This document shows, piece by piece, positions 1 through 59,673 of a stretch of 59,673 bases of DNA. The first letter of the stretch is position 1, and each line of letters starts with the position of its first letter. The notes below the pieces were generated by a model, which searched no databases, was not told where the DNA came from, and was given only the letters and a program-made list of their open reading frames with translations. Origin of the DNA: Candidatus Nanosyncoccus sp. (GTDB lineage: Bacteria > Patescibacteriota > Saccharimonadia > Saccharimonadales > Saccharimonadaceae); the NCBI GenBank assembly GCA_045545815.1, contig JAZQBP010000008.1, positions 1-59,673 of the forward strand, in the 5' to 3' direction. A program made the translations under genes and the position numbers.

Positions 1-331
1 TGCTCTTTAGTACTGTGTTACCATATTCTTCATTAGTGTAGCCTATGGCATAGATGGAGAAGCCAGAAGTATCATTACAGTAGGCTTTTAGTGTAGTTTC
101 TCCAATGCCTATACCATTTACATCATCTCCACGATAGGTACCATTTTCTATAGTAGCTGTATGAGAGTTCATGCCTGTGCCTACCATGGTACAGGTGACT
201 GGGATGGTGATGGAGACGTTGTTTATGCCGGAGTCTTCGGCGGAAGAGTGAGAAGATATCAGAAGGCTCCCGGAAATAAGTGTCAGAACTAGTAGGCTGA
301 GAGCGATATTAGAAAGATATCTAGTTGTCAT
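1..331 (-). CDS. N-terminal part of a FISUMP-family surface protein (runs off window start)
   Basis: Manual translation MTTRYLSNIALSLLVLTLISGSLL...TTLKAYCNDTSGFSIYAIGY is a clear paralogue of the N-terminus of 56269-58017. Confidence 0.8.
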   Translation of the reverse strand, partial: MTTRYLSNIALSLLVLTLISGSLLISSHSSAEDSGINNVSITIPVTCTMVGTGMNSHTATIENGTYRGDDVNGIGIGETTLKAYCNDTSGFSIYAIGYTNEEYGNTVLKS

Positions 332-428
332 ACATGTGTTCCATTCATGATTATATTTATGTTTAAATTATAGCATAATAAAACCAAAACAAACAAAAAT
401 CGCCAAACGGCGATTCTAATAATAAATA

Positions 429-504
429 TGGAGCCGAGTGTCGGGCTTGAACCGACGACCTGCCGCTTACAAGGCGGCTGCTCTACCAGCTGAGCTAACT
501 CGGC
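429..504 (-). tRNA. tRNA-Thr(TGT)
   Basis: 76-nt cloverleaf, anticodon arm GCCGC-CTTGTAA-GCGGC, GGTTCAA T-loop, encoded CCA. Confidence 0.95.
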
Positions 505-527
505 GTCCATACCATTATAACATATTT

Positions 528-1079
528 TTAATAATTTGTGGCCTTAATTTCAAAATACGATTGCGGATGCGCACAAACCGGACAGACTTCTGGCGCCTCC
601 TTACCGACAACGATATGCCCACAATTACGACAGACCCAGATCATATCGCCATCGCGCGAGAACACTTTTTTATCCTTCACGTTCGCAAGTAGTTTCCGAT
701 ATCTCTCTTCGTGGGATTTTTCAATCTCTGCTACCTCCTCAAATTTCTTAGCTAGCTCTTCAAATCCTTCCTCACGCGCTGTCTCCGCAAAGCCCTTATA
801 CATGTCCGTCCACTCATAATTCTCGCCGTCAGCCGCAGCTTCAAGATTGATGTCGGTCGACTCTACTGCACCACCATGCAGCTCCTTATACCACATCTTA
901 GCGTGTTCCTTTTCATTTGCCGCGGTCTCTGCAAAGATCGCCGCGATCTGCTCAAAACCATCTTTCTTCGCTTTAGAAGCAAAGAAATCGTATTTATTAC
1001 GCGCCTCCGACTCGCCCGCAAAAGCCTTTTTTAGATTCTCTTCAGTCTTTGTGCCTTCATACTTCGTCTTCATTATCAC
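528..1079 (-). CDS. rbr: Rubrerythrin
   Basis: [26 protein letters not shown] diiron motifs plus C-terminal CxxC...CxxC rubredoxin domain. Confidence 0.95.
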
Positions 1080-1085
1080 CTCCTA

Positions 1086-1853
1086 TTAGATACAAGTGTA
1101 TCCGCCATCTACTGGCATAATTAGTCCTGTTACATAAGAAGCCTCTTCTGAAGCCAAGAATACAGCAGCTGCATCTAGCTCGCCAGGCTTACCATATCGT
1201 TGCATTGGTACGTGAGTCTTTGCAAATTGTTGGAATTGATCGGTATCAAGCACCGCTTTTGTCAATTCGGTTTCAAAATACCCAGGACAGATTGCATTGC
1301 AAGTGATCCCATCCGTCGCAAGCTCAGCTGCCACGGCACGCGTGAAATTCACCACGGCTCCCTTCGACGTATGATAAGCGATCGTATGGATCTCGGTATT
1401 GCCAACTAGGCCATACATCGAGGCGATATTGATGATCCTACCGTACTTATTCTTTTTCATAATATTAGCAAAAGCGCGTGTCATCTTAAACACACTTGTC
1501 TCATCTGTGGCAATAGTAAAATCCCACTCCTCGTCAGTCATCTCAAGCACGCCTTTGTCTTTTGATGATCCAGCACAGTTAAGCAGGATGTCAACTCTAC
1601 CGAATTTCTTCTCAGTCTGTTTAGCTGCATTATTAATATCATCAGTCGAAGTCACATCACACTTAATCGCGAGTACTTCCGACGCGCCAGCTTTCATAAG
1701 CTTCGGCTTGAACTCTTCTAATCTTTCCATACGGCGCGCCAGTATTACGAGCTTAGCACCTTGTCTAGCAAAAGCCAAAGCCATCTGCTGTCCAAGTCCA
1801 CTTGAAGCCCCAGTCACTACCGCAACTTTATCTTTAAGATTAAACATATACAC
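1086..1853 (-). CDS. SDR family oxidoreductase (gluconate 5-dehydrogenase-like)
   Basis: TGASSGLG Rossmann motif, YHTSK catalytic motif, VDGG C-terminus. Confidence 0.9.
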   Translation of the reverse strand: MYMFNLKDKVAVVTGASSGLGQQMALAFARQGAKLVILARRMERLEEFKPKLMKAGASEVLAIKCDVTSTDDINNAAKQTEKKFGRVDILLNCAGSSKDKGVLEMTDEEWDFTIATDETSVFKMTRAFANIMKKNKYGRIINIASMYGLVGNTEIHTIAYHTSKGAVVNFTRAVAAELATDGITCNAICPGYFETELTKAVLDTDQFQQFAKTHVPMQRYGKPGELDAAAVFLASEEASYVTGLIMPVDGGYTCI

Positions 1854-1900
1854 TCCTTTCTATTTACATCATTATATCAAATTATGATATTATATAAAAC

Positions 1901-2566
1901 ATGAAGACGAATCGTAGTGCCACAATCACGCGCTCTGGCTATCTATTTATATTAGTCAACTTTATCTTAGCAGTTTTTAATTTTATCGTCGGGATCGTCG
2001 CAAATTCCATCGCGATCACTTCCGATGCGATTCATAGTCTTATCGACTCAATCTCAGGATTTTTAGTCGTGATCAGCGAAAAACTCGCCAATCATCGTAA
2101 ATTCACCGCTCATCGTGCTAAGATTGAACGGATTACTACTATTATAATTGCTATAATCATCATAGCAGTTGGAATTCATATCATCATAGAAGCCATCGAG
2201 AAGATCTTATCTCCAGAAGAACCTGATTACTCTTTTGCCACGATTATAGTACTTATTGCCAGTATAGCCTTGAAGTATATCCTAGCAGACTATCTTAAGA
2301 AGACGGGGCGCTCAGTAAAGTCGGATGTCCTAATCGCCTCCGGTGCCGAGACCATGAACGATACCTGGATATCAGTAGCAGTACTTATATCTGCTATCTT
2401 CTACCTAATCTGGCACATAGATATTGAAGCTTATGTCAGTATCATCATCTCAGTAATTATTCTCAAGATCGGTCTCGAATTCATCTTTCCGCATATCTCT
2501 AACCATCACCACCATCATCTTGAATCTGATCCCGACCATGACCACTGTCACAAATCGAAAAAATAA
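1901..2566 (+). CDS. Cation diffusion facilitator family transporter
   Basis: SIAITSDAIHSLID motif, about 6 hydrophobic helices, His-rich tail. Confidence 0.85.
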   Translation: MKTNRSATITRSGYLFILVNFILAVFNFIVGIVANSIAITSDAIHSLIDSISGFLVVISEKLANHRKFTAHRAKIERITTIIIAIIIIAVGIHIIIEAIEKILSPEEPDYSFATIIVLIASIALKYILADYLKKTGRSVKSDVLIASGAETMNDTWISVAVLISAIFYLIWHIDIEAYVSIIISVIILKIGLEFIFPHISNHHHHHLESDPDHDHCHKSKK

Positions 2567-2947
2567 AACCATATAATTAAGCAATCATTTAATCTCGCTA
2601 GAAGCATTTGTTATCAAAAACGATTTTATGTCTGCTTGCAATTTAATTAAGCACATATCAACATAGAAACATAAACACTTTGGGAGTTGTTAAAATACAT
2701 GAATAAAAAACACGAGATTTTATTTCTGGAACGTGCAAAGAAGGGTCTACTTTGTGGAAACTTCCAGTAATACTAGGTGTATTTTTCTTTATATCTAGTT
2801 TATTATTCCCTAGTACGAGGTAGATAAGAACGGACTCTTCTCTTACCTTTTCCCTTAGAAGACTTACGATTTCTTGTATATATTCTTAACTTGAGAAGCG
2901 GTATTTAGCAAATTGTTTATGGATAAAAAAATGTTATAATAATAGAC

Positions 2948-3553
2948 ATGAAGACAGCGGACTATCTTGGAAAAATAGTTACAATTAAAATCGATCGCCC
3001 AATGGGCAGTAAACATCCAAAACATGGCTTTATTTATCCAGTTAATTATGGTTTTGTGCCGAATACAAAATCTGCTGATGGCGAAGAGCTAGATGCATAT
3101 CTTTTAGGAGTTTTTGAACCAGTAGAAGAATATACTGGCAAGTGTATTGCATACATTAGAAGACTTGATGACGATGACGATAAATTAATTGTTGTCCCAA
3201 AAGACAAAAACTATTATCCCGATCAAATCGATTCACTCGTTGAATTCCAAGAACGATTCTTTAGCTATAAGATAAAATGCGATTCTGATACTTTATATAA
3301 CCTCGCATTACCCCATCCATATATGCTAGAAAAAATAATCGAAGATATAATTGAAACAGATGCGTTTAGTATTTCTCGTATTCAGGTTAAATTCTCGATG
3401 GGCCACGGTTTTGTAGCAAGAGTAGCAAATTTATTTTACGCACTCGGAATTATTGGGCCACAAAATGGCAATAAGCCTCGTGAACTATTAATAAAGGATC
3501 GTGACGAGATATTGCAAAAGATAGATAGTTTTAAAAATGAAAAAATAGCATAA
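2948..3553 (+). CDS. Inorganic pyrophosphatase fused to an FtsK-gamma-like winged helix
   Basis: YPVNYGFVPNTKSADGEELD and DDDDDKL (family I PPase); C-terminal SISRIQVKFSMGHGFVARV...GIIGPQNGNKPRELL resembles FtsK gamma. Confidence 0.75.
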   Translation: MKTADYLGKIVTIKIDRPMGSKHPKHGFIYPVNYGFVPNTKSADGEELDAYLLGVFEPVEEYTGKCIAYIRRLDDDDDKLIVVPKDKNYYPDQIDSLVEFQERFFSYKIKCDSDTLYNLALPHPYMLEKIIEDIIETDAFSISRIQVKFSMGHGFVARVANLFYALGIIGPQNGNKPRELLIKDRDEILQKIDSFKNEKIA

Positions 3554-3724
3554 ATAGAATACTTAGGCCAAGAAGAAAAGCCTACTACGTTTACGCAAGA
3601 ACAAGTTAACGATATCGTAAGCAAACGTCTTGCCGAAGCCAATTCTAGTTCGACTGGCGGCGGCGGTGCACATAATAACCTGCAACCATACATTACAGTC
3701 TACATGTGGAGACGAACAGCATAA
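3554..3724 (+). pseudogene. Start-less chimeric phage relic (scaffold N-terminus fused to tail-fibre C-terminus)
   Basis: Reads TFTQEQVNDIVSKRLAE (cf. 38867-39424 KTFTQDEVNALIQKRLGE) then GGGGAHNNLQPYITVYMWRRTA* (cf. 28566-28788). Confidence 0.75.
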
Positions 3725-3751
3725 AATTGCGTCTGATGATATAATAAAAGT

Positions 3752-4852
3752 ATGGTAAAAGACGATTACCAAGATCGAGCTCGCGGCATGCTCGTCGGTC
3801 TAGCGGTCGGCGATGCTCTTGGTGCGCCCGTAGAATTCTTACCTGATCCGTCAGATGTTTATATTAAAGAAATGGGCGATAAAATTGAACATTTCCATAA
3901 GAATTACCGCGTGCCAGAAGGTGTTTGGACTGACGATACGGAAATGGCGCTCTGTATGGCAGATAGTTTACTAGTCAACGAGGGATATGATTCGTATGAC
4001 ATCATGCGTAGATTCCAGGCCTGGAGCGAAGAAGGTTATCGAACATACGACGATAAACCGGCCTGTGACGTAGGGATGCAAACATCTCGTGCTATTGACG
4101 AATTTATCGCCCACCCAGTAGTACCAAAAGACTATCCAAAAACCGAATCTGCCGGTAATGGCGCAATCATGCGTCTCGCGCCGATTATTATCGCCAATAC
4201 TTTCTTAAATAAAAAATACCCAACCTTCCAAGATGGTTTCAAAAAAGGAAATCTTATAATTAATCCCAAAAATGATGACGGAGAATTTATCGATCTAAAG
4301 GATATTACGCCTACGATCGATATGGCAGTTCTGTCATGTCGCGAAACGCATAATTCTATTGCCGCCGAAGCAACGACGGCACTGTTTGCAACGATGCTTT
4401 ACTGCGCCTTGCATGAGCTTCCTAAAAACCATATTGTTTCGTATTGTGGACGTTGGATTATGAACGAAGAATATGACCACTTCTATCTCGATAACTCCGA
4501 AAAACTAATAAATAGAGCTTTAGAAAAAGACGGAGAGAAACTATGCAATCTCGGCGGATACATCGTTGATGCCTTCGCTATTGCTCTCTGGGGTTTGATA
4601 AACTTCAATAATTTCAAAGAAGGTATGATGGCGGTAATTAGATTAGGTGGAGACACCGATACTAATGGCGCAATCTATGGCCAACTCGCAGGTGCTTATT
4701 ACGGCTATAAGGCAATTCCGGAAGAATGGCGCGGGAACGTTTATTTAGCGGATGAATTAGTCGATATTGCTGATAAATTATTAGAAATGAAAAAATGTCC
4801 GATTATTCAGACAAGATTTGAAGACGATAAATATTTTAAGGAGAAAAAATGA
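3752..4852 (+). CDS. ADP-ribosylglycohydrolase (DraG/ARH family)
   Basis: GLAVGDALGAPVE, WTDDTEM, SAGNGAIMR, GGDTDTNGAIYG motifs. Confidence 0.92.
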   Translation: MVKDDYQDRARGMLVGLAVGDALGAPVEFLPDPSDVYIKEMGDKIEHFHKNYRVPEGVWTDDTEMALCMADSLLVNEGYDSYDIMRRFQAWSEEGYRTYDDKPACDVGMQTSRAIDEFIAHPVVPKDYPKTESAGNGAIMRLAPIIIANTFLNKKYPTFQDGFKKGNLIINPKNDDGEFIDLKDITPTIDMAVLSCRETHNSIAAEATTALFATMLYCALHELPKNHIVSYCGRWIMNEEYDHFYLDNSEKLINRALEKDGEKLCNLGGYIVDAFAIALWGLINFNNFKEGMMAVIRLGGDTDTNGAIYGQLAGAYYGYKAIPEEWRGNVYLADELVDIADKLLEMKKCPIIQTRFEDDKYFKEKK

Positions 4853-5184
4853 CAAAAGAAAAATGGCCAGGTTGGATTGGCAGGAGTAAAAACTCAGAAT
4901 ATTTGGAAAAAATAAAATTTGAGTACATTGTTAGCGCCGAATTCAAGAGAGATGATCCTTATTATGAAAAGATAGCATCCCTTTGGGATATTTCCCTTGA
5001 TTTAGATATCGATGGGCAAAAATCGCACGCATTTATAGATTGTACGGACCCTCTCGTCGAGAAGTTTGAAAATTATTTAAGCACCTCAAAAGATTTCGTT
5101 ATAACTGAAGATGAAAGGCCTATGCAGTACGGAAGATACGTTTACGAAAGAAAAGAAAATATAAAAGGTAAGAAAAATGGCTGA
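4849..5184 (+). CDS. Hypothetical protein
   Basis: 111-aa ORF overlapping both neighbours (ATGA coupling). Confidence 0.65.
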   Translation: MTKEKWPGWIGRSKNSEYLEKIKFEYIVSAEFKRDDPYYEKIASLWDISLDLDIDGQKSHAFIDCTDPLVEKFENYLSTSKDFVITEDERPMQYGRYVYERKENIKGKKNG

Positions 5185-5554
5185 TTACGACAAGTATGGC
5201 TTTATTACCGAACTAGACAAAAACAAAATCTTTGTTTTTGGAAGCAATGGTCAAGGTGCTCACCTTGGTGGAGCCGCTGCTACTGCCGTACATAAATTTG
5301 GAGCTAAGATGGGCCAAGCAGAGGGATTGCAGGGCCAAAGTTATGCCATTAACACCATGGACTCTGAAGACGAAATGTATGCCCAGATCGGCAGATTCCT
5401 AGATTTCGCCAAAAGCCACCCAGAGCTTATTTTCCTAGTAACGGAAATCGGATGCGGAATAGCAGGTTATAACCCAGAGCAAATTGCGCCACATTTTAAG
5501 GATCATTCTAAGAACGTAATTCTTCCAGACTCTTTTACTCGAATACTCAAGTAG
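5177..5554 (+). CDS. Macro-domain-like protein (A1S_2505-like family)
   Basis: IFVFGSNxxGxHxGGAA...GLQGQSYAI...VTEIGCGIAG signature. Confidence 0.75.
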   Translation: MADYDKYGFITELDKNKIFVFGSNGQGAHLGGAAATAVHKFGAKMGQAEGLQGQSYAINTMDSEDEMYAQIGRFLDFAKSHPELIFLVTEIGCGIAGYNPEQIAPHFKDHSKNVILPDSFTRILK

Positions 5555-5751
5555 CCTTTCCTGAGCCGACGCATTTATAGATATAGCGATACGTCGCGAG
5601 GAACTATCGCTTGGCAATCGAATGTACTAGTGGGTTGACCACTCTGAAACCATTTTCAACGAAATTACGAATGTCGATAACGGCACCAACGAAAAAAACC
5701 TCGTTCTACCTAGTCAAATGACTAAATGAAACGAGGTGTTTCTTGTGCTCA

Positions 5752-5827
5752 TGGAGCCGCCAACCAGGTTTGAACTGGTGACCTCATCCTTACCATGGAT
5801 GCGCTCTACCAACTGAGCTATAGCGGC
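5752..5827 (-). tRNA. tRNA-Thr(GGT)
   Basis: 76-nt cloverleaf, anticodon arm CATCC-ATGGTAA-GGATG, CCA end. Confidence 0.95.
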
Positions 5828-5870
5828 CTATACCCACAATTATATCATACTTTAATGATTCGTGAAATTT

Positions 5871-6422
5871 TTACTTACGAGAAGATCTACGTTTTTTGCT
5901 CTTCTTTTTCTTCTGTCCCAAGATATCTAAGCGTATAAAACCAATAATAGAAGACCCGACCTCAAGGAGGGTCATGATAAACAACGCATAATTCCCCGTC
6001 AGGATCGTGTAAATCAAATACGGCGAATTACCAAGCGCATTACCAAGCCTGATCCACTTGACATGACCATGCCAAAGGGTAAACGCGTAAATCAGTGAAC
6101 CAACATAAGGCAAAAGCGACAAAGGCCCAGCCCAGCTCAAAGCCGTCAAAATAGTCATGATGACGTAAATCACAATCAAGATCCAAAGCGGTGCACGTTT
6201 CTTATCATACTTTGTAAAGATTACATCTCGCACAAAGCTCACAATCGCCATATATGAGCCAGTAATCGCTCCTTTCACCCAATACTGAGCTACAATAAAG
6301 GCCTCTGACATCGTCTGGAGTACCATCAGTGGCTTTTTCTTCTTTAGTTGCATGCTTACAACAGTACAAATTAAAGCCAAAATACCAAATGTTTGCTCCA
6401 AAATAAAGGTGAATATCTCCAT
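5871..6422 (-). CDS. YgjV-like inner membrane protein
   Basis: Multi-pass hydrophobic 183-aa ORF with Q-x-K-K-K-K and GAITG features typical of YgjV. Confidence 0.7.
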   Translation of the reverse strand: MEIFTFILEQTFGILALICTVVSMQLKKKKPLMVLQTMSEAFIVAQYWVKGAITGSYMAIVSFVRDVIFTKYDKKRAPLWILIVIYVIMTILTALSWAGPLSLLPYVGSLIYAFTLWHGHVKWIRLGNALGNSPYLIYTILTGNYALFIMTLLEVGSSIIGFIRLDILGQKKKKSKKRRSSRK

Positions 6423-6457
6423 ACGACCATTATATCATAATCAATATAAAAGAGCGA

Positions 6458-6505
6458 AGCAAGAAAAAATGCCGAGATGCCGGCTTTTAACTCAAATAAT
6501 GGTGC
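6458..6505. repeat. 48-bp direct repeat, copy 1 (copy 2 at 10877-10924)
   Basis: agcaagaaaaaatgccgagatgccggctttta(a/g)ctcaaataatggtgc, one mismatch; ends in the complement of the tRNA-Tyr 3' end. Confidence 0.9.
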
Positions 6506-6597
6506 ACCTTAGTGAAAGAAGTTGTAACTATACTAAAGAAGGATTTGGCGGAAGAAAACTGTCTGAAGGTTATTTAAGTTTATAATTTAATTATGTA

Positions 6598-9500
6598 TTG
6601 AACAAAAAACATAAATGTAATAATATATATAGTATAGACATAAACAATGTGGAGGTAATAAAAATTAAGCTACTGAGTTCTAAGAACGGGTTTTCCTTGG
6701 TATGGACAATATTGTTTGCTACCTTTGTTTATTATTGTCCGTCTGTTTTTGCTGAAGACTACTCCATTTCTATGACTACTAGTGGAGCAGTAAATATTAT
6801 TGGTAATGCGGGTGAAATAGCAATAGAATCTAGTGATATCCACGTTGCAACTACTTGTAGGTCGGGTTATAATCTGGTGCTAGCTACTTCGACATCAGAT
6901 AATAATTTGTATCTAGATGGTATTAAAACAAACGATGCGGAGAGTGCCCACATTTCACCTTCAGATGGCACCACCGCCCTCATTAATGCTCCCAATACAT
7001 GGGGGTATTTACTATCTTCCATCGCTCCGACTCCAAATAATGTTTTCCTGCCAGTTTCGCCCGACCCACTAAATCCTTCTATAATTAAGACAGATGATGA
7101 GACCGCATCTGATCAAGATATTGACGACAATTTTGTTATTTATTATGCAGCCCATATCGGTACCAACTTGGCGAGCGGTGTTTATAAGATGATTCCAGAA
7201 GATAGCTCGATTTCTCCGGCGGTAAATGGCGGATTATCATATTATTTAACTGCGAGTCCTGACTGCAATGACAATCTAGACATTACTTTTAATAAAAACC
7301 TGGATGGCGAAGGCGGAGAGACAGGCGAGACGGTTAATAATTTTCCAGACAACTCAGATAATAATAAGGATTTAGAAAATCAAACGCTTACGTTATCGAC
7401 CAAACGCCCTACTCGGGATGGTTATATCTTCAAAGAATGGAACACCGAGACAGATGGTACTGGTAAAAACTATCAGCCTGGAGATGTTATTCCGATGAAC
7501 GCAGAAGGCCTTACTGGCTCGGTTACTCTTTATGCTATATGGGTGGCTAATTGTCCATCTGGTTATATTTGTTATGATGGCAACCATGCAGATGCAGGTG
7601 TTATGCCAAATCAAGAAGCGCAAGGTGGTAGCACCATAAGGCTCACTTCTACCAATTACAGTCGTTCTGGCTATGGTTTTGCTGGTTGGAATACTGCTCC
7701 GGACGGTACTGGCACCCAATACGGCCCGCAACAAAATTTCTCTATGCCCAGTACTGGCGGCGTCAATCTTTTCGCTACTTGGATTAAAGCATCTGGTACT
7801 TTCCAGGCTTGGTCTGGTGCATCCAATATGAATGTTGGCGAAGTCAAAGCTTTGAGAGACGTTCGGGATGATGAAGTATATGCCGTAGCTAAACTGGCAG
7901 ATGGTAATATATGGATGATAGAAAACTTGAGAATAGTCCCAAACACTGCCAGTTTTTCACTCATTAATACTAATAATCCTACGCAAGCTTTTCTCCAGGC
8001 TGTGCCAGGTTCTTCTTCCTCTGATAGTCAGTGTTCTTCTGACAATTCTACCTGTACAGACCAAGTCTTCTATTACGCCAATAATATGGACAGAAGTTTA
8101 AACCAATCTCCTACAGGAAATACAACAGCAAATGCATGGTATAGCTATGGTGTTATGTATAATTGGTATACAGCCACGGCCGGCAATGGTACTTATGATT
8201 TTGGCAGCACTAGCGGTCCAGACGAAGACGGTACTGTAGTGGGAGATATTTGTCCTGCTGGTTGGCATTTACCGACTGGTGGTTCGCCTGGTGAATATAA
8301 TAGTTTATCTACTAATTTGGGTGGGGTCGGTGCCACTGGAGCTAATGCTCTTCGTGCTTACCCTAACAATTTTATCTTTTCTGCTGATTTCAACCCTGAA
8401 AAAGGTTACCCTGACGCTCGTGGTAATCAGGGGCGCCTGTGGTCATCTACCGCTACTAGCGATAATGCTAAATCTTTTCGTATGGGCTATAATACTTCGA
8501 CTATTACTCCTGCTGGTAGCTGGAACAAATGGGATAATTTTGCGGTTCGTTGTATCTATCGAGGAGGCAACATCCCCTATGTGGATGTAGAAGTTGATTT
8601 TGGTGGTCATGGTATTACTGATGTAACTTTTTATAATGAAACTTACGGTACAGTAACCGTTACACCTAGTCATCCGGTCGCCCAAATAATTGCAAACACT
8701 CCATACACAATTACTGCTACCACCAATGTCGGTTATGAATTAAAAAATTGGGGCACGACAATAAATGGTACTTTATCAGACGCCTCTGCAAATCCCACCA
8801 ATTACACCGTTACAGACGAAGCAACTCTTACCGCAATAGGTAGAACTATCCCTACTTTCGATACTACAGTTACACTTCCGGCCAATGTACTAAGTGTTAG
8901 TTTTACTCACCCAGATTTTCCTACCCAAACTATTGATACGAGTGGCGGCGTTGTTTCTCTGAGACGAGGCGTTCCATATACTATCACGGCTTCTTTTGCG
9001 GACGGTTATACTCTCGATAATTGGATAGCTGGGCCTGACAGTACACTTGGATCAGTTTCATCTAATCCTACTACCTTTACCATCACGGACGACACTACTC
9101 TTACTCTGACTAGTAAAGAAGCAGTACTATCAACCTATACATTACACTATGATGCTGGAGATGGTACGGGCGCTCCAGATGACGATGTAGAGACTAGCTA
9201 TAACGATCATTATGAATTCACCATCAACGATACCATTCCATCCCTCTTTGATTACTCCTTCCTAGGATGGAGTGAAATAAGTGGTGCTTCTACTGCTACT
9301 TATGTTTATGACGCCGTCAATGGTACCTTTACCCCTAGCACTATTACTGTTACCAACTCCGATCCAGAGACCACTGCTGTCAGTAAGACTCTTTATGCGG
9401 TTTACCAAGAGGATGTCTGTCCTAGCGATCATATTTGTTATTATGGTAACGGCGCAAATAGTGGATCAATGAACAATCAAGCTGCCTCAAGTAACACTGC

Positions 9501-10737
9501 TACTACACTAATCCCGTCCAATTATGCTAAAGCTGGCTATGGTTTTGCGGGTTGGTTGGCCGCTCCTGAATCGGGCGCAACTCCAGAAACTATCTATGGG
9601 CCAAACGCTACAATTACAACGCCTGACTTGTCTTCTAGTGGTATGAAGCTTTATGCAAAATGGATAAAGAGTACTGGCAACATGCAAACGTGGGGTGGTT
9701 GTAGTAGTATGGGCACCAATAGCGTCATTGCTCTTACTGATACTCGTGATAACGAGACTTATGCCATAGCTAAATTGGCTGATGGTCAATGTTGGATGAT
9801 TGAAAATATGAGGTTAGTGCCATCAACCGCCAATATCACAAGCACTAACACCAATAATCCAATAACTGGTTTTGCCGAAGCGGCCGCCGCTTCATCTACT
9901 TCTGATGATCTGTGTGGAGTAAAGGGTGATCCTGACTGTAATAATCAGCTGCAATATAATACTAATAATTTAAACCGTTCTATAACCCAATCTTATAACA
10001 CTGCTGGTAGAAGAGTTGCTTGGTATTCATATGGTGTTTATTACAATTGGTACACGGCTACGGCTGGTAATGGGACTACTAATACAGGATTTAATGTCAC
10101 CGTTAATGGAGACCTTTGCCCTGCTGGTTGGCATTTGCCTACTGGAAACAATGGTGATTATGTAGCCTTAAATACAGCCGTAAGTATTGATAGTGGCGAT
10201 ACTGGTCTTAGAAATTATCCAAATAACTTTGTTTGGTCTGGTGACTACAATAAAACTAGTCGCACAAATGGTGGCACTAATGGTCGTTACTGGACTGCCA
10301 CGAGTTACGGAGTGGATAGCGCTTATCGCCTCGGTTTCCAGCCTGGCAAAATGTCGGTCAATGGGAACTATGAGAAATGGGATGCTTTTGCAGTAAGGTG
10401 TGTTCACGGTAGTGTAGGAGAAAGCTCTCCAGAAGCCATCGAGGATGAGCCGGTTGCCTCACCATTACAAACGACGCCTACTCCAGTAGACAACTACAAC
10501 ATTCCGGAAGAAGTAGAAAGTGTTAATGAAAATAACCAAGCCTCCGATTCTTATGCTACACCGCAAGGCGTGTCCGAACAAACAATGCGATCCACTGAAG
10601 AAACAATTGACGATATGCCGGTTGGTGTAATTAGTACCGCCGTCGTAGCTGCTGTAAGTACTATTGGTGTCATTGCCGTTGCTCTTTATCGTAATGACGA
10701 TAATGAGAAAGAGGGTATTGCTGAAACAAAGTCCTAA
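6598..10737 (+). CDS. Large surface protein with InlB B-repeats, two FISUMP domains and a C-terminal membrane anchor
   Basis: Repeated RxGYxFxGWNT, two AKLADGxxWMIENLR...YNWYTATAG...CPAGWHLPT...RC blocks, hydrophobic tail; exact start uncertain. Confidence 0.85.
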   Translation: MNKKHKCNNIYSIDINNVEVIKIKLLSSKNGFSLVWTILFATFVYYCPSVFAEDYSISMTTSGAVNIIGNAGEIAIESSDIHVATTCRSGYNLVLATSTSDNNLYLDGIKTNDAESAHISPSDGTTALINAPNTWGYLLSSIAPTPNNVFLPVSPDPLNPSIIKTDDETASDQDIDDNFVIYYAAHIGTNLASGVYKMIPEDSSISPAVNGGLSYYLTASPDCNDNLDITFNKNLDGEGGETGETVNNFPDNSDNNKDLENQTLTLSTKRPTRDGYIFKEWNTETDGTGKNYQPGDVIPMNAEGLTGSVTLYAIWVANCPSGYICYDGNHADAGVMPNQEAQGGSTIRLTSTNYSRSGYGFAGWNTAPDGTGTQYGPQQNFSMPSTGGVNLFATWIKASGTFQAWSGASNMNVGEVKALRDVRDDEVYAVAKLADGNIWMIENLRIVPNTASFSLINTNNPTQAFLQAVPGSSSSDSQCSSDNSTCTDQVFYYANNMDRSLNQSPTGNTTANAWYSYGVMYNWYTATAGNGTYDFGSTSGPDEDGTVVGDICPAGWHLPTGGSPGEYNSLSTNLGGVGATGANALRAYPNNFIFSADFNPEKGYPDARGNQGRLWSSTATSDNAKSFRMGYNTSTITPAGSWNKWDNFAVRCIYRGGNIPYVDVEVDFGGHGITDVTFYNETYGTVTVTPSHPVAQIIANTPYTITATTNVGYELKNWGTTINGTLSDASANPTNYTVTDEATLTAIGRTIPTFDTTVTLPANVLSVSFTHPDFPTQTIDTSGGVVSLRRGVPYTITASFADGYTLDNWIAGPDSTLGSVSSNPTTFTITDDTTLTLTSKEAVLSTYTLHYDAGDGTGAPDDDVETSYNDHYEFTINDTIPSLFDYSFLGWSEISGASTATYVYDAVNGTFTPSTITVTNSDPETTAVSKTLYAVYQEDVCPSDHICYYGNGANSGSMNNQAASSNTATTLIPSNYAKAGYGFAGWLAAPESGATPETIYGPNATITTPDLSSSGMKLYAKWIKSTGNMQTWGGCSSMGTNSVIALTDTRDNETYAIAKLADGQCWMIENMRLVPSTANITSTNTNNPITGFAEAAAASSTSDDLCGVKGDPDCNNQLQYNTNNLNRSITQSYNTAGRRVAWYSYGVYYNWYTATAGNGTTNTGFNVTVNGDLCPAGWHLPTGNNGDYVALNTAVSIDSGDTGLRNYPNNFVWSGDYNKTSRTNGGTNGRYWTATSYGVDSAYRLGFQPGKMSVNGNYEKWDAFAVRCVHGSVGESSPEAIEDEPVASPLQTTPTPVDNYNIPEEVESVNENNQASDSYATPQGVSEQTMRSTEETIDDMPVGVISTAVVAAVSTIGVIAVALYRNDDNEKEGIAETKS

Positions 10738-10876
10738 TTAATTTGAGATTTTCACTCGTCTCCTTCGGCGTTCGAACCAAGGTTCTCGTCCAACTTCCTA
10801 CACAAACTTATTATTTGAGAATAAAAGCCGGCAGATTGGTATTTTATTCTTGCGAAGTGCGTCTAATGGGCGAGCG

Positions 10877-10924
10877 AGCAAGAAAAAATGCCGAGATGCC
10901 GGCTTTTAGCTCAAATAATGGTGC
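10877..10924. repeat. 48-bp direct repeat, copy 2; also one arm of an imperfect inverted repeat with ~10810-10853
   Basis: Near-identical to 6458-6505; ttatttgag..taaaagccggca...ttcttgc upstream is its reverse complement with mismatches. Confidence 0.85.
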
Positions 10925-11004
10925 TGGAGGTTGGACTCGAACCAACGAAGCGCGAAGCGCGAGAGATTTACAGTCTCTTGTCATTGCCACTAGACGACTC
11001 CAGC
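10919..11004 (-). tRNA. tRNA-Tyr(GTA)
   Basis: 86-nt cloverleaf with long variable arm, AGAGA-CTGTAAA-TCTCT, CCA end. Confidence 0.93.
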
Positions 11005-11044
11005 AGTACCCTAATTATACCAAACTACAATCAAAAATCAAGTA

Positions 11045-11860
11045 TTATATACGCTTCCGTCCAGCATGCGGTTTCACGATCCTGGGCGAAGGGCGAGTCT
11101 TAGTAGCTCGATGAGTATTCGTCGTAGCTCTGGCTGGTCGCTTAGCAGGTCTTGAAGCGCTCCGACTCCTTGCAGAATTCTTTGCCGCAGCAGAATTCAT
11201 ATTCTTCAGCATTCGCTTCGTTGCACGCCGCTTCTTAGCGGCGTTATCCTTGATGATCTGCTCTTCAATACGAGCTGCAGTTGCTGTAGCAGCCTCATCG
11301 TCACCATTTGCCTCATAAATAGCAAGTATTTGTCTTAATGTCGACACCTTAGGATCAAGCTCAAAAGCGTTTTCAAGCGCCTCTACCGCCTTACGAGCTC
11401 TACCCATCTTCTCTTCAGCCTTAGCAAGAGCAATAAACCTAGCTGGTACATCACCTTCGAGCGCAATTGCCTGTCGAAAAGCCATCGCAGCCTTCTCATA
11501 TGCCCCAGTCTCCAAATAGATTAAACCCGCATTATGAATCGAAGCTGGATTATTATCAAGCGACTGCGCAATCTCAAAACACTCCACCGCCTCATCATAT
11601 TTCTGACCTTTAGCATACAAAATACCAAGCCTATTATATGCAGCAGCGTTTTTCTCGTCGAATTTCAAAATAGTCAGTAGTGCCTTCTCAGCTCGAAATG
11701 GCTTTCTCTCCTTCATAGAAGTCTGCGCCACTGCCCAAAGTTTCTTCATCTGTGCGGTATATTTAGGCGATTTCTCTTCAACCTCTTTTTGTTTTGGCTC
11801 CATCGGAAAAAAGAACCCAAGATATACAATCAGCGCAATAATCAAGATAACCGCTATCAT
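11045..11860 (-). CDS. Tetratricopeptide repeat protein, N-terminally anchored
   Basis: N-terminal hydrophobic helix, AYNRLGILY and IHNAGLIY TPR-like repeats, basic tail. Confidence 0.8.
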   Translation of the reverse strand: MIAVILIIALIVYLGFFFPMEPKQKEVEEKSPKYTAQMKKLWAVAQTSMKERKPFRAEKALLTILKFDEKNAAAYNRLGILYAKGQKYDEAVECFEIAQSLDNNPASIHNAGLIYLETGAYEKAAMAFRQAIALEGDVPARFIALAKAEEKMGRARKAVEALENAFELDPKVSTLRQILAIYEANGDDEAATATAARIEEQIIKDNAAKKRRATKRMLKNMNSAAAKNSARSRSASRPAKRPARATTNTHRATKTRPSPRIVKPHAGRKRI

Positions 11861-11869
11861 AACATTATT

Positions 11870-12532
11870 TTAACACAGGTTCGCCACAATCTGCAACTTT
11901 ACATGTCCGTTCCGAGAGATAGCCTCATACGTAGCCAAAAATTTAGGTAACTTAGACAAGAACACATCTTTACCAGTCAGAAAATACGTCTTATAAAGCA
12001 TCTCGATAGCCGCACCAATCACTTCAAGAGCATATGACCTTACGCCTTCTTTTTTGCGAGAGATCTCTTCGGCTAATTCTACCAATTCCCCCTCTCTAGC
12101 TACCATCAGCTTCTTAGCAAGTGCCTTAACCTTATCACTGGCCGATATTGGCCCATCCACCGCACGTATATCTCGCAAGAAATAAAGCGACGCACGGCTA
12201 AGAATCGTTGATAATATCTGAGATGGAGAATCCGTTATTAGTACAAAATGCACTTTTTCTCCAGGCTCCTCAAGACTTTTTAATAAAGCATTTGCCGCTT
12301 CGATCTGCAATGACTCAGCCGAACGGATCACTATAAAAACATCGCTTGTCTGGCGTACACCGAGCCTCGCAATCACACTTCGAACCTGCTCAATCGTGAT
12401 TACACTTTTGCTTTCAGGTTGCAAAACAAACGCACCGCCAATCTCTACATTAAGTCCAGCAGGCACCACAAACACAGACGTACCACAACGGCTTGCAATC
12501 TTCTTAACATCTGATAGATTATCGAAGAACAC
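11870..12532 (-). CDS. holB: DNA polymerase III delta-prime-like subunit (short form)
   Basis: ITIEQVR, AANALLKSLEEP, ILSTILSR; probable GTG start at 12532 overlapping the RluA stop. Confidence 0.7.
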   Translation of the reverse strand: MFFDNLSDVKKIASRCGTSVFVVPAGLNVEIGGAFVLQPESKSVITIEQVRSVIARLGVRQTSDVFIVIRSAESLQIEAANALLKSLEEPGEKVHFVLITDSPSQILSTILSRASLYFLRDIRAVDGPISASDKVKALAKKLMVAREGELVELAEEISRKKEGVRSYALEVIGAAIEMLYKTYFLTGKDVFLSKLPKFLATYEAISRNGHVKLQIVANLC

Positions 12533-13403
12533 TACGAAACTCCGCTGGTAATTTCGACTTGAAAGTCTTCCTCTCGCCACTCGGCAATGTAATCTCAAGC
12601 TGCCCTGCATGAAGATACAGCCTATCAGCCTTATCACCTTCATACACACGATCCCCTAAGATAGGATGGCCTAAATATTTCATATGGACACGAAGCTGAT
12701 GAGTACGCCCTGAAGTAGGCCGTAACTCCACAAGAGCATATTTATCCCCAGCATCTAGAACCTTATAGAAGGTCTCAGCCTCCTTTCCATTGGCATCGAC
12801 CCGAAAAGTAGTTGGCCTCTTCAAATCTCGAATCATCGGCAAATCAATTCGCGCTTCGTCCAACTTAGGTCGACCACAAACAACAGCGTAATATGTCTTA
12901 TGGACTGTGCGATCCTGAAATTGTCGTTTCAAGAACATCTGAGTTTCTAGGTCTTTTGCCAATATCATTACACCAGAAGTATCTCTATCTAGTCGATGAC
13001 AAATCAGGCCAAAGTCAGCCAAAGTTCTCTCCGGACAATATTCGCCCTTCCTCTCACTTAGTAAACCCGCAGGCTTATTCACTACTATTACTTTATTATC
13101 TTCATAAAGTATTTCTGGTTCCACATCAGCGTTTTTTAATTTATCAGGCACCTGGAGGTCGATCATTACGTCTCTTGTAATCTTAGTATTTGGCTTAGTT
13201 ACAATTTCGCCATCAACCTTCACGAATCCATCCTTGATGAATTTCTGCAAAGTAGACCGATTATAACTCTTAAAGATCTCGGTCATCATCACATCAAGAC
13301 GTATCTTCTCCGGACCGGTATCATTATTATCAACAAGAACAATGTCGCCATTAATCACGCGTGACATCTCGGGTTTACTAAATTTCTTGCCAGTCCGAAT
13401 CAT
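12519..13403 (-). CDS. RluA/RluD family pseudouridine synthase
   Basis: S4 domain, VNKPAGL, HRLDRDTSG, GRTHQLRVH. Confidence 0.93.
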   Translation of the reverse strand: MIRTGKKFSKPEMSRVINGDIVLVDNNDTGPEKIRLDVMMTEIFKSYNRSTLQKFIKDGFVKVDGEIVTKPNTKITRDVMIDLQVPDKLKNADVEPEILYEDNKVIVVNKPAGLLSERKGEYCPERTLADFGLICHRLDRDTSGVMILAKDLETQMFLKRQFQDRTVHKTYYAVVCGRPKLDEARIDLPMIRDLKRPTTFRVDANGKEAETFYKVLDAGDKYALVELRPTSGRTHQLRVHMKYLGHPILGDRVYEGDKADRLYLHAGQLEITLPSGERKTFKSKLPAEFRSVLR

Positions 13404-13404
13404 A

Positions 13405-14418
13405 TTACCTCAATTGGAATGCCTTTTGCAGCTCAAAGAGCTTCTTATTTGCCTTTTCATTGGCGTACTTTTCGCCAGTCTGCATCAGCTCATAAACTTC
13501 TTCGTCAGTAATCTTTGCCAACTTCTCATGGAAAGCAGTTAACATTTTTTCGACACTAGATGCGACCTGTTTTTTCAAATCACCATAGTTTGATTTGCCC
13601 TTCCATTCAGCCACAACTTCATCGAGAGGACGATCATTTACTAAAGCCTCGATCTGCAATAGATTAGATATTCCTGGACGTTCTTTCAAATCATAGTCAA
13701 TCTCGCCAAACGAATCCGTCGTAGCAGACATAATCTTCTTCGCAGCAGCCTTTGGGTCGTCCGTCATCATAATCTTCGAATTTACTGATTTCGCAGACTT
13801 ACTCATCTTCTTTTCCGGATTTACGAGGTCACGGATTCGGATTCCATCATCTGTCCCCATAAATTTAGCTTGTTCCACAGTCTTCTCCGGGATAGTAAAG
13901 ATCTCTTTATCAAACCTGTGATTTACTCTGATTGCAATATCACGTGTCAGCTCGATATGTTGGAATTGATCCTGGCCTACAGGAATATAATTCGCATCAA
14001 ACAACAAAATATCCGTAGCCATCAAGACCGGATAATCAAAGATGCCGACATTACACGAATCCTCGCCTTTCCCTTTTTCCTTGTATTGGATCATCCGACC
14101 AAGCTCACCCATAGTAGCAACGCAGTTTAGGATCCAGGTCATCTCTGAAGTGGCCGGCACGTAACTTTGACGATAGATGTGCACATTCGGCCGGACTTCT
14201 AACCCAGCTGCAAGATACATTTTAATCAGCATCAAAAGATTATCCTGCAAAGCACCATCCTGCTCAGCTATGATCGTGTGTAGATCAGCTACAAAAATAT
14301 TCACATGATTATCCTTAGAGTATTTATTTGCAAGACGCGTCATCGGCAGCAAAGCCCCCAAGAAATTACCCATAGTAAGTTCAGAATTAACTCGAATTCC
14401 AGTCAAGATTGTTTTCAT
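13405..14418 (-). CDS. trpS: Tryptophan--tRNA ligase
   Basis: TMGN (HIGH-equivalent), YPVLMATDILL, GQDQFQHIE, KMSKS. Confidence 0.95.
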   Translation of the reverse strand: MKTILTGIRVNSELTMGNFLGALLPMTRLANKYSKDNHVNIFVADLHTIIAEQDGALQDNLLMLIKMYLAAGLEVRPNVHIYRQSYVPATSEMTWILNCVATMGELGRMIQYKEKGKGEDSCNVGIFDYPVLMATDILLFDANYIPVGQDQFQHIELTRDIAIRVNHRFDKEIFTIPEKTVEQAKFMGTDDGIRIRDLVNPEKKMSKSAKSVNSKIMMTDDPKAAAKKIMSATTDSFGEIDYDLKERPGISNLLQIEALVNDRPLDEVVAEWKGKSNYGDLKKQVASSVEKMLTAFHEKLAKITDEEVYELMQTGEKYANEKANKKLFELQKAFQLR

Positions 14419-14540
14419 ATTTCCTCCAAAATCAAAATTAATAACTCAAGAATTAGGACTGTCGCCAATGTGGTAGAAAAGCTGAATCATATATTTTCAT
14501 ACTTTTATTTTACCATAGATTGTGTTAAAATAAAACAAAC

Positions 14541-14569
14541 GGGGTGCTAGCTCATTTGGTAGAGCGCTT
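14541..14569 (+). pseudogene. 5' fragment of the interrupted tRNA-Ala(GGC); attL
   Basis: GGGGTGCTAGCTCATTTGG+TAGAGCGCTT; joins through the 10-bp core to 48012-48068 to give a 76-nt tRNA with a paired acceptor stem. Confidence 0.9.
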
Positions 14570-14618
14570 ATACAGCACACCCCTGTAAGTAAATTACACA
14601 ATTTGACCAAGATTAATT

Positions 14619-14694
14619 GGGGTGTTAGCTCATCCGGTAGAGCGCAGCTATGGCATAGCTGAGGTGGCGAGTTCGAGTCTCGCACACTCCACCA
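14619..14694 (+). tRNA. Phage-borne tRNA-Ala(GGC)
   Basis: 76-nt cloverleaf, CAGCT-ATGGCAT-AGCTG, G3:U70 alanine identity pair, CCA end. Confidence 0.93.
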
Positions 14695-14706
14695 TTTAGC
14701 TTATTG

Positions 14707-14778
14707 AGATCTCGTTAGAAGAAATTCTAGCGAGATTTTTTGTTGTTAGAGCCGGTTTCATTCGAAGCCGGCTTTTTT
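14707..14778 (+). terminator. Two tandem intrinsic terminators after the phage tRNA
   Basis: atctcgttagaa/ttctagcgagat + T-run; agccggtttc/gaagccggct + T-run. Confidence 0.75.
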
Positions 14779-14786
14779 CTTTGATT

Positions 14787-14819
14787 GAGGTGACAAACTC
14801 CCAACATATTTGCCACCTC
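14787..14819 (+). promoter_or_regulatory. Early-leader hairpin, putative antisense RNA target
   Basis: GAGGTGACAAA/TTTGCCACCTC stem with CTCCCAACATA loop; complementary to 46189-46203 and 46248-46256. Confidence 0.65.
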
Positions 14820-14919
14820 TGAGAAGGCGAAAGTGTGGCGTGACGACGCTCAACGATTAATGAGGTCTCCGGCACTTAAAGCTTCACGAATATCAAATTA
14901 ATTGCAAAGGAGAAACGCA

Positions 14920-15009
14920 ATGGCAAAGAATATCAAAGTTAAGAAGATAGGTAGTAAGGCTAAAAAAATTCAGATCAGAATCCTGTCGCTACAGAACAGT
15001 CTGGCTTAG
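14920..15009 (+). CDS. 29-aa basic leader peptide (first early gene)
   Basis: AAGGAG RBS, MAKNIKVKKIGSKAKKIQIRILSLQNSLA*, stop overlaps next RBS. Confidence 0.55.
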   Translation: MAKNIKVKKIGSKAKKIQIRILSLQNSLA

Positions 15010-15016
15010 GAGGAGT

Positions 15017-15616
15017 ATGGCTAAGACTACTAAAGTAACGAAGATCGAGAAGCGATACAAGACGAAAGATGGTCAAGTAAAGACTCTCGAAATCAATTAT
15101 GCAAAGGTTGCAGACCGTTTGAATGAATTCCGTTCTGCTAATCCTCGCTCAAAGATTTCGGTTAAGTTCGCTTATAACGACAAAGGCGATCTCACCCATC
15201 ATGCGTACATTTGGAAAGACAAAACCGACTTCTATGACCTACTCAAATCTGGCGTAAGCGCAAAAGAGTCGCTTGAATCTGCGGACGCAGAAGGTTCTTC
15301 GTTGATGTATGCAGATAAAGTTAAGCAGGAAAAAGGTTTCGAGAAGAACGAAACGATTGCAATCGGTCGTGCTTTGGCAATACTCGGATATGCTGGTTCT
15401 GGCGAAATCGCATCAAGCGAAGAAATGGAAGAGTTCGAAGACTTCAAAAAGCAGAAAGTTGAAGATGCAAAAGCTGAGGCAATAAGCCAGCTCGCAAAGG
15501 CTAAGGATATGAAAGCTTTGTTGAAAGTTTGGCAAAGTCTCACTAAAGAGCAACAACTCGCAAAAGAAGTCCAAGCGAAAAAGAACGAGATGAAGGAGAT
15601 ATTTAATGCAAAATAA
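15017..15616 (+). CDS. Phage protein, probable single-strand annealing recombinase
   Basis: YAKVADRL...ETIAIGRALAILGY...ASSEEM pattern; sits upstream of YqaJ exonuclease and SSB. Confidence 0.55.
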   Translation: MAKTTKVTKIEKRYKTKDGQVKTLEINYAKVADRLNEFRSANPRSKISVKFAYNDKGDLTHHAYIWKDKTDFYDLLKSGVSAKESLESADAEGSSLMYADKVKQEKGFEKNETIAIGRALAILGYAGSGEIASSEEMEEFEDFKKQKVEDAKAEAISQLAKAKDMKALLKVWQSLTKEQQLAKEVQAKKNEMKEIFNAK

Positions 15617-15893
15617 AATTCCTAACGATTTCCTCGATTGCTGTATCGATAGTGAAACAGGCGAGGTTTACGATTCAGACTCAATTACCGAAGCTGTTCT
15701 TATAGAAACTGCTGAACTTGGTGATTTTGTTAACAGTGTCGTCTTCAGTGCGGTAAAAGCCGTAGTTGAGACTTATGTAGTTCCTGAAGCCGAAGAGTAT
15801 GCGAAAGACTATTTTGAGCCATCAGCTCGTGAAGAGGCAATGGCTGATATTCGTCGAGAAACGATGGAAAGGATAAAAAATGAAAGTTATTAA
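15606..15893 (+). CDS. Hypothetical acidic phage protein
   Basis: ORF with AGGAG RBS, overlaps both neighbours. Confidence 0.65.
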   Translation: MQNKIPNDFLDCCIDSETGEVYDSDSITEAVLIETAELGDFVNSVVFSAVKAVVETYVVPEAEEYAKDYFEPSAREEAMADIRRETMERIKNESY

Positions 15894-16671
15894 GCTACAG
15901 CAAAACTCGGATGAATGGCTAGAGTTTCGTAAAGGCAAGTCTGGTGGGTCAGAGTTCAAGAATCTTTGGATACCAGGTCTTCCATTAAAAGCAAAAATAA
16001 TTGAAAGACTCGAACAGGAAAATCCTTTATCGCCAGAGGATAAAAGATGTACCGTTCAAGAGCTTGCAGGGATGCTTGAGCCGAGTGAGCTTGCGGAACT
16101 CAAGTTAGAAGCTGAGCCAAAGAAACATTTTTATGAAATTGTTGCAGATCGTGTTGCTCGTCCTGTAACCCCAAATGACTACGAAGATAGATTAAATGGA
16201 GAACCGTTTACGATGATGGCTCGTGGTCACATTTTGGAACCTGAAGCCCTTAACGCTTTCGAAAACAGAACTGGGAAAAAACTCGATAAGGATTCTGTGG
16301 TATGGGTATCTGATTATGATCCGAACGCATATGTAAGCCCAGATGGCGCAATTACCGATAAGGATGGAAAAGTTCGAGAGGCTTGTGAGGTTAAATGCCT
16401 CTCCTCTGCCGAAGTTATTAAATGTTTTGACGAGAATCGTTATCCAAAAGACTACGAACCACAAGTTCTTAAGTATTTCATGGTCAATGAGGATCTGAAA
16501 ACACTCCATTTCATTATTTATACCGACCTTATTCCAGGACTAGAACTTCAGATATTCGATATTAACCGTAAAGATGTCGAAGAGAGATTGGCTGAGGCGA
16601 GAGCATTCGAGAAGGCGAGCCTCAAACGAATCGATGAACTTGCATCAAAAATTGAAGGATTAAGTTTCTGA
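15880..16671 (+). CDS. YqaJ-like (lambda Exo family) exonuclease
   Basis: QNSDEWLEFR, RGHILEPEA, SPDG, EVKC motifs. Confidence 0.85.
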   Translation: MKVIKLQQNSDEWLEFRKGKSGGSEFKNLWIPGLPLKAKIIERLEQENPLSPEDKRCTVQELAGMLEPSELAELKLEAEPKKHFYEIVADRVARPVTPNDYEDRLNGEPFTMMARGHILEPEALNAFENRTGKKLDKDSVVWVSDYDPNAYVSPDGAITDKDGKVREACEVKCLSSAEVIKCFDENRYPKDYEPQVLKYFMVNEDLKTLHFIIYTDLIPGLELQIFDINRKDVEERLAEARAFEKASLKRIDELASKIEGLSF

Positions 16672-16883
16672 TGAGTGACGGAAATCATAAAGGCAAAGGA
16701 CATGGAAAAGGAGGATTTGCTTCACAAAGAATAGGTAGCGATGGTCTAACCGGTCAACAACGAGCTAGGCTGGCAGGTCTAAAAGGTGCAATAGCTCATT
16801 CAATAAAAGTCTACGGACATTCAGAGGAGGAATACGAAGAACTATGGCAGAAAAAAGTGTCTTCAATAAAATCGGAACATTAA
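16671..16883 (+). CDS. Small KGG-repeat-like protein
   Basis: GKGGFAS...ARLAGLKG motif. Confidence 0.55.
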   Translation: MSDGNHKGKGHGKGGFASQRIGSDGLTGQQRARLAGLKGAIAHSIKVYGHSEEEYEELWQKKVSSIKSEH

Positions 16884-17122
16884 AAGTTAAGAACGGCACA
16901 TATAAGAAAGATGGCGTCGAGAAGAACAGTTATCACGAGGTAGGTGTTCTTCTCTCCTCGCCACATGGCTCAAGGCTTCTGATTAAGCTTCATGCAACTG
17001 CTACGACGGAACCGAAACTTATCTCGGTTTTCTACGACGAAGGAGTTGGTTTGAGTCTAAACAGAAGCGAGCCAGAAAGAGAGGGGGATGTCGTTCCGAG
17101 TCCGGATGAAATTCCTTTCTAG
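16844..17122 (+). CDS. Putative single-stranded DNA-binding protein
   Basis: Short beta-rich ORF ending in the SSB-type acidic tip DEIPF. Confidence 0.65.
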   Translation: MAEKSVFNKIGTLKVKNGTYKKDGVEKNSYHEVGVLLSSPHGSRLLIKLHATATTEPKLISVFYDEGVGLSLNRSEPEREGDVVPSPDEIPF

Positions 17123-17129
17123 TTAATCA

Positions 17130-17346
17130 TCGGCTCTTTAACATTGATGGACTGGTTACTTGCGCAATGCGCTATTGATAAGGTCACACAAAATTGCCTA
17201 GTAACTTGATTCGTGGCTGGAAGAGTTAGCATAAGTGTTCGTAATTCAATGTTCAATATTTTCTCTTCTTTATATGTAGCCAGCCCATCTATGTTCGAGA
17301 GTCGACTTTGGTTGTTATCTACTAATGAGCTGTCGTTGGTAGATAA
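17130..17346 (+). ncRNA. Putative structured RNA (long stem enclosing ~115 nt, then a 14-bp hairpin)
   Basis: 17130-17159 pairs with 17276-17305; 17315-17328 pairs with 17333-17346. Confidence 0.45.
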
Positions 17347-17382
17347 GAGCTAAAGCTCTAACAAGTAATAAAGGAGGTAATA

Positions 17383-17571
17383 ATGAACGACAAACTTGGG
17401 GGTGCTATGACAAATGAGCAATGGGAGCGTATTCGTGATGAGCTGGAAATCATCAAGAATACAGCAGATTACGGCATCGATTGCGTCGATAGCTTGTGTG
17501 AGCTTAAGGAGATCATGGCAGATATTAAACGAAGCTATGGAATTATCTTGCATATAACCAATGAAAAATAA
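17383..17571 (+). CDS. Hypothetical phage protein
   Basis: Strong AAGGAGGT RBS, 62 aa. Confidence 0.6.
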   Translation: MNDKLGGAMTNEQWERIRDELEIIKNTADYGIDCVDSLCELKEIMADIKRSYGIILHITNEK

Positions 17572-17688
17572 GTATGGCAACAGAATAAACTTCTGTCTCT
17601 CGGTCTGCCGGTAATTTAGCCATTGCATAACTCCACACTTATTCTTTGTTTTACCGGCAGCCCAAGGGTTCTTTCTATGGAGGTAAAT

Positions 17689-17967
17689 ATGAAAGTTAAT
17701 ACGAATGATATGAGGCATAAGATTCTGGACGCAGTGCGATTACATCCAGAAGCAGTCAATAGTGACAAATTATTAATCTCGCTTATATGGGAGAAGGAGG
17801 GTTGGACTTACAATAAAGGAATCCTCTGGAATCTGCATCATGTGTCGAGTCCTGAGACCATTCGCCGAACTCGCCAAAAACTAGTTGAAGAAGGGTTAAT
17901 TAAACCATGCGAGGAAACGACCGAGGCACGGTACGAAGATTTTAAGCAAGCAAGGATGGTGCTATGA
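17689..17967 (+). CDS. Hypothetical phage protein (possible winged helix)
   Basis: GGAGGT RBS; SPETIRRTRQKLVEEGLI helix motif; coupled to next gene. Confidence 0.6.
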   Translation: MKVNTNDMRHKILDAVRLHPEAVNSDKLLISLIWEKEGWTYNKGILWNLHHVSSPETIRRTRQKLVEEGLIKPCEETTEARYEDFKQARMVL

Positions 17968-19127
17968 GCGAGTCGCTAAAAGTCCTTGAATTGTTTGCTG
18001 GAATTGGCGCTTGTTCGAAAGCTCTAGATCGCTTAAAAATACCACATACAATAGTTGATGCCGTCGAGATTGATAAGTATGCGATTAGAAGCTTTAATGC
18101 TATCCACGGTACGAGTTTTGAGCCACAGGATATTACTAAATGGGATAAAGATGTTAGTGCCGATCTTATTATGCATGGATCGCCGTGCCAGGATTTTTCT
18201 GTTGCCGGTAGACAAGCAGGTGGCGATGAAGGCAGTGGCACTCGTTCGAGCTTGATGTATGAAACGCTTCGAATTGTAGACAAACTACATCCTAAATATG
18301 TTATCTGGGAGAATGTCAAGAATCTGCTTTCTAAGAAACATCGACATAATTTCGACGCCTATATTGAATCAATGAAGCGACTTGGATATATTAATTCGTT
18401 CCAAATTCTCAATGCAAAAGACTATGGAATTCCTCAGAACCGTGAGCGTGTATTTACGGTAAGCATCCGTGAGGATATTTGGGATAAAGCGTATAATAAT
18501 TTCAATCAATTTAATTTTCCGAAACCTATAGAGCTAAAAAGAAAGCCCAAAGATATACTTGAAGACGAAGTTGACGAAAAATACTTTATTTCCGAAAACA
18601 TGATGAATTACTTTATGGGCGTGAATCAGAAACCCAGTAAATTTCCACGCAAAGAAAGATTTATAGCGAATATTAATCGTAAAGATCAAGATCGTGCCAA
18701 CTCGATTACTACTGCGCCTGGGCAAAGACCAACGGACAACTTCGTAAAGGTTAATATGAAAACGGTTTTATGCAACAAACTTGTAAAAGAGAGTATTGTA
18801 AAAGGCGGTGAAATAATTAATCACTCATATACTACAAGCAAACAGCGAGATACTCTCGATAAATACATAGAGAGCGACGATGGTATTATGCCTACTATGA
18901 CTACTAGACCTGACTGCTTAGGTTATGCAACTCTCCCTCCAGACGTAAGAATCCGTAAATTAACACCAAAAGAATGTTGGAGGCTGATGGGATTCGATGA
19001 CGCCGACCTGGAAAAAGCACAAGCTTCTGGGGTCTCGAATGCACAGCTCTACAAGCAGGCTGGCAATTCTATCGTGGTTGATGTTCTTGTTGCTATTTTC
19101 GAAGAGTTATTATTGGGGAGAGTTTAG
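17964..19127 (+). CDS. Solitary phage C5-cytosine DNA methyltransferase
   Basis: ELFAGIG, GSPCQDFS, ENV, QNRER, YKQAGNS. Confidence 0.93.
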   Translation: MSESLKVLELFAGIGACSKALDRLKIPHTIVDAVEIDKYAIRSFNAIHGTSFEPQDITKWDKDVSADLIMHGSPCQDFSVAGRQAGGDEGSGTRSSLMYETLRIVDKLHPKYVIWENVKNLLSKKHRHNFDAYIESMKRLGYINSFQILNAKDYGIPQNRERVFTVSIREDIWDKAYNNFNQFNFPKPIELKRKPKDILEDEVDEKYFISENMMNYFMGVNQKPSKFPRKERFIANINRKDQDRANSITTAPGQRPTDNFVKVNMKTVLCNKLVKESIVKGGEIINHSYTTSKQRDTLDKYIESDDGIMPTMTTRPDCLGYATLPPDVRIRKLTPKECWRLMGFDDADLEKAQASGVSNAQLYKQAGNSIVVDVLVAIFEELLLGRV

Positions 19128-19766
19128 GCTTATACCTGTTTTTGTAAAACCGCCATCAAGTGCCTTGTAGAGGTAGCGAGCAACTATGGAAGAGTATGGT
19201 TTCCACTTTTCTGAATCCGCTATTAGCTCTGCTTTATCTCGTGTACCGGACATCCATTCGTAGCCTTGCAAAAAAGCAACATCTTCGACCGGCAAGATAT
19301 TTTGTCTATCAAGAACAAATATAAGATACATTTTTGCAGACCAATCTCCAATGCCCCTAATTTTTTTTAATTCCTTTATTGCATCGTCATCGCTCAAGTT
19401 GTTAATTTTTTTCAAATCGATGCTTCCATCTAGAATACCATCCGTAAAGCTTCTAATATAACCTAACTTCTGGGCAGATACGCCTGCATTTCGTATTTCT
19501 TCGTCAAATAATAAATTAATGTTGTCTGGGCATACATTATCGTTGCATAATGACTCAATGCGTTTGTAAATCGTAGCAGAGGCTTTGTTTGATAACATTT
19601 GACCAATAAATGTTGAAATAAAAAAAATATAATCATCCGAATAAAGCGAATACTCTATATCTCCGATTTTTCGACATATTAAGTCAAATCTTTTGTCTTT
19701 TTTCCGGATATGATCCACTCTTTTGTCGTTTATAGACAATAATTTATGACCGTTTCTCAGACTCAT
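19110..19766 (-). CDS. AlkA-family (HhH-GPD) DNA-3-methyladenine glycosylase
   Basis: IGQMLS, LKKIRGIGDWSAKMYLIF HhH motif, LPVED, WKPYSS. Confidence 0.88.
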   Translation of the reverse strand: MSLRNGHKLLSINDKRVDHIRKKDKRFDLICRKIGDIEYSLYSDDYIFFISTFIGQMLSNKASATIYKRIESLCNDNVCPDNINLLFDEEIRNAGVSAQKLGYIRSFTDGILDGSIDLKKINNLSDDDAIKELKKIRGIGDWSAKMYLIFVLDRQNILPVEDVAFLQGYEWMSGTRDKAELIADSEKWKPYSSIVARYLYKALDGGFTKTGISLNSPQ

Positions 19767-20506
19767 ATTTTTAACTCTGATATTTTATGCATCGACCCTG
19801 ATTGTATGTAATAATTGTCGGCATCCATGGGTGTTGTGCCGTTCAACATATCACCCTTGCGAATTATATGATTATTTCGAATTATCTCTATTAACTCATC
19901 GTTAGTTACAAATCCGGCTATATCATATTTCCAGTCTTGTCCTAATAATATCTCCTCTAGCCTTGCTTTTTCTATTGTATCTGTATATAGGAGTCGGCTT
20001 TTTCTTAATATGTCTTCGCAATACGGATCCATCCTGATCAAAAATGTAAAATCGTATGATTTATCATTCGGTAAATATCTTCCGTTGTTATCCCAGTCTT
20101 TCGTTTCTAGCAGAAGCAGGTTTCCGAAAGCCTTTGTTGACTTAATTGAGATAGACTTTCCTTTTACTTCAATGTCGACATCATCCCATTTTCCTAACTC
20201 ATATACGCTAAAGTCTGGATAGGATGGTTCATAGCCAATTCTGACTAATTCGTTGTAGAGTGCGCACTCTGCAAGCTTGCCTTGAAATGTGTTTGCAAAA
20301 ATCTCACCATTGCGCCTAATATGAGTTCCGCCACTTCGATGATTTCTATGCTCGCCAGATCCAGCAAAAGTCATATTGTAAGAGAAATCCAAAACCTTAA
20401 TAATTGTGGCTTGTTTTAGGTTGCCAATCGGAGAAAAAGGTCTTTTCGAATTTATAAATAGCCCGTTGGCTTTTCTGTCCATTTCCAAGAATAAATCAGT
20501 TGCCAT
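19763..20506 (-). CDS. Putative PD-(D/E)xK endonuclease
   Basis: GKLAE...WDDVDI...SIKS pattern; cotranscribed with R-M genes. Confidence 0.55.
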   Translation of the reverse strand: MATDLFLEMDRKANGLFINSKRPFSPIGNLKQATIIKVLDFSYNMTFAGSGEHRNHRSGGTHIRRNGEIFANTFQGKLAECALYNELVRIGYEPSYPDFSVYELGKWDDVDIEVKGKSISIKSTKAFGNLLLLETKDWDNNGRYLPNDKSYDFTFLIRMDPYCEDILRKSRLLYTDTIEKARLEEILLGQDWKYDIAGFVTNDELIEIIRNNHIIRKGDMLNGTTPMDADNYYIQSGSMHKISELKI

Positions 20507-20524
20507 GGGTCAAGTATCCTTAAA

Positions 20525-21076
20525 TTAGACTAAATGTATCGTCTTGTCTGGCGTATAGCCATTTTTTTCAATGATTTCTTTTTTGATCGAAAAACGAGGA
20601 CGGCGTCCTTGCCTTTGTTGATCCGCAAAGGTTTCATTTTTGCTAGCACACAAAACTATATTGCGCACGTCTTCTTTAATTTCATAAATATCAACTTGAC
20701 CATCTACTGTGCCGTTTGGGCAAAAATCCATAAAGAAGAGTTTATCCCATGTTGAATGAGGCCCAAATGAAGTGAGGTCATTAACAATGGATGTAGATTT
20801 CACCTGAACGCCAGATCCATCCGCAACATCGACTGCATCATAAGAGCCAGCACCAGCTTCATTTCCGTTGGTGCGAATAGCATCATAACAATAACAATAA
20901 AGAGCCTCAGACACTACATCTGGAACATTCAGTGTTCTGCCATTAAGTGCCTTGAGGTCTTTATTGATTGCTAGCCATTTTTGAAAGATGTTTTTTATTT
21001 TTTCGAAATCGGTCTCATCAAAGTAATCACCGATTGCGGTTGCACCTGATTTGAGTTTTACTTCTAGTTTTCTCAT
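20525..21076 (-). CDS. Bsp6I-family type II restriction endonuclease
   Basis: RTLNVPDVVSE, YDA..QVKS, DLTSFGP, DQQRQGRRPRFSI recalled as the Bsp6I family; adjacent C5 MTase. Confidence 0.8.
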   Translation of the reverse strand: MRKLEVKLKSGATAIGDYFDETDFEKIKNIFQKWLAINKDLKALNGRTLNVPDVVSEALYCYCYDAIRTNGNEAGAGSYDAVDVADGSGVQVKSTSIVNDLTSFGPHSTWDKLFFMDFCPNGTVDGQVDIYEIKEDVRNIVLCASKNETFADQQRQGRRPRFSIKKEIIEKNGYTPDKTIHLV

Positions 21077-21143
21077 AATACATCTGCCTTATATTATGAA
21101 GTCAATTATACCAGCAGATGCATATTTTGAACAGGTCTGACAG

Positions 21144-22091
21144 CTAGGAGTCGAGAGCCTTTTTAATGTTTTTGGCAATCCTTGCAATTACCGGCACTGA
21201 GACTGAGTTGCCAGCTTGCTTGTATAGTGCAGCATCCGAAATCTTCGGAAGCTGATAGTCCTTAGGAAAGCCCTGGACACTAAAGCACTCTCTTGGAGTA
21301 AGTTTGCGAATCCCTTTACCATCAAATATGATCGGAACATTATGTCCGCCAGTACCCATGTTGGCTGTCAGCGTAGGGCATACGCCACTCTTATTACGGC
21401 GAACATACTGTCTGCGCCATTGATATACTTCACCTTGCTCTGTAATTTCGTCCTTAATTCTGTCGTAAAGTGGCTTACCGTTATAATAGTATTTTTCTGG
21501 GATTTCGCCGGTTTCGAGAATATCCGTTATGTTTACGGTTCTTTCAATAGGTTTTGGAAATTCGAACTTGTCTAGCTTTTCTTTATCTTTGAAGCCGACA
21601 ATATAGATACGCTCACGATTCTGCGGAACATTGCCATATTCCATAGAGTTTAGAACTTCAGCTTTGATATGATAACCGAGGTTTTCGAGTGTCTCTTTAA
21701 TTACTTTGAAAGTATTACCACCGTCATGGCTCTTGAGGTTCTTAACATTCTCAAGCATAAAGCCAACAGGTTGCTTTTCTTTGATAATTCTAGCTACATC
21801 TAAGAATAGGTTTCCTCTACCTTTCTCATCATCAAAGCCTTTACGATAACCGGCGATCGAGAAAGCCTGACAAGGAAAGCCACCAACCACAAAGTCACAA
21901 TCAGGAATGTCCTTCTCGTTTACTTTAGTTATATCTGCTACTGTTAGGGCATCTTTGCCAAAGTTTAGGTCGTATGTATTGGCGCACTTTGGCTCGAAAT
22001 CGTTCGCCCAAACAGTCTTGAATCCTGCTTGTTCGAAGCCGAGTCTGATGCCACCAACACCTGCGAACAGGTCTATGGTTCTTATGGGCAT
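21144..22091 (-). CDS. Cognate C5-cytosine methyltransferase of the R-M system
   Basis: DLFAGVGG, GFPCQAFS, ENV, QNRER, YKQAGNS. Confidence 0.93.
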   Translation of the reverse strand: MPIRTIDLFAGVGGIRLGFEQAGFKTVWANDFEPKCANTYDLNFGKDALTVADITKVNEKDIPDCDFVVGGFPCQAFSIAGYRKGFDDEKGRGNLFLDVARIIKEKQPVGFMLENVKNLKSHDGGNTFKVIKETLENLGYHIKAEVLNSMEYGNVPQNRERIYIVGFKDKEKLDKFEFPKPIERTVNITDILETGEIPEKYYYNGKPLYDRIKDEITEQGEVYQWRRQYVRRNKSGVCPTLTANMGTGGHNVPIIFDGKGIRKLTPRECFSVQGFPKDYQLPKISDAALYKQAGNSVSVPVIARIAKNIKKALDS

Positions 22092-22363
22092 TTTGTATTA
22101 CTCCACTTAGTTAATAGTACCTACTATTATACCACCAAAATCATACTTATGCTTGCCGGAATAATTCATTAAGCCGTATTTTATATCAATAAACAACGAA
22201 AGGAGAATAGTATATGATATATCCACTAGAAATAATTAGAAAACATATCATTATGCATCGCCTTAATAAGCGATATAAACTTAAACAATAACGCGGTATA
22301 ATATAAGTAGGCTATCAGTTTGAGGCAATCTGGTTAAATAGCCTCCTTAGTTTATGCTTATTA

Positions 22364-22419
22364 TGATATAATATAATTAATATCAATAGCGTCTAGAACT
22401 ATGTTCTGGGCGTTTTTTG
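22364..22419 (+). promoter_or_regulatory. Late promoter-terminator leader, copy 1 (lysis/distal tail unit)
   Basis: TGATATAATATAA..TCAATAGCG-stem-GGCGTTTTTTG, repeated at 39466-39520 and 45519-45573. Confidence 0.8.
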
Positions 22420-22436
22420 TTGTTAAAGGAATCACG

Positions 22437-22763
22437 ATGAATGAACAGATCCTAAATGCAATCCATAGTCTAGTTACAGCCCTTATTCCGGCGATTGTAA
22501 CTATTGTCACCTATGTTTGTCAGTCTAGTCAAGCAAAAAGGCATGCCGCTAAACAATCAATATTGCAGATGATTATGGAAGACCAATTAAATTGGGAACT
22601 ATTTCATAAGTTTCCTACTAATTGGGGTGATATTCAAAATGAGTATGCCATCTATCACAAGAACGGTGGCAATGGAGAGGTTACCAAGCGTGTCAATGAT
22701 TATAACGATTGGTATCTAGGTGTCGAGAAAAGCCTAGTCAATTCTAAAGGAGGTAAGCAATGA
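22437..22763 (+). CDS. Membrane-anchored lysis-cassette protein
   Basis: N-terminal hydrophobic helix, YHKNGGNG motif seen in phage holin-adjacent proteins. Confidence 0.6.
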   Translation: MNEQILNAIHSLVTALIPAIVTIVTYVCQSSQAKRHAAKQSILQMIMEDQLNWELFHKFPTNWGDIQNEYAIYHKNGGNGEVTKRVNDYNDWYLGVEKSLVNSKGGKQ

Positions 22764-22984
22764 AACTCAGCAAGAAGACGACAAGACAATTATCAATAGC
22801 CGTAGGTTTACTATCTTTTGCGGCATTTATTGTGCAAGGACTCGGATCAACATGGGGATTTGAGGAAGTGGCTAAACAAATTACGCAGACAGCTCTCCTC
22901 TTCTCTGGTGGTATTAATATTTACTTCTTGGGTGTGACGAACCAAAAGAATAATCAGGACAAGGAGAAATCGAATGATAAATAA
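22760..22984 (+). CDS. Putative holin
   Basis: 74 aa, two hydrophobic segments, charged tail, directly upstream of the lysin. Confidence 0.65.
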   Translation: MKLSKKTTRQLSIAVGLLSFAAFIVQGLGSTWGFEEVAKQITQTALLFSGGINIYFLGVTNQKNNQDKEKSNDK

Positions 22985-23888
22985 GATCGAGAAATGGTTT
23001 AGCAATCACATCGCATTCTTTGTTGTTCTTGGTGTAGTGCTATTGTGTACTGCATTTATTCTTTGTGGCTCTGTAGCTGAAAATGGAAGCATCACGCTAG
23101 ATGGCAAAAATGCCATGATCGAGAAATACACCGATGATTTCATCAAAGATGCAAATACTCGTCTTGAAGAGATGATGAACTATGAGCCTGCAACGGACGA
23201 AGAAACCATCAAGGCAAACGACCAAGAAGAAGTCGGTCTTGGTTTTTCGACTTCTATTGACCAAATTATCGCTCGCAGATTACCGGATGGCGATAACGAT
23301 AGTGGTAAAGGATGGCAATGTTCGAAATATACAGCATACCTTGCGACAGGTCGTAGGGAGTATTCGACCGCTCACCCAGATTATGGTCCTGTAAATGGAA
23401 AAGACATTGCATCGTGGCTTGTTAGGAACTATGGTTTCAAATATATCGACCAGCCAGTCAAAGGCGCTATTGGCTCAGGTGGATTTAATACTCAATATGG
23501 TCACACTGTGATGTATCTATATGCCACTGGCACGAATACTGCTATGGTAAACGATGCGAATTACTCTCCACTTAAGGTAGCAACTCACAATATGAATATA
23601 AGTGGTTACAAATGGGTGGTTCCTGGTGATTACACGCCACAGCCGACTCCAGAACCTACACCAGAACCAGTAGCCTCTTGTGATGTTATCAATGTTGTTA
23701 AAGGCGATACTTTAGGTGCAATTATGAAAAAGTGTGAAGGTTATGTTCAGTATGGCGTAGCAATGGATGAATATGCAAAGACTTGGTACTCGACAAAAGT
23801 TAAGCCAGGTCAATCGGTCTACGATGGATGGCATTCAAATACAGGTGTTGGGCTTTATGCTGGAGACACAATCGAAAGGCGAAAATAA
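22974..23888 (+). CDS. CHAP-domain endolysin with N-terminal membrane segment and LysM-like C-terminus
   Basis: WQCSKY (Cys), YGHT (His), DANY; PTPEPTPEP linker; VVKGDTLGAI. Confidence 0.8.
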   Translation: MINKIEKWFSNHIAFFVVLGVVLLCTAFILCGSVAENGSITLDGKNAMIEKYTDDFIKDANTRLEEMMNYEPATDEETIKANDQEEVGLGFSTSIDQIIARRLPDGDNDSGKGWQCSKYTAYLATGRREYSTAHPDYGPVNGKDIASWLVRNYGFKYIDQPVKGAIGSGGFNTQYGHTVMYLYATGTNTAMVNDANYSPLKVATHNMNISGYKWVVPGDYTPQPTPEPTPEPVASCDVINVVKGDTLGAIMKKCEGYVQYGVAMDEYAKTWYSTKVKPGQSVYDGWHSNTGVGLYAGDTIERRK

Positions 23889-24259
23889 TGGCTTATTCTG
23901 GCGACTTATTGAAGATTAACGGCAATACGATCCATGGGCTTTCTTGCTATAAAATCGGATACAACAAACTATGGAAAGATGCTGACCGTAACATGAATGG
24001 CGATGTTCGTGCCACACTCATTGGTATTTTCCCTAAAATTGAGCTAACTTTCCGTGATGCTTTGACCGAAAATGAAATTAGTCAAATTATAGCTTTGTTA
24101 GATTTACCTTATTTCGATGTTACTTATTTTTCTCCAAAAGTTAAGAATACAGTAACTGCTAGATATTATGCTGGAGACTACGAACCAGAACTTCTCGATA
24201 AATCCAGAGGCCTATACAAAACTTTTACGGTCTCGTTAGTGCCTGTGAGCAAGTTGTGA
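23888..24259 (+). CDS. Putative distal tail protein
   Basis: LKING...LWKDADRNMNGDV...YFSP...FTVSLV pattern of siphophage distal tail proteins. Confidence 0.65.
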   Translation: MAYSGDLLKINGNTIHGLSCYKIGYNKLWKDADRNMNGDVRATLIGIFPKIELTFRDALTENEISQIIALLDLPYFDVTYFSPKVKNTVTARYYAGDYEPELLDKSRGLYKTFTVSLVPVSKL

Positions 24260-24268
24260 GGTGGCTGA

Positions 24269-26224
24269 ATGATTGAAGTATCAGGAACATTCAAACAAGC
24301 CATGAGAGAACCTGTTAAGGTGATCAAAGCCATCATTACAGGCGAAGTTGAGTCTTATTCGTCATCCGACACCCTTATGTCTTTTACGGTCGAGTCTGCT
24401 GGGTATTATTTTCGATCTGCGACCAAAGCATTGTCATTTAAGCTACTCGGCAACGACTATAACCTTATAGGAGAGACAGTCGGTGTCACATTGAGTGTTT
24501 GTGCTAATAGCGCTCAAGATTTGTGGGAAGACTGTTATCTTGGGAGCTTCAAAATCTACGAGCAGAAATCTGATATCGAAAAAGGGTTCACCACATTCAC
24601 GGCTTACGACAAGATTGGTCAGATGGCGACTCAAAAATATGACTCAAATATCACCTTTCCTACTACTGTTGAGAACCTTGTTATTCAAATAGCCGCAAAG
24701 TTTAATCTTGTCTATGAGACGCATTCTTTAGTTAATGGTAATTATTTAATATCTGAGGACTTGTATGCACGAATTAATGATATTACTTATCGTGATATTC
24801 TCTCTGAGATAGCCGGTGCTACTGCTTCTCTTATTGTTGTTGATGGCGTAACTGATACCCTGAGAATTGTTGCACCGCCGTTAGAATCATCTGAAACGCT
24901 TACATATGATAACCTTAAAAAATACTCGATTAAGCCTAAATATGGTCCTGTTAATAGTGTTGTTTTGGCTAGAACACCTCAGGAGGATAACATTGCCGTT
25001 GTCGACAATGAAAGTGTCGAATTGTATGGATTGACCGAATTGAAGCTTGCGAACAATGAGATTCTTGATGATGATAGGGAGTTACTTGCACATCCAATAC
25101 TCGACGCAGTTGATGGTTTTGAATGGTATCCTTTCGAAGCAGATACGGAAGGTCATGGCTGGTATGAAGTTGGCGATATGATTACCGTGACTGATGGTAA
25201 TAATTCTTGGGATGTGATTATTACAGACATAAAGCTAAGCGTTGATGGTGGCATTAAAGAAACAATCAAGGGCGTAATGCCGACAGAAACTCAGACAGAT
25301 TACGCACTAGCCGGTGGTATTACTAAGACCATCTATAACACTCAAATTAAAGTCGACAAGCAAAATCAAGAGATTCAATCGATAGTCCAAGAGATGACAT
25401 CTCTCGAAGGGCAAGTAAATGATAACTATACGGAAATTCATCAGACTATTAATAATGTCGTTACATCGGTTCAAAATTCTGGTGGTAATAATCTTATTAA
25501 GAACTCGGCGATGTATTCGATAAACTCTGATACTCAATTGCCTGACAGTTGGAGTTTTTCTAGTGGTGGAGATTTGATTGTCCAACCATCAGCCGAGGCT
25601 ACGGTGTATGGTTCTTTGTCTGGACAAGCCATTTCATTAATTGGCAAGAAGGCGATTCAAAATATCGCAGTTAGCGCAGACGATGCCTCCATCCCAGAGA
25701 GTTCTAAGATCTATTATTCTTTCTCTTGTCGTATTAAGAAAACTGCAACAGGCACTTGCTATGTAAAAATCACGGATGGCACTGAGCATGGTGTATGGTC
25801 GATAGATCTCGATAACGGTGATTCATCAACTTGGGAAGATTATAGTATTGAGAGCATTTTGCCTATGTCGACTCAGTTGACAATTGAAGTGTTTGGCTCA
25901 TCCGATTCCGAATTTTCGATCACCGACATGATGTTGGCTGTCGGCAATTATCGTTCTAACTGGTCTCAAGCTAATGGTGAATTCGCAAATACGCAAGTAG
26001 CTATTGATACGACAGGCGTAAAGATTACAAACTCAAACCTCCACGGATCATATAGCAAGTTAGATTCGCAAGGTTTGATTATATTCGACAGTAATTCTGA
26101 GAGTAGTTTCATTAACAATGATGGTGTTCATACAAAAAGTATTTCTGCAGAAAATGAAATAGATATGCCACCACTAAAAATAGTGCCACAATCTGATGGC
26201 TGGGCGTTCGTGCCAAAGGAGTAA
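24269..26224 (+). CDS. Tail/baseplate hub protein
   Basis: 651 aa with EVGDMITV, coiled coil, GGNNLIKNS; between distal tail and fibre genes. Confidence 0.7.
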   Translation: MIEVSGTFKQAMREPVKVIKAIITGEVESYSSSDTLMSFTVESAGYYFRSATKALSFKLLGNDYNLIGETVGVTLSVCANSAQDLWEDCYLGSFKIYEQKSDIEKGFTTFTAYDKIGQMATQKYDSNITFPTTVENLVIQIAAKFNLVYETHSLVNGNYLISEDLYARINDITYRDILSEIAGATASLIVVDGVTDTLRIVAPPLESSETLTYDNLKKYSIKPKYGPVNSVVLARTPQEDNIAVVDNESVELYGLTELKLANNEILDDDRELLAHPILDAVDGFEWYPFEADTEGHGWYEVGDMITVTDGNNSWDVIITDIKLSVDGGIKETIKGVMPTETQTDYALAGGITKTIYNTQIKVDKQNQEIQSIVQEMTSLEGQVNDNYTEIHQTINNVVTSVQNSGGNNLIKNSAMYSINSDTQLPDSWSFSSGGDLIVQPSAEATVYGSLSGQAISLIGKKAIQNIAVSADDASIPESSKIYYSFSCRIKKTATGTCYVKITDGTEHGVWSIDLDNGDSSTWEDYSIESILPMSTQLTIEVFGSSDSEFSITDMMLAVGNYRSNWSQANGEFANTQVAIDTTGVKITNSNLHGSYSKLDSQGLIIFDSNSESSFINNDGVHTKSISAENEIDMPPLKIVPQSDGWAFVPKE

Positions 26225-26225
26225 A

Positions 26226-28568
26226 ATGAGTTGGGTTACAGTAGCATCAATTGATACAGGTGGATATGGTTACACTAGATTGCAATATGACGACGCTTCT
26301 ACTGGCGAAAGCCGTAGTTCAAGGGTTATTTTTGAGCTTAAGCCTGGTGCTAGTATCTATGTCTATTTCAATAATTTTACTGTTAATGGTACGAATCTTG
26401 GGCAGAAAACGGTTTCTGGAAACTGCACTTTATGGACTGGTTCGTTGCCGGCTGGTAATAGAACAGTTTCGTATACATGTCCTTGGTATTCTGGATCGGT
26501 GAACTATTCCGGAACTGGCTATATCCCAAGTGGATATTCGAACCCTACTGGTCTATCCGTTTCGATTGCTAGTAAGACATATAATTCGGCGTCTTTTAAT
26601 GTGTCCGTGTCGTCCTATGGAACTCCAAGCTCTGCAAATGGTCGTTATATTGAGGCTGCAATTCTTAATAGTAGTAGCTATGGAAATCCGTATCGTTATG
26701 CAACGGCGTCAAATACTACATCGTCTAAGATTACTGTCAATAATAGTTCTGCGCAAGGTTCTACTGCATTTACGATTACTGGAAACACAACATATCACTA
26801 TGGTGCATATGCGAGCAATACTCAAAGAAGTATTAGTACCGTTGCTGGTACATTTACAACATTATGCCCACCACTCTCTGCTCTTACATTCTCAAGCCAA
26901 TCCTATAGGACATACAACACGGTCAACGCAGTAATCAACTGGACTCGTCAGACCGATGGTGGTGCTTTGGCGAGAACTCTTAATTATAGATACTCTACCG
27001 ATGGTGGTTCAACTTATACTGCTTGGACTTCGGCTGGTACTGTTACGGCTACAAGTAGCTCATTTACTGTTTCTGGAATCCCAACCAGTAAGACCGTTAT
27101 TCTTGAAGCCAAATTGACAACAACTGCCGGCGACTCGACAGCTAAAACAGTTACCTTCACCACAAAAACAACCCATACAGCACCCAACTTTAGTAATTTC
27201 GAATATGCCGATACGAATAGCAGTACGATTGCATTGACTGGCGATAATACGACTCTGATTCAAGGTCAATCGACGCCTGTCGTTACAGTATCGACAAATA
27301 ATAAAGCTACTGGAAACGATGGTGTGGCGATATCTAATTATGCCATTTCTTTTAGTGGCAACTCTTATACGCTTGGATATTCTTCTTCTAGCGCAGTATC
27401 TCAGACATTGTCGGCACCAAGTCAAAATGGCACGCTCGCATTAAAAGTGTCTGCCGTCGATGAGCTATCTCTATCTACTGCAGTTTCTAAGGACGTAACC
27501 GTATATCCTTGGTCTGCGCCTACTGTTGTAGCGAGCGTAGAAAGAACTAATGGATTCGAGGCTGAGACGACATTAAAAGTTCATGGTACATACGCACCGA
27601 TTATCGTTAATAATACGGCTAAGAATACAGTTACGGTTCAATTCCGTACAAAGAAATCTTCGGAATCTAACTGGGGGAATTGGCAGACTAGATCGAATAC
27701 CAAATCTGGTAGCAACTGGTCTATCCAAGATTATGTAATTACATTGGACAACAATTATCAATGGGATATTCAAGTTAAAGCTACTGATAAGTTTTCATCT
27801 ACTGTTGTTGACCTTATACTAACCGTTGGTATTCCGAAATTCTTTATTGGCGAAGATGGCAGATGTTCAGTTGGTAGAAAGCCACAAGTCGATAAAGGTC
27901 AGAATAATGGTCAATTAGAGGTCGAAGGAGACATAATCTCCTCTGGTAGTGTGTATGCACATAATACAGCAAAGCTCTTAGAGGAGAACGAATTAGGTGG
28001 GCTGTTACCAAATATCTTTTTGCAAAAAATCTATCCTATTGGTTCAATTTATCGAAGTACGACGAATAAATCACCACAACAGTTTCTTGGTGGCACTTGG
28101 ACTCTTGAGTGGTCTGGCAAAGAATATATTGAAGTAGCCTCACAAGTCTTATATTATGGTTCGACTAGGAGTGGCTCAGGAACAACTAAGGTAATCGGCG
28201 CATATCAGTATAGCTTGATTGATGGTATTTTCGATAAAGCACCAACTATGCCATCTAGCTTTCATCAAGAATACCAGTTGTCTGGTCAAGTATCGTCGAG
28301 TGGATCTAATAGTGTAAGAATAAGATTGAATAACATACAAACCGACAATAAAGGAACATGGTCTTCTGATACTTTTAGGCAAATTGTTAAATCAAATTTC
28401 TTCAAGAAAGAAGATATTACTTTAGAAACGACTTTAGGGTATAGTAATCCTGGCATAAATCTGGGTGTAGTAAACGATGGAAATGGCGATGCGAGGATGT
28501 GGTCTGCTACGATTCACGGCTTCTATGTAAGCAATAATACATATTATATCTGGAGAAGAACAGCTTAA
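26226..28568 (+). CDS. Tail fibre/receptor-binding protein (currently fused to cassette A)
   Basis: Ser/Thr-rich beta repeats; C-terminal YPIGSIY...GGTW...YIWRRTA module. Confidence 0.8.
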   Translation: MSWVTVASIDTGGYGYTRLQYDDASTGESRSSRVIFELKPGASIYVYFNNFTVNGTNLGQKTVSGNCTLWTGSLPAGNRTVSYTCPWYSGSVNYSGTGYIPSGYSNPTGLSVSIASKTYNSASFNVSVSSYGTPSSANGRYIEAAILNSSSYGNPYRYATASNTTSSKITVNNSSAQGSTAFTITGNTTYHYGAYASNTQRSISTVAGTFTTLCPPLSALTFSSQSYRTYNTVNAVINWTRQTDGGALARTLNYRYSTDGGSTYTAWTSAGTVTATSSSFTVSGIPTSKTVILEAKLTTTAGDSTAKTVTFTTKTTHTAPNFSNFEYADTNSSTIALTGDNTTLIQGQSTPVVTVSTNNKATGNDGVAISNYAISFSGNSYTLGYSSSSAVSQTLSAPSQNGTLALKVSAVDELSLSTAVSKDVTVYPWSAPTVVASVERTNGFEAETTLKVHGTYAPIIVNNTAKNTVTVQFRTKKSSESNWGNWQTRSNTKSGSNWSIQDYVITLDNNYQWDIQVKATDKFSSTVVDLILTVGIPKFFIGEDGRCSVGRKPQVDKGQNNGQLEVEGDIISSGSVYAHNTAKLLEENELGGLLPNIFLQKIYPIGSIYRSTTNKSPQQFLGGTWTLEWSGKEYIEVASQVLYYGSTRSGSGTTKVIGAYQYSLIDGIFDKAPTMPSSFHQEYQLSGQVSSSGSNSVRIRLNNIQTDNKGTWSSDTFRQIVKSNFFKKEDITLETTLGYSNPGINLGVVNDGNGDARMWSATIHGFYVSNNTYYIWRRTA
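27955..27977. repeat. Outer inverted repeat, left (perfect 23 bp)
   Basis: ATGCACATAATACAGCAAAGCTC; exact reverse complement at 29201-29223. Confidence 0.95.
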
Positions 28569-28788
28569 GACCGTAACATTGACGCTTGAGCAAATTCCGA
28601 GCCATAAACACCCCATTCCATATCGTACTGATACAAATATTACTGGTGGCTCGACTGGACAATGGACAACTGATCCAGGTACATCGTCTGGCTCTTCTGA
28701 CTCTAAAGCTATTGCCGTAGGTGGCGGTAAGGCTCATAACAACCTCCAGCCATACATTACATGCTATATGTGGAGACGTACTAACTAA
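28566..28788 (+). other. Silent tail-fibre tip cassette C (begins with inner inverted repeat 28566-28605)
   Basis: KTVTLTLEQIPSHKH...AHNNLQPYITCYMWRRTN*; no RBS; first 40 bp 35/40 identical to reverse complement of 28979-29018. Confidence 0.75.
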
Positions 28789-29223
28789 TTCTACGCCACA
28801 TATAAACTGTTAGGTATGGAGGCATATTTTGGTGTGCCTCTCCGTTTCCGGACGACTGTACAGTAAATGGTGGTGAGTATGTCTCTCCATAGAATGTGCC
28901 ACCTCCGTTTCCAGCCGATGTGCCACTAGTATTGTTGTATGGCACACCATAGGGTACTTTCTTTTCTAGACCATGAGAATGGCTCGGCATTTGCTTAACC
29001 GTCAATACTACGGTCTTACTACCTCCACTCTTATTTGATGCATTGAAATCTGTATCGTTAGGATCGACGCCAACAGGCACTTTGCCAGCGCCCCAAGCTT
29101 GCCATGTGCCTCCGAGGAAAGATTGTGGCGAAACATTATTTACGCTCATGTAAATTGAGCCTACTGGATAGACGTAAGTAAGTAAATCGCTCTTCGAGAT
29201 GAGCTTTGCTGTATTATGTGCAT
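28781..29223 (-). other. Silent inverted tail-fibre C-terminal cassette B
   Basis: AHNTAKLISKSDLLTYVYPVGSIY...YMWRRIS*; starts in the outer repeat in the same reading phase (AHNTAKL) as the fibre gene. Confidence 0.85.
29201..29223. repeat. Outer inverted repeat, right
   Basis: GAGCTTTGCTGTATTATGTGCAT. Confidence 0.95.
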
Positions 29224-29294
29224 TATCATGTAGCTTATGGATAAAAGAAAGCTGTTTTTTGTAAATATTAAGCAATATAATTGCGTAGGATTAA

Positions 29295-32200
29295 TTAAGC
29301 TTTTTTCTGAGCATCTCTCATCTGCTCAATCTCGCTACGAGAGATCTTGCCCAAGAAATATTTCTCAATAAAATCCCATCTTGCGATATCCGCATGAAGC
29401 TCTGTGAAGAAGTGTTGCATTAAAATACAAGATTCACTATGCTTCCTAGCAACATTGGCTACGGTACGGCTTACATAATCTGCATTGTTAATGACTTTTT
29501 CTATTGCGTATGCGTTGTTTACACGAATGAAGAACTCTGGGTTTTCTCCGGCTGTCGTAGTGCATCTAGCTAATTCAAGCATTTCGATTAGTTGAACTAC
29601 GATAATATCAGTACTCTCTTTCGAGCTTACATAACGAGAAGCTTTATGTCTGTCGCCGAAGATAAAATGATTAATTGCATATTTGAGGTTCTTAATCCTA
29701 GGCTCATAGGACACCGTCTTAATAATTGTTTTATCATACTTAGAGTTATACTCGGAGAAGTTATTTTGGAATAGTGAATTTCGGTAAGGTGCAATTCTCT
29801 CTAGCATGGGTATGAAAGCACCGGCAACAACATCTGCGATATACTTCTTTTTAACACATCCTTTCTTGATAAGAATTTGAGCAAGCTCGCTTGATGAGAA
29901 AAACTTGTTTGATTGTTTAAGGTCGGCAAAAATATCCTCCATAGTATCCAAGAATGAGAAGAGGTCGTCTCTAACGCTATTCAATGAACGCTTCCCGGCA
30001 TCGACTTCGAGAATAATTCTATTAATGATCTTCTCTCCGACTTTGAAATTAAAATCTTTTAATTCGTTAGTAAAGAATAGATGCTTAAACATACTGAACG
30101 ATATGTCACGATAATGGTGTTCCCAAAGCGATTTATAATCGAGCTGATAAATATCGCCAGGTACAGTTACAATTGCGTCGCTCGCCCTGCTTGACTTAGT
30201 TGCCTCAGTATATGTCCTTGGGAGATCAAGTTTCTTGAAATATTTCATATACCCAAATTGTTTGAGGCCCGGTATCATCTCGTCGTTAACCATGAAATAA
30301 CCAAGAGTAAACATACTTCGTGGCTTAAATACGACTGGAGGATAATTTGAATGAGGATCAGATTCGAAATCTTTCCTGATCATCAATAGCGTAGTTTTTA
30401 TCTTAGCATCAAGATCTTCTGGTCTTGCATCCGCAAAAATAAACGAAAAATCTTCTGGCGATACCAAGAAGTTACGCTTCCCATATGTATTATAAAGCTG
30501 ATGGATCTTTCGGAGCGTAGCTACAACCTGCCAGTTCTTGATACTCGACATACCATATAGCTGGCGGATATAGCGAAAATCTTCCTTAAAGAAATCCGTA
30601 CTTGCGACACCGATCATATCCGGTCTACGAGCCGCGCGTCCGATTTCTTGTACATAGTCAGCAATGTTGCCAGTTGGGGCGAAGTGGTAGACATATTTGA
30701 TATCGTCAATATCAATACCCATGCCAAATGCTTTCGTGGCAATAACAACATTTTTGGTGCCTTCACTAATACATTTCAATGTCTCATTCTTCTCGCCGGC
30801 AGCAAGACCGCCATAATATCTTCCTGCTTTTTCTGGATTATCCATGCGATGTAATAAATCATCGACATGCTTCGTGTATGGAACATAGACAAGAGTCTTA
30901 TCGCCGGTTTCGCATAGTTTATTAATTGAGTCTGTAGCTTTTTCTAGTTTTTCATTTTGGTAGTCGTGATCCTTATTGTGGCAACGAATATCGAAATTAA
31001 TATCCTCACGCCTCACATTGCCTATATATTTGTTTGGCGTCATTTTGAGGGATTCGATAATGTCGTGATACATATTATCTTCTCCACCAAATGTAGAAGT
31101 TGCGGTAAATGTAACGATTGGGAACTTATAGTCTGATTTTGCATTGTTCCTGAGACGGTTGATAAAATCGCCAAGATACCAATAATCAGGTCTGAAACTC
31201 TTACCCCATGTCGCTACAATATGTGCTTCGTCGACAACTATTAATCCGATATTCCTTTCACCAATTAGGCTAGTAATATCAGTATTTGAGAGTAGTGCCT
31301 CTGGCGACAGATAAAGGATAGACTTATCGCCCTTTTTAATTGATTCAAGAGTATTCTCCTTTTCCGTAGGTGTGTAATCGGAGTTAATTGTGGCAGCTAG
31401 GTGAGTCATGGACTTTATATTTTGTACTTGATCATTCATCAAGCCAATGAGAGGGGATATAACCAATGTCACGAGATTATATTTTTCTGCTAGATAAATT
31501 GCAGGGATTTGAAACATGACGGATTTGCCAGCGCCAGTCGGTGCGGTTACAAAGACATCCCTAAATGGCTCAAGATCTTTTGCTTTGATGGCGTTCTGAA
31601 CGATATCGTCAATAATTACAGACTGTTCAACATCGACAAGCTCATTGTCGTCGTATGGATTCTTGTACAACTTGAGGGTTCTGAATGAATAATCAGGATT
31701 CTTACGGTGTAAAATATCGAGATATTCTTTATAGAAGTCAGGATTAACTTTATTACCGCCGGCAGAATATGACCGACTAATCATCTTGACGCCTGCTCTT
31801 TCTAATTTGTCTTTCAGGGCGATAATGTTCTTATCTGTCTGAAGGCTATCGTCGAGTACGCTAATTTTACCTATGCCATTCTCTATTACGCTTGTAAGAA
31901 CATCCGATAAAACAATAAGATCATACTCGTCAGGAATAACAGCGACCTCTTCATTTGAATCTTCTACTAGGCTACCATCTATGAGCTTTGATATTTGGAC
32001 AGTTTCAAAATTTGTGTTTCCGTAAGTAATTGGGATGTCGTTATAGGCAATGTAGACATTTTCGTTATACTCCTCTATATCACCGTAAAGCTGTTGAATA
32101 TACAGATCCCTTTCGGCATCATGTTTTGTTTTTAGGTCTTCGTATTCTTCTAGGCTAAAACTGCTTGGATAGAATGTAGTATAGAAATCATTATCGAGAA

Positions 32201-32477
32201 TATAGATATGTTTTCCCGATGCGGCAAAAATACCCCCAAGAGACATCTCAGAAAGAGCTACCAAGTCCTCGTAAGTGACAAATAATGTATCATTATGTTT
32301 TACTATTTCTGATAAAAGATCGGTCACATCAGGTTTTTCTATCTTAATCTCTTTCGAAAAAAGAAAATTGCCGGATAACTCCGACAACCATTTGTTAAAA
32401 CCTTTCAAGACAACGATCGTATTAGGATCAGAAATAGAATTAATCTGTTTTACGATGAGTTGCTTAAGTGTTTCCAT
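29295..32477 (-). CDS. RecQ-like DEAH helicase with long N- and C-terminal extensions (moron)
   Basis: APTGAGKS, SPLIGLMNDQ, VDEAH, WGKSFRPDY, ATKAFGMGID, QEIGRAAR; own TGTTATAAT just upstream. Confidence 0.88.
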   Translation of the reverse strand: METLKQLIVKQINSISDPNTIVVLKGFNKWLSELSGNFLFSKEIKIEKPDVTDLLSEIVKHNDTLFVTYEDLVALSEMSLGGIFAASGKHIYILDNDFYTTFYPSSFSLEEYEDLKTKHDAERDLYIQQLYGDIEEYNENVYIAYNDIPITYGNTNFETVQISKLIDGSLVEDSNEEVAVIPDEYDLIVLSDVLTSVIENGIGKISVLDDSLQTDKNIIALKDKLERAGVKMISRSYSAGGNKVNPDFYKEYLDILHRKNPDYSFRTLKLYKNPYDDNELVDVEQSVIIDDIVQNAIKAKDLEPFRDVFVTAPTGAGKSVMFQIPAIYLAEKYNLVTLVISPLIGLMNDQVQNIKSMTHLAATINSDYTPTEKENTLESIKKGDKSILYLSPEALLSNTDITSLIGERNIGLIVVDEAHIVATWGKSFRPDYWYLGDFINRLRNNAKSDYKFPIVTFTATSTFGGEDNMYHDIIESLKMTPNKYIGNVRREDINFDIRCHNKDHDYQNEKLEKATDSINKLCETGDKTLVYVPYTKHVDDLLHRMDNPEKAGRYYGGLAAGEKNETLKCISEGTKNVVIATKAFGMGIDIDDIKYVYHFAPTGNIADYVQEIGRAARRPDMIGVASTDFFKEDFRYIRQLYGMSSIKNWQVVATLRKIHQLYNTYGKRNFLVSPEDFSFIFADARPEDLDAKIKTTLLMIRKDFESDPHSNYPPVVFKPRSMFTLGYFMVNDEMIPGLKQFGYMKYFKKLDLPRTYTEATKSSRASDAIVTVPGDIYQLDYKSLWEHHYRDISFSMFKHLFFTNELKDFNFKVGEKIINRIILEVDAGKRSLNSVRDDLFSFLDTMEDIFADLKQSNKFFSSSELAQILIKKGCVKKKYIADVVAGAFIPMLERIAPYRNSLFQNNFSEYNSKYDKTIIKTVSYEPRIKNLKYAINHFIFGDRHKASRYVSSKESTDIIVVQLIEMLELARCTTTAGENPEFFIRVNNAYAIEKVINNADYVSRTVANVARKHSESCILMQHFFTELHADIARWDFIEKYFLGKISRSEIEQMRDAQKKA

Positions 32478-32518
32478 ATATATATTATAACACTTTTTAA
32501 GATTACTGAAAGCTTAAG

Positions 32519-35152
32519 CTATATTCGAATAACGCTATTATTGCCCAAAAACGATGCATCGTTAATCCCACGAATAATCGTATCTAGAATAGTATCCTCG
32601 CCTATTTTAATAATAAGTGGTTGTCCTGCTGATCCACTAATCTTTTCAGCGAGAGTATCCATCCAACCGGTATTCTTTTCAAGTGGTAGGACTGCCTCTT
32701 TCCCAGACTCGCCGATCATTGCAAGTGTTGCGCCGGTTGTGACGCCACCTGTCGCCAAGAGTGGGATCTGTGGTACATTAATTGTGCCTACCCAACCGAA
32801 TGGTTTAATACCAAGAATATCGATACTTCTTATTCCATTAAGGAAGCCGTTTATTGCATTAAATGGTATTGCCACTACTTTATTTATGCCAGTGATGATT
32901 GCGTTAACAATAGTTTTGAATGCATTTACAATGCCGTCTTTTATTCCATCGAAAATCTTACCACCAGTCGAAAATACGGCTTTAACTGCATTCCATGCAT
33001 TCGAGAAGATTGTGCCGAAGAAATTTGCGACTGCTGAGAAAACACTCTTGATACCTTCCCATGCGGCCTTAGCTCCATTCTTGATAGTCTCCCATGCACC
33101 TGAGAAGAATTTTCCGATAGATTCAACTACAGATCCTACAGTATTCTTAATTCCATCAAATATTGATTTTATAAAATTACCGATGTTCGTGAAAATAGTT
33201 TTAACTGTATTCCATATGCCGTTAAATAAGTTCCCAATGAACTCGATAGCATGCATGATTAAGTCGATTAGCACCGTGATGACTGCTACGACTGCGCCAA
33301 TAGCTATTCCAATTGCAGAAAATGCAGCACCAAGAACAGTTCCTAGAGCTTGACCTATCGACTTGAGTGTATTCATCAAGCCTTCATTTTCTTGTAGACC
33401 TTTTGCCATCCTTTGAATATCATCAATGACCGGTTGCATTATCTCGTTTAGCCAGTTAAGGAATGGTTCGAGGACATTATGCCACATCTCGTCAAATCCA
33501 GCCTTAATGCCATCTAGGATAGCGCCAATTACTGAGAAAACAGCACCTATTGCAGATAGCGCAGGTGGAACGATTATGTTTGCAAATACTGCCATCATTT
33601 CTTGAAGTGCGCCAGTCACTGACACTAAGAGTCCAATCAACGGTTCAAAGGTAGACTCTAAGCCCTTAAAGAATGTATCAAACCCTTGTGCGAATGAACT
33701 TGGGTTTAACTTCTGGAGTGCTACTCCTATATTATTCAAATAGTCTGGAAGTGCATTTTCAAGAATATATTTGCCTAGTGGAACAAAGAGATTATCCCAT
33801 GCCGAACGACCAGCTTGAGCGATGATATTAAAAGCATTAATCGCACCTTTCTTAAAGTTATCGATTGCTTTATTCCATTTCGATAAATCAAGCTTACTGA
33901 AAGCCTTTTTTAGTCTCTCATAGATTTCATCAACTGCGTTTTTGCCATTAAGCTCGAAGTCTCCCCAGTCGAAGTTCATACCAGATAAGTCCATAGAGCC
34001 ACCACCGCCAGCCGATCCACCAGAACCACCACCGTCTGAAGATTCTGGCTCTTTGAGGACATTCATCTCATCAAAACCTGCAAGCTGGTTTGCGAGCTTT
34101 TTCGCTGCTTTGGATGTTCCATTAATTCCTTTGGTTGCATCTCCTGCAGCCTCGCCGATTCCACCCATAGAGGTGGCTACATTGTCGGCACTTTGCTTAG
34201 TTGAGTCTGCACTTGCTTTTGCACCGCCAAATAGTACGCTTAATGCATTGATGGCAGTTGCAACTATCTTAATAAAGGCTGCGATGTAATTAGCCGCAGT
34301 ACCAACTGCACTAGCGACCGCATTGAAGAAACCAGCAATATTAGATTGTCCTATGGCATCCATGATAGCCGTAAGCCCACGAGTAATAGCAGTCTTAAGG
34401 TTTACGATTGAAGTTTGTACACCACCAGTCGCATTCCGTGCTTGCTGCTCGAAGCTACTAAGACCGTTGATGCCTTGCTTGTTGAGCTTCATAACTGTTG
34501 CCATGAAATCATTCATAGAAATACTGCCAGAACGAAGTGCTTCGCCTAGTGCAGATGCATCTGCATATCCCATAGCCGTTGCAACTTGTTTGAGCTGAGC
34601 CGGCATAGCCATCATCATGGTTCGCCATTCCATCATATCTGGCTTACCTTTAGCATAGGCTTGGCTCATCTGTTCGAGGGCAGACTTTTGAATTTCCATA
34701 CTTGCACCACCAGCCAAAATGGCATTATTGAGTGCAAGGAACATATGAGTGGAAGCACCAACATTTCCGTTAGCAGAAGTAAATCTCTGGACGGCTAACG
34801 CCGCAGAGTCTAGTGTAGTTGGTAAACCTTGAAGCTTCGACTCAAGTGTATTGATGGACTTCTGTGCTTGATCCGAGCCAATTCCAAGGTTAGACATAAC
34901 CTTAGGAAAGTTCTTTAATGTATCTAGGCGAGTAACGGCATCGTCTGCGAAAGAAGCAACAGCGGATAAGGCTTTGGTAAGAACATTGCCAATAACTGTA
35001 CCGACAGCAACAAAGCCGGCAGTCATCTTTGAAGACATTGAACTCGTGGAATGTGAAAGGGAGTTGAGTTGCTTTTTAACTCCACCTAGTTCCTTTTCAA
35101 AGTTTGCCGCATTGGCGGTAATTTGAACTTGCAATTCATCAATCGTTGCCAT
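32519..35152 (-). CDS. Tail tape measure protein
   Basis: 877 aa, Ala/Gly-rich, periodic W/F repeats, LATGGV...MIGESGKEAVLPL end. Confidence 0.9.
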   Translation of the reverse strand: MATIDELQVQITANAANFEKELGGVKKQLNSLSHSTSSMSSKMTAGFVAVGTVIGNVLTKALSAVASFADDAVTRLDTLKNFPKVMSNLGIGSDQAQKSINTLESKLQGLPTTLDSAALAVQRFTSANGNVGASTHMFLALNNAILAGGASMEIQKSALEQMSQAYAKGKPDMMEWRTMMMAMPAQLKQVATAMGYADASALGEALRSGSISMNDFMATVMKLNKQGINGLSSFEQQARNATGGVQTSIVNLKTAITRGLTAIMDAIGQSNIAGFFNAVASAVGTAANYIAAFIKIVATAINALSVLFGGAKASADSTKQSADNVATSMGGIGEAAGDATKGINGTSKAAKKLANQLAGFDEMNVLKEPESSDGGGSGGSAGGGGSMDLSGMNFDWGDFELNGKNAVDEIYERLKKAFSKLDLSKWNKAIDNFKKGAINAFNIIAQAGRSAWDNLFVPLGKYILENALPDYLNNIGVALQKLNPSSFAQGFDTFFKGLESTFEPLIGLLVSVTGALQEMMAVFANIIVPPALSAIGAVFSVIGAILDGIKAGFDEMWHNVLEPFLNWLNEIMQPVIDDIQRMAKGLQENEGLMNTLKSIGQALGTVLGAAFSAIGIAIGAVVAVITVLIDLIMHAIEFIGNLFNGIWNTVKTIFTNIGNFIKSIFDGIKNTVGSVVESIGKFFSGAWETIKNGAKAAWEGIKSVFSAVANFFGTIFSNAWNAVKAVFSTGGKIFDGIKDGIVNAFKTIVNAIITGINKVVAIPFNAINGFLNGIRSIDILGIKPFGWVGTINVPQIPLLATGGVTTGATLAMIGESGKEAVLPLEKNTGWMDTLAEKISGSAGQPLIIKIGEDTILDTIIRGINDASFLGNNSVIRI

Positions 35153-35520
35153 TATTGCTTCTTTCCGTATTTTATCCGAGCCATGCGAATACGCTGGTCA
35201 TCGGTGTTGCATATTTCGGCAGTTTCTTCATCCTTAGCCTTCGAAAACGGAGTTTTAGGGTAATGCTTTGGATCATGAAAGGCTATTTTGATATAGTTGC
35301 CGAGTGAAAAGTTCATTGTGTCTTGAATCTTGGTATTGTTTTCGATTCGCTTATTATAGCCATCGATACAATCGACAAAATCACCGAAAGTAAGTTCCCA
35401 ATATTCAGACGGATGGAGACCGATTTGATAGGCTAGGCTTTGTTGCTTTTGCCAGAAGTCTTTGAAGAATCCTGCTTGAGCTGTTTCCCCATTACCTTCG
35501 TGTCTATCTCCCCTAAAAAA
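35152..35520 (-). CDS. Tail assembly chaperone -1 frameshift extension (gpGT-like)
   Basis: Slippery T TTT TTA at 35520-35514; -1 frame open for 122 codons (GLHPSEYWELT) to a TAA overlapping the tape measure ATG. Confidence 0.8.
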   Translation of the reverse strand, partial: FFRGDRHEGNGETAQAGFFKDFWQKQQSLAYQIGLHPSEYWELTFGDFVDCIDGYNKRIENNTKIQDTMNFSLGNYIKIAFHDPKHYPKTPFSKAKDEETAEICNTDDQRIRMARIKYGKKQ

Positions 35521-35744
35521 CCAGCCTCATTGATTCCTTCAAGAATATTTGTCATCATCGTGCCAATACCTTCTTTGAAGTCTTTATCAAAATCATCATC
35601 AGATGCACCACCTGCGTGATATAAGAATAAAAGATCGCTTATGCCCATTGATCCGGTAGACATTCCATTAAATACATCGAAGAACTTGCGTTCATCTTGT
35701 CGTTCGGCTTTTGCGATATTTAGAGCTTTGAAATTAAGTTTCAT
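35433..35744 (-). CDS. Tail assembly chaperone (gpG-like)
   Basis: Between major tail and tape measure genes; contains slippery heptamer. Confidence 0.8.
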   Translation of the reverse strand: MKLNFKALNIAKAERQDERKFFDVFNGMSTGSMGISDLLFLYHAGGASDDDFDKDFKEGIGTMMTNILEGINEAGFLGEIDTKVMGKQLKQDSSKTSGKSNKA

Positions 35745-35806
35745 AGGTTATTCCTCGTTAAATTTGCTAGGTGGGAGCATTTAACCTCTGCTCCCAAGAG
35801 GAGAAA

Positions 35807-36229
35807 TTAGGCTTCAGCGTAAACTGGATCACCAGAGAGGCGAATAGTAATATTCGCAGACACAAGACCATCTGGAGTAGCCTCACCGAATTTGAGCGAT
35901 GAGATGTATCCTGTATAGGTCAATGTTCCAGCATCATCTGGGAATGTCTCAATCCATGTTCGGACTTCACCGGATGCGTAGACAGCTTTAAGTGCTGCAA
36001 TCTGACCATCAAAACAGTTATTGATAGCTACCTCTACCGTTCCAGCATCTTTTGCGCCTTGGATATATTCCTTAGCACGATTTGGGGAATCGAGGGTTGT
36101 CACATCGATTTCCTCAGCTTCGGAAGCTTGCTCACCAATGCTCGTGATGTGAGCGATAACGAGGTCATCTGGTTCGCTACCAGATTTCACCATCTTAAGG
36201 CTTGTAGCCATAGCTTGAATTCCAGCCAT
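35807..36229 (-). CDS. Major tail tube protein
   Basis: EEIDVTTLDSP...EYIQGAKDAG...ITIRLSG. Confidence 0.85.
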   Translation of the reverse strand: MAGIQAMATSLKMVKSGSEPDDLVIAHITSIGEQASEAEEIDVTTLDSPNRAKEYIQGAKDAGTVEVAINNCFDGQIAALKAVYASGEVRTWIETFPDDAGTLTYTGYISSLKFGEATPDGLVSANITIRLSGDPVYAEA

Positions 36230-36246
36230 AATTTGTTCTCCTTACA

Positions 36247-36588
36247 TCAACGATTACCAGTAAAGGTCGCATTGATGTGATATAAAGCTCCCTCAGGTGA
36301 CGGCACATCGAGGGATGTGTTGAGTCGATATTTCAATTCACGCATTTTAGCCTCGACTTGAGCTAAAATACTCGAAGCAGTAACACTATCATTAGTCCAA
36401 ATATCAATCGAGACGAGGATCCGTTGTGTCGCAATCTCATTCTCAAGATAATAATCGGTATTATTGTCATCTATTCTGAATGTAATCGCAGGAACTTTAT
36501 TAAACTTATTTTGCGAACTCTGAGTAACAGGATAATTAAGCTCACTAAGCTTACTAAAGATTTCTGGCTTTGGATTGAATAGAGTCAT
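36247..36588 (-). CDS. Tail terminator/completion protein
   Basis: Position and IDIWT motif. Confidence 0.65.
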   Translation of the reverse strand: MTLFNPKPEIFSKLSELNYPVTQSSQNKFNKVPAITFRIDDNNTDYYLENEIATQRILVSIDIWTNDSVTASSILAQVEAKMRELKYRLNTSLDVPSPEGALYHINATFTGNR

Positions 36589-37022
36589 TATTTAATCCCT
36601 TCTATTACTTTGCGAAAGATCGTACTCTCGATTCTGTCTTTGTTGTTACGGAGTGCGGGCGCTAAGAATGGTTGAGCTGACTGACCAGCCCAATCTTGCT
36701 TATACGACACAGTGATTTTGGTATTCTTGTTGGTCGATTGTCCTCGAACTCCAGTACCGAATTCAACATACGGCGCATATTCAACATTCGTTCCTACGAT
36801 AGCTTTCATATTATTTGGAGTTGCCTCTTTCATGACATGAATACTTCCTCGTAGGTGACCGGTATCTACAGGGCATAATCTTTTAGCACTACCCTCAACA
36901 ACACCGGCAGCCATGTTGATACCGTCCGAAATGGCTTTTTCAACTGCCTCTGGAAGCTTTTGATACTTCGCAAGAATCTGCGACAAGCCTTTGAATTCGA
37001 TTTTTACTCCTGCACTTCCCAT
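36588..37022 (-). CDS. HK97 gp10-family protein
   Basis: PVDTGHLRGSI, YAPYVEFGTG, QPFLAPA. Confidence 0.88.
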   Translation of the reverse strand: MGSAGVKIEFKGLSQILAKYQKLPEAVEKAISDGINMAAGVVEGSAKRLCPVDTGHLRGSIHVMKEATPNNMKAIVGTNVEYAPYVEFGTGVRGQSTNKNTKITVSYKQDWAGQSAQPFLAPALRNNKDRIESTIFRKVIEGIK

Positions 37023-37354
37023 AGTTTACCCACTATCGTTAAGTGAGAGTCTGATGGGATTACGCTTGTTGCGACATAAAGCTTATTGCTGTATCTAAGC
37101 AAGTCGTTTACAGAGACATTCTCATCCACTCCACAAGTAATGCAGATATCGATTGAGTCCACTAAGCCAAGCTCGGTTTGAATCTCGCCTAGGTTAGTGA
37201 ATCGGATATTACCTTGAAAGGTGCATTTGGTAGTGTGACTACCTTTCACAACTCCACCTTCGACATCAACGGTATCTTCTGCGCTCAAGACTTCAATCGT
37301 CTTGTCGTAAAACGATTTAGCGATTGCATTCTTGGCTTTATCAGGAAACAACAT
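37004..37354 (-). CDS. Head closure protein
   Basis: Position in neck module, beta-rich 116 aa. Confidence 0.6.
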   Translation of the reverse strand: MLFPDKAKNAIAKSFYDKTIEVLSAEDTVDVEGGVVKGSHTTKCTFQGNIRFTNLGEIQTELGLVDSIDICITCGVDENVSVNDLLRYSNKLYVATSVIPSDSHLTIVGKLWEVQE

Positions 37355-37724
37355 TGATTCTCCTATATCGTGCTAGGAGCTTTGAAAAGCCAGCAAACAG
37401 CTCGTTATCTTCGGTCGTGGCAAGATAGTTCTTGACCTCGTTGGCGAATGATACGGATTGCCCATTGTCGCTTACGGAGCTAATAGCAGAATCAGATTCG
37501 GTTGAAGATTTGGAGTTGGTTGTTTGGTTAAAGATGCCTGAGACAATTCGAGCAACGACTCGCTCTAATGCCTCATCTAAGGTTGTGTCGTTAAGATAAA
37601 GAAGAACACGGTCGCACACTTCGTTGATGCAATACTCAAGAAGAGCATTAGCAGAAGCATCCGATGCCGCATCATCGATGACTTTGACATATCCTTTGAT
37701 TCGGTCTAATTGTTCTTGTGACAT
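37341..37724 (-). CDS. Head-tail connector protein
   Basis: YLN...L...SSVSDNGQSVSF...LARYRR pattern. Confidence 0.75.
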   Translation of the reverse strand: MSQEQLDRIKGYVKVIDDAASDASANALLEYCINEVCDRVLLYLNDTTLDEALERVVARIVSGIFNQTTNSKSSTESDSAISSVSDNGQSVSFANEVKNYLATTEDNELFAGFSKLLARYRRINVVS

Positions 37725-37736
37725 CTTGTCCTCCGA

Positions 37737-37934
37737 CTATTTATCAGCTTTTGGCGCTTCAGCTTCCTTTGGCTCTTCTTTCTGAGCTTCCTTTGGAGCT
37801 TTAGCGACCTTTACTGGTTTGCCATCTTTATCGCAAGGTTCATAAACTTCAGGATATTTTTCCATCTGAGCAATAACCTTTTCGTTCTTAACCTCTTCAA
37901 TAGTTCCAGCTTGGATATTTTTGAAATACTTCAT
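37737..37934 (-). CDS. Small hypothetical virion-module protein
   Basis: AAGGAG RBS, 65 aa, follows capsid gene. Confidence 0.6.
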   Translation of the reverse strand: MKYFKNIQAGTIEEVKNEKVIAQMEKYPEVYEPCDKDGKPVKVAKAPKEAQKEEPKEAEAPKADK

Positions 37935-37990
37935 AGATTCTCCTTGTTAAAGTTGTTGCGCCGGTATTACGCCACCGGCAAGGCGATTGA

Positions 37991-38833
37991 CTAAGCTGGC
38001 AAAGTGGCAAGGGTCTTGACGAGATCTGGAGTTACAACGCCAGTACCGAATGAGTAGAAAAGTTCTACTGCGTGAGAGTTCGAAAGAGGAACTTTCTCAT
38101 CGGCATATTCGTTGACTAAGACTGGCTGACCAGCAGAACCGAAGACGGTTGCGATGATTGCCTTGGTTTGACGAGTATTAGAAAATACACGAACACCATG
38201 GAACATAGCAATTTCTTCTTCACCTGCATCGTTTGTAACCATGACTTTGTCGATATGATTGCGAAGCTTACCATAAACAGCTGGACTGAGGGTAAGAACA
38301 ATCAATTCACGGTCGACACCATCGACATGGTCGTTAGAAACGGTTTCGATTGATTGAATCATAGTTTCAACGACATCTTCGATGGCAGTAACACCACTAG
38401 GAAGGGTAACAGCAGTACCTGCAGCTTCGAGAGCCGAGAAGTATGCACGGTCGAGCGTTGCGATCATGCGTTTCGCATGGTTGTCAGCACGACGAGCGAT
38501 GATGTCGGCGACACCAAAGGTGCGAACATCTTTCTCTTCGATTTCCTCGACAATTTCTTTGTCGGTGTTAAGGTTGATGGTTACTTTGCCACCGTTTGCG
38601 ACTGCATCGCCTTTACCGGCTGCACGAGCAGTACCATAGTCTTCTGAGGAAGCATTGTCGAAACGATTTACTTCAACAGAACCAGTAGTTGGGTCACCAG
38701 AGTAATCAGTATTCTTGATTTTCTCAGAGATAGCGCCCTTTTGAATGGATTCGATAACCTTGCCATAGCTTTCAGCGAGTTTATCTTTGGTCGTTCCACT
38801 CGTAACGATATTTAGAGCATCAGTTCGTGCCAT
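37991..38833 (-). CDS. Major capsid protein
   Basis: 280 aa after scaffold, strong RBS, NTDYSGDP..GSVEV pattern. Confidence 0.85.
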   Translation of the reverse strand: MARTDALNIVTSGTTKDKLAESYGKVIESIQKGAISEKIKNTDYSGDPTTGSVEVNRFDNASSEDYGTARAAGKGDAVANGGKVTINLNTDKEIVEEIEEKDVRTFGVADIIARRADNHAKRMIATLDRAYFSALEAAGTAVTLPSGVTAIEDVVETMIQSIETVSNDHVDGVDRELIVLTLSPAVYGKLRNHIDKVMVTNDAGEEEIAMFHGVRVFSNTRQTKAIIATVFGSAGQPVLVNEYADEKVPLSNSHAVELFYSFGTGVVTPDLVKTLATLPA

Positions 38834-38866
38834 AAATAATCTCCTTTGGTATTGAGAACGACAATA

Positions 38867-39424
38867 TTAGAATGCAGTCAAACCGTTTTTGCGATAGCCT
38901 TTAGATGTGACTGTCTCTTTCTTGTCGGTGGTTTTGCTACCGTCACCATAATCGGTTGGAGTCTTGCCAGCGAGTTTTGCCTCGACTGCTTTCGACACGG
39001 CTTCGTTGAAGGCTTTGTTAAGTTTGGTGATGTTATCCATCATCTTGTCCTTATCGATGTCTACCACGAAGTCGACCATCTTGGTGTCGATATTAAGTTC
39101 TGCAAGCTTTTCAATGCCGTCCGCACGGTTTTCACGAAGCGTGATGTTTCGCTCTTTCTGTGCAAGTTCGTCATCTTTGGCTTTACGAGCCTCATTCAGA
39201 CGCTCCTCTTCGGTCAATTTGGCTTTTCGCTCGTATTCCGTAATAGCATCTGCGATAGCCTTTTTATTCGCCTCATCGTTCTTGCTTTGGACTTCTCCAA
39301 GGCGTTTCTGAATAAGTGCGTTGACCTCATCCTGAGTAAAGGTCTTTTGAGTATTGGTCTTGTCTCCCTCTGTTGCTCCGGCTTGACCATTGTCGGCAGA
39401 GTTTTGATTCGTAGCTTCCGCCAT
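38867..39424 (-). CDS. Capsid scaffolding protein (DUF4355-like)
   Basis: KTFTQDEVN, coiled coil, LAGKTP. Confidence 0.85.
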   Translation of the reverse strand: MAEATNQNSADNGQAGATEGDKTNTQKTFTQDEVNALIQKRLGEVQSKNDEANKKAIADAITEYERKAKLTEEERLNEARKAKDDELAQKERNITLRENRADGIEKLAELNIDTKMVDFVVDIDKDKMMDNITKLNKAFNEAVSKAVEAKLAGKTPTDYGDGSKTTDKKETVTSKGYRKNGLTAF

Positions 39425-39465
39425 AAATCCTCCATTTAACGCCTGTCGGCTAGATTAATATGCAT

Positions 39466-39520
39466 CAAAAAACGCCAAGACCTAAGTCTTAGCGCTATTG
39501 ATATTGCTTATATTATATCA
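39466..39520 (-). promoter_or_regulatory. Late promoter-terminator leader, copy 2 (scaffold/capsid/tail unit)
   Basis: TGATATAATATAAGCAATATCAATAGCGCTAAGACTTAGGTCTTGGCGTTTTTTG. Confidence 0.8.
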
Positions 39521-39551
39521 CGAAAAGTATATTTTTACCACAAGCAGAACA

Positions 39552-39713
39552 TTACTCTGTTTTATGGGTTTTTGCGATCTCACGCATGTCATCTTCAAGC
39601 GTTGTTGCTTTGGCGTTTTGATAATCTTCAATCAAATCAAAACCATCAATGCCAGTCTCTTCGGCTACTTTGTTGATAGCCATTATTTCATCATCATCGA
39701 AAGTAATTTTCAT
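39552..39713 (-). CDS. 53-aa acidic protein
   Basis: MKITFDDDEIMAINKVAEETGIDGFDLIEDYQ...; own TGATATAAT at ~39750. Confidence 0.55.
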   Translation of the reverse strand: MKITFDDDEIMAINKVAEETGIDGFDLIEDYQNAKATTLEDDMREIAKTHKTE

Positions 39714-39773
39714 AATTCAAATATCTCGTTTAGATACTTATATTATATCAAAAAATGCATACTTCGTCAGCTC

Positions 39774-39944
39774 TTACGGATCGATAATATTGCCATCTTT
39801 ATCCTTGTGGACACGATAGAATTCTTTGTAGCTCTTAGCTACTTTTTCGTTTTTCTTACCTTCCTCTGTTAGACGATATTTCCATGCCTTTTCGTCATGA
39901 TAATACCACTTCTTATTTTTTAGAAAATACGGTTCGAGTTGCAT
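39774..39944 (-). CDS. 56-aa protein coupled to MuF gene (candidate immunity)
   Basis: TGATG overlap; MQLEPYFLKNKKWYYHDEKAWKYRLTEEG... Confidence 0.6.
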   Translation of the reverse strand: MQLEPYFLKNKKWYYHDEKAWKYRLTEEGKKNEKVAKSYKEFYRVHKDKDGNIIDP

Positions 39945-41575
39945 CATTTCATCGCCTCCTTAAGATAAGCGCCTATGGCTTTACCTAGTGCATTCTGTTG
40001 ACGACCTTTGTGGTTAGCAAAACACTCAGCGAAGAATTCATGAGAGTTTGTTCTGCCGTAAGCAGAGATAACATTGTCGGTCATTCCGTATCGCTCCTTA
40101 GCTATCCTAATTATATCATTTCTGATGTTAGAGGCTGAGAGACCTTTGACATCCATAAGGTAGTTTTCGATATAATGTCCAAACTCATGATTAAATACAT
40201 AAGTCTTTAGATTCTTGGCTGGCATGAAATGATGTCTGCGTACTCCACCGGCTACGGTTTTTGTCAGCTTATTTATCGAGTAGTGGTATTTTGGATTAAG
40301 CCCAATCATGTGCTGTTTTCGGTAGGTCGCTGCCATGATACCACCCTTATATTGTTTACCGGCGATTTCGAGACCGATATTCTTTCTGCGCCTTAGAGAC
40401 CACTCCTTGACTTGAGGGAATTCGTTCATTAGTTTCTCGGTAGCAGATGAATATGCTCGGAGTATCTCGCCATCTACACCCCAAAGGCTCATAGAGTCAA
40501 ATGAAGCGCCATAATCAGTCAGGACAAGTGATCCACCATTAGTCTTTCCGCCTACGATATTATTCACGACATTATCTACGAATTCTTGTTTCCAGTCTTG
40601 ATAAGTCATATCGTAAACATGATAATTCTTGCCAGTTGCTGGATTGCGAGCCATTCTAGTTTCATCTGGTTCAAAGTCCTTAAAATACGGCACGATAGTT
40701 GAACGACAGTTTGGATGAAGTGGTGGCACATTATCGCCTGGAACGCCATCGGAGACTTTGAAACGCTTGCCATCCATGTGGGAACATATTTCACTCGTAC
40801 GAGTATCCAAGGTGGCTACGAACTCGAAATATTCAAAGCCCATGGACTTGTAAGAATCAATCTCGGCAGAGTTATGAAAATAGTTAGTTTCGGTACGGAC
40901 TAATCGTTCGGCATAGTAATTAGATACGCCGAATCGCTCTCTAAAATCTCTTGCAGTTTTCTGAATCGCTTGACCATTTGCGATAGCTTGTCCGAGCTTT
41001 TGTTTGAGTTGGTCTGCTAGGATGTCAGAATTACCCCATATGCGTTGCGAATAGTTCTTACCTTCAAACTTTGTATTGAGAACTTGGTTGACTGTTCCAG
41101 TATCTAGTATCGAGAATCCTGGAGTCGAGCCTATCCCTCGTGATACATCATAGACGGAATGATAATAAGAATCCTCGTAAACTTTACGGCTCGCATTGGT
41201 TATGATTTTGTCTTGTTCTAAGCCAGCCTTATGAGTTTCATACCACATTTGAGCATTCAAGAATTCGAGTCTATTGATCCTGCCTAAATAATTGGCTGGA
41301 ATCTCTTCGTATAGACCTGCTTTCTTGAGCTTTGCGATAAACTTTTGCATATCGCCAGAAGAAGTCATAAGCTTGAGTTTTTGCTTATCGAATCCACCTT
41401 CCTTTGTCCAATAATCAGCGTAGATTCTCTTTAGCTGTCGTAAAGTCTCTTTTTGCGCAGTATCATAAAGCTTGCGAATCTGTCTCCGATATTCTTCGGA
41501 GGCCTTTTCGCTTTCTACGAGTCTCTCATTGGCTCGTTTATTCCAGTAAGCATTCGTCCTTTTGCGAAGAGCCAT
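39944..41575 (-). CDS. Minor capsid protein (MuF/SPP1 gp7) with C-terminal zincin extension
   Basis: RLVRTE, ATLDTRTSEIC, PPLHPNCRS; then HEFGH and SAYGRTNSHEFFAE. Confidence 0.88.
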   Translation of the reverse strand: MALRKRTNAYWNKRANERLVESEKASEEYRRQIRKLYDTAQKETLRQLKRIYADYWTKEGGFDKQKLKLMTSSGDMQKFIAKLKKAGLYEEIPANYLGRINRLEFLNAQMWYETHKAGLEQDKIITNASRKVYEDSYYHSVYDVSRGIGSTPGFSILDTGTVNQVLNTKFEGKNYSQRIWGNSDILADQLKQKLGQAIANGQAIQKTARDFRERFGVSNYYAERLVRTETNYFHNSAEIDSYKSMGFEYFEFVATLDTRTSEICSHMDGKRFKVSDGVPGDNVPPLHPNCRSTIVPYFKDFEPDETRMARNPATGKNYHVYDMTYQDWKQEFVDNVVNNIVGGKTNGGSLVLTDYGASFDSMSLWGVDGEILRAYSSATEKLMNEFPQVKEWSLRRRKNIGLEIAGKQYKGGIMAATYRKQHMIGLNPKYHYSINKLTKTVAGGVRRHHFMPAKNLKTYVFNHEFGHYIENYLMDVKGLSASNIRNDIIRIAKERYGMTDNVISAYGRTNSHEFFAECFANHKGRQQNALGKAIGAYLKEAMK

Positions 41576-41584
41576 GCTTTACTC

Positions 41585-42943
41585 CTATTCGTTTACATCT
41601 TCTTCCGACTCGTCAACATTATTGCCAAATTCGTTGGCATTGTAATCATCATCTTTTATTGCCTCAGAATCTTCTTTTTCTGCGATTTTAATAGTCTCTG
41701 AGGCGTCCTTAACGAATGAAAGCTGGCTTGCAAGTAATTCACGGTCTACGATGCCATCAAGATTAACGATCATCTGCGATGTTTCGTAATCGTTGGATGG
41801 TAGGTTGCGCTTGAATACTGCATCAACATCCTCTTTCGAGACCTCTTTCATCTTAGACTTAACCGACAAGAAATGAGAGTAAAGCTCAAATCGTTTCATG
41901 AGACCTTTCTCGAAGAAACGCTCCTTATTCTTTACGGCTTGCTCAAATGCGAGTAGCTTGTAACGAATAGCAACGCCCGATGAGTCACCAGCAAATTTCT
42001 CATCGGACATATCAGGCACCATTGAAATTTTATGAATATCATTCTCGATGGTTTTACGAAGAACATCGACATCGCCTTCGTTGATAGCCTTAGTTAGATA
42101 TTCGACTTTTCCATCCGTAGGGATATTAGATAATGCACGCTTTTCTTTTAAGTCTGCCATTTGGTCTGCATCGAATTTCATGCCATAAAAGCAAAGGATG
42201 GCATCAACAAGTTGTTCACGGTCGTTGACACGATCTGACTGAATGAGATTATACGCATCGATGAGCGAGATGACCGATTCGAAGTCTCCAGAGTATTCCT
42301 TATTGTTGTCATATTCAATAATCGGAACAGCTCCGAATGCGTGTTGCTCTCGGTCTATTTCTTTTGCGCTACCACCATTGCCAGCAAGCTCATATTTAAT
42401 GATTTCTTTATCGGTAGCAACGATTACATCGTAATGATCTGGCTCTTTGTCTTCTGGATTCTTATAAATCGGTCGATAGTTGATAGCGTAAAGCTCATTA
42501 TGAACGAGAGTATCATCATAAATCATGATTGTATTGCGAACATCGAGAGTAACCGAGCATGGGTTTGCTTCTTCATCTGCATAAACATATTCGTATTTGA
42601 TGCCGAAAATTGAGCATTCTTTTGCGATCTCGACATCCGTATTCTCAATAGTCTGTCGCTTATAAGCATCAAGGACTGGCTGAATATCGATATCGCTATT
42701 AACCTGATAGTCGACAGGATTGCCAAGTAGATAGCCGACCATCATATCAGTAATATATTTGGCATGGTTCGTGACGAGCTTATTATTCATTAATGTTTCG
42801 ACTTTCTCACGAGTCGTAATGGCTTGTTTGCCCATATAGTAATCATCAAGCGTATCGAAACGAGTTCTACGCTTTTCATTGTAGTCGATGGCTTTTTTGA
42901 TAAGCTTTGCATCGAGTGGTGTGTCCTTATTGACCTGATACAT
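41585..42943 (-). CDS. Portal protein (SPP1 gp6-like)
   Basis: YYMGKQ, NHAKYITD, GDFESVISLIDAY, SGVAIRYKL. Confidence 0.9.
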   Translation of the reverse strand: MYQVNKDTPLDAKLIKKAIDYNEKRRTRFDTLDDYYMGKQAITTREKVETLMNNKLVTNHAKYITDMMVGYLLGNPVDYQVNSDIDIQPVLDAYKRQTIENTDVEIAKECSIFGIKYEYVYADEEANPCSVTLDVRNTIMIYDDTLVHNELYAINYRPIYKNPEDKEPDHYDVIVATDKEIIKYELAGNGGSAKEIDREQHAFGAVPIIEYDNNKEYSGDFESVISLIDAYNLIQSDRVNDREQLVDAILCFYGMKFDADQMADLKEKRALSNIPTDGKVEYLTKAINEGDVDVLRKTIENDIHKISMVPDMSDEKFAGDSSGVAIRYKLLAFEQAVKNKERFFEKGLMKRFELYSHFLSVKSKMKEVSKEDVDAVFKRNLPSNDYETSQMIVNLDGIVDRELLASQLSFVKDASETIKIAEKEDSEAIKDDDYNANEFGNNVDESEEDVNE

Positions 42944-42954
42944 ATTACTCCTTT

Positions 42955-44409
42955 CTATCTAGCCCAATAATTAGTGAATCGTGAGCGTTTACTCACTCCT
43001 GTTTTATCTACGACTTCCGGCTTACGCTCAGAGGTTATAGCTTCGTAAATTGCCGCAAGGACGTCTACCGAATCATCATGTGCATTGCGACCTTTGCGTT
43101 GATATGACATGACTTGTCTGAAAAACTCTGGATACTTCTTCTTCCAATTTGGTGGCATAATGACATGGTTTTGCACCCAAGAAGATGAAGCAAGGATACG
43201 AGATTCCTTGTTCTGAGTTTGTGGTTTGGTCGTAATGTGTGTACGGTTTGTTTGGTATTTTTCTGTTAGTAGCCTTTCGACATTTCGTGCAAAACCACGC
43301 CCTCCGTTATTGCTTTCAATTACTGCCTCATTCGTGTTGCCGTTGAAAAGCAGATCGGCAACTTTTTCTTCGGTAACTTCCATTGGCTCATCCGTAAAGA
43401 CAAGGTCGGTAATATAAGCTTCCTTATCGTGTTCGATGTAGTTGATAGAACAAAGAAAATCTGAACCAGTATCGGCAGTATCGGTATAATTGTAGGTTTT
43501 TCCTTCTGGTCTTTTCTCCCATTCAATAAAGTCGGAGTAGAGTCTGCCACCGATATCGATTGGCTTTTGATTATAATTAGCCTCAACAATGTCTAAATTC
43601 ATCTCACGAGTCTTAGCTTTGTAGTCTTCTGCAGACAAAACATCATCGCAGAGCATTGATCCATCGTCTTGGACAGCCTTGTAGGTAATATGCTCGACAT
43701 CGTCCGTGAAGTTCTTTAGGATGCGACCAGCGAGGTCTCCTTCTGCCCAACGAGTCATAATGATGATTACTTTCCATGGGTTTTCAGTTCGACTTAAGAA
43801 TGTATTGTTAAACCAACCCCATTGCTTATCTAATGATGTTTCGTTGTATGCCTCCTCGTCATTCTTGATAAGGTCATCAACTATAAGAAAATGTGCGCCA
43901 AAGCCAGTAGCGGTAGCCTTTGGGGATGTAGCAAGATAGTTTTTCATCGTAGAGCCATCCAAAGCCCACATTTGAGCCGATGCCTCACCGTACTTAACTT
44001 TGGTTTTAGGAAAGATGTCAGAATAAACTATATTCTCATCATCGACCTTTTCGGTCTGGATGAGATTACGGACAGTTTGTGCGAAAGTTGCTGAAAGAGT
44101 TTCGTTGTAGCTCGCAGTCATGACTTTATTCTTCGGATTGATGCCGAATAGCCATGCAGTAAAGAGCTGAGCCGTGAGCGATTTACCGTGTCGTGGTGGA
44201 AGATTAATAACCAGAAAATGCTTATCAGATTTTTCGACAAAGTCTTGAAGCTTTTCACAGAACTCGTAAAGATAGCCACGCTCGTCCTTGTAAAATCTCG
44301 GCATCATGAGCTTGCAGAAATTGTAAAAGTCAACACGAGCCAACTGAAGCTCAAGTTCTTTCTGAGTTTCTGGCAAGTCAATAATAGCTTCAGCTTCTTT
44401 TACTTTCAT
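42955..44409 (-). CDS. Terminase large subunit
   Basis: PPRHGKS Walker A, IVDD, MTRW, IESNNGG, AHDD. Confidence 0.93.
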   Translation of the reverse strand: MKVKEAEAIIDLPETQKELELQLARVDFYNFCKLMMPRFYKDERGYLYEFCEKLQDFVEKSDKHFLVINLPPRHGKSLTAQLFTAWLFGINPKNKVMTASYNETLSATFAQTVRNLIQTEKVDDENIVYSDIFPKTKVKYGEASAQMWALDGSTMKNYLATSPKATATGFGAHFLIVDDLIKNDEEAYNETSLDKQWGWFNNTFLSRTENPWKVIIIMTRWAEGDLAGRILKNFTDDVEHITYKAVQDDGSMLCDDVLSAEDYKAKTREMNLDIVEANYNQKPIDIGGRLYSDFIEWEKRPEGKTYNYTDTADTGSDFLCSINYIEHDKEAYITDLVFTDEPMEVTEEKVADLLFNGNTNEAVIESNNGGRGFARNVERLLTEKYQTNRTHITTKPQTQNKESRILASSSWVQNHVIMPPNWKKKYPEFFRQVMSYQRKGRNAHDDSVDVLAAIYEAITSERKPEVVDKTGVSKRSRFTNYWAR

Positions 44410-44822
44410 TTCTTCCTTTTAAGTAGCTTAAGTAAGTCTTGCTTAGTTAGTTGATTGAATGGAGAATTTGTTTGGGTGGTCTGCAGATTGCCTTCGAGCG
44501 TAGTCTTCGTTTCTTGAACATCAAACCCACCGAATAGCTTTGCCTTAGTTTCGATAGCCTTAACTTTCTCGGCTGGCGATGCAGTTTCGCTATCGATGAT
44601 GCTATCTAAGATTTCTAAATCCTTCGTAATTCGTGATGGATCTTTCATAGCTCTTTGTGCTGCGATTGCACGATGCGAAAAGCGATCTTGTGGTCTGCCA
44701 CCATTGTTGCCTACCGATATTTGGTTTCCTTTGGCAAAAGTGCCATCGGAGTTTCTTCCGAGTTTCCCAGAGGTGGTTTTTACTATTTTCTTCGGCTTCT
44801 TTTCGACCACTTTTCTAGCCAT
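44406..44822 (-). CDS. Putative terminase small subunit
   Basis: FAKGN...NNGGRP motif, coupled to TerL. Confidence 0.7.
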   Translation of the reverse strand: MARKVVEKKPKKIVKTTSGKLGRNSDGTFAKGNQISVGNNGGRPQDRFSHRAIAAQRAMKDPSRITKDLEILDSIIDSETASPAEKVKAIETKAKLFGGFDVQETKTTLEGNLQTTQTNSPFNQLTKQDLLKLLKRKK

Positions 44823-44833
44823 TGTTTAACCCT

Positions 44834-45085
44834 TCATTTCTTAATTGGTGTCTCGATAAACTTGATATCTGGCTTCGTTGCTTTGCTATTGCCAGTAACT
44901 TTTATTTTCTTGGTTTCTTTCTTCTTTTCGGCAACTACTTGAACATCATATTCTTGACCATAGAGTTTTATATGAGCAACTCCATTTTTAACCATTTCCG
45001 TAATGTCGTGTTCTTGACCATACAATGTGATAGTTACTTTGTTATCTTTTTCATTTGCTTTGATGATATTCTTTGCGTTTGGCAT
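44834..45085 (-). CDS. Hypothetical protein with internal repeat
   Basis: AAAGGAG RBS; ITLYGQEHDI / IKLYGQEYDV repeat. Confidence 0.6.
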   Translation of the reverse strand: MPNAKNIIKANEKDNKVTITLYGQEHDITEMVKNGVAHIKLYGQEYDVQVVAEKKKETKKIKVTGNSKATKPDIKFIETPIKK

Positions 45086-45488
45086 TGATTTCTCCTTTCG
45101 ATAGATTAGAGTATTTTGTTTTGCCACGACTTGCCGTGTAGTCGATAAGATCACGAAGAGTTTTACTCCTTGCGTAACCACAGCGAGACATCAAGATTCC
45201 TTTCGATCTACGAACTTTATCGCCACGATAGTCTCCATCTATGCAGATTTCGCAAGCTATTCTTCCTGTAGGCTTAAAGATGATATAGGATCTTGTGCTG
45301 CGAAAGATTGCTTTTAGATCCTTGAAGCCAAAGTCTTCAAAAATCTTGTTTGAGGCAATGGCATATTTGAGTGCAATCTCGTTGCGATTGTATGATTCTT
45401 TTGCGATGCCTTTGTTTTTAAGAAGCTCACAATGAACTCGTGTCGTCATCATGGCTTCAAACTCATTTATAGATATGTCTTCCTGCAT
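45051..45488 (-). CDS. Hypothetical phage protein
   Basis: First ORF after late leader copy 3; start uncertain. Confidence 0.55.
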   Translation of the reverse strand: MQEDISINEFEAMMTTRVHCELLKNKGIAKESYNRNEIALKYAIASNKIFEDFGFKDLKAIFRSTRSYIIFKPTGRIACEICIDGDYRGDKVRRSKGILMSRCGYARSKTLRDLIDYTASRGKTKYSNLSKGEINAKRKEYHQSK

Positions 45489-45518
45489 ATCAATTCTTCC
45501 GTTTAGTTTTACTGACAT

Positions 45519-45573
45519 CAAAAAACGCCAAGAGCATTGCTCTAGGCGCTATTGACTTATTTATATTATATCA
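45519..45573 (-). promoter_or_regulatory. Late promoter-terminator leader, copy 3 (packaging unit)
   Basis: TGATATAATATAAATAAGTCAATAGCGCCTAGAGCAATGCTCTTGGCGTTTTTTG. Confidence 0.8.
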
Positions 45574-45612
45574 TGTTTATGCCTTATATGATATAGGCGT
45601 GTTTCAGTACGG

Positions 45613-46089
45613 TTACTGTATTTTTCCGTACGATGCGCCACCAATCATAAGTGACCCATAATTGAAAGTGAAGTTATAGTCTGTAATATTGTCTTTCTTG
45701 ACTCCATTTTCCGTATAAGGATAGTTAATACTAAACTTACCACTCTTATTACCCTCATCATAAGTATAAGTGCAGTCTTGGCTTCTGTCGTTAAAATCAA
45801 CCGTAGTTGAAAGCTCGGTTTTTATAGCTTCGATGTACTTACAAGTGCCATCTTCTCTAAAAATAGCATATGAGTCTACGCTTTTATTGTAATTGTTGTA
45901 GTAAGAACGCTTATAAACACCTACGATTTTGGCATTCTGTACATAAGAGTCTTCAGAAGCTACCGGATGAAATTCATTTTTGGCGACATTATAGCCGATA
46001 AAGTAACTTCCAATTAGTAAACCAATGCCAACGACTGCCGAGACTATAGAAATAATTAGTGTTTTGTTCGAATTATTCTTTTTAGCCAT
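45613..46089 (-). CDS. Membrane-anchored protein with external beta domain (candidate superinfection exclusion)
   Basis: N-terminal TM helix, two Cys, own TGATATAAT; paralogue at 48318-48788. Confidence 0.7.
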   Translation of the reverse strand: MAKKNNSNKTLIISIVSAVVGIGLLIGSYFIGYNVAKNEFHPVASEDSYVQNAKIVGVYKRSYYNNYNKSVDSYAIFREDGTCKYIEAIKTELSTTVDFNDRSQDCTYTYDEGNKSGKFSINYPYTENGVKKDNITDYNFTFNYGSLMIGGASYGKIQ

Positions 46090-46152
46090 AAAAGATCCTT
46101 AATTAATTAGTCATAATTATATCACCATTAGCATAATTATCAACTTGCCAGA

Positions 46153-46181
46153 TTGACTAAAACAGTTATCTTTGATATAAT
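46153..46181 (+). promoter_or_regulatory. Consensus sigma70 promoter
   Basis: TTGACT-17 bp-TATAAT with extended TG. Confidence 0.85.
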
Positions 46182-46188
46182 TAGAACA

Positions 46189-46256
46189 GCAAATATGTTG
46201 GGATTTAAGCCTCATTGGCGATGTCGTTCGCCTTGAGGCTTTTTGTCTGTCACCTC
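46189..46256 (+). ncRNA. Putative trans-acting antisense RNA/attenuator
   Basis: Starts 7 nt after the -10; 5' 15 nt and 3' 9 nt complementary to 14799-14813 and 14787-14795; central hairpin. Confidence 0.65.
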
Positions 46257-46288
46257 GCTATACGGCAAATAACGGAGGTACGATTTTC

Positions 46289-46564
46289 GTGGAAATCAAA
46301 TTCCTGAAAGTTGAGTTTGAGCTTATGACGAGATATGGCGTAGATACTGCCATCTTTGTTTCATATCTTAAGTTTGTTGAACGCAACCGTCCGAAGGACG
46401 ATTATGGCTACTTCTGTTTTGATTCTAACTATGCGTTGAAGGTTCTTCCGTATGGTCTGACTAAATTCAAGCAAGTTAGGAAACAAGCTGTTGAAGCGAA
46501 ACTTATAGACTATATTCCAGGGAATAATCAGAATATAAAGCCTAGATATAGAATCGCAAAATAG
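46289..46564 (+). CDS. Small winged-helix protein resembling phage replication-initiator N-termini
   Basis: GGAGGT RBS; GYF...L...GLT...KLI...PRYRI pattern; precedes ori-like repeats. Confidence 0.55.
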   Translation: MEIKFLKVEFELMTRYGVDTAIFVSYLKFVERNRPKDDYGYFCFDSNYALKVLPYGLTKFKQVRKQAVEAKLIDYIPGNNQNIKPRYRIAK

Positions 46565-46629
46565 ACGATCGCAACAGGGGTAGCACAATAGTTCTACCTC
46601 TGTTTTTTGTTAGTATAATCTGTTAGACC

Positions 46630-46749
46630 TGTGGAAAACTACCCCATTTTCTGTGGATAACTATGCGAAAAAGTCTGTGGAAATGTCTTTTCGCTGGTCA
46701 TATTACGACCACCGGATAACAGAGGTGCGCTGGTCGTAATGCGACCACC
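46630..46749. other. Putative phage replication origin
   Basis: DnaA-box-like TGTGGAAAA, TGTGGATAA (perfect), TGTGGAAAT, then two palindromic 22-bp direct repeats at 46692 and 46728. Confidence 0.6.
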
Positions 46750-46814
46750 CATACAAAAGGAAATAAAACTAATAGTAATAGGCTACTACGGCTAATTATT
46801 TGAAAGGATTATTC

Positions 46815-47720
46815 ATGAACAACTATTCAAAGTTTAAGAATCAGCACCTACCTGACTATTCATATATCGAGCATCGTGGGAATGCACCAATCTATGACCA
46901 AGCAAACCAATATCTAAGGTATTGCTCTGTGACGAGACAAATGAGTCCAATGACAATAAGAAGCAAACAGTCAGCCTTGCGAAATCTGATTGTCGAAAGT
47001 AAGTGCAGAGATTTGCAAGAACTGACTAATGCAGATTATGACAGATTTGTTCAATGCGAACTAGATAGAAAAGTTTGTTGTAGGACAATTAACACGAAAA
47101 CGGCACATATTGTTGCTTTCATTAAGTATTGGAAGGAGCTTGATATGAAGATTCCGATCAGGATTCCGCTCATCGTTAAACTCAAGGAACAGCCACCCCG
47201 CAGGGCTTGTTATACGAGACAAGAAATCGAAGAAGTCTTGGATAATTGTAACTCTGACATACAATGGCTTTTGATTAAGATCGCATTCGATACTGGCATG
47301 AGAATCAACGAATTAAGGAATCTGAGCCTCTCGCAGATACATGGAAGGCGAATCAATTTCATCGGCAAAGGAACTAAAGAACGAGAGGTTTACTTGACCG
47401 TTGCTGCAAATGAACGGCTTCTTGAATACATTGAGAAGCATCCAGAAATCGAAGATCGCATTTGGATGAATGAATGGGGTTATCCTATGTCAGTAGACAC
47501 GATCCGTAGAATCATGAGAGAAGCTTTTGTTCGTTGTGGACATGATGATTTCTATCCTCACGCACTACGACATAGCTTTGGTTCTGATATTCAAAAACAA
47601 GGTGCAGATATTTTTGTAATCAAGGAAATGATGGGACACTCAAATATCGCAACGACTCAAAAATATCTACATAGTCTCGATGGGCAATTAGCCAACTTGT
47701 TTGATATGTATAAGCGCTAA
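46815..47720 (+). CDS. Tyrosine integrase/recombinase
   Basis: TGMRINE (R), GKG (K), HALRH, MGHS, TQKY; ~290 bp from attR. Confidence 0.93.
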   Translation: MNNYSKFKNQHLPDYSYIEHRGNAPIYDQANQYLRYCSVTRQMSPMTIRSKQSALRNLIVESKCRDLQELTNADYDRFVQCELDRKVCCRTINTKTAHIVAFIKYWKELDMKIPIRIPLIVKLKEQPPRRACYTRQEIEEVLDNCNSDIQWLLIKIAFDTGMRINELRNLSLSQIHGRRINFIGKGTKEREVYLTVAANERLLEYIEKHPEIEDRIWMNEWGYPMSVDTIRRIMREAFVRCGHDDFYPHALRHSFGSDIQKQGADIFVIKEMMGHSNIATTQKYLHSLDGQLANLFDMYKR

Positions 47721-48011
47721 TTCCATCAATGCTCCATGTGGTCAGCTATCTATTCTTCGGCTACATGGAGCGCTAAGTATAACCGGCTTCTTGACGAAAG
47801 TTGAAAAATTTGATAGAATAGGAGTATCGATGACATTGAACATTGATACGAACACGATATTTTAGCAAATATAATAAAGCTAAAGAAAGGAGTGGACGTA
47901 CGGAAGTTCGACTCGCCATCCAGCAGATTCAAAACTAAATTGAAACCGACAATGTTTCTTTTAGCGAGTATCTGTATAGGATGCTCTAAAGTTAACCTTA
48001 AGGGGCAACAT

Positions 48012-48068
48012 TAGAGCGCTTCCATGGCATGGAAGAGGTGAGGAGTTCGAACCTCCTGCACTCCACCA
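48012..48068 (+). pseudogene. 3' fragment of the interrupted tRNA-Ala(GGC); attR
   Basis: TAGAGCGCTTCCATGGCATGGAAG...GCACTCCACCA lacking its 5' 19 nt, which lie at 14541-14559. Confidence 0.9.
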
Positions 48069-48149
48069 ACCAAGAAAAATACTCATTGGAAACGATGGGA
48101 TTTTTGTTTTAAGCCAGTTTCGATAAGAAGCTAGCTTTTTTCTTTGATT

Positions 48150-48253
48150 GAGGCGATAAGACAAAAAACCTCACGGCGAACGACATCGCCATTGAGGCTT
48201 TTTTCCAACATATTGTCACTTATGATTATAGCAAATAACACCTTAAAAGTCAA
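48150..48253 (-). ncRNA. Second copy of the promoter + antisense RNA unit, outside the prophage
   Basis: TTGACT-17-TATAAT (48253-48225), AATATGTTGG seed, same GCCTCA..GGCGATGTCGTTCGCC..TGAGG hairpin. Confidence 0.65.
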
Positions 48254-48317
48254 TCCGATAAGTTTAATAAATGCGTCCTTGGTGGTATAATTAATTTAAC
48301 TAATAGAGGACAATTAC

Positions 48318-48788
48318 ATGGCTAAGAAGAATGGTTCCAACACAAAGCTAATCATCTCCATAGTCTCTTCAATCGTGGGGATTGGTCTGCTAATCGGCAG
48401 CTATTTTATCGGCTACAATGTAGCAGAAAGCAAATATCAACCAGTCGCCGCTAGTGAAGAGCAATATAACAAAATTGTGGGAGTGTATAAGCGTTCCTAC
48501 TATAATAATTATAACAAGAGTGTCGACTCTTATGCAGTCTTGCGTGATGATGGCACTTGCTACTACATCGAATCTATCAGAACAGACCTCTCAACGACCG
48601 TAGACTTCAATGATAGAAGCCAAAACTGCAAATATACTTACGATGATGGCACGAAAAGCGGCAAGATCGAAATCACTTATGAGTACACTGTAAACGGACA
48701 AAATGAATCCAAAGTCCAACCAATGAACTTTACTTTTAACTATGGCTCACTAATAATTGGCGGTGCCTCATACGGTAGAATACAGTAG
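48318..48788 (+). CDS. Paralogue of prophage membrane protein 45613-46089
   Basis: Shared GIGLLIGSYFIGYNVA, KIVGVYKRSYYNNYNKSVDSYA, LSTTVDFNDRSQ, NFTFNYGSL. Confidence 0.85.
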   Translation: MAKKNGSNTKLIISIVSSIVGIGLLIGSYFIGYNVAESKYQPVAASEEQYNKIVGVYKRSYYNNYNKSVDSYAVLRDDGTCYYIESIRTDLSTTVDFNDRSQNCKYTYDDGTKSGKIEITYEYTVNGQNESKVQPMNFTFNYGSLIIGGASYGRIQ

Positions 48789-48820
48789 AAAGATTATGCT
48801 TAATATGATATAATACTAGT

Positions 48821-48882
48821 AGAGAGCTCCGCCAGCCCAAGGGATTTAATCCTGAGGAGGCCTCTGGAGTTCTCTGTTTTTT
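48821..48882 (+). ncRNA. Putative small structured RNA 1
   Basis: TGATATAAT promoter, AGAGAGCTCC/GGAGTTCTCT closing stem, T-run. Confidence 0.5.
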
Positions 48883-48913
48883 ATTAATTAAAAATATATG
48901 TTATAATATCAAT

Positions 48914-48976
48914 GGAAGCTCCCCCCGAATAGGGACTTTGTCCTGAAGTCGGCTCTTAACCGGAGCTTCTTTTTTT
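48914..48976 (+). ncRNA. Putative small structured RNA 2 (related to RNA 1)
   Basis: TGTTATAAT promoter, GGAAGCTCC/GGAGCTTCT stem, T-run, shared AGGGA-hairpin-TCCTGA. Confidence 0.5.
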
Positions 48977-49032
48977 GTGATATAATATTTGTATATGAAG
49001 TATAGATGTAGCAGATAAATCGTATAAACCGC

Positions 49033-49106
49033 GCCCCTGAATCGCGGATTCGATGCTCTGCTCTTCTAAAGCTAGGTTCCCAGTTCGACTCTGGGCAGGG
49101 GTACCA
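49033..49106 (+). tRNA. Atypical or degenerate tRNA-Arg(TCT)-like gene
   Basis: Paired acceptor GCCCCTG/CAGGGGT+ACCA, perfect T-arm, CTTCTAA loop; non-canonical D-arm and weak anticodon stem. Confidence 0.55.
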
Positions 49107-49140
49107 GAATTATTTTTTTAATAATTCATGATATAATATT

Positions 49141-49308
49141 GATTAGTAGCTTGACGACTGGAAATTGGTCGACCAGCACTGGAGAACGCTCCTGACGATG
49201 ATGAACTTCGGCCATCATCCAAGCTACCTATCGGGACTTTGAGAACCACTATCCATACGGAAGTTGTCCCACCGTACTGGTTCATTTGAACCGATAGTGG
49301 TCCTTTTT
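49141..49308 (+). ncRNA. Putative two-domain structured RNA
   Basis: TGATATAAT at 49129; closing stems 49146-53/49220-27 and 49245-53/49293-301; terminal T-run. Confidence 0.45.
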
Positions 49309-49484
49309 ATATCTGATAATTCACGACAAGTACAAAAAACATGGTTTTTGTCTATTTGGAACGGCAAGCAAAATTCAGTTGTTTGACAGGAACGGCAAAA
49401 CATGACACTCCCATAAATAATACGCTGGTACGACAAACCAAGAGCCTGCTCTTGGATTGTTGATGTCTAGAATTTACAAATGTA

Positions 49485-50780
49485 TTAGCGCAACTGGACT
49501 CCGGAATTTTCAAGACCGTCGCCATATTCCTCTTCGAAATGCTGATATCTTCGTTCTACCCAATCCAAAAGATAATCTACTTCTGCGTAGAAATCGTCTC
49601 TACCCCATCTTTCGTTGTCTGCCACAGCTCTTTCACTAATCATAGCTGCAATAGAAAGCATATGTTGCCTCAGCTCTGCTTTTCGTCCCGCCATCCTCTC
49701 GACATAGACTCGTCGTACTTCGCTCTGAAACTCAGGTATCTCAAGTAGCTGATACATCACTCTTGCGATATTAGCATCGCGCTTTTCTCCATCAGACATC
49801 GCTTCAGGACGGCGTATCATCTTCTGCTCAGGTGAATGAAAGTCGGTGTTTTCTGTCCAAACCCACTGGCGATTGCCTAGCGCAAGATCATAATCCCAAC
49901 CAGGCCCCGCATGAATCTTGTCTTCCGCCCCATCCTTATACAAAAACCAACTCGTCGTATAGGCATCAGGATCAACTGTAAATTCAGACAATAGATAGTA
50001 TTTAGCAAATGATTCTACGTCAATGGTTTCTGAAATCTTTTCATAATCTTCTTCCTGTATAGCAGACTCAAGTCTTTTGTAGGCGCTCAAGAAATCTTGT
50101 GTTGCGATCTCTTTATTCACATCATCTACCACATCCTTCACCACAAGGCAGATTGGTTCGCCCACACGACGGCAATCAGCGTCAGCGCCATGAAGATTAT
50201 CCATTTCCACGAGAATACCTAGTGGCTCTCTAAGATCGATAGAATTTTTACTGATTTCCAGTCTATTAGTAACATAATAGAGACCAAGATCATTCCCGCC
50301 AATCACCACTTCAGCATATCTACCCCTCATAGCATATTCCTGGCCCAGCATCTCTTCGAGATAAAATGCCGTGTCATTCCTAAGATGAGATGCATCAAGA
50401 TAATCCGCAAGCAGAACCCAACGTTTCCCTCTGCCCATTCCTAGTATATCTACCCGCTTTGCAAACTTTAGCTGATATGGCTTCTTGGGTTGTGTCCAAG
50501 TCGAATTCCCGCGCCCCTTAATCTCTACATTACTGAAATGCTTAGTGTCCGAAACGTCATATAGCAGCACTTCATTTCCATCATATTTCTCCGATTTCTC
50601 CCCATTATTAATGTCGTCGAGAGAAATATTGTTTAGATATACCTGAAGAAGTGGAAAGCCGTCGCTGACCGCAACTGTATCTCTAGGTCTTAAGTCAAGC
50701 CAAAGCATCGTACCCAAAAAGGCTACGCCAAGTACTACACATATAATTATCTTCCACTGAAGACTAATGCGCTTCAACAT
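49485..50780 (-). CDS. CotH kinase family protein
   Basis: KGRGNSTW, KKPYQLK, WVLLA, GPGWDYDLALG. Confidence 0.88.
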   Translation of the reverse strand: MLKRISLQWKIIICVVLGVAFLGTMLWLDLRPRDTVAVSDGFPLLQVYLNNISLDDINNGEKSEKYDGNEVLLYDVSDTKHFSNVEIKGRGNSTWTQPKKPYQLKFAKRVDILGMGRGKRWVLLADYLDASHLRNDTAFYLEEMLGQEYAMRGRYAEVVIGGNDLGLYYVTNRLEISKNSIDLREPLGILVEMDNLHGADADCRRVGEPICLVVKDVVDDVNKEIATQDFLSAYKRLESAIQEEDYEKISETIDVESFAKYYLLSEFTVDPDAYTTSWFLYKDGAEDKIHAGPGWDYDLALGNRQWVWTENTDFHSPEQKMIRRPEAMSDGEKRDANIARVMYQLLEIPEFQSEVRRVYVERMAGRKAELRQHMLSIAAMISERAVADNERWGRDDFYAEVDYLLDWVERRYQHFEEEYGDGLENSGVQLR

Positions 50781-50836
50781 AAATCCATTTTACCATAAAA
50801 AGAGGCTCTCATACAGTAAGAGAAGCCTCTACATTC

Positions 50837-51445
50837 CTAAACAGCATCGGCAAACACCACTAGACGATGGGTTGCATCACCTCCAGGCAAAGGAGTACCA
50901 GTACAAGTCATCAAGGACAGACTATGACCATTTGCATTGATTTCCACCTGGTAAGTCAAGTTGTAACTACCATTTAGATAACCGTTCGCCGCCTTTTCAT
51001 AAACAATTTTATCAGCCACACGATAACTTCTCGTCACACCTCCCTCTGTCACAGTAAATACCTCACCGATATTAAGAGATGGGAGATTGCCAAGTAAAGC
51101 CGCCGAATTATGACCATAGATAAACTTACCAGTCCGGTAAATATCAGAATAACTTAGATTGCCACCAGCGATCTCGCCAGTTACGATAGTCACAGTATAA
51201 TTCTTGGGAGCAGCAACTGGCACACTCGCTGTCCCAGCCACAGGAGCCTTCACGATCGGCTGAGGGGTAGCGGTAACTACCTCGGCCGGCTTCTCCTCTG
51301 GTTTCTCAGGTAAAATTACGGTCTCTACCACAGACGAAGTATCAAGACCCATCACTGAGACATGATCAGTCGCCGACAACATAATCGGGTTCATGATCAC
51401 CCCGATCATACCAGAGATAAATAACAAAAAAGGCGTCTTCGCCAT
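50837..51445 (-). CDS. Sortase-like protein
   Basis: IYGHN, LSLMTC, HRLVVFA catalytic His/Cys/Arg pattern. Confidence 0.7.
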   Translation of the reverse strand: MAKTPFLLFISGMIGVIMNPIMLSATDHVSVMGLDTSSVVETVILPEKPEEKPAEVVTATPQPIVKAPVAGTASVPVAAPKNYTVTIVTGEIAGGNLSYSDIYRTGKFIYGHNSAALLGNLPSLNIGEVFTVTEGGVTRSYRVADKIVYEKAANGYLNGSYNLTYQVEINANGHSLSLMTCTGTPLPGGDATHRLVVFADAV

Positions 51446-51533
51446 ATAAAACTCCCAATTATGACCAATAATGCCTTAATTATAGCATACAAAAGCCAAA
51501 ATGTCAATGGTTATACAACAAAGACGCAACTAA

Positions 51534-52913
51534 TCAAATATTCTCATTCGGTAGAGGGTAGTTTAGTGCTAATTCCCTCACTTCTTCATGGATTCTCTCT
51601 AACTGATCGCTATACTCATTTAATCGCCCCTCTTCGCCAGTTTCCGCACAAATCTTCGCAACTTCTAACATCCAGCCAGCCAACCGCTCCATTTCTTTAA
51701 CTCTTAGTCCCCTAGTAGTTACCGCAGGCGTGCCAAGTCGCACCCCATTAGGTCGAAAAGCCCCGCCCTTATCTCCAGGCAAACTATTCGCATTAAGAGT
51801 CAGACCCACCATGTCAAGTGCCTTCTCATACAGCTTTCCTGTTATACCGAAGCTCTTTTTCATATCAATCAAAATCAAATGATTCTCTGTGCCATCCCCC
51901 ACCAACCTAAATCCACGCTTCTTTAGCTCTTCCGCCAAGAAAGAAGCATTCTCGACGACCTTCTTCGCATATTCCTTAAATTCAGGCCTTAAAGCCTCGC
52001 CAAAAGCCACCGCCTTAGCCGCGATCACATGCTCAAGTGGCCCACCTTGTGTGCCTGGGAATACCGCTTTATCAACCAACACTGGTAGATCTTTAAGACT
52101 ACGCTCAGGAGTCTTCTTAAGAGGAGAGCCGACTCGCCCCATTGTCAGGATCAATCCACCACGAGGGCCACGCAAAGTCTTATGAGTAGTAGTAGTCATC
52201 ACATTAAAACCATACTTCAATGGGTTCGGATGCACCCCAGCCGCAATTAGTCCAGCCACATGTGCCATATCTGCCATCAAAAGAATCTCATGCCCCCACT
52301 TTGCTTCTGCTTCATCGCGGATCTTCGCAACTCTCGCAAAATCCGGCACTTTCATAAAGGCAGAATAGCCTACGAGAATCAACCTCACATCGTTCGAAAG
52401 AGCGAGTTCACGCATCTCCTCGTAATCAATATCCCCTGATTCATCAGTACCATAACCGACAAAGTCATAGATATGCGCACTCCTAGTGACCGGCGAACCG
52501 TGTGTCAGGTGACCACCATGCCCCAAATCCATAGCAAGCACCTTATTACCAGGCGAAAGCCAAGCATAATACACCGCTTCATTTGCGTTCGCCCCAGAAT
52601 GAGGCTGTACATTAGCATGATCCGCCTCAAATAGCCGACAGGCTCTACTGATCGCTAGTCGCTCAATCCTATCCACATTGATCTGGCCGCCATAATAACG
52701 ATAATTCGGCAAGACCTCTCTAGATATCTCATCCTCACTCCAACCAGGTATTCCCTCAAAACTCGGATATCCCTCGGAGTATTTATTTGTCAGTACAGAA
52801 CCCATCGCCTTTAAAACTTCCGCCGAAACATAATTTTCACTCGGTATCAGTTCTAACCCTTCACGTTGACGTTTTTCCTCCTCCGAGATTAATCTAAAAA
52901 CTGCATCACTCAT
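51534..52913 (-). CDS. glyA: Serine hydroxymethyltransferase
   Basis: ELIPSEN, NKYSEGYP, TTTTHKTLRGPRGG. Confidence 0.96.
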   Translation of the reverse strand: MSDAVFRLISEEEKRQREGLELIPSENYVSAEVLKAMGSVLTNKYSEGYPSFEGIPGWSEDEISREVLPNYRYYGGQINVDRIERLAISRACRLFEADHANVQPHSGANANEAVYYAWLSPGNKVLAMDLGHGGHLTHGSPVTRSAHIYDFVGYGTDESGDIDYEEMRELALSNDVRLILVGYSAFMKVPDFARVAKIRDEAEAKWGHEILLMADMAHVAGLIAAGVHPNPLKYGFNVMTTTTHKTLRGPRGGLILTMGRVGSPLKKTPERSLKDLPVLVDKAVFPGTQGGPLEHVIAAKAVAFGEALRPEFKEYAKKVVENASFLAEELKKRGFRLVGDGTENHLILIDMKKSFGITGKLYEKALDMVGLTLNANSLPGDKGGAFRPNGVRLGTPAVTTRGLRVKEMERLAGWMLEVAKICAETGEEGRLNEYSDQLERIHEEVRELALNYPLPNENI

Positions 52914-53385
52914 CTTTCCTCCTATAAACCTTAAAGCTATATTTTACATTATCTTCTTCGCCCTCACCAACGATTTCGCAAATAAACTTATATCGGTCAA
53001 ATTCCGGGAAAAAGGCATCTGCTTCAGGCTCTTCAGCCTCTACCTCAGTCAGGTAAAGCTTGCTTGCATAAGGCAAAGCTTCAAAATATACCATTCCACC
53101 CCCGATCACAAATATCTCCTCATCAGAATCCGCAACATCCTTTAAATAATCACCGAGGTCATGGATCACTTCATCCGCCCCCTCAACCTCATGACGCGAT
53201 ACTACGATATTTTTCCTGCCAGGTAATTTTCGTGGTAAAGACTCCCATGTTTTCCGCCCCATCAAGACTGGATGCCCCATGGTTGTTTCTTTAAAATACT
53301 TCATGTCCTCTGGCAAACGAAAGATCAGCTCTCCATCTTTACCGAGTTCCCTATTCTTACCAATCGCTGCGATCAGACTGATCAT
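52906..53385 (-). CDS. folA: Dihydrofolate reductase
   Basis: MGRKTWESL, LPGRKNIV, VIGGG. Confidence 0.93.
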   Translation of the reverse strand: MISLIAAIGKNRELGKDGELIFRLPEDMKYFKETTMGHPVLMGRKTWESLPRKLPGRKNIVVSRHEVEGADEVIHDLGDYLKDVADSDEEIFVIGGGMVYFEALPYASKLYLTEVEAEEPEADAFFPEFDRYKFICEIVGEGEEDNVKYSFKVYRRKDE

Positions 53386-53387
53386 TC

Positions 53388-54353
53388 CTACTCCGTCACC
53401 GGCATCTTGATCACACCAAGATGCTCATACCCTTCAAGTTTGATATCTTTGAGCTCACGCGAATTATCAAATTCATAGAAATCATGTATCTCGGGATTGA
53501 GCCACAGCTTCGGCGCCTTTGGTAGACCACCTGATTTCATCGCCTTATCATATCTTTCGATCTGTTCACGGATCCCCTCAATCTGATTCTTATAGATGTG
53601 GGCGTCGTTAGTGATAAAAGTCATCTGTCCTGGTTTCACTTCAACCGAAGCTGCGATCAAATGGCAAAGCACAGCATATTGCACCACATTAAACGGCAAT
53701 CCAAGTGGCACATCGGAAGAACGCGACGTCACAAGTAGGTTCAATCGGCCGTTCGTCACGTTCCACTGTGAATTCCAAACACAAGAAGGTAGCGCCGCCG
53801 TTTCTAGCCACTCATTCTGCCAGAGCGACAATACCATCCGTCGATTTCCAGGGTTACTCTTCAAAGTCTCGATCAAATTGCGTATCAGGTCGTATCTATT
53901 CACGATCCAACCATAAGCTGTACCGATCGTATGCGCAAAATCCTCCGGCGCGAGATCTGAATGATGTTTTTTAAAAAGCTCGTTTAGGTTCCGACCTTGA
54001 TAAGTGCCATCCTCAGCTACCTCCCATTCGTTCCAGATCTTCACATTCCTTTCTTGCAACCACCTCACATCGTTCGAAGCCGCCTGATAGATCCATAATA
54101 TCTCAAGCACCGCCGTCTTAAAACCAACCTTCTTAGTAGTTAGAATCGGAAACTCTTCCTCAAGATCAAATTGTAATACCTGATGAGGTAACCTAATCGT
54201 TTCTGCCTCACTCGCCCCCTGTGCCGTATGGTCCGGAATAGCCTGCGCCACTTTCGCACTACGTTTGTCAGATTTCTTATAATTCGTAATACTCTCCCCC
54301 TGCGCCAAAATCCGCTTACATAGATCAATATACTGGTCATCAAACTTACTCAT
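53388..54353 (-). CDS. thyA: Thymidylate synthase
   Basis: FPILTTKK, ALPSC, RSSDVPLGLPFN, DAHIY. Confidence 0.95.
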   Translation of the reverse strand: MSKFDDQYIDLCKRILAQGESITNYKKSDKRSAKVAQAIPDHTAQGASEAETIRLPHQVLQFDLEEEFPILTTKKVGFKTAVLEILWIYQAASNDVRWLQERNVKIWNEWEVAEDGTYQGRNLNELFKKHHSDLAPEDFAHTIGTAYGWIVNRYDLIRNLIETLKSNPGNRRMVLSLWQNEWLETAALPSCVWNSQWNVTNGRLNLLVTSRSSDVPLGLPFNVVQYAVLCHLIAASVEVKPGQMTFITNDAHIYKNQIEGIREQIERYDKAMKSGGLPKAPKLWLNPEIHDFYEFDNSRELKDIKLEGYEHLGVIKMPVTE

Positions 54354-54463
54354 TTTACCTCCAATTTATTCCATTATAGCACACAAAATTCTAGAAACTT
54401 CTCAAATAGTACACCAAAACCACTGGATATAAAATCGATATTATCTAAATATATGTTTGACAG

Positions 54464-56203
54464 CTAGACACCAGCGACGCAACGCGCCACCCCCCCGCTG
54501 TACTTGTTGTAGCTGTTTGAGCCTGGGTAGACGTAGCTACTGCTGAAGTACAAGTTGTAGGCGTAGTTACTATTGTACCCAGAAGCGGACCAATAGTACC
54601 CGTAGGAATTACGGATGCTGACCGACGAGTCATGCACGAGCCCGGAATAGACAAAGTTATTTGGATATGAGCGCCATCTATTAGATGCTTCTGCGGTGCC
54701 TTGGTACGCCCCTGTACCACCCATAGCAACATCTAGAACACCAAATTCTGCTGAGGCACTGCCTCCATTTGGTAAGTGCCAGCCTGCAGGGCAGATATCT
54801 CCTGGAGCTATGTATCCACTACCATAAGAAGAGCCGTCTTTACCGTGTCCTGCTGTGGCTGAGTACCAGTTGTAGTAGTTGCCGTAGGAATATACGTTAC
54901 TAGAGGCACTGTAGCTTGATGCGGTGTTATTTGTGAAAAGAGTGGTATTATTAGTAGCTAGCATGGATTGGTCGTCACAGTTAGATGAGTTTGTCATACA
55001 CCAAGCTGTAGCAGCTGGGTCTGTGGTAGCGGAGAGGTGATTAGAAGTAGGCTTGGTGTCACTATCATTATCTGAACTATACCACCATGAGTTGGTGAGA
55101 GGAAGAGATGGGTTGTGAGTGTTAGTAGATGAGAGATCAGTACCATCATCAAGTCTGAGATTCTCAATCATCCAGCATTTGTTATCGGCGAGTTTAGCTA
55201 CAGCATAAGTATCATTATCACGATTATCAGTTAGAGCTGTGACATCACCTGTGCTCATACTAGAACAACCATCCCAGTTCTGCAGGGTGCCTTCAGATTT
55301 AATCCACATAGCATAGAGTGGTAGACCTTTGGACATGTCGGATGGTGTGGTGATAGTTTGATTAGGCCCATAAATCTCACCAGAGTAATCGTATTCAGTA
55401 TTCCAGCCAGCAAAGCCATAGCCTACACGTTTGAAGTTAGGAGCGTAGAGAGTAGGAGTGGAACCGCCTGATGAGGATTGTTTCCCCATCTGACCTTGTA
55501 CATTAGTAGCATTGGCGTTGTAGCAGATTTTGTTTGCCTCACACGGTACTGGTTGAGCTGGAGTACTACTAGCAGGGTTAACTAATGTATACTTTACTTT
55601 ACCTTCATAAGTATCAGGAGCTTCAGAGCCTGAGACAAAGCTAGCGTATGTAGTAGTGATAGTTGAGCCGGTAGCTTGGTCTCCAGAATCAGTAGGACCA
55701 GTGAAGTGTGCTACTTTAGTATATTCACTTGGTACTGCACTATAGTTATTAAAGCCATTATCTGCTATTGGTGTAAATGATGAACCAGAAGGAGTAATCT
55801 TCATAGCCCAGTTACTTATGTCTCCTGACTTAGCTGTACCAGTAGCTATAGTGCCTGATGTTGTTTTACCTACTAGTTTAGTACTATTGGTATCTCCTAT
55901 CCTATTGCCAGTATATCCTACTGCATAGATAGAGAACCCTCCTGCATCATTACATACTACCTTGAAAGTAGTTTGTCCTATCTCGTCTTTATATTGATTT
56001 GGTGATACTGTGGCGGTATGAGCAGAATCTAGAGAAGAAGTCATAGTACAGGCGGAGGCTACGGTGACTGAGGCAGTAGCGGAGTTAGTAGTGCTAGGCT
56101 CATCAGCTGAGACTGTAGATGATGATAAGGCCACACCAGAAAGCACAGTTATGCTAACTAGGCTTAGTGCTACTGTGGTTGTCTTATATTTTGTTTTACT
56201 CAT
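54464..56203 (-). CDS. Secreted InlB-repeat/FISUMP-domain protein
   Basis: Signal peptide, GYGFAGWN, CWMIENLRL, YYNWYSATAG, CPAGWHLP, terminal RC. Confidence 0.88.
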   Translation of the reverse strand: MSKTKYKTTTVALSLVSITVLSGVALSSSTVSADEPSTTNSATASVTVASACTMTSSLDSAHTATVSPNQYKDEIGQTTFKVVCNDAGGFSIYAVGYTGNRIGDTNSTKLVGKTTSGTIATGTAKSGDISNWAMKITPSGSSFTPIADNGFNNYSAVPSEYTKVAHFTGPTDSGDQATGSTITTTYASFVSGSEAPDTYEGKVKYTLVNPASSTPAQPVPCEANKICYNANATNVQGQMGKQSSSGGSTPTLYAPNFKRVGYGFAGWNTEYDYSGEIYGPNQTITTPSDMSKGLPLYAMWIKSEGTLQNWDGCSSMSTGDVTALTDNRDNDTYAVAKLADNKCWMIENLRLDDGTDLSSTNTHNPSLPLTNSWWYSSDNDSDTKPTSNHLSATTDPAATAWCMTNSSNCDDQSMLATNNTTLFTNNTASSYSASSNVYSYGNYYNWYSATAGHGKDGSSYGSGYIAPGDICPAGWHLPNGGSASAEFGVLDVAMGGTGAYQGTAEASNRWRSYPNNFVYSGLVHDSSVSIRNSYGYYWSASGYNSNYAYNLYFSSSYVYPGSNSYNKYSGGVARCVAGV

Positions 56204-56268
56204 TTATTCCTTTCATCAGTTTCTTTCCTTTCTTCTTTCTGTCGACAGCATACCCTCATCTTTTTCTC

Positions 56269-58017
56269 CTAGACGCCAGAAATGCAACGGACCGTCTTTC
56301 CGTATCCTTTACCTTCGTGGGTCTTCGTGCCTGGGTAAACCATAATACTGCGGAAGTTCAGATTGTAAGCCTCACCGGTACTGCTTGCCGAAGACGACCA
56401 ATAGTGTCCGTGTGAGCTTCGAGTGGCAACTACAGAGCCATTCACATTCCCAGAGTAAACAAAGTTGTTAGGATATGAACGCCATAAACTAGACATAGTG
56501 GTTCCAGTAGGAGTAGTGCTGGAATCTGAACTTGCTCCAGTACCTCCTAAGGCAATATCTAGTACCCCAAAGTCACCAGCGGCATTTTTGCCGGTTGGTA
56601 GATGCCAACCTGCAGGACAGATGTCACCAGAAGCAACGTAGCCTGATCCGTTTTCATATTTACCATGTCCTGCTGTAGCTGAATACCAGTTGTAGTAATT
56701 ACCATAGGAGTAGACATTATCCCCTGTACTGTAGCTAGCAGACGTATTACTGGTAAAGAGTGTCGTATTATTAGTGGCTAGCATAGATTGGTCATCACAA
56801 TTAGATGAGTATGTCTTGCACCAAGCTGTAACTGTTGGGTCTGTAGTGACGGAGAGGTGATTAGAAGTAGGCTTGGTATCACTATCATTATCTGAGCTGT
56901 ACCACCATGAGTTAGTGAGTGGAAGAGATGGATTATGGGTGTTAGCAGAAGAGAGTTCTGGGGTATTATCTAGCCTGAGGTTTTCTATAGTCCAACATTT
57001 ACCGTCTGCTAGTTTAGCTACGGCATAGGTATTACCATCTCGTTCGTCAGTGAGGGCGGTAGTAGCTCCCTGCGCTAGACTGGAGCATCCATCCCAGTTC
57101 TGTATGGTGCCGGCTGATTTGATCCATACGGCATAGAGAGATAAGCCGTTTGTTTCTACGTCAGCAGGAGCAGTGATAGTTTGGTTAGGGCCATAGTTAG
57201 TACTGGAATAGTCATATGCTGTGTTCCAGCCGGCAAAGCCATAGCCGGTTCGCTTGAAATTACTTGCCCATAGATCTACGGATGCACTATTGCTTGCTGA
57301 TTGGTCTCCCATAGTACCTACAGCGGAGCTATTGTTTGGATGATAGACTATCTTGCCTGGTTTAGCGGGTTGAGGCTGCAATGGTTCTTCACTTGCTGGA
57401 TGAACTAGAGTATAGATCACTTGTCCTTGGTAACTATCTGCTGGTTGAGTCTTGGCTATGTAAGCTGCATAAGTAGAAGTAAGAGTAGCTCCTTCTGCAG
57501 ATGTGCCTAAATCTGTGCCTGAGTCACGGTGGGCTACTTTTGTGTAGGAAGATGGTACTGATGAATAGGAACCAAAGCCATTATCTAGTGTAAGAGCATA
57601 TGTAGCAGAAGAGTTAGTCTCTAGTTTCATGGCCCAGTTAGATACATCAGGACTTCCTGCAGTTGTAGCTGTTCCTGTTACTATCTCACTACTAGTACTA
57701 TTGCCTATTAGTTTATTATTTCCTAATGTATCTCCTGTATAGCCATTAGCATAGATAGCAAAGCCATTAGTATCATTACAGAAGGCTTTAAGTGTGGTAG
57801 TACCTATATCTGCTTGGTAGGTACCATTCACTATATTTGCTGTATGAGAGTTCATGCCAGTACCTTCTAAAGAACAAGATACAGGAACTGAGATATTGAC
57901 CTCATCTACTACAGATTCATCTTCTGCTGAAGTTGTACTAGATATTAAAAAGCTCCCAGAAAATAGCGTCAGAGCTAGTAGGCTGAGAGTGGTTCTTATG
58001 AGATATTTAGTTGTCAT
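56269..58017 (-). CDS. Secreted InlB-repeat/FISUMP-domain protein
   Basis: Same architecture as 54464-56203. Confidence 0.88.
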   Translation of the reverse strand: MTTKYLIRTTLSLLALTLFSGSFLISSTTSAEDESVVDEVNISVPVSCSLEGTGMNSHTANIVNGTYQADIGTTTLKAFCNDTNGFAIYANGYTGDTLGNNKLIGNSTSSEIVTGTATTAGSPDVSNWAMKLETNSSATYALTLDNGFGSYSSVPSSYTKVAHRDSGTDLGTSAEGATLTSTYAAYIAKTQPADSYQGQVIYTLVHPASEEPLQPQPAKPGKIVYHPNNSSAVGTMGDQSASNSASVDLWASNFKRTGYGFAGWNTAYDYSSTNYGPNQTITAPADVETNGLSLYAVWIKSAGTIQNWDGCSSLAQGATTALTDERDGNTYAVAKLADGKCWTIENLRLDNTPELSSANTHNPSLPLTNSWWYSSDNDSDTKPTSNHLSVTTDPTVTAWCKTYSSNCDDQSMLATNNTTLFTSNTSASYSTGDNVYSYGNYYNWYSATAGHGKYENGSGYVASGDICPAGWHLPTGKNAAGDFGVLDIALGGTGASSDSSTTPTGTTMSSLWRSYPNNFVYSGNVNGSVVATRSSHGHYWSSSASSTGEAYNLNFRSIMVYPGTKTHEGKGYGKTVRCISGV

Positions 58018-58242
58018 TTTTGAGTGTTATCCTTCTGCTACTATGTTTATGTTTATTATAACATGCAATCCATAAACATAAGAAAAATCGGGAAAAACTG
58101 AGGATTGTGGTTGACAGATGAGTTGATAGCCAATGTGTTTGGAATAGGTAATATCTAATCTAAAGGTAGGACTCCGTAGTTTGGTGTCTACTAAATGGGG
58201 TATACTCCATGGGTTCGTGTCCACTTTATGGGAAGTAATTCG

Positions 58243-59673
58243 CTAGGAGCCAGCGACGCAACGGACTACACTACCGTAAGACTTAACGCCGTCGTATATG
58301 GATGTACCTGGATGGATAGCAGAATCATAGCCATCGCTAAAGAAATACATACTATATGCATTAAATATATTACTTGCCGAAGAGGACCAGTAATCACCAC
58401 GTAAACCACGATTGACTACTGACGAGCCATTCGTTATACGACCAGAATATACAAAATTATTAGGATAAGATTTAAGTGCATTGGAGATTGGAGTAGCTTC
58501 TGTTTCATTGTAATATGGTTGCGAGGAGCTATCATAGTTAGCTGGCTTCGTTCCTCCATTTAATCCTGTAACAATTAGTTGCCAGAATTCATCAGTAGAT
58601 TCTTGAGATTTATTACCACCTCTTGGTAAGTGCCAGCCAGCAGGACAAATATCACCCGCGGCAATGTAGCCTGCACCATTTTCGTATTTACCACGACCAG
58701 CTGTAGCAGAGAACCAGTTGTAGTAATTTCCATAGTTGTAAATATTACTATCTTGGTCGCCAGACGTATTGGAAGTGAAATCGGCAATATTGTTGGTAGT
58801 AAGCATAGATTGATCATAACAGTCAGCAGAGAAAGTATTGCACCAGGCGGTGATGGTTGGGTCGGTCGGTGCAGAAAGGTGATTAGATGTAGAGAGGGTG
58901 CCTTGTTGATTCGCATAGTACCAAGAATTATTAAGTGGAAGAGATGGGTTATGGGTGTTGGTGGATGAAAGTTCTGCTGAATCATCTAACCTGAGGTTTT
59001 CTATTGTCCAGCATTTGCTGTCTACGAGCTTGGCTACCGCATAGACATTGTTATCTCTCGTGTCTTTTAGCGCAGTTACATCTCCTACATTCATACTAGA
59101 ACAACCAGACCAGTTTTGGAGGTTACCAGCACTTGCTACCCAATTAGCATAGAGTTTTAGCCCACCAGTACTGTATTGTCCAGCAGTGAATTCTATTGTT
59201 TGTTGTGGGCCATAGTTAGTTCCAGTACCATCTTTCTTGGTATTCCAGGCAGCAAAGCCATAGCCATCATGTTTGTAGTTAGGGGCATAGAGCATAGCAG
59301 ACGTATCGCTACTAGATATTGTCTGGTTTCCCATACTACCAGTCACACCGCTAGGATTGGTGATGTTAGCTGAGTAGCAGATGTTGCCACCAGGACAATC
59401 TGTCCACATAGCATAGAGAGTGATAGTATTTCCGGCTGAGGTAAGGTCAGTAACGGATTGCTGGTTGGTGTAGCTTGTTCCAGAGCCATCTTGAGCAGTA
59501 TTCCAACCAGCAAAGTAATACTGTGTACCGCTAATAGTGGGAGCTGTAAAGCCGTTAGAAGTAAGAGCTGTAGAAACACCCTCAAAGATAGACTGATTAC
59601 TCATAGTACCAGTTCCAGTGATTAGATTACCTTCAAAGTAGCTAGAAGGATCAAAGTGCACTGTGTATTTAGT
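58243..59673 (-). CDS. InlB-repeat/FISUMP-domain protein, 5' end beyond window
   Basis: Frame open to window edge; two InlB-like repeats and FISUMP domain. Confidence 0.85.
   Translation of the reverse strand, partial: TKYTVHFDPSSYFEGNLITGTGTMSNQSIFEGVSTALTSNGFTAPTISGTQYYFAGWNTAQDGSGTSYTNQQSVTDLTSAGNTITLYAMWTDCPGGNICYSANITNPSGVTGSMGNQTISSSDTSAMLYAPNYKHDGYGFAAWNTKKDGTGTNYGPQQTIEFTAGQYSTGGLKLYANWVASAGNLQNWSGCSSMNVGDVTALKDTRDNNVYAVAKLVDSKCWTIENLRLDDSAELSSTNTHNPSLPLNNSWYYANQQGTLSTSNHLSAPTDPTITAWCNTFSADCYDQSMLTTNNIADFTSNTSGDQDSNIYNYGNYYNWFSATAGRGKYENGAGYIAAGDICPAGWHLPRGGNKSQESTDEFWQLIVTGLNGGTKPANYDSSSQPYYNETEATPISNALKSYPNNFVYSGRITNGSSVVNRGLRGDYWSSSASNIFNAYSMYFFSDGYDSAIHPGTSIYDGVKSYGSVVRCVAGS

Follow-up and report, generated by a model that had tools for sequence, protein, structure and literature searches.

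A Saccharibacteria prophage that splits a host tRNA-Ala(GGC) gene, probably in the D-stem, and carries a whole replacement

The window considered here, namely the whole 59,673-nucleotide stretch of contig JAZQBP010000008.1 (assembly GCA_045545815.1, a Candidatus Nanosyncoccus sp.; genome G000 below), contains two widely separated pieces of a tRNA-Ala(GGC) gene, each attached to a copy of the same 10-bp core, with a second, complete tRNA-Ala(GGC) gene close to the left copy and a prophage filling the interval (Table 1). The prophage is a temperate phage of Saccharibacteria, and its host is an ultra-small bacterium of the gut type. Besides the genes tabulated, the prophage interior encodes a recombination exonuclease, and colinear complete prophages are present, each on one contig, in two further genomes of the genus (G178 and G142). 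The cargo at 17964-22091 and 29295-32477 comprises two C5 DNA methylases, a Bsp6I-like restriction enzyme, an HhH-GPD glycosylase and a 1060-aa helicase inserted among tail genes.

Table 1. Features of the prophage, its attachment junctions and flanking DNA (window coordinates)
Feature	Position	Strand	Remarks
TrpS (tryptophanyl-tRNA synthetase), host, left flank	13405..14418	-	Pfam PF00579; divergent from tRNA
Extended -10 promoter-like motif, host tRNA gene	14523..14531	+	9 nt before 14541
attL: 5' 19 nt of host tRNA-Ala(GGC) plus core 14560-14569	14541..14569	+	exchange predicted within 14561-14567
Prophage, 33.45 kb	14560..48021	.	siphophage-type gene set; DNA methylase, restriction and helicase cargo
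Phage spacer, 49 nt	14570..14618	+	conserved in related attL and attP
Phage-borne complete tRNA-Ala(GGC)	14619..14694	+	Rfam tRNA 58.1 bits; sole intact copy in assembly
Two terminator-like hairpins 3' of replacement tRNA	14706..14775	+	2 found, shuffle mean 0.3
Tape measure, tail tube, connectors, major head, scaffold, portal, terminase	32519..44409	-	
Tyrosine integrase, 306 aa, adjoining attR	46800..47720	+	PF00589; catalytic motifs intact; XerA/XerC/XerD size
Sigma-70-like phage promoter facing core	47791..47819	+	10/12 plus TG; kept in 9 aligned relatives
P-arm element complementary to core and first spacer bases	47972..47989	+	closes long stem in attP only
attR: core plus 3' part of host tRNA-Ala(GGC), CCA end included	48012..48068	+	
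Phage-like DNA outside attR: terminator region and membrane-protein gene	48069..48788	+	sequence matches

The best solved relatives of the integrase are XerA and XerD, with a match to IntI4 confined to the C-terminal part. Homologues of 91-99% identity occur in Candidatus Saccharibacteria, with one in Candidatus Nanosyncoccus; the best match in an annotated phage collection is below 30% identity. Around more distant integrases (40-49% identity), the 24 loci examined showed no clear tRNA 3' piece adjoining the gene. The host genome encodes a second tyrosine recombinase (C9:3259-4086), 41% identical to the prophage integrase, beside which no tRNA piece was found. Between the integrase stop and the core, conserved hairpins at 47727-47960, possibly a terminator and a structured leader, gave no Rfam match.

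The core copies at 14560-14569 and 48012-48021 lie 33,452 bp apart. ARAGORN calls a 76-nt tRNA-Ala(GGC) on the computed join of 14541-14559 to 48012-48068, and calls nothing on attL alone or attR alone, even with a lowered threshold, which bears out both the coordinates of the rebuilt gene given in the preliminary description of this DNA and its claim that neither junction regenerates the tRNA. Rfam searches at attL and attR recovered tRNA only, the remaining matches falling under the gathering score. The rejoined gene differs at a single position from the intact allele of a relative; in relatives the intact tRNA-Ala(GGC) adjoins TrpS, and joining the flanks of the prophage restores the gene order seen in relatives that lack one, with TrpS upstream and a CotH-family gene downstream. 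The near-identical allele, the restored gene order and the phage genes between the cores together argue that the split host tRNA is not a product of chance. The core itself occurs five times in the 803-kb assembly, twice on the prophage contig. An identical 10-bp core is present in tRNA-Gly(GCC) (C24:5224-5300), yet all junctions seen are in Ala(GGC); hence, the flanking bases must set specificity.

The complete tRNA at 14619-14694 is separated from the core by 49 nt and has 16 mismatches to the rejoined gene over 76 positions, so that ARAGORN, Rfam and direct comparison all uphold the earlier statement that a whole, divergent tRNA-Ala(GGC) lies 49 nt inside attL. Among the 44 tRNA calls of the assembly (50 contigs, 95.6% complete, leaving room for a second copy) there is no other intact Ala(GGC); the host also has Ala(UGC) and Ala(CGC) elsewhere in the assembly. 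As read from the sequence, the prophage has split the only tRNA-Ala(GGC) gene found in its host and has left the halves unrepaired. Canonical integration, in which attP carries a terminal fragment that restores the gene, was rejected both by the junction calls and by two natural attP sites.

These natural sites are in two related viral contigs, L032 and L033, which hold the unintegrated site and encode integrases 94% and 81% identical to that of the prophage. Their shared order is integrase, P arm, core, the same spacer start, a whole tRNA-Ala(GGC), terminators and early genes, the last being those found to the right of attL in the lysogen. The tRNA beside attP in L033 is identical to 14619-14694. 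The attP predicted in the preliminary description is thus matched by natural sites, which belong to related phages and do not represent excision of this prophage. In sequencing run X1, one contig matches 14541-14665 with two differences and another matches 46500-48068; both continue into other DNA past the tRNA boundaries, and they appear to be a related phage in another host. In all seven attR junctions the host tRNA begins at the identical point.

The arrangement recurs within the genus. The attL pattern of a 5' fragment followed by a whole tRNA was found in 7 of 369 genomes, with no instance of the reversed control pattern. Six of these, in which phage DNA follows the tRNA, are lysogens (G000, G024, G123, G142, G178 and G237), where the G123 contig carries just the terminator region and the phage-side sequences of G024 and G142 are identical, so that these two may represent one phage; the seventh, G315, is a scar. 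Integrases at least 57% identical to that of the prophage are encoded by 6/369 genomes, and in all six a tRNA gene is split and replaced, five times Ala and once Lys. The five lysogens with both Ala ends all rejoin to tRNA-Ala(GGC), in three cases identical to the intact gene of another genome. Among the related attL compared, the 5' fragment varies with the host and the replacement tRNA follows the phage. In each of the six lysogens there is one intact Ala(GGC), namely the phage copy. Genome G011 shows the site of lysogen G237 in its empty state: the two are sisters on a TrpS tree, and G011 has the intact gene and DNA matching both flanks. The design is repeated at tRNA-Lys(CTT) in G169 (loci L184 and L044), with an 8-bp core and a replacement that is likewise Lys; the attR of this element is miscalled as a tRNA by ARAGORN at lowered threshold. 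Of 21 pattern matches in metagenomes, three are attL and one repeats L033; the other 17 were discarded as ordinary tRNA neighbours, chance or unclear matches.

The extent of shared sequence, 10 bp here, 8-11 bp across five Ala lysogens and, in the Lys element, 8 bp with position 27 as the last, delimits a part common to all shared cores, tRNA positions 21-27, which form the 3' strand of the D-stem and the junction to the anticodon stem. Strand exchange by the 306-aa integrase is accordingly placed, as a prediction, within these positions; the 7-bp common part fits the overlap of 6-8 bp cited for tyrosine integrases (PMC10865867). The replacement had been described as no exact target, which holds for its sequence at the core; positions 21-27 are nevertheless shared with the target, and two scars (G315 and G251) look like replacement-type alleles that have themselves been cut. 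Their dead 5' halves bear a D-loop found in replacement-type alleles only and in 0/150 of the T28 matches listed. Given the shared positions 21-27, the replacement allele probably lacks immunity to integration. Immunity through a change at position 28 was rejected: T28 is lacking from 11/11 phage-borne Ala tRNAs, but these fall into just two allele types, the core of the Lys element does not reach beyond 27, and the two scars derive from replacement-type D-loops. The absence of T28 may still lower self-targeting as a partial effect. The 78 bp from the core to the corresponding core of the replacement are, at a guess from minimum loop sizes, too short for self-recombination.

In attP the P-arm element, the core and the first six nucleotides of the spacer complete an imperfect inverted repeat that encloses the crossover, and this was seen in all seven Ala-type attP (two natural, five computed). 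The stem is more stable than expected in the natural L032 and L033 sites (z of -5.3 and -3.6 against dinucleotide shuffles) and in the five computed sites (z of -4.5 to -6.5 against mononucleotide shuffles). Across four sequence types, related to one another and compared in a register chosen as the best match, the outer nine pairs hold in 35/36 cells and two pairs are changed on both sides. The G-T pairs are on the top strand, and the core lies at differing distances (16, 32-33 or 55 nt). These features suggest a folded single strand, which might be either RNA of an attP transcript or DNA as in integron attC; co-evolving inverted binding sites could account for them as well. In the Lys element, a plain inverted repeat flanks the core instead.

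An extended -10 motif precedes the intact gene by 8-9 nt in 19 of 30 relatives, and none is present in the spacer, which lends support to the earlier suggestion that the phage tRNA is probably read from the host promoter. A stricter consensus scan that included a -35 box found no promoter in 14380-14960, the host promoter call being that of the -10 motif alone. The scan that gave the phage promoter found three sites against a shuffle mean of 2.0. Before integration, transcription of the tRNA would start at the phage promoter at 47791-47819; in the lysogen it would start at the host tRNA promoter and cross the dead 5' fragment first. The replacement tRNA would be trimmed out of such a transcript by the ordinary enzymes of tRNA processing, and the two terminators would stop host-driven read-through into the phage early genes. 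Within the spacer, 14577-14583 are complementary to the 5' acceptor strand of the tRNA, and in equilibrium folding of attL transcripts the spacer pairs with this strand in nine of nine cases, giving an acceptor-stem probability of about zero; hence, folding does not support correct maturation from a host-promoter transcript. During co-transcriptional folding, the dead 5' fragment could capture the anti-acceptor sequence of the spacer first. An integration-dependent RNA switch based on this sequence was rejected, as the energy gaps favoured attL inconsistently. A search among RNA sequencing runs found none containing this DNA.

It is likely through the tRNA-Ala carried 49 nt from the core that the lysogen stays supplied. 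A stricter reading is that the lysogen depends on the phage tRNA, and we regard this as fairly probable, since replacement and target match strictly (6/6 close integrase relatives within the genus carry a matching replacement), an Ala(GGC) match is kept in 336 of the 369 streamlined genomes, and the codons concerned are frequent (GCC plus GCT make up 8,905 of 15,672 Ala codons in long open frames, a rough count on both strands). The same three observations stand against the leading alternative, by which the tRNA is a fitness aid only, Ala(UGC) reads GCC and GCU well enough, and lysogens survive without the phage copy. A search of G000 for a CmoB-family gene found none (0/1; the control was found in 7/14), so U34 of Ala(UGC) may be unmodified. 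In some small bacteria unmodified U34 reads all four codons. This alternative gains further from Escherichia coli, where a strain lacking alaWX (GGC) is viable, with impaired growth (PMC11480407); on balance it appears rather unlikely, though a serious contender.

Outside lysogens, a replacement-type allele occupies the host locus, with no lysogen attL, in 24 genomes, five of them identical to the 14619 tRNA and 22 within two mismatches; the 30 T28 genomes compared hold 20 distinct alleles. Across the genus, intact Ala(GGC) with T28 occurs in 299/369 genomes and other alleles in 38, both being present in one genome. Relics of the phage spacer or terminator were found at 3/24 replacement-type loci versus 0/48 others. 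On a quick TrpS tree of 62 rows, the replacement-type allele requires 13 changes, at least six of them forced by well-supported branches; Ala(GGC) alone was mapped, sampling was enriched for the 21 replacement-type rows, and T28 alleles are scattered too. We lean slightly towards the view that hosts keep the phage tRNA after prophage loss, a form of domestication; scars of this kind are what a deletion running from the 3' part of the replacement to that of attR would leave as it cured the prophage. Phages must also have captured host alleles, the opposite course, and the two are indistinguishable here. The preliminary description had named the presence of the 14619 tRNA in prophage-free strains as evidence against its model. 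Taken literally, this was found, in the five genomes with an identical copy at the host locus; the model itself stands, because attP contigs carry the tRNA on the phage side.

Possible scars of the same kind occur at other tRNA genes. In genome G372 (C3:30872-30952; L190) two dead 5' halves are stacked before tRNA-Val(CAC), with no phage gene match nearby. In the present host, a tRNA-Met(CAT) on contig C39 (426-664, minus strand) is preceded, 78 nt away, by a perfect 26-nt duplicate of its 5' end and followed by a damaged 3' copy, an arrangement that looks like a similar scar. A general search for tandem D-arms gave six matches in 252 genomes, of which two were dropped for their whole-tRNA contexts. 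The broadest extrapolation, in which a family of Saccharibacteria integrases acts at a fourth tRNA subsite (D-stem, 21-27) and recombines an attP folded from a single strand, with the long stem lying across the crossover, and in which the cycle turns over host tRNA genes, with phage alleles persisting, spreading genus-wide and stacking dead 5' halves, is speculative and would have to be judged improbable at present.

The host-locus alleles bear on a further alternative, by which the 14619 tRNA is a host gene, 14541-14569 is the displaced 5' fragment of a 5'-restoring island and the piece at 48012 is an unrelated duplication. Replacement-type alleles at the host locus in 24 genomes free of the attL pattern are compatible with it, as are the 5'-side integration at D-loop sites that has been described (10.1101/2020.11.02.365908) and the 159 of 3,919 Islander islands that have a 5' fragment (PMC4383910). 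Against this, L032 and L033 have the tRNA on the phage side of the core with phage genes behind it, the 5' fragment stands behind the host promoter and differs from host to host while the tRNA goes with the phage, and the rejoined halves equal intact host genes. The two contigs refute this account unless both are misassembled, and we consider it very improbable. An assembly artefact, with short tRNA-allele repeats chimerically joining phage and host contigs, could be entertained for a 50-contig assembly in which no single public contig spans the stretch, but the two other complete prophages on single contigs, the several independent junctions and a 10-bp overlap too short to drive an assembly join leave it scarcely credible. 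Equally implausible is a working two-piece tRNA formed by both transcribed host halves annealing in trans: promoter-like sites do precede both (host at the 5' part, phage at attR), but both halves carry long stretches of foreign sequence, the D-stem strand of the 3' half is open to pairing with the P-arm element, and a two-piece tRNA would make the whole replacement unnecessary. The proposal as a whole, namely the split, supply by the replacement, promoter hand-over and later retention by hosts, remains the reading we hold to with good confidence.

The principle is already known. The preliminary description called a crossover at the D-arm/anticodon-stem junction with full replacement unusual; replacement is indeed observed here, but tRNA-dependent lysogeny had been published with genetics for actinobacteriophages by Guerrero-Bustamante and Hatfull in 2024 (PMC10865867), among them Fionnbharth (K4), Cluster L phages, Cain, Gaia, BrutonGaster and Mollymur. 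The likeness extends to a tyrosine integrase, an attB in a single-copy tRNA gene, a phage tRNA of the same isotype, junctions none of which rebuilds the tRNA, and a core of 8-17 bp there and 10 bp here. Five of the six features that define the phenomenon are recognizable in the present sequence; the sixth is that the host tRNA be essential and the phage tRNA required. The differences concern the host phylum (Saccharibacteria as opposed to the actinobacterial hosts there), the crossover in the 3' strand of the D-stem, set apart by description from the anticodon loop that is the common site there, the 306-aa integrase without the lambda-like arm-binding domain described there, and the position of the tRNA, which here is 49 nt away from the core and points the same way as the host promoter but in Fionnbharth is elsewhere and has a promoter of its own (PMC10865867). 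Outside Actinobacteria, the Lactobacillus johnsonii prophage Lj965 is cited in the same paper as leaving its tRNA not rebuilt and encoding a cognate tRNA.

Canonical islands in the Islander data set share with the present element a tyrosine integrase, a tRNA attB and a displaced fragment marking the end; their attP restores the gene, and their crossovers are assigned to three subsites, the anticodon loop, the T loop and the T/acceptor junction (PMC4383910), whereas the present element restores nothing and has its crossover placed at 21-27. The Klebsiella arg2/leu5 D-loop islands likewise have a site in the D-arm region, but it covers the 5' half with integration upstream, and the account of these islands consulted mentions no whole replacement (10.1101/2020.11.02.365908). 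Integron attC and CTXphi attP also contain an imperfect inverted repeat that makes the crossover double-stranded within one strand, with a variable loop length and a short tyrosine recombinase as here (PMC4792948); the present phage differs in being of the tailed dsDNA type, in that single-strand use is a candidate mechanism, and in the plain repeat of its Lys relative. Prophages of Saccharibacteria are known, 120 being reported in PMC10746230. In the open-access literature searched, we found no paper on tRNA-dependent lysogeny in Saccharibacteria or Patescibacteria, no D-stem split-and-replace site and no comparable attP stem. The points of difference from the published system are the Saccharibacteria host, the predicted D-stem crossover, the short integrase of XerC/D size, the presumed promoter hand-over and the conserved attP repeat.

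These observations extend tRNA-dependent lysogeny to the Patescibacteria, whose small genomes have mostly single-copy tRNAs, and add a crossover point beyond the three Islander subsites. Island finders that seek an intact tRNA plus an end fragment can mis-delimit such prophages. If hosts do keep the phage tRNA after prophage loss, phages would be a route for swapping core translation genes between species. The short integrase, the defined attP and the tRNA cassette are together a candidate tool for integration in a phylum where genetics is little developed.

Some further sequences in the vicinity and beyond deserve mention. The 720 bp outside attR (48069-48788) are 70% identical to 14638-14796, 71% to 45614-46248 in inverted orientation and 89% to the DNA that follows the tRNA in L033, and may be the relic of an older related prophage from an earlier round; the membrane-protein gene there is 71% identical to the prophage gene at 45613-46089. 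Further right, 49033-49106 (plus strand) resembles tRNA-Arg(TCT) but is degenerate, its D arm damaged, and scores 25.8 bits in Rfam, under the cut-off; an intact Arg(TCT) is on contig C13. In metagenomic loci L080 and L085, from another organism, a decayed tRNA-Ala 5' part lies about 75 nt before an intact Ala(GGC).

Follow-up and report, generated by a model that had tools for sequence, protein, structure and literature searches.

The window, by which we mean the whole stretch of 59,673 nt (contig C8 of an 803-kb assembly, G000, that comprises 50 contigs and is 95.6% complete), contains a prophage in which promoter P1 is followed by a candidate small RNA (46189-46256, + strand) with complementarity to a hairpin (14787-14819, + strand) at the head of the early leader. 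The pairing of these two elements is very probably real and selected. We assign a probability of about 60% to the reading, drawn from sequence comparison, that the P1 RNA acts in trans as an antisense repressor of the early leader and determines immunity, likely with a reciprocal licensing of the rep-like and integrase genes.

Complementarity of the P1 RNA and the early-leader hairpin

Promoter P1 (46153-46181, + strand) is of the sigma-70 type, matches the consensus at 11 of 12 positions with a 17-nt spacer, and precedes the small RNA, the rep-like gene and the integrase gene. It ended 7 nt ahead of the 5' block, and its -35 and -10 columns were conserved in 12 aligned relatives; the consensus promoter that an earlier note on this DNA had placed before the RNA was thus confirmed. 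Sequence and folds indicated that the candidate RNA consists of a single-stranded 5' seed, a central hairpin with a short U-tract, and a 3' block. The seed (46189-46203, + strand), which is the portion that differs between phages, is the exact reverse complement of 14799-14813, and the 3' block (46248-46256, + strand) is that of 14787-14795, with 3 bases separating the two targets, as the earlier note had claimed. The central hairpin and U-tract (46208-46244, + strand), a probable leaky terminator with conserved arms and a variable loop, folded at a z of -3.2, which was reached by 0 of 200 shuffles. Co-folding yielded the three-way junction that had been proposed, at about -26 kcal/mol net, and both hairpins folded as described. 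The distance of 31 kb given in the same note holds in the prophage only, because contigs in the attP form place the RNA and its target on either side of attP, which sets them about 2 kb apart in the circle.

The window holds nine exact inverted matches of at least 15 nt, about 1.7 being expected by simple arithmetic in 60 kb, and 13 of 20,000 random 15-mers from the prophage had a distant inverted copy. The 15-mer by itself is near chance, and the case therefore rests on position and covariation. Relatives were fetched with the integrase, the 199-aa early protein and the 91-aa protein, and both ends of the pair were required for a record to be counted. The pair was present in 20 phage or prophage records (this one and 19 others) with 15 seed types. 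In these records, the 12-27 nt that immediately follow the rep/integrase operon promoter were complementary to the hairpin that comes next after the final att-side terminator of the early leader, and in all 20 the block began within about 2 nt of the predicted start site. The two-site pairing round a hairpin, which the earlier note had likened to C4 and P4 CI RNAs, was found in the window's clade of 12 only (this window, L002, L003, L006, L182, G502, G503, G507, G508, G542, G051, and G060), whereas at least seven distant phages (L007, L064, L075, L086, L093, L097, and G100) pair by a single contiguous block of 21-27 nt, and L013 by a bulged block.

The cognate or same-seed target was the best for 16 of 16 RNAs (mean -21.7 kcal/mol, range -13.6 to -28.1), and the 220 non-cognate pairs had a mean of -5.0 kcal/mol (sd 3.6); because the pairs were chosen for matching, this 16-pair matrix shows specificity and not frequency. 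A prediction fixed before the leaders were viewed was correct for G508, where the 5' block was exact over 14 nt and the 3' core also matched, and for G507 it was correct apart from two differences, both of which were U-G wobbles. Blind scans found the partner at the promoter in G100 and in G542, G051, and G060, and in the latter three a change in the target 5' arm was mirrored by the 3' block. Imperfect positions in the homology-defined blocks of L003, L006, G507, and L182 comprised four G-U, no A-C, and one C-U when counted by eye; seven further G-U positions in L064, L093, and G100 came from a scan that rewarded G-U. This wobble polarity fits the pairing of two plus-strand RNAs rather than of DNA sites. 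Compensatory changes between RNA and target, to which the earlier note had pointed as a check, were evident in related prophages, with seeds that covary across 15 types. These comparisons strongly support RNA-RNA pairing.

No pair was found in L099 (a fragment), L107 (40,000 of 40,702 nt scanned), and L145 (in which the integrase is reversed). Thirteen records were uninformative, since ten had one end only (L001, L005, L017, L170, L171, L172/G053, L178, L180, L181, and G516) and three had too little upstream DNA (L073, L078, and L136). The ungapped scan missed the split pair of L002 and the bulged pair of L013, which came from other comparisons. BLAST of the RNA region against 151 relatives gave only two clear copies, both in G000. 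A sequence model, R1, had matches in 13 of 150 genus genomes, five of which were further such prophages and the rest of which, L199 and L200 aside, resembled plain promoters; over 61 loci it re-found L013 and L075 weakly. Chance complementarity or an assembly artefact, to which the expected number of inverted 15-mers and the division of the genome into 50 contigs might point, is refuted by the covariation, and its probability is close to nil: the pair recurred in 19 other records, the predictions came true, and contigs of run X2 covered the RNA region at high identity.

Prophage organization and a second RNA gene outside attR

The siphovirus-type prophage extends from attL to attR. The 10-bp attL core (14560-14569, + strand) cuts off the 5' part of a host tRNA-Ala (14541-14569), and the identical attR core (48012-48021, + strand) is followed by the displaced 3' part of this tRNA, which runs to 48068. 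The attP form of the site was seen in contigs L002 and L003, and an empty attB contig was seen in run X1. A complete phage-borne replacement tRNA-Ala(GGC) (14619-14694, + strand), a 100% identical copy of which adjoins attP in L003, was the sole intact Ala(GGC) gene that ARAGORN detected in G000, as would be expected if lysogens depended on it for survival. In tRNA-dependent lysogeny, as PMC10865867 describes it, the host tRNA is cut at a 10-bp core and is replaced by a complete tRNA that the phage brings. Both sequence traits were present here, namely a core of about 10 bp within a host tRNA and an entire phage tRNA of matching isotype. The phage sequence just past attL (14541-14585) is able to base-pair with the severed 5' portion of the host tRNA and close an acceptor-like stem, which also occurred in G503, G507, and G508 and perhaps preserves the processing of the replacement tRNA. 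Elsewhere, about 27 tRNA genes were located within 2.6 kb near a similar prophage (L210 11074-13627; G053 contig C16), and a tRNA array resembling this one, with tmRNA, was found in L061/L122.

The tyrosine integrase (46800-47720, + strand; PF00589, E 3e-31) is followed by promoter P2 (47791-47819, + strand; 10 of 12 consensus positions). When the phage is circular, P2 points at the early genes and reads across attP, the tRNA, and the terminators that lie between. A promoter lay at most 85 nt from the integrase end in 13 of 15 attP-form loci. The circular order is P1, small RNA, rep-like gene, origin-like repeats, integrase, P2, attP, tRNA, terminators, target hairpin, and early genes. Integration carries P2 to the opposite end of the prophage, apart from the early genes, and leader RNA should therefore abound only from circular genomes. 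The leader of P2 (47920-47975) contains a hairpin and a boxA-like motif that were kept in many relatives (fold z of only -1.0) and that may aid read-through of T1/T2 in the circular phage.

The gene behind P1 encodes a 91-aa winged-helix protein (46289-46564, + strand; AlphaFold pLDDT 88) with the shape of the N-terminal DNA-binding domain of replication initiators (RepA_N-like). In Foldseek searches its top PDB matches were initiator/Rep structures (TM 0.73-0.75, E about 0.01), and its viral structure matches were replication proteins (E 4e-4 to 1e-3). Three DnaA-box-like repeats (46630-46685, + strand), one of them perfect against the DnaA box consensus, form a probable replication origin that was conserved in L001, L002, L003, and L006. 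Because the fold is initiator-like and these repeats follow it, P1 is best read as the promoter of a rep/origin/integrase operon. The closest relatives of the phage genes were in records of Candidatus Saccharibacteria or Nanosyncoccus, with the 91-aa protein being 98% identical in L168; the 91-aa and 199-aa proteins had no relatives among 50,697 GenBank phages.

Divergent from P1, a gene for a 158-aa membrane-anchored protein (45613-46089, - strand) was absent in several relatives; its product had atlas matches below 0.9 only, was without an informative match in PHROGs, NCBIfam, and atlas searches, and is possibly an exclusion protein. Other features of the prophage were also recorded. Inverted repeats of 23 bp (27955-27977 and 29201-29223) flank an alternative C-terminal tail module with Gp10_C domains on both strands, which is probably an invertible tail-fibre segment, with no invertase seen nearby. 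A 13-bp motif with a -10 hexamer (at 22364, 39508, 39738, and 45561) precedes the lysis/tail and head operons and is likely a late-promoter signature; the lysis and tail genes are on the strand opposite to the head operon. Two C5 methyltransferases, a Bsp6I-type endonuclease, an HhH-GPD glycosylase, and a 1060-aa RecQ-like helicase (17964-22091 and 29295-32477) are possible defence cargo.

Outside attR, a remnant of the T1/T2 terminator region of another prophage (48082-48145, + strand; 84% identical to 14737-14796 over 61 nt and 89% to L003 over 81 nt) is joined straight to an inverted second promoter and small-RNA gene (48150-48253, - strand; R1 E 9e-18) of L003-type specificity. This copy was 77% identical to the first one over 107 nt and 91.5% identical to L003 over 106 nt. 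Its promoter is intact, and it is without a target hairpin, rep gene, or integrase. The orphan RNA was predicted to bind the L003 target at -31.1 kcal/mol and the resident target at -20.8 kcal/mol, the value for the resident RNA on its own target being -28.1 kcal/mol. A paralogue of the membrane-anchored protein (48318-48788, + strand) is divergent from the second RNA copy, and past it (48810-49110) are two more units of a promoter and a hairpin with a U-tract, as well as a tRNA-Arg-like 3' part, which are possibly further small RNAs and another att scar. An RNA-like unit with a hairpin and a 3' block, but without a nearby rep gene, SD, or integrase, was also seen in L199 (1530-1600; G076) and is a possible second orphan copy.

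The junction in the remnant (48134-48253) is the expected product of recombination between the target 5' arm and the 3' block. We infer that an earlier L003-type prophage inverted, lost lytic control, and decayed, that its RNA gene survived, and that a phage with a different seed then entered its tRNA; the second copy is a single case and could be neutral debris. The same junction, together with the imperfect palindrome of the target, would be expected if the match were a DNA feature such as a pair of inverted recombination sites, an operator pair, or an inverted-duplication scar. This is extremely improbable, since the sequences are unrelated between phages yet still matched, the mismatches take the form of wobbles on one of the strand pairs, the match begins at a start site in every case and is interrupted by a hairpin or by bulges, and the inverted state occurred in 0 of 20 intact records. 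An inversion scar alone, which the earlier note had named as a possible source of the match, was thus rejected as its cause, yet the attR remnant indicates that the repeats recombined once.

Structure of the early leader and the P1 leader

Terminators T1 (14706-14747, + strand) and T2 (14748-14783, + strand) precede the target hairpin, the 5' arm and loop of which would be bound by the small RNA. The hairpin folded at a z of -3.9, reached by 0 of 200 shuffles, and 98.8% of cells were paired in nine relatives, with two pairs changed on both sides. It forms the top of a longer outer helix, in which the U-tract of T2 doubles as strand A and a purine-rich run just past the hairpin (14823-14833, + strand) is strand B. 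Fold and alignment indicated that strand B can pair either with this U-tract or with 14883-14886 in a second stem. About 99% of cells in the outer helix were paired in the nine relatives, compared with 49-63% in slid registers, and the helix was re-formed with different letters in G542, L086, L075, and L013; its covariation was modest, with few two-sided changes and a score that was reached by 7 of 500 shuffles. In the G542 type the second stem is followed by a U-tract, an attenuator layout, and no U-tract follows in the window's clade. When the bound positions were blocked in the model, the outer helix lost at least 2 bp in 9 of the 18 leaders, stayed the same in 7, and gained in 2, including this window. 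Overall, a conserved two-state early leader is supported.

The target lies about 120 nt upstream of the first early SD, and no promoter was found over it on either strand. The early operon (14920-17967, + strand) consists of a 29-aa basic ORF, a 199-aa ORF that is termed SSAP by position only, a YqaJ-type exonuclease, and small ORFs. Modelled binding changed the first early SD inconsistently in nine leaders, which leaves unsupported a mechanism in which the RNA frees the U-tract to cover this SD. The motif after the target was also considered as a boxA and rejected, because in L075 it is a strand of the outer helix, and no host boxA reference was found. Longer early leaders with an extra hairpin and a conserved loop were seen in L002 (9260-9285), L006, L182, L185, and L186; this hairpin and most of the first ORF were lost in this window, G502, and G503. 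Close phages from oral sources (L013 8800-8860 and L017 1200-1250) had the same leader frame with other loops and a compensated outer helix, which suggests several immunity groups.

In the P1 leader, the 3' block sits 4-12 nt past the U-tract, and an RNA that terminated at the U-tract would therefore be without it. The core of the block is also able to pair in cis with the SD of the rep-like gene (46274-46279, + strand; invariant alignment columns), and this anti-SD helix was kept in 13 of 13 rows. Outside the core, the block tracked the target in L003 and in G542, whereas in L006, G508, and L182 it did so incompletely, and the conservation of the 3' block can be explained by the cis helix. 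No minus-strand promoter was found inside 46189-46290. The target 5' arm mimics the rep SD, and modelled binding of the leader opened this SD by more than 0.2 in 5 of 8 cases, with no opening in G503 and L002 and little in G508. Furthermore, the 5' arm of the P1 terminator lies within the paired block in L007, L013, and L075, and partly in L093, whereas in L086 and L097 the block stops before the terminator. Reciprocal activation of rep and integrase by the leader RNA is plausible from these models, and the aside in the earlier note that the pairing might also control the rep-like gene gained support from the anti-SD helix and the modelled SD opening.

The same observations may be read in the reversed direction, in which the RNA of the early-leader hairpin would regulate the P1 leader by freeing the rep SD or by blocking the P1 terminator, the early genes would not be repressed by the pairing, and replication and integrase would be on only in the circular genome. 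The conserved anti-SD helix, the opening of the SD in five of eight models, the covered terminator arms, and the severing of P2 from the hairpin upon integration are all consistent with this direction. It is nevertheless unlikely, given the blocks that stop short of the terminator, the models in which the SD opened little or not at all, and the orphan P1 RNA gene that was retained beside attR without rep. An acting RNA usually has a free 5' seed at its start site, which is the shape of the P1 RNA.

Comparison with known switches and the proposed mechanism

The earlier note had recognised no CI/Cro-type repressor in the prophage, and searches of Pfam (59 ORFs), PHROGs (29 ORFs), and NCBIfam (20 ORFs) agreed; in these three databases the prophage ORFs also matched no S24 or anti-repressor family. 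In contrast to the lambdoid CI/Cro switch, no HTH_3/S24 repressor gene was found beside the integrase or the early promoter. Among related phage records, several of which are fragments, HTH_3 occurred in 1 of 13, about 15 kb from the integrase of that phage, and peptidase S24 in 0 of 5. The early operon encodes a second small winged-helix-like protein (17623-17967; 114 aa) with weak regulator matches in PHROGs, and this protein and the 91-aa protein (46289-46564) could be unrecognised repressors. One of them might be the main repressor, with a secondary pairing, like that of C4 in phage P1, that tunes it or an anti-repressor. Both are probable DNA binders, and the 91-aa gene lies behind P1 beside the integrase, a frequent location of repressors. 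On the other hand, the fold of the 91-aa protein is closest to replication initiators, origin-like repeats are next to its gene, and occlusion of its SD is predicted; at this position, more distant phages that have the RNA pair carry longer, different genes, and the 114-aa gene sits in the early operon. A protein as the main repressor is improbable on these grounds.

The arrangement also resembles the antisense control of plasmid rep genes by attenuation or translation (pT181, pIP501, and pSK41 types), in which cis-encoded, fully complementary RNAs bind a leader hairpin and flip mutually exclusive helices. The leader hairpin, the mutually exclusive helices, and the RepA_N-like gene are shared, whereas here the RNA and target are separate loci, both on the plus strand, with a coevolving complementarity of 12-27 nt, and no opposing cis promoter was found. 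Control of copy number or incompatibility acting on the replication initiator, with no role in lysis-lysogeny, would agree with the position of the RNA at the head of a rep operon with origin-like repeats, but it is very improbable: known countertranscripts are cis-encoded, the partner here heads the lytic operon on the other side of attP, and in L097 and G100 the interval from the RNA to the integrase contains no obvious rep ORF. RNA-based replication origins do exist in other prophages, as PMC7157519 reports, which would favour such a role.

The candidate is not a member of the C4 or P4 CI family, with which the earlier note had compared it, since it has a different fold and no Rfam match: no C4 match was obtained in the window at the gathering score or in five loci at E values up to 5, and Rfam gave only tRNAs and sub-threshold noise. 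P4 is not known to have a protein repressor. Termination in P4 is Rho-dependent, whereas Rho was not found in G000 (95.6% complete), which has RNase III and NusB. The likeness to P4 CI (isrK/seqA relatives) is that a small phage RNA pairs with the leader of a lytic operon at two sites. As described in PMC4825925, the CI RNA is the immunity factor, pairs at two sites with the lytic/replication leader, and is processed from the leader that it controls, between seqA and seqC. In contrast, the RNA at 46189 has its own promoter in another operon, across attP from its target at 14787, and, compared with premature termination in P4, the two-state leader helices are present here and the modelling of the bound state was mixed.

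According to PMC5320573, the C4 RNA of P1/P7 pairs at two sites, few changes in seed and target switch its specificity, and orphan copies occur in host genomes; PMC5320573 and PMC8198154 describe it as a three-stem RNA that is processed by RNase P, covers a ribosome-binding site in the anti-repressor operon, and plays a role secondary to that of protein C1. Pairing at two sites, with a specificity set by the seed, was likewise found in the window's clade, as was an orphan copy. However, the present RNA has a single hairpin, open 5' and 3' tails, and a 5' end at the predicted start site; its target precedes the first SD by about 120 nt, and neither an anti-repressor nor a CI family was found. 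In mycobacteriophage BPs, integration rewires the switch (PMC3694055) and alters a protein repressor, whereas here the early promoter is removed and the trans factor appears to be RNA. STnc6030 of the Salmonella prophage BTP1, a base-pairing RNA that confers phage-specific superinfection exclusion according to PMC7067206, differs in that it is encoded antisense in cis to late coding genes and operates alongside a CI repressor. The present pair may work like P4 CI and P1 C4 without their defining features, and there is a chance that it is a new kind of switch.

Of the sRNA lysogeny switch that the earlier note proposed, the RNA-RNA pairing stands on covariation, wobbles, and successful predictions, and the pairing would, by inference, control immunity and lysogeny. 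Under the preferred reading of the P1 RNA as an antisense repressor, a lysogen would make abundant P1 RNA, the 5' end of which would nucleate on the target loop and invade the 5' arm. This invasion would open the long helix of the T2 U-tract and strand B, and early transcripts would then be stopped or cut, by attenuation or RNase III. An incoming phage with the same seed would be silenced and one with another seed would not, and seeds would therefore define immunity groups. The same pairing would take the 3' block off the rep SD, so that licensing of rep and integrase would require more leader RNA than free small RNA, an excess that would be expected after infection or excision. It is possible, but doubtful, that the whole lysis-lysogeny and immunity circuit is a mutual RNA-RNA toggle without a protein repressor, in which the P1 RNA would silence the lytic leader, this leader would unlock replication and integrase, and the loss of the early promoter on integration would set the balance and let the pair sense a circular genome, with rewritable seeds of 12-27 nt as immunity groups and orphan RNAs as heritable anti-phage guides kept by the host.

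The literature searched, in which subscription journals and RNA-motif surveys or supplements were thinly covered, gave no description of antisense or structured RNAs of prophages from Saccharibacteria or the candidate phyla radiation (CPR), and the maintenance of lysogeny in temperate phages of Saccharibacteria-like bacteria was likewise undescribed there. Our comparisons indicate that the RNA-RNA regulatory pair is real, common to a group of probable CPR temperate phages, and previously uncatalogued. Immunity by RNA only is known mainly from the satellite phage P4. If the antisense reading is true, trans-encoded RNA immunity over 15 seed types would be a general strategy of full-size temperate phages in a lineage with reduced genomes, and immunity groups would be predictable from the seed sequence alone. 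The seeds would represent a natural set of largely orthogonal, apparently protein-free RNA switches, and the orphan copy next to attR hints at how a dead prophage may leave its host a phage-specific defence RNA.
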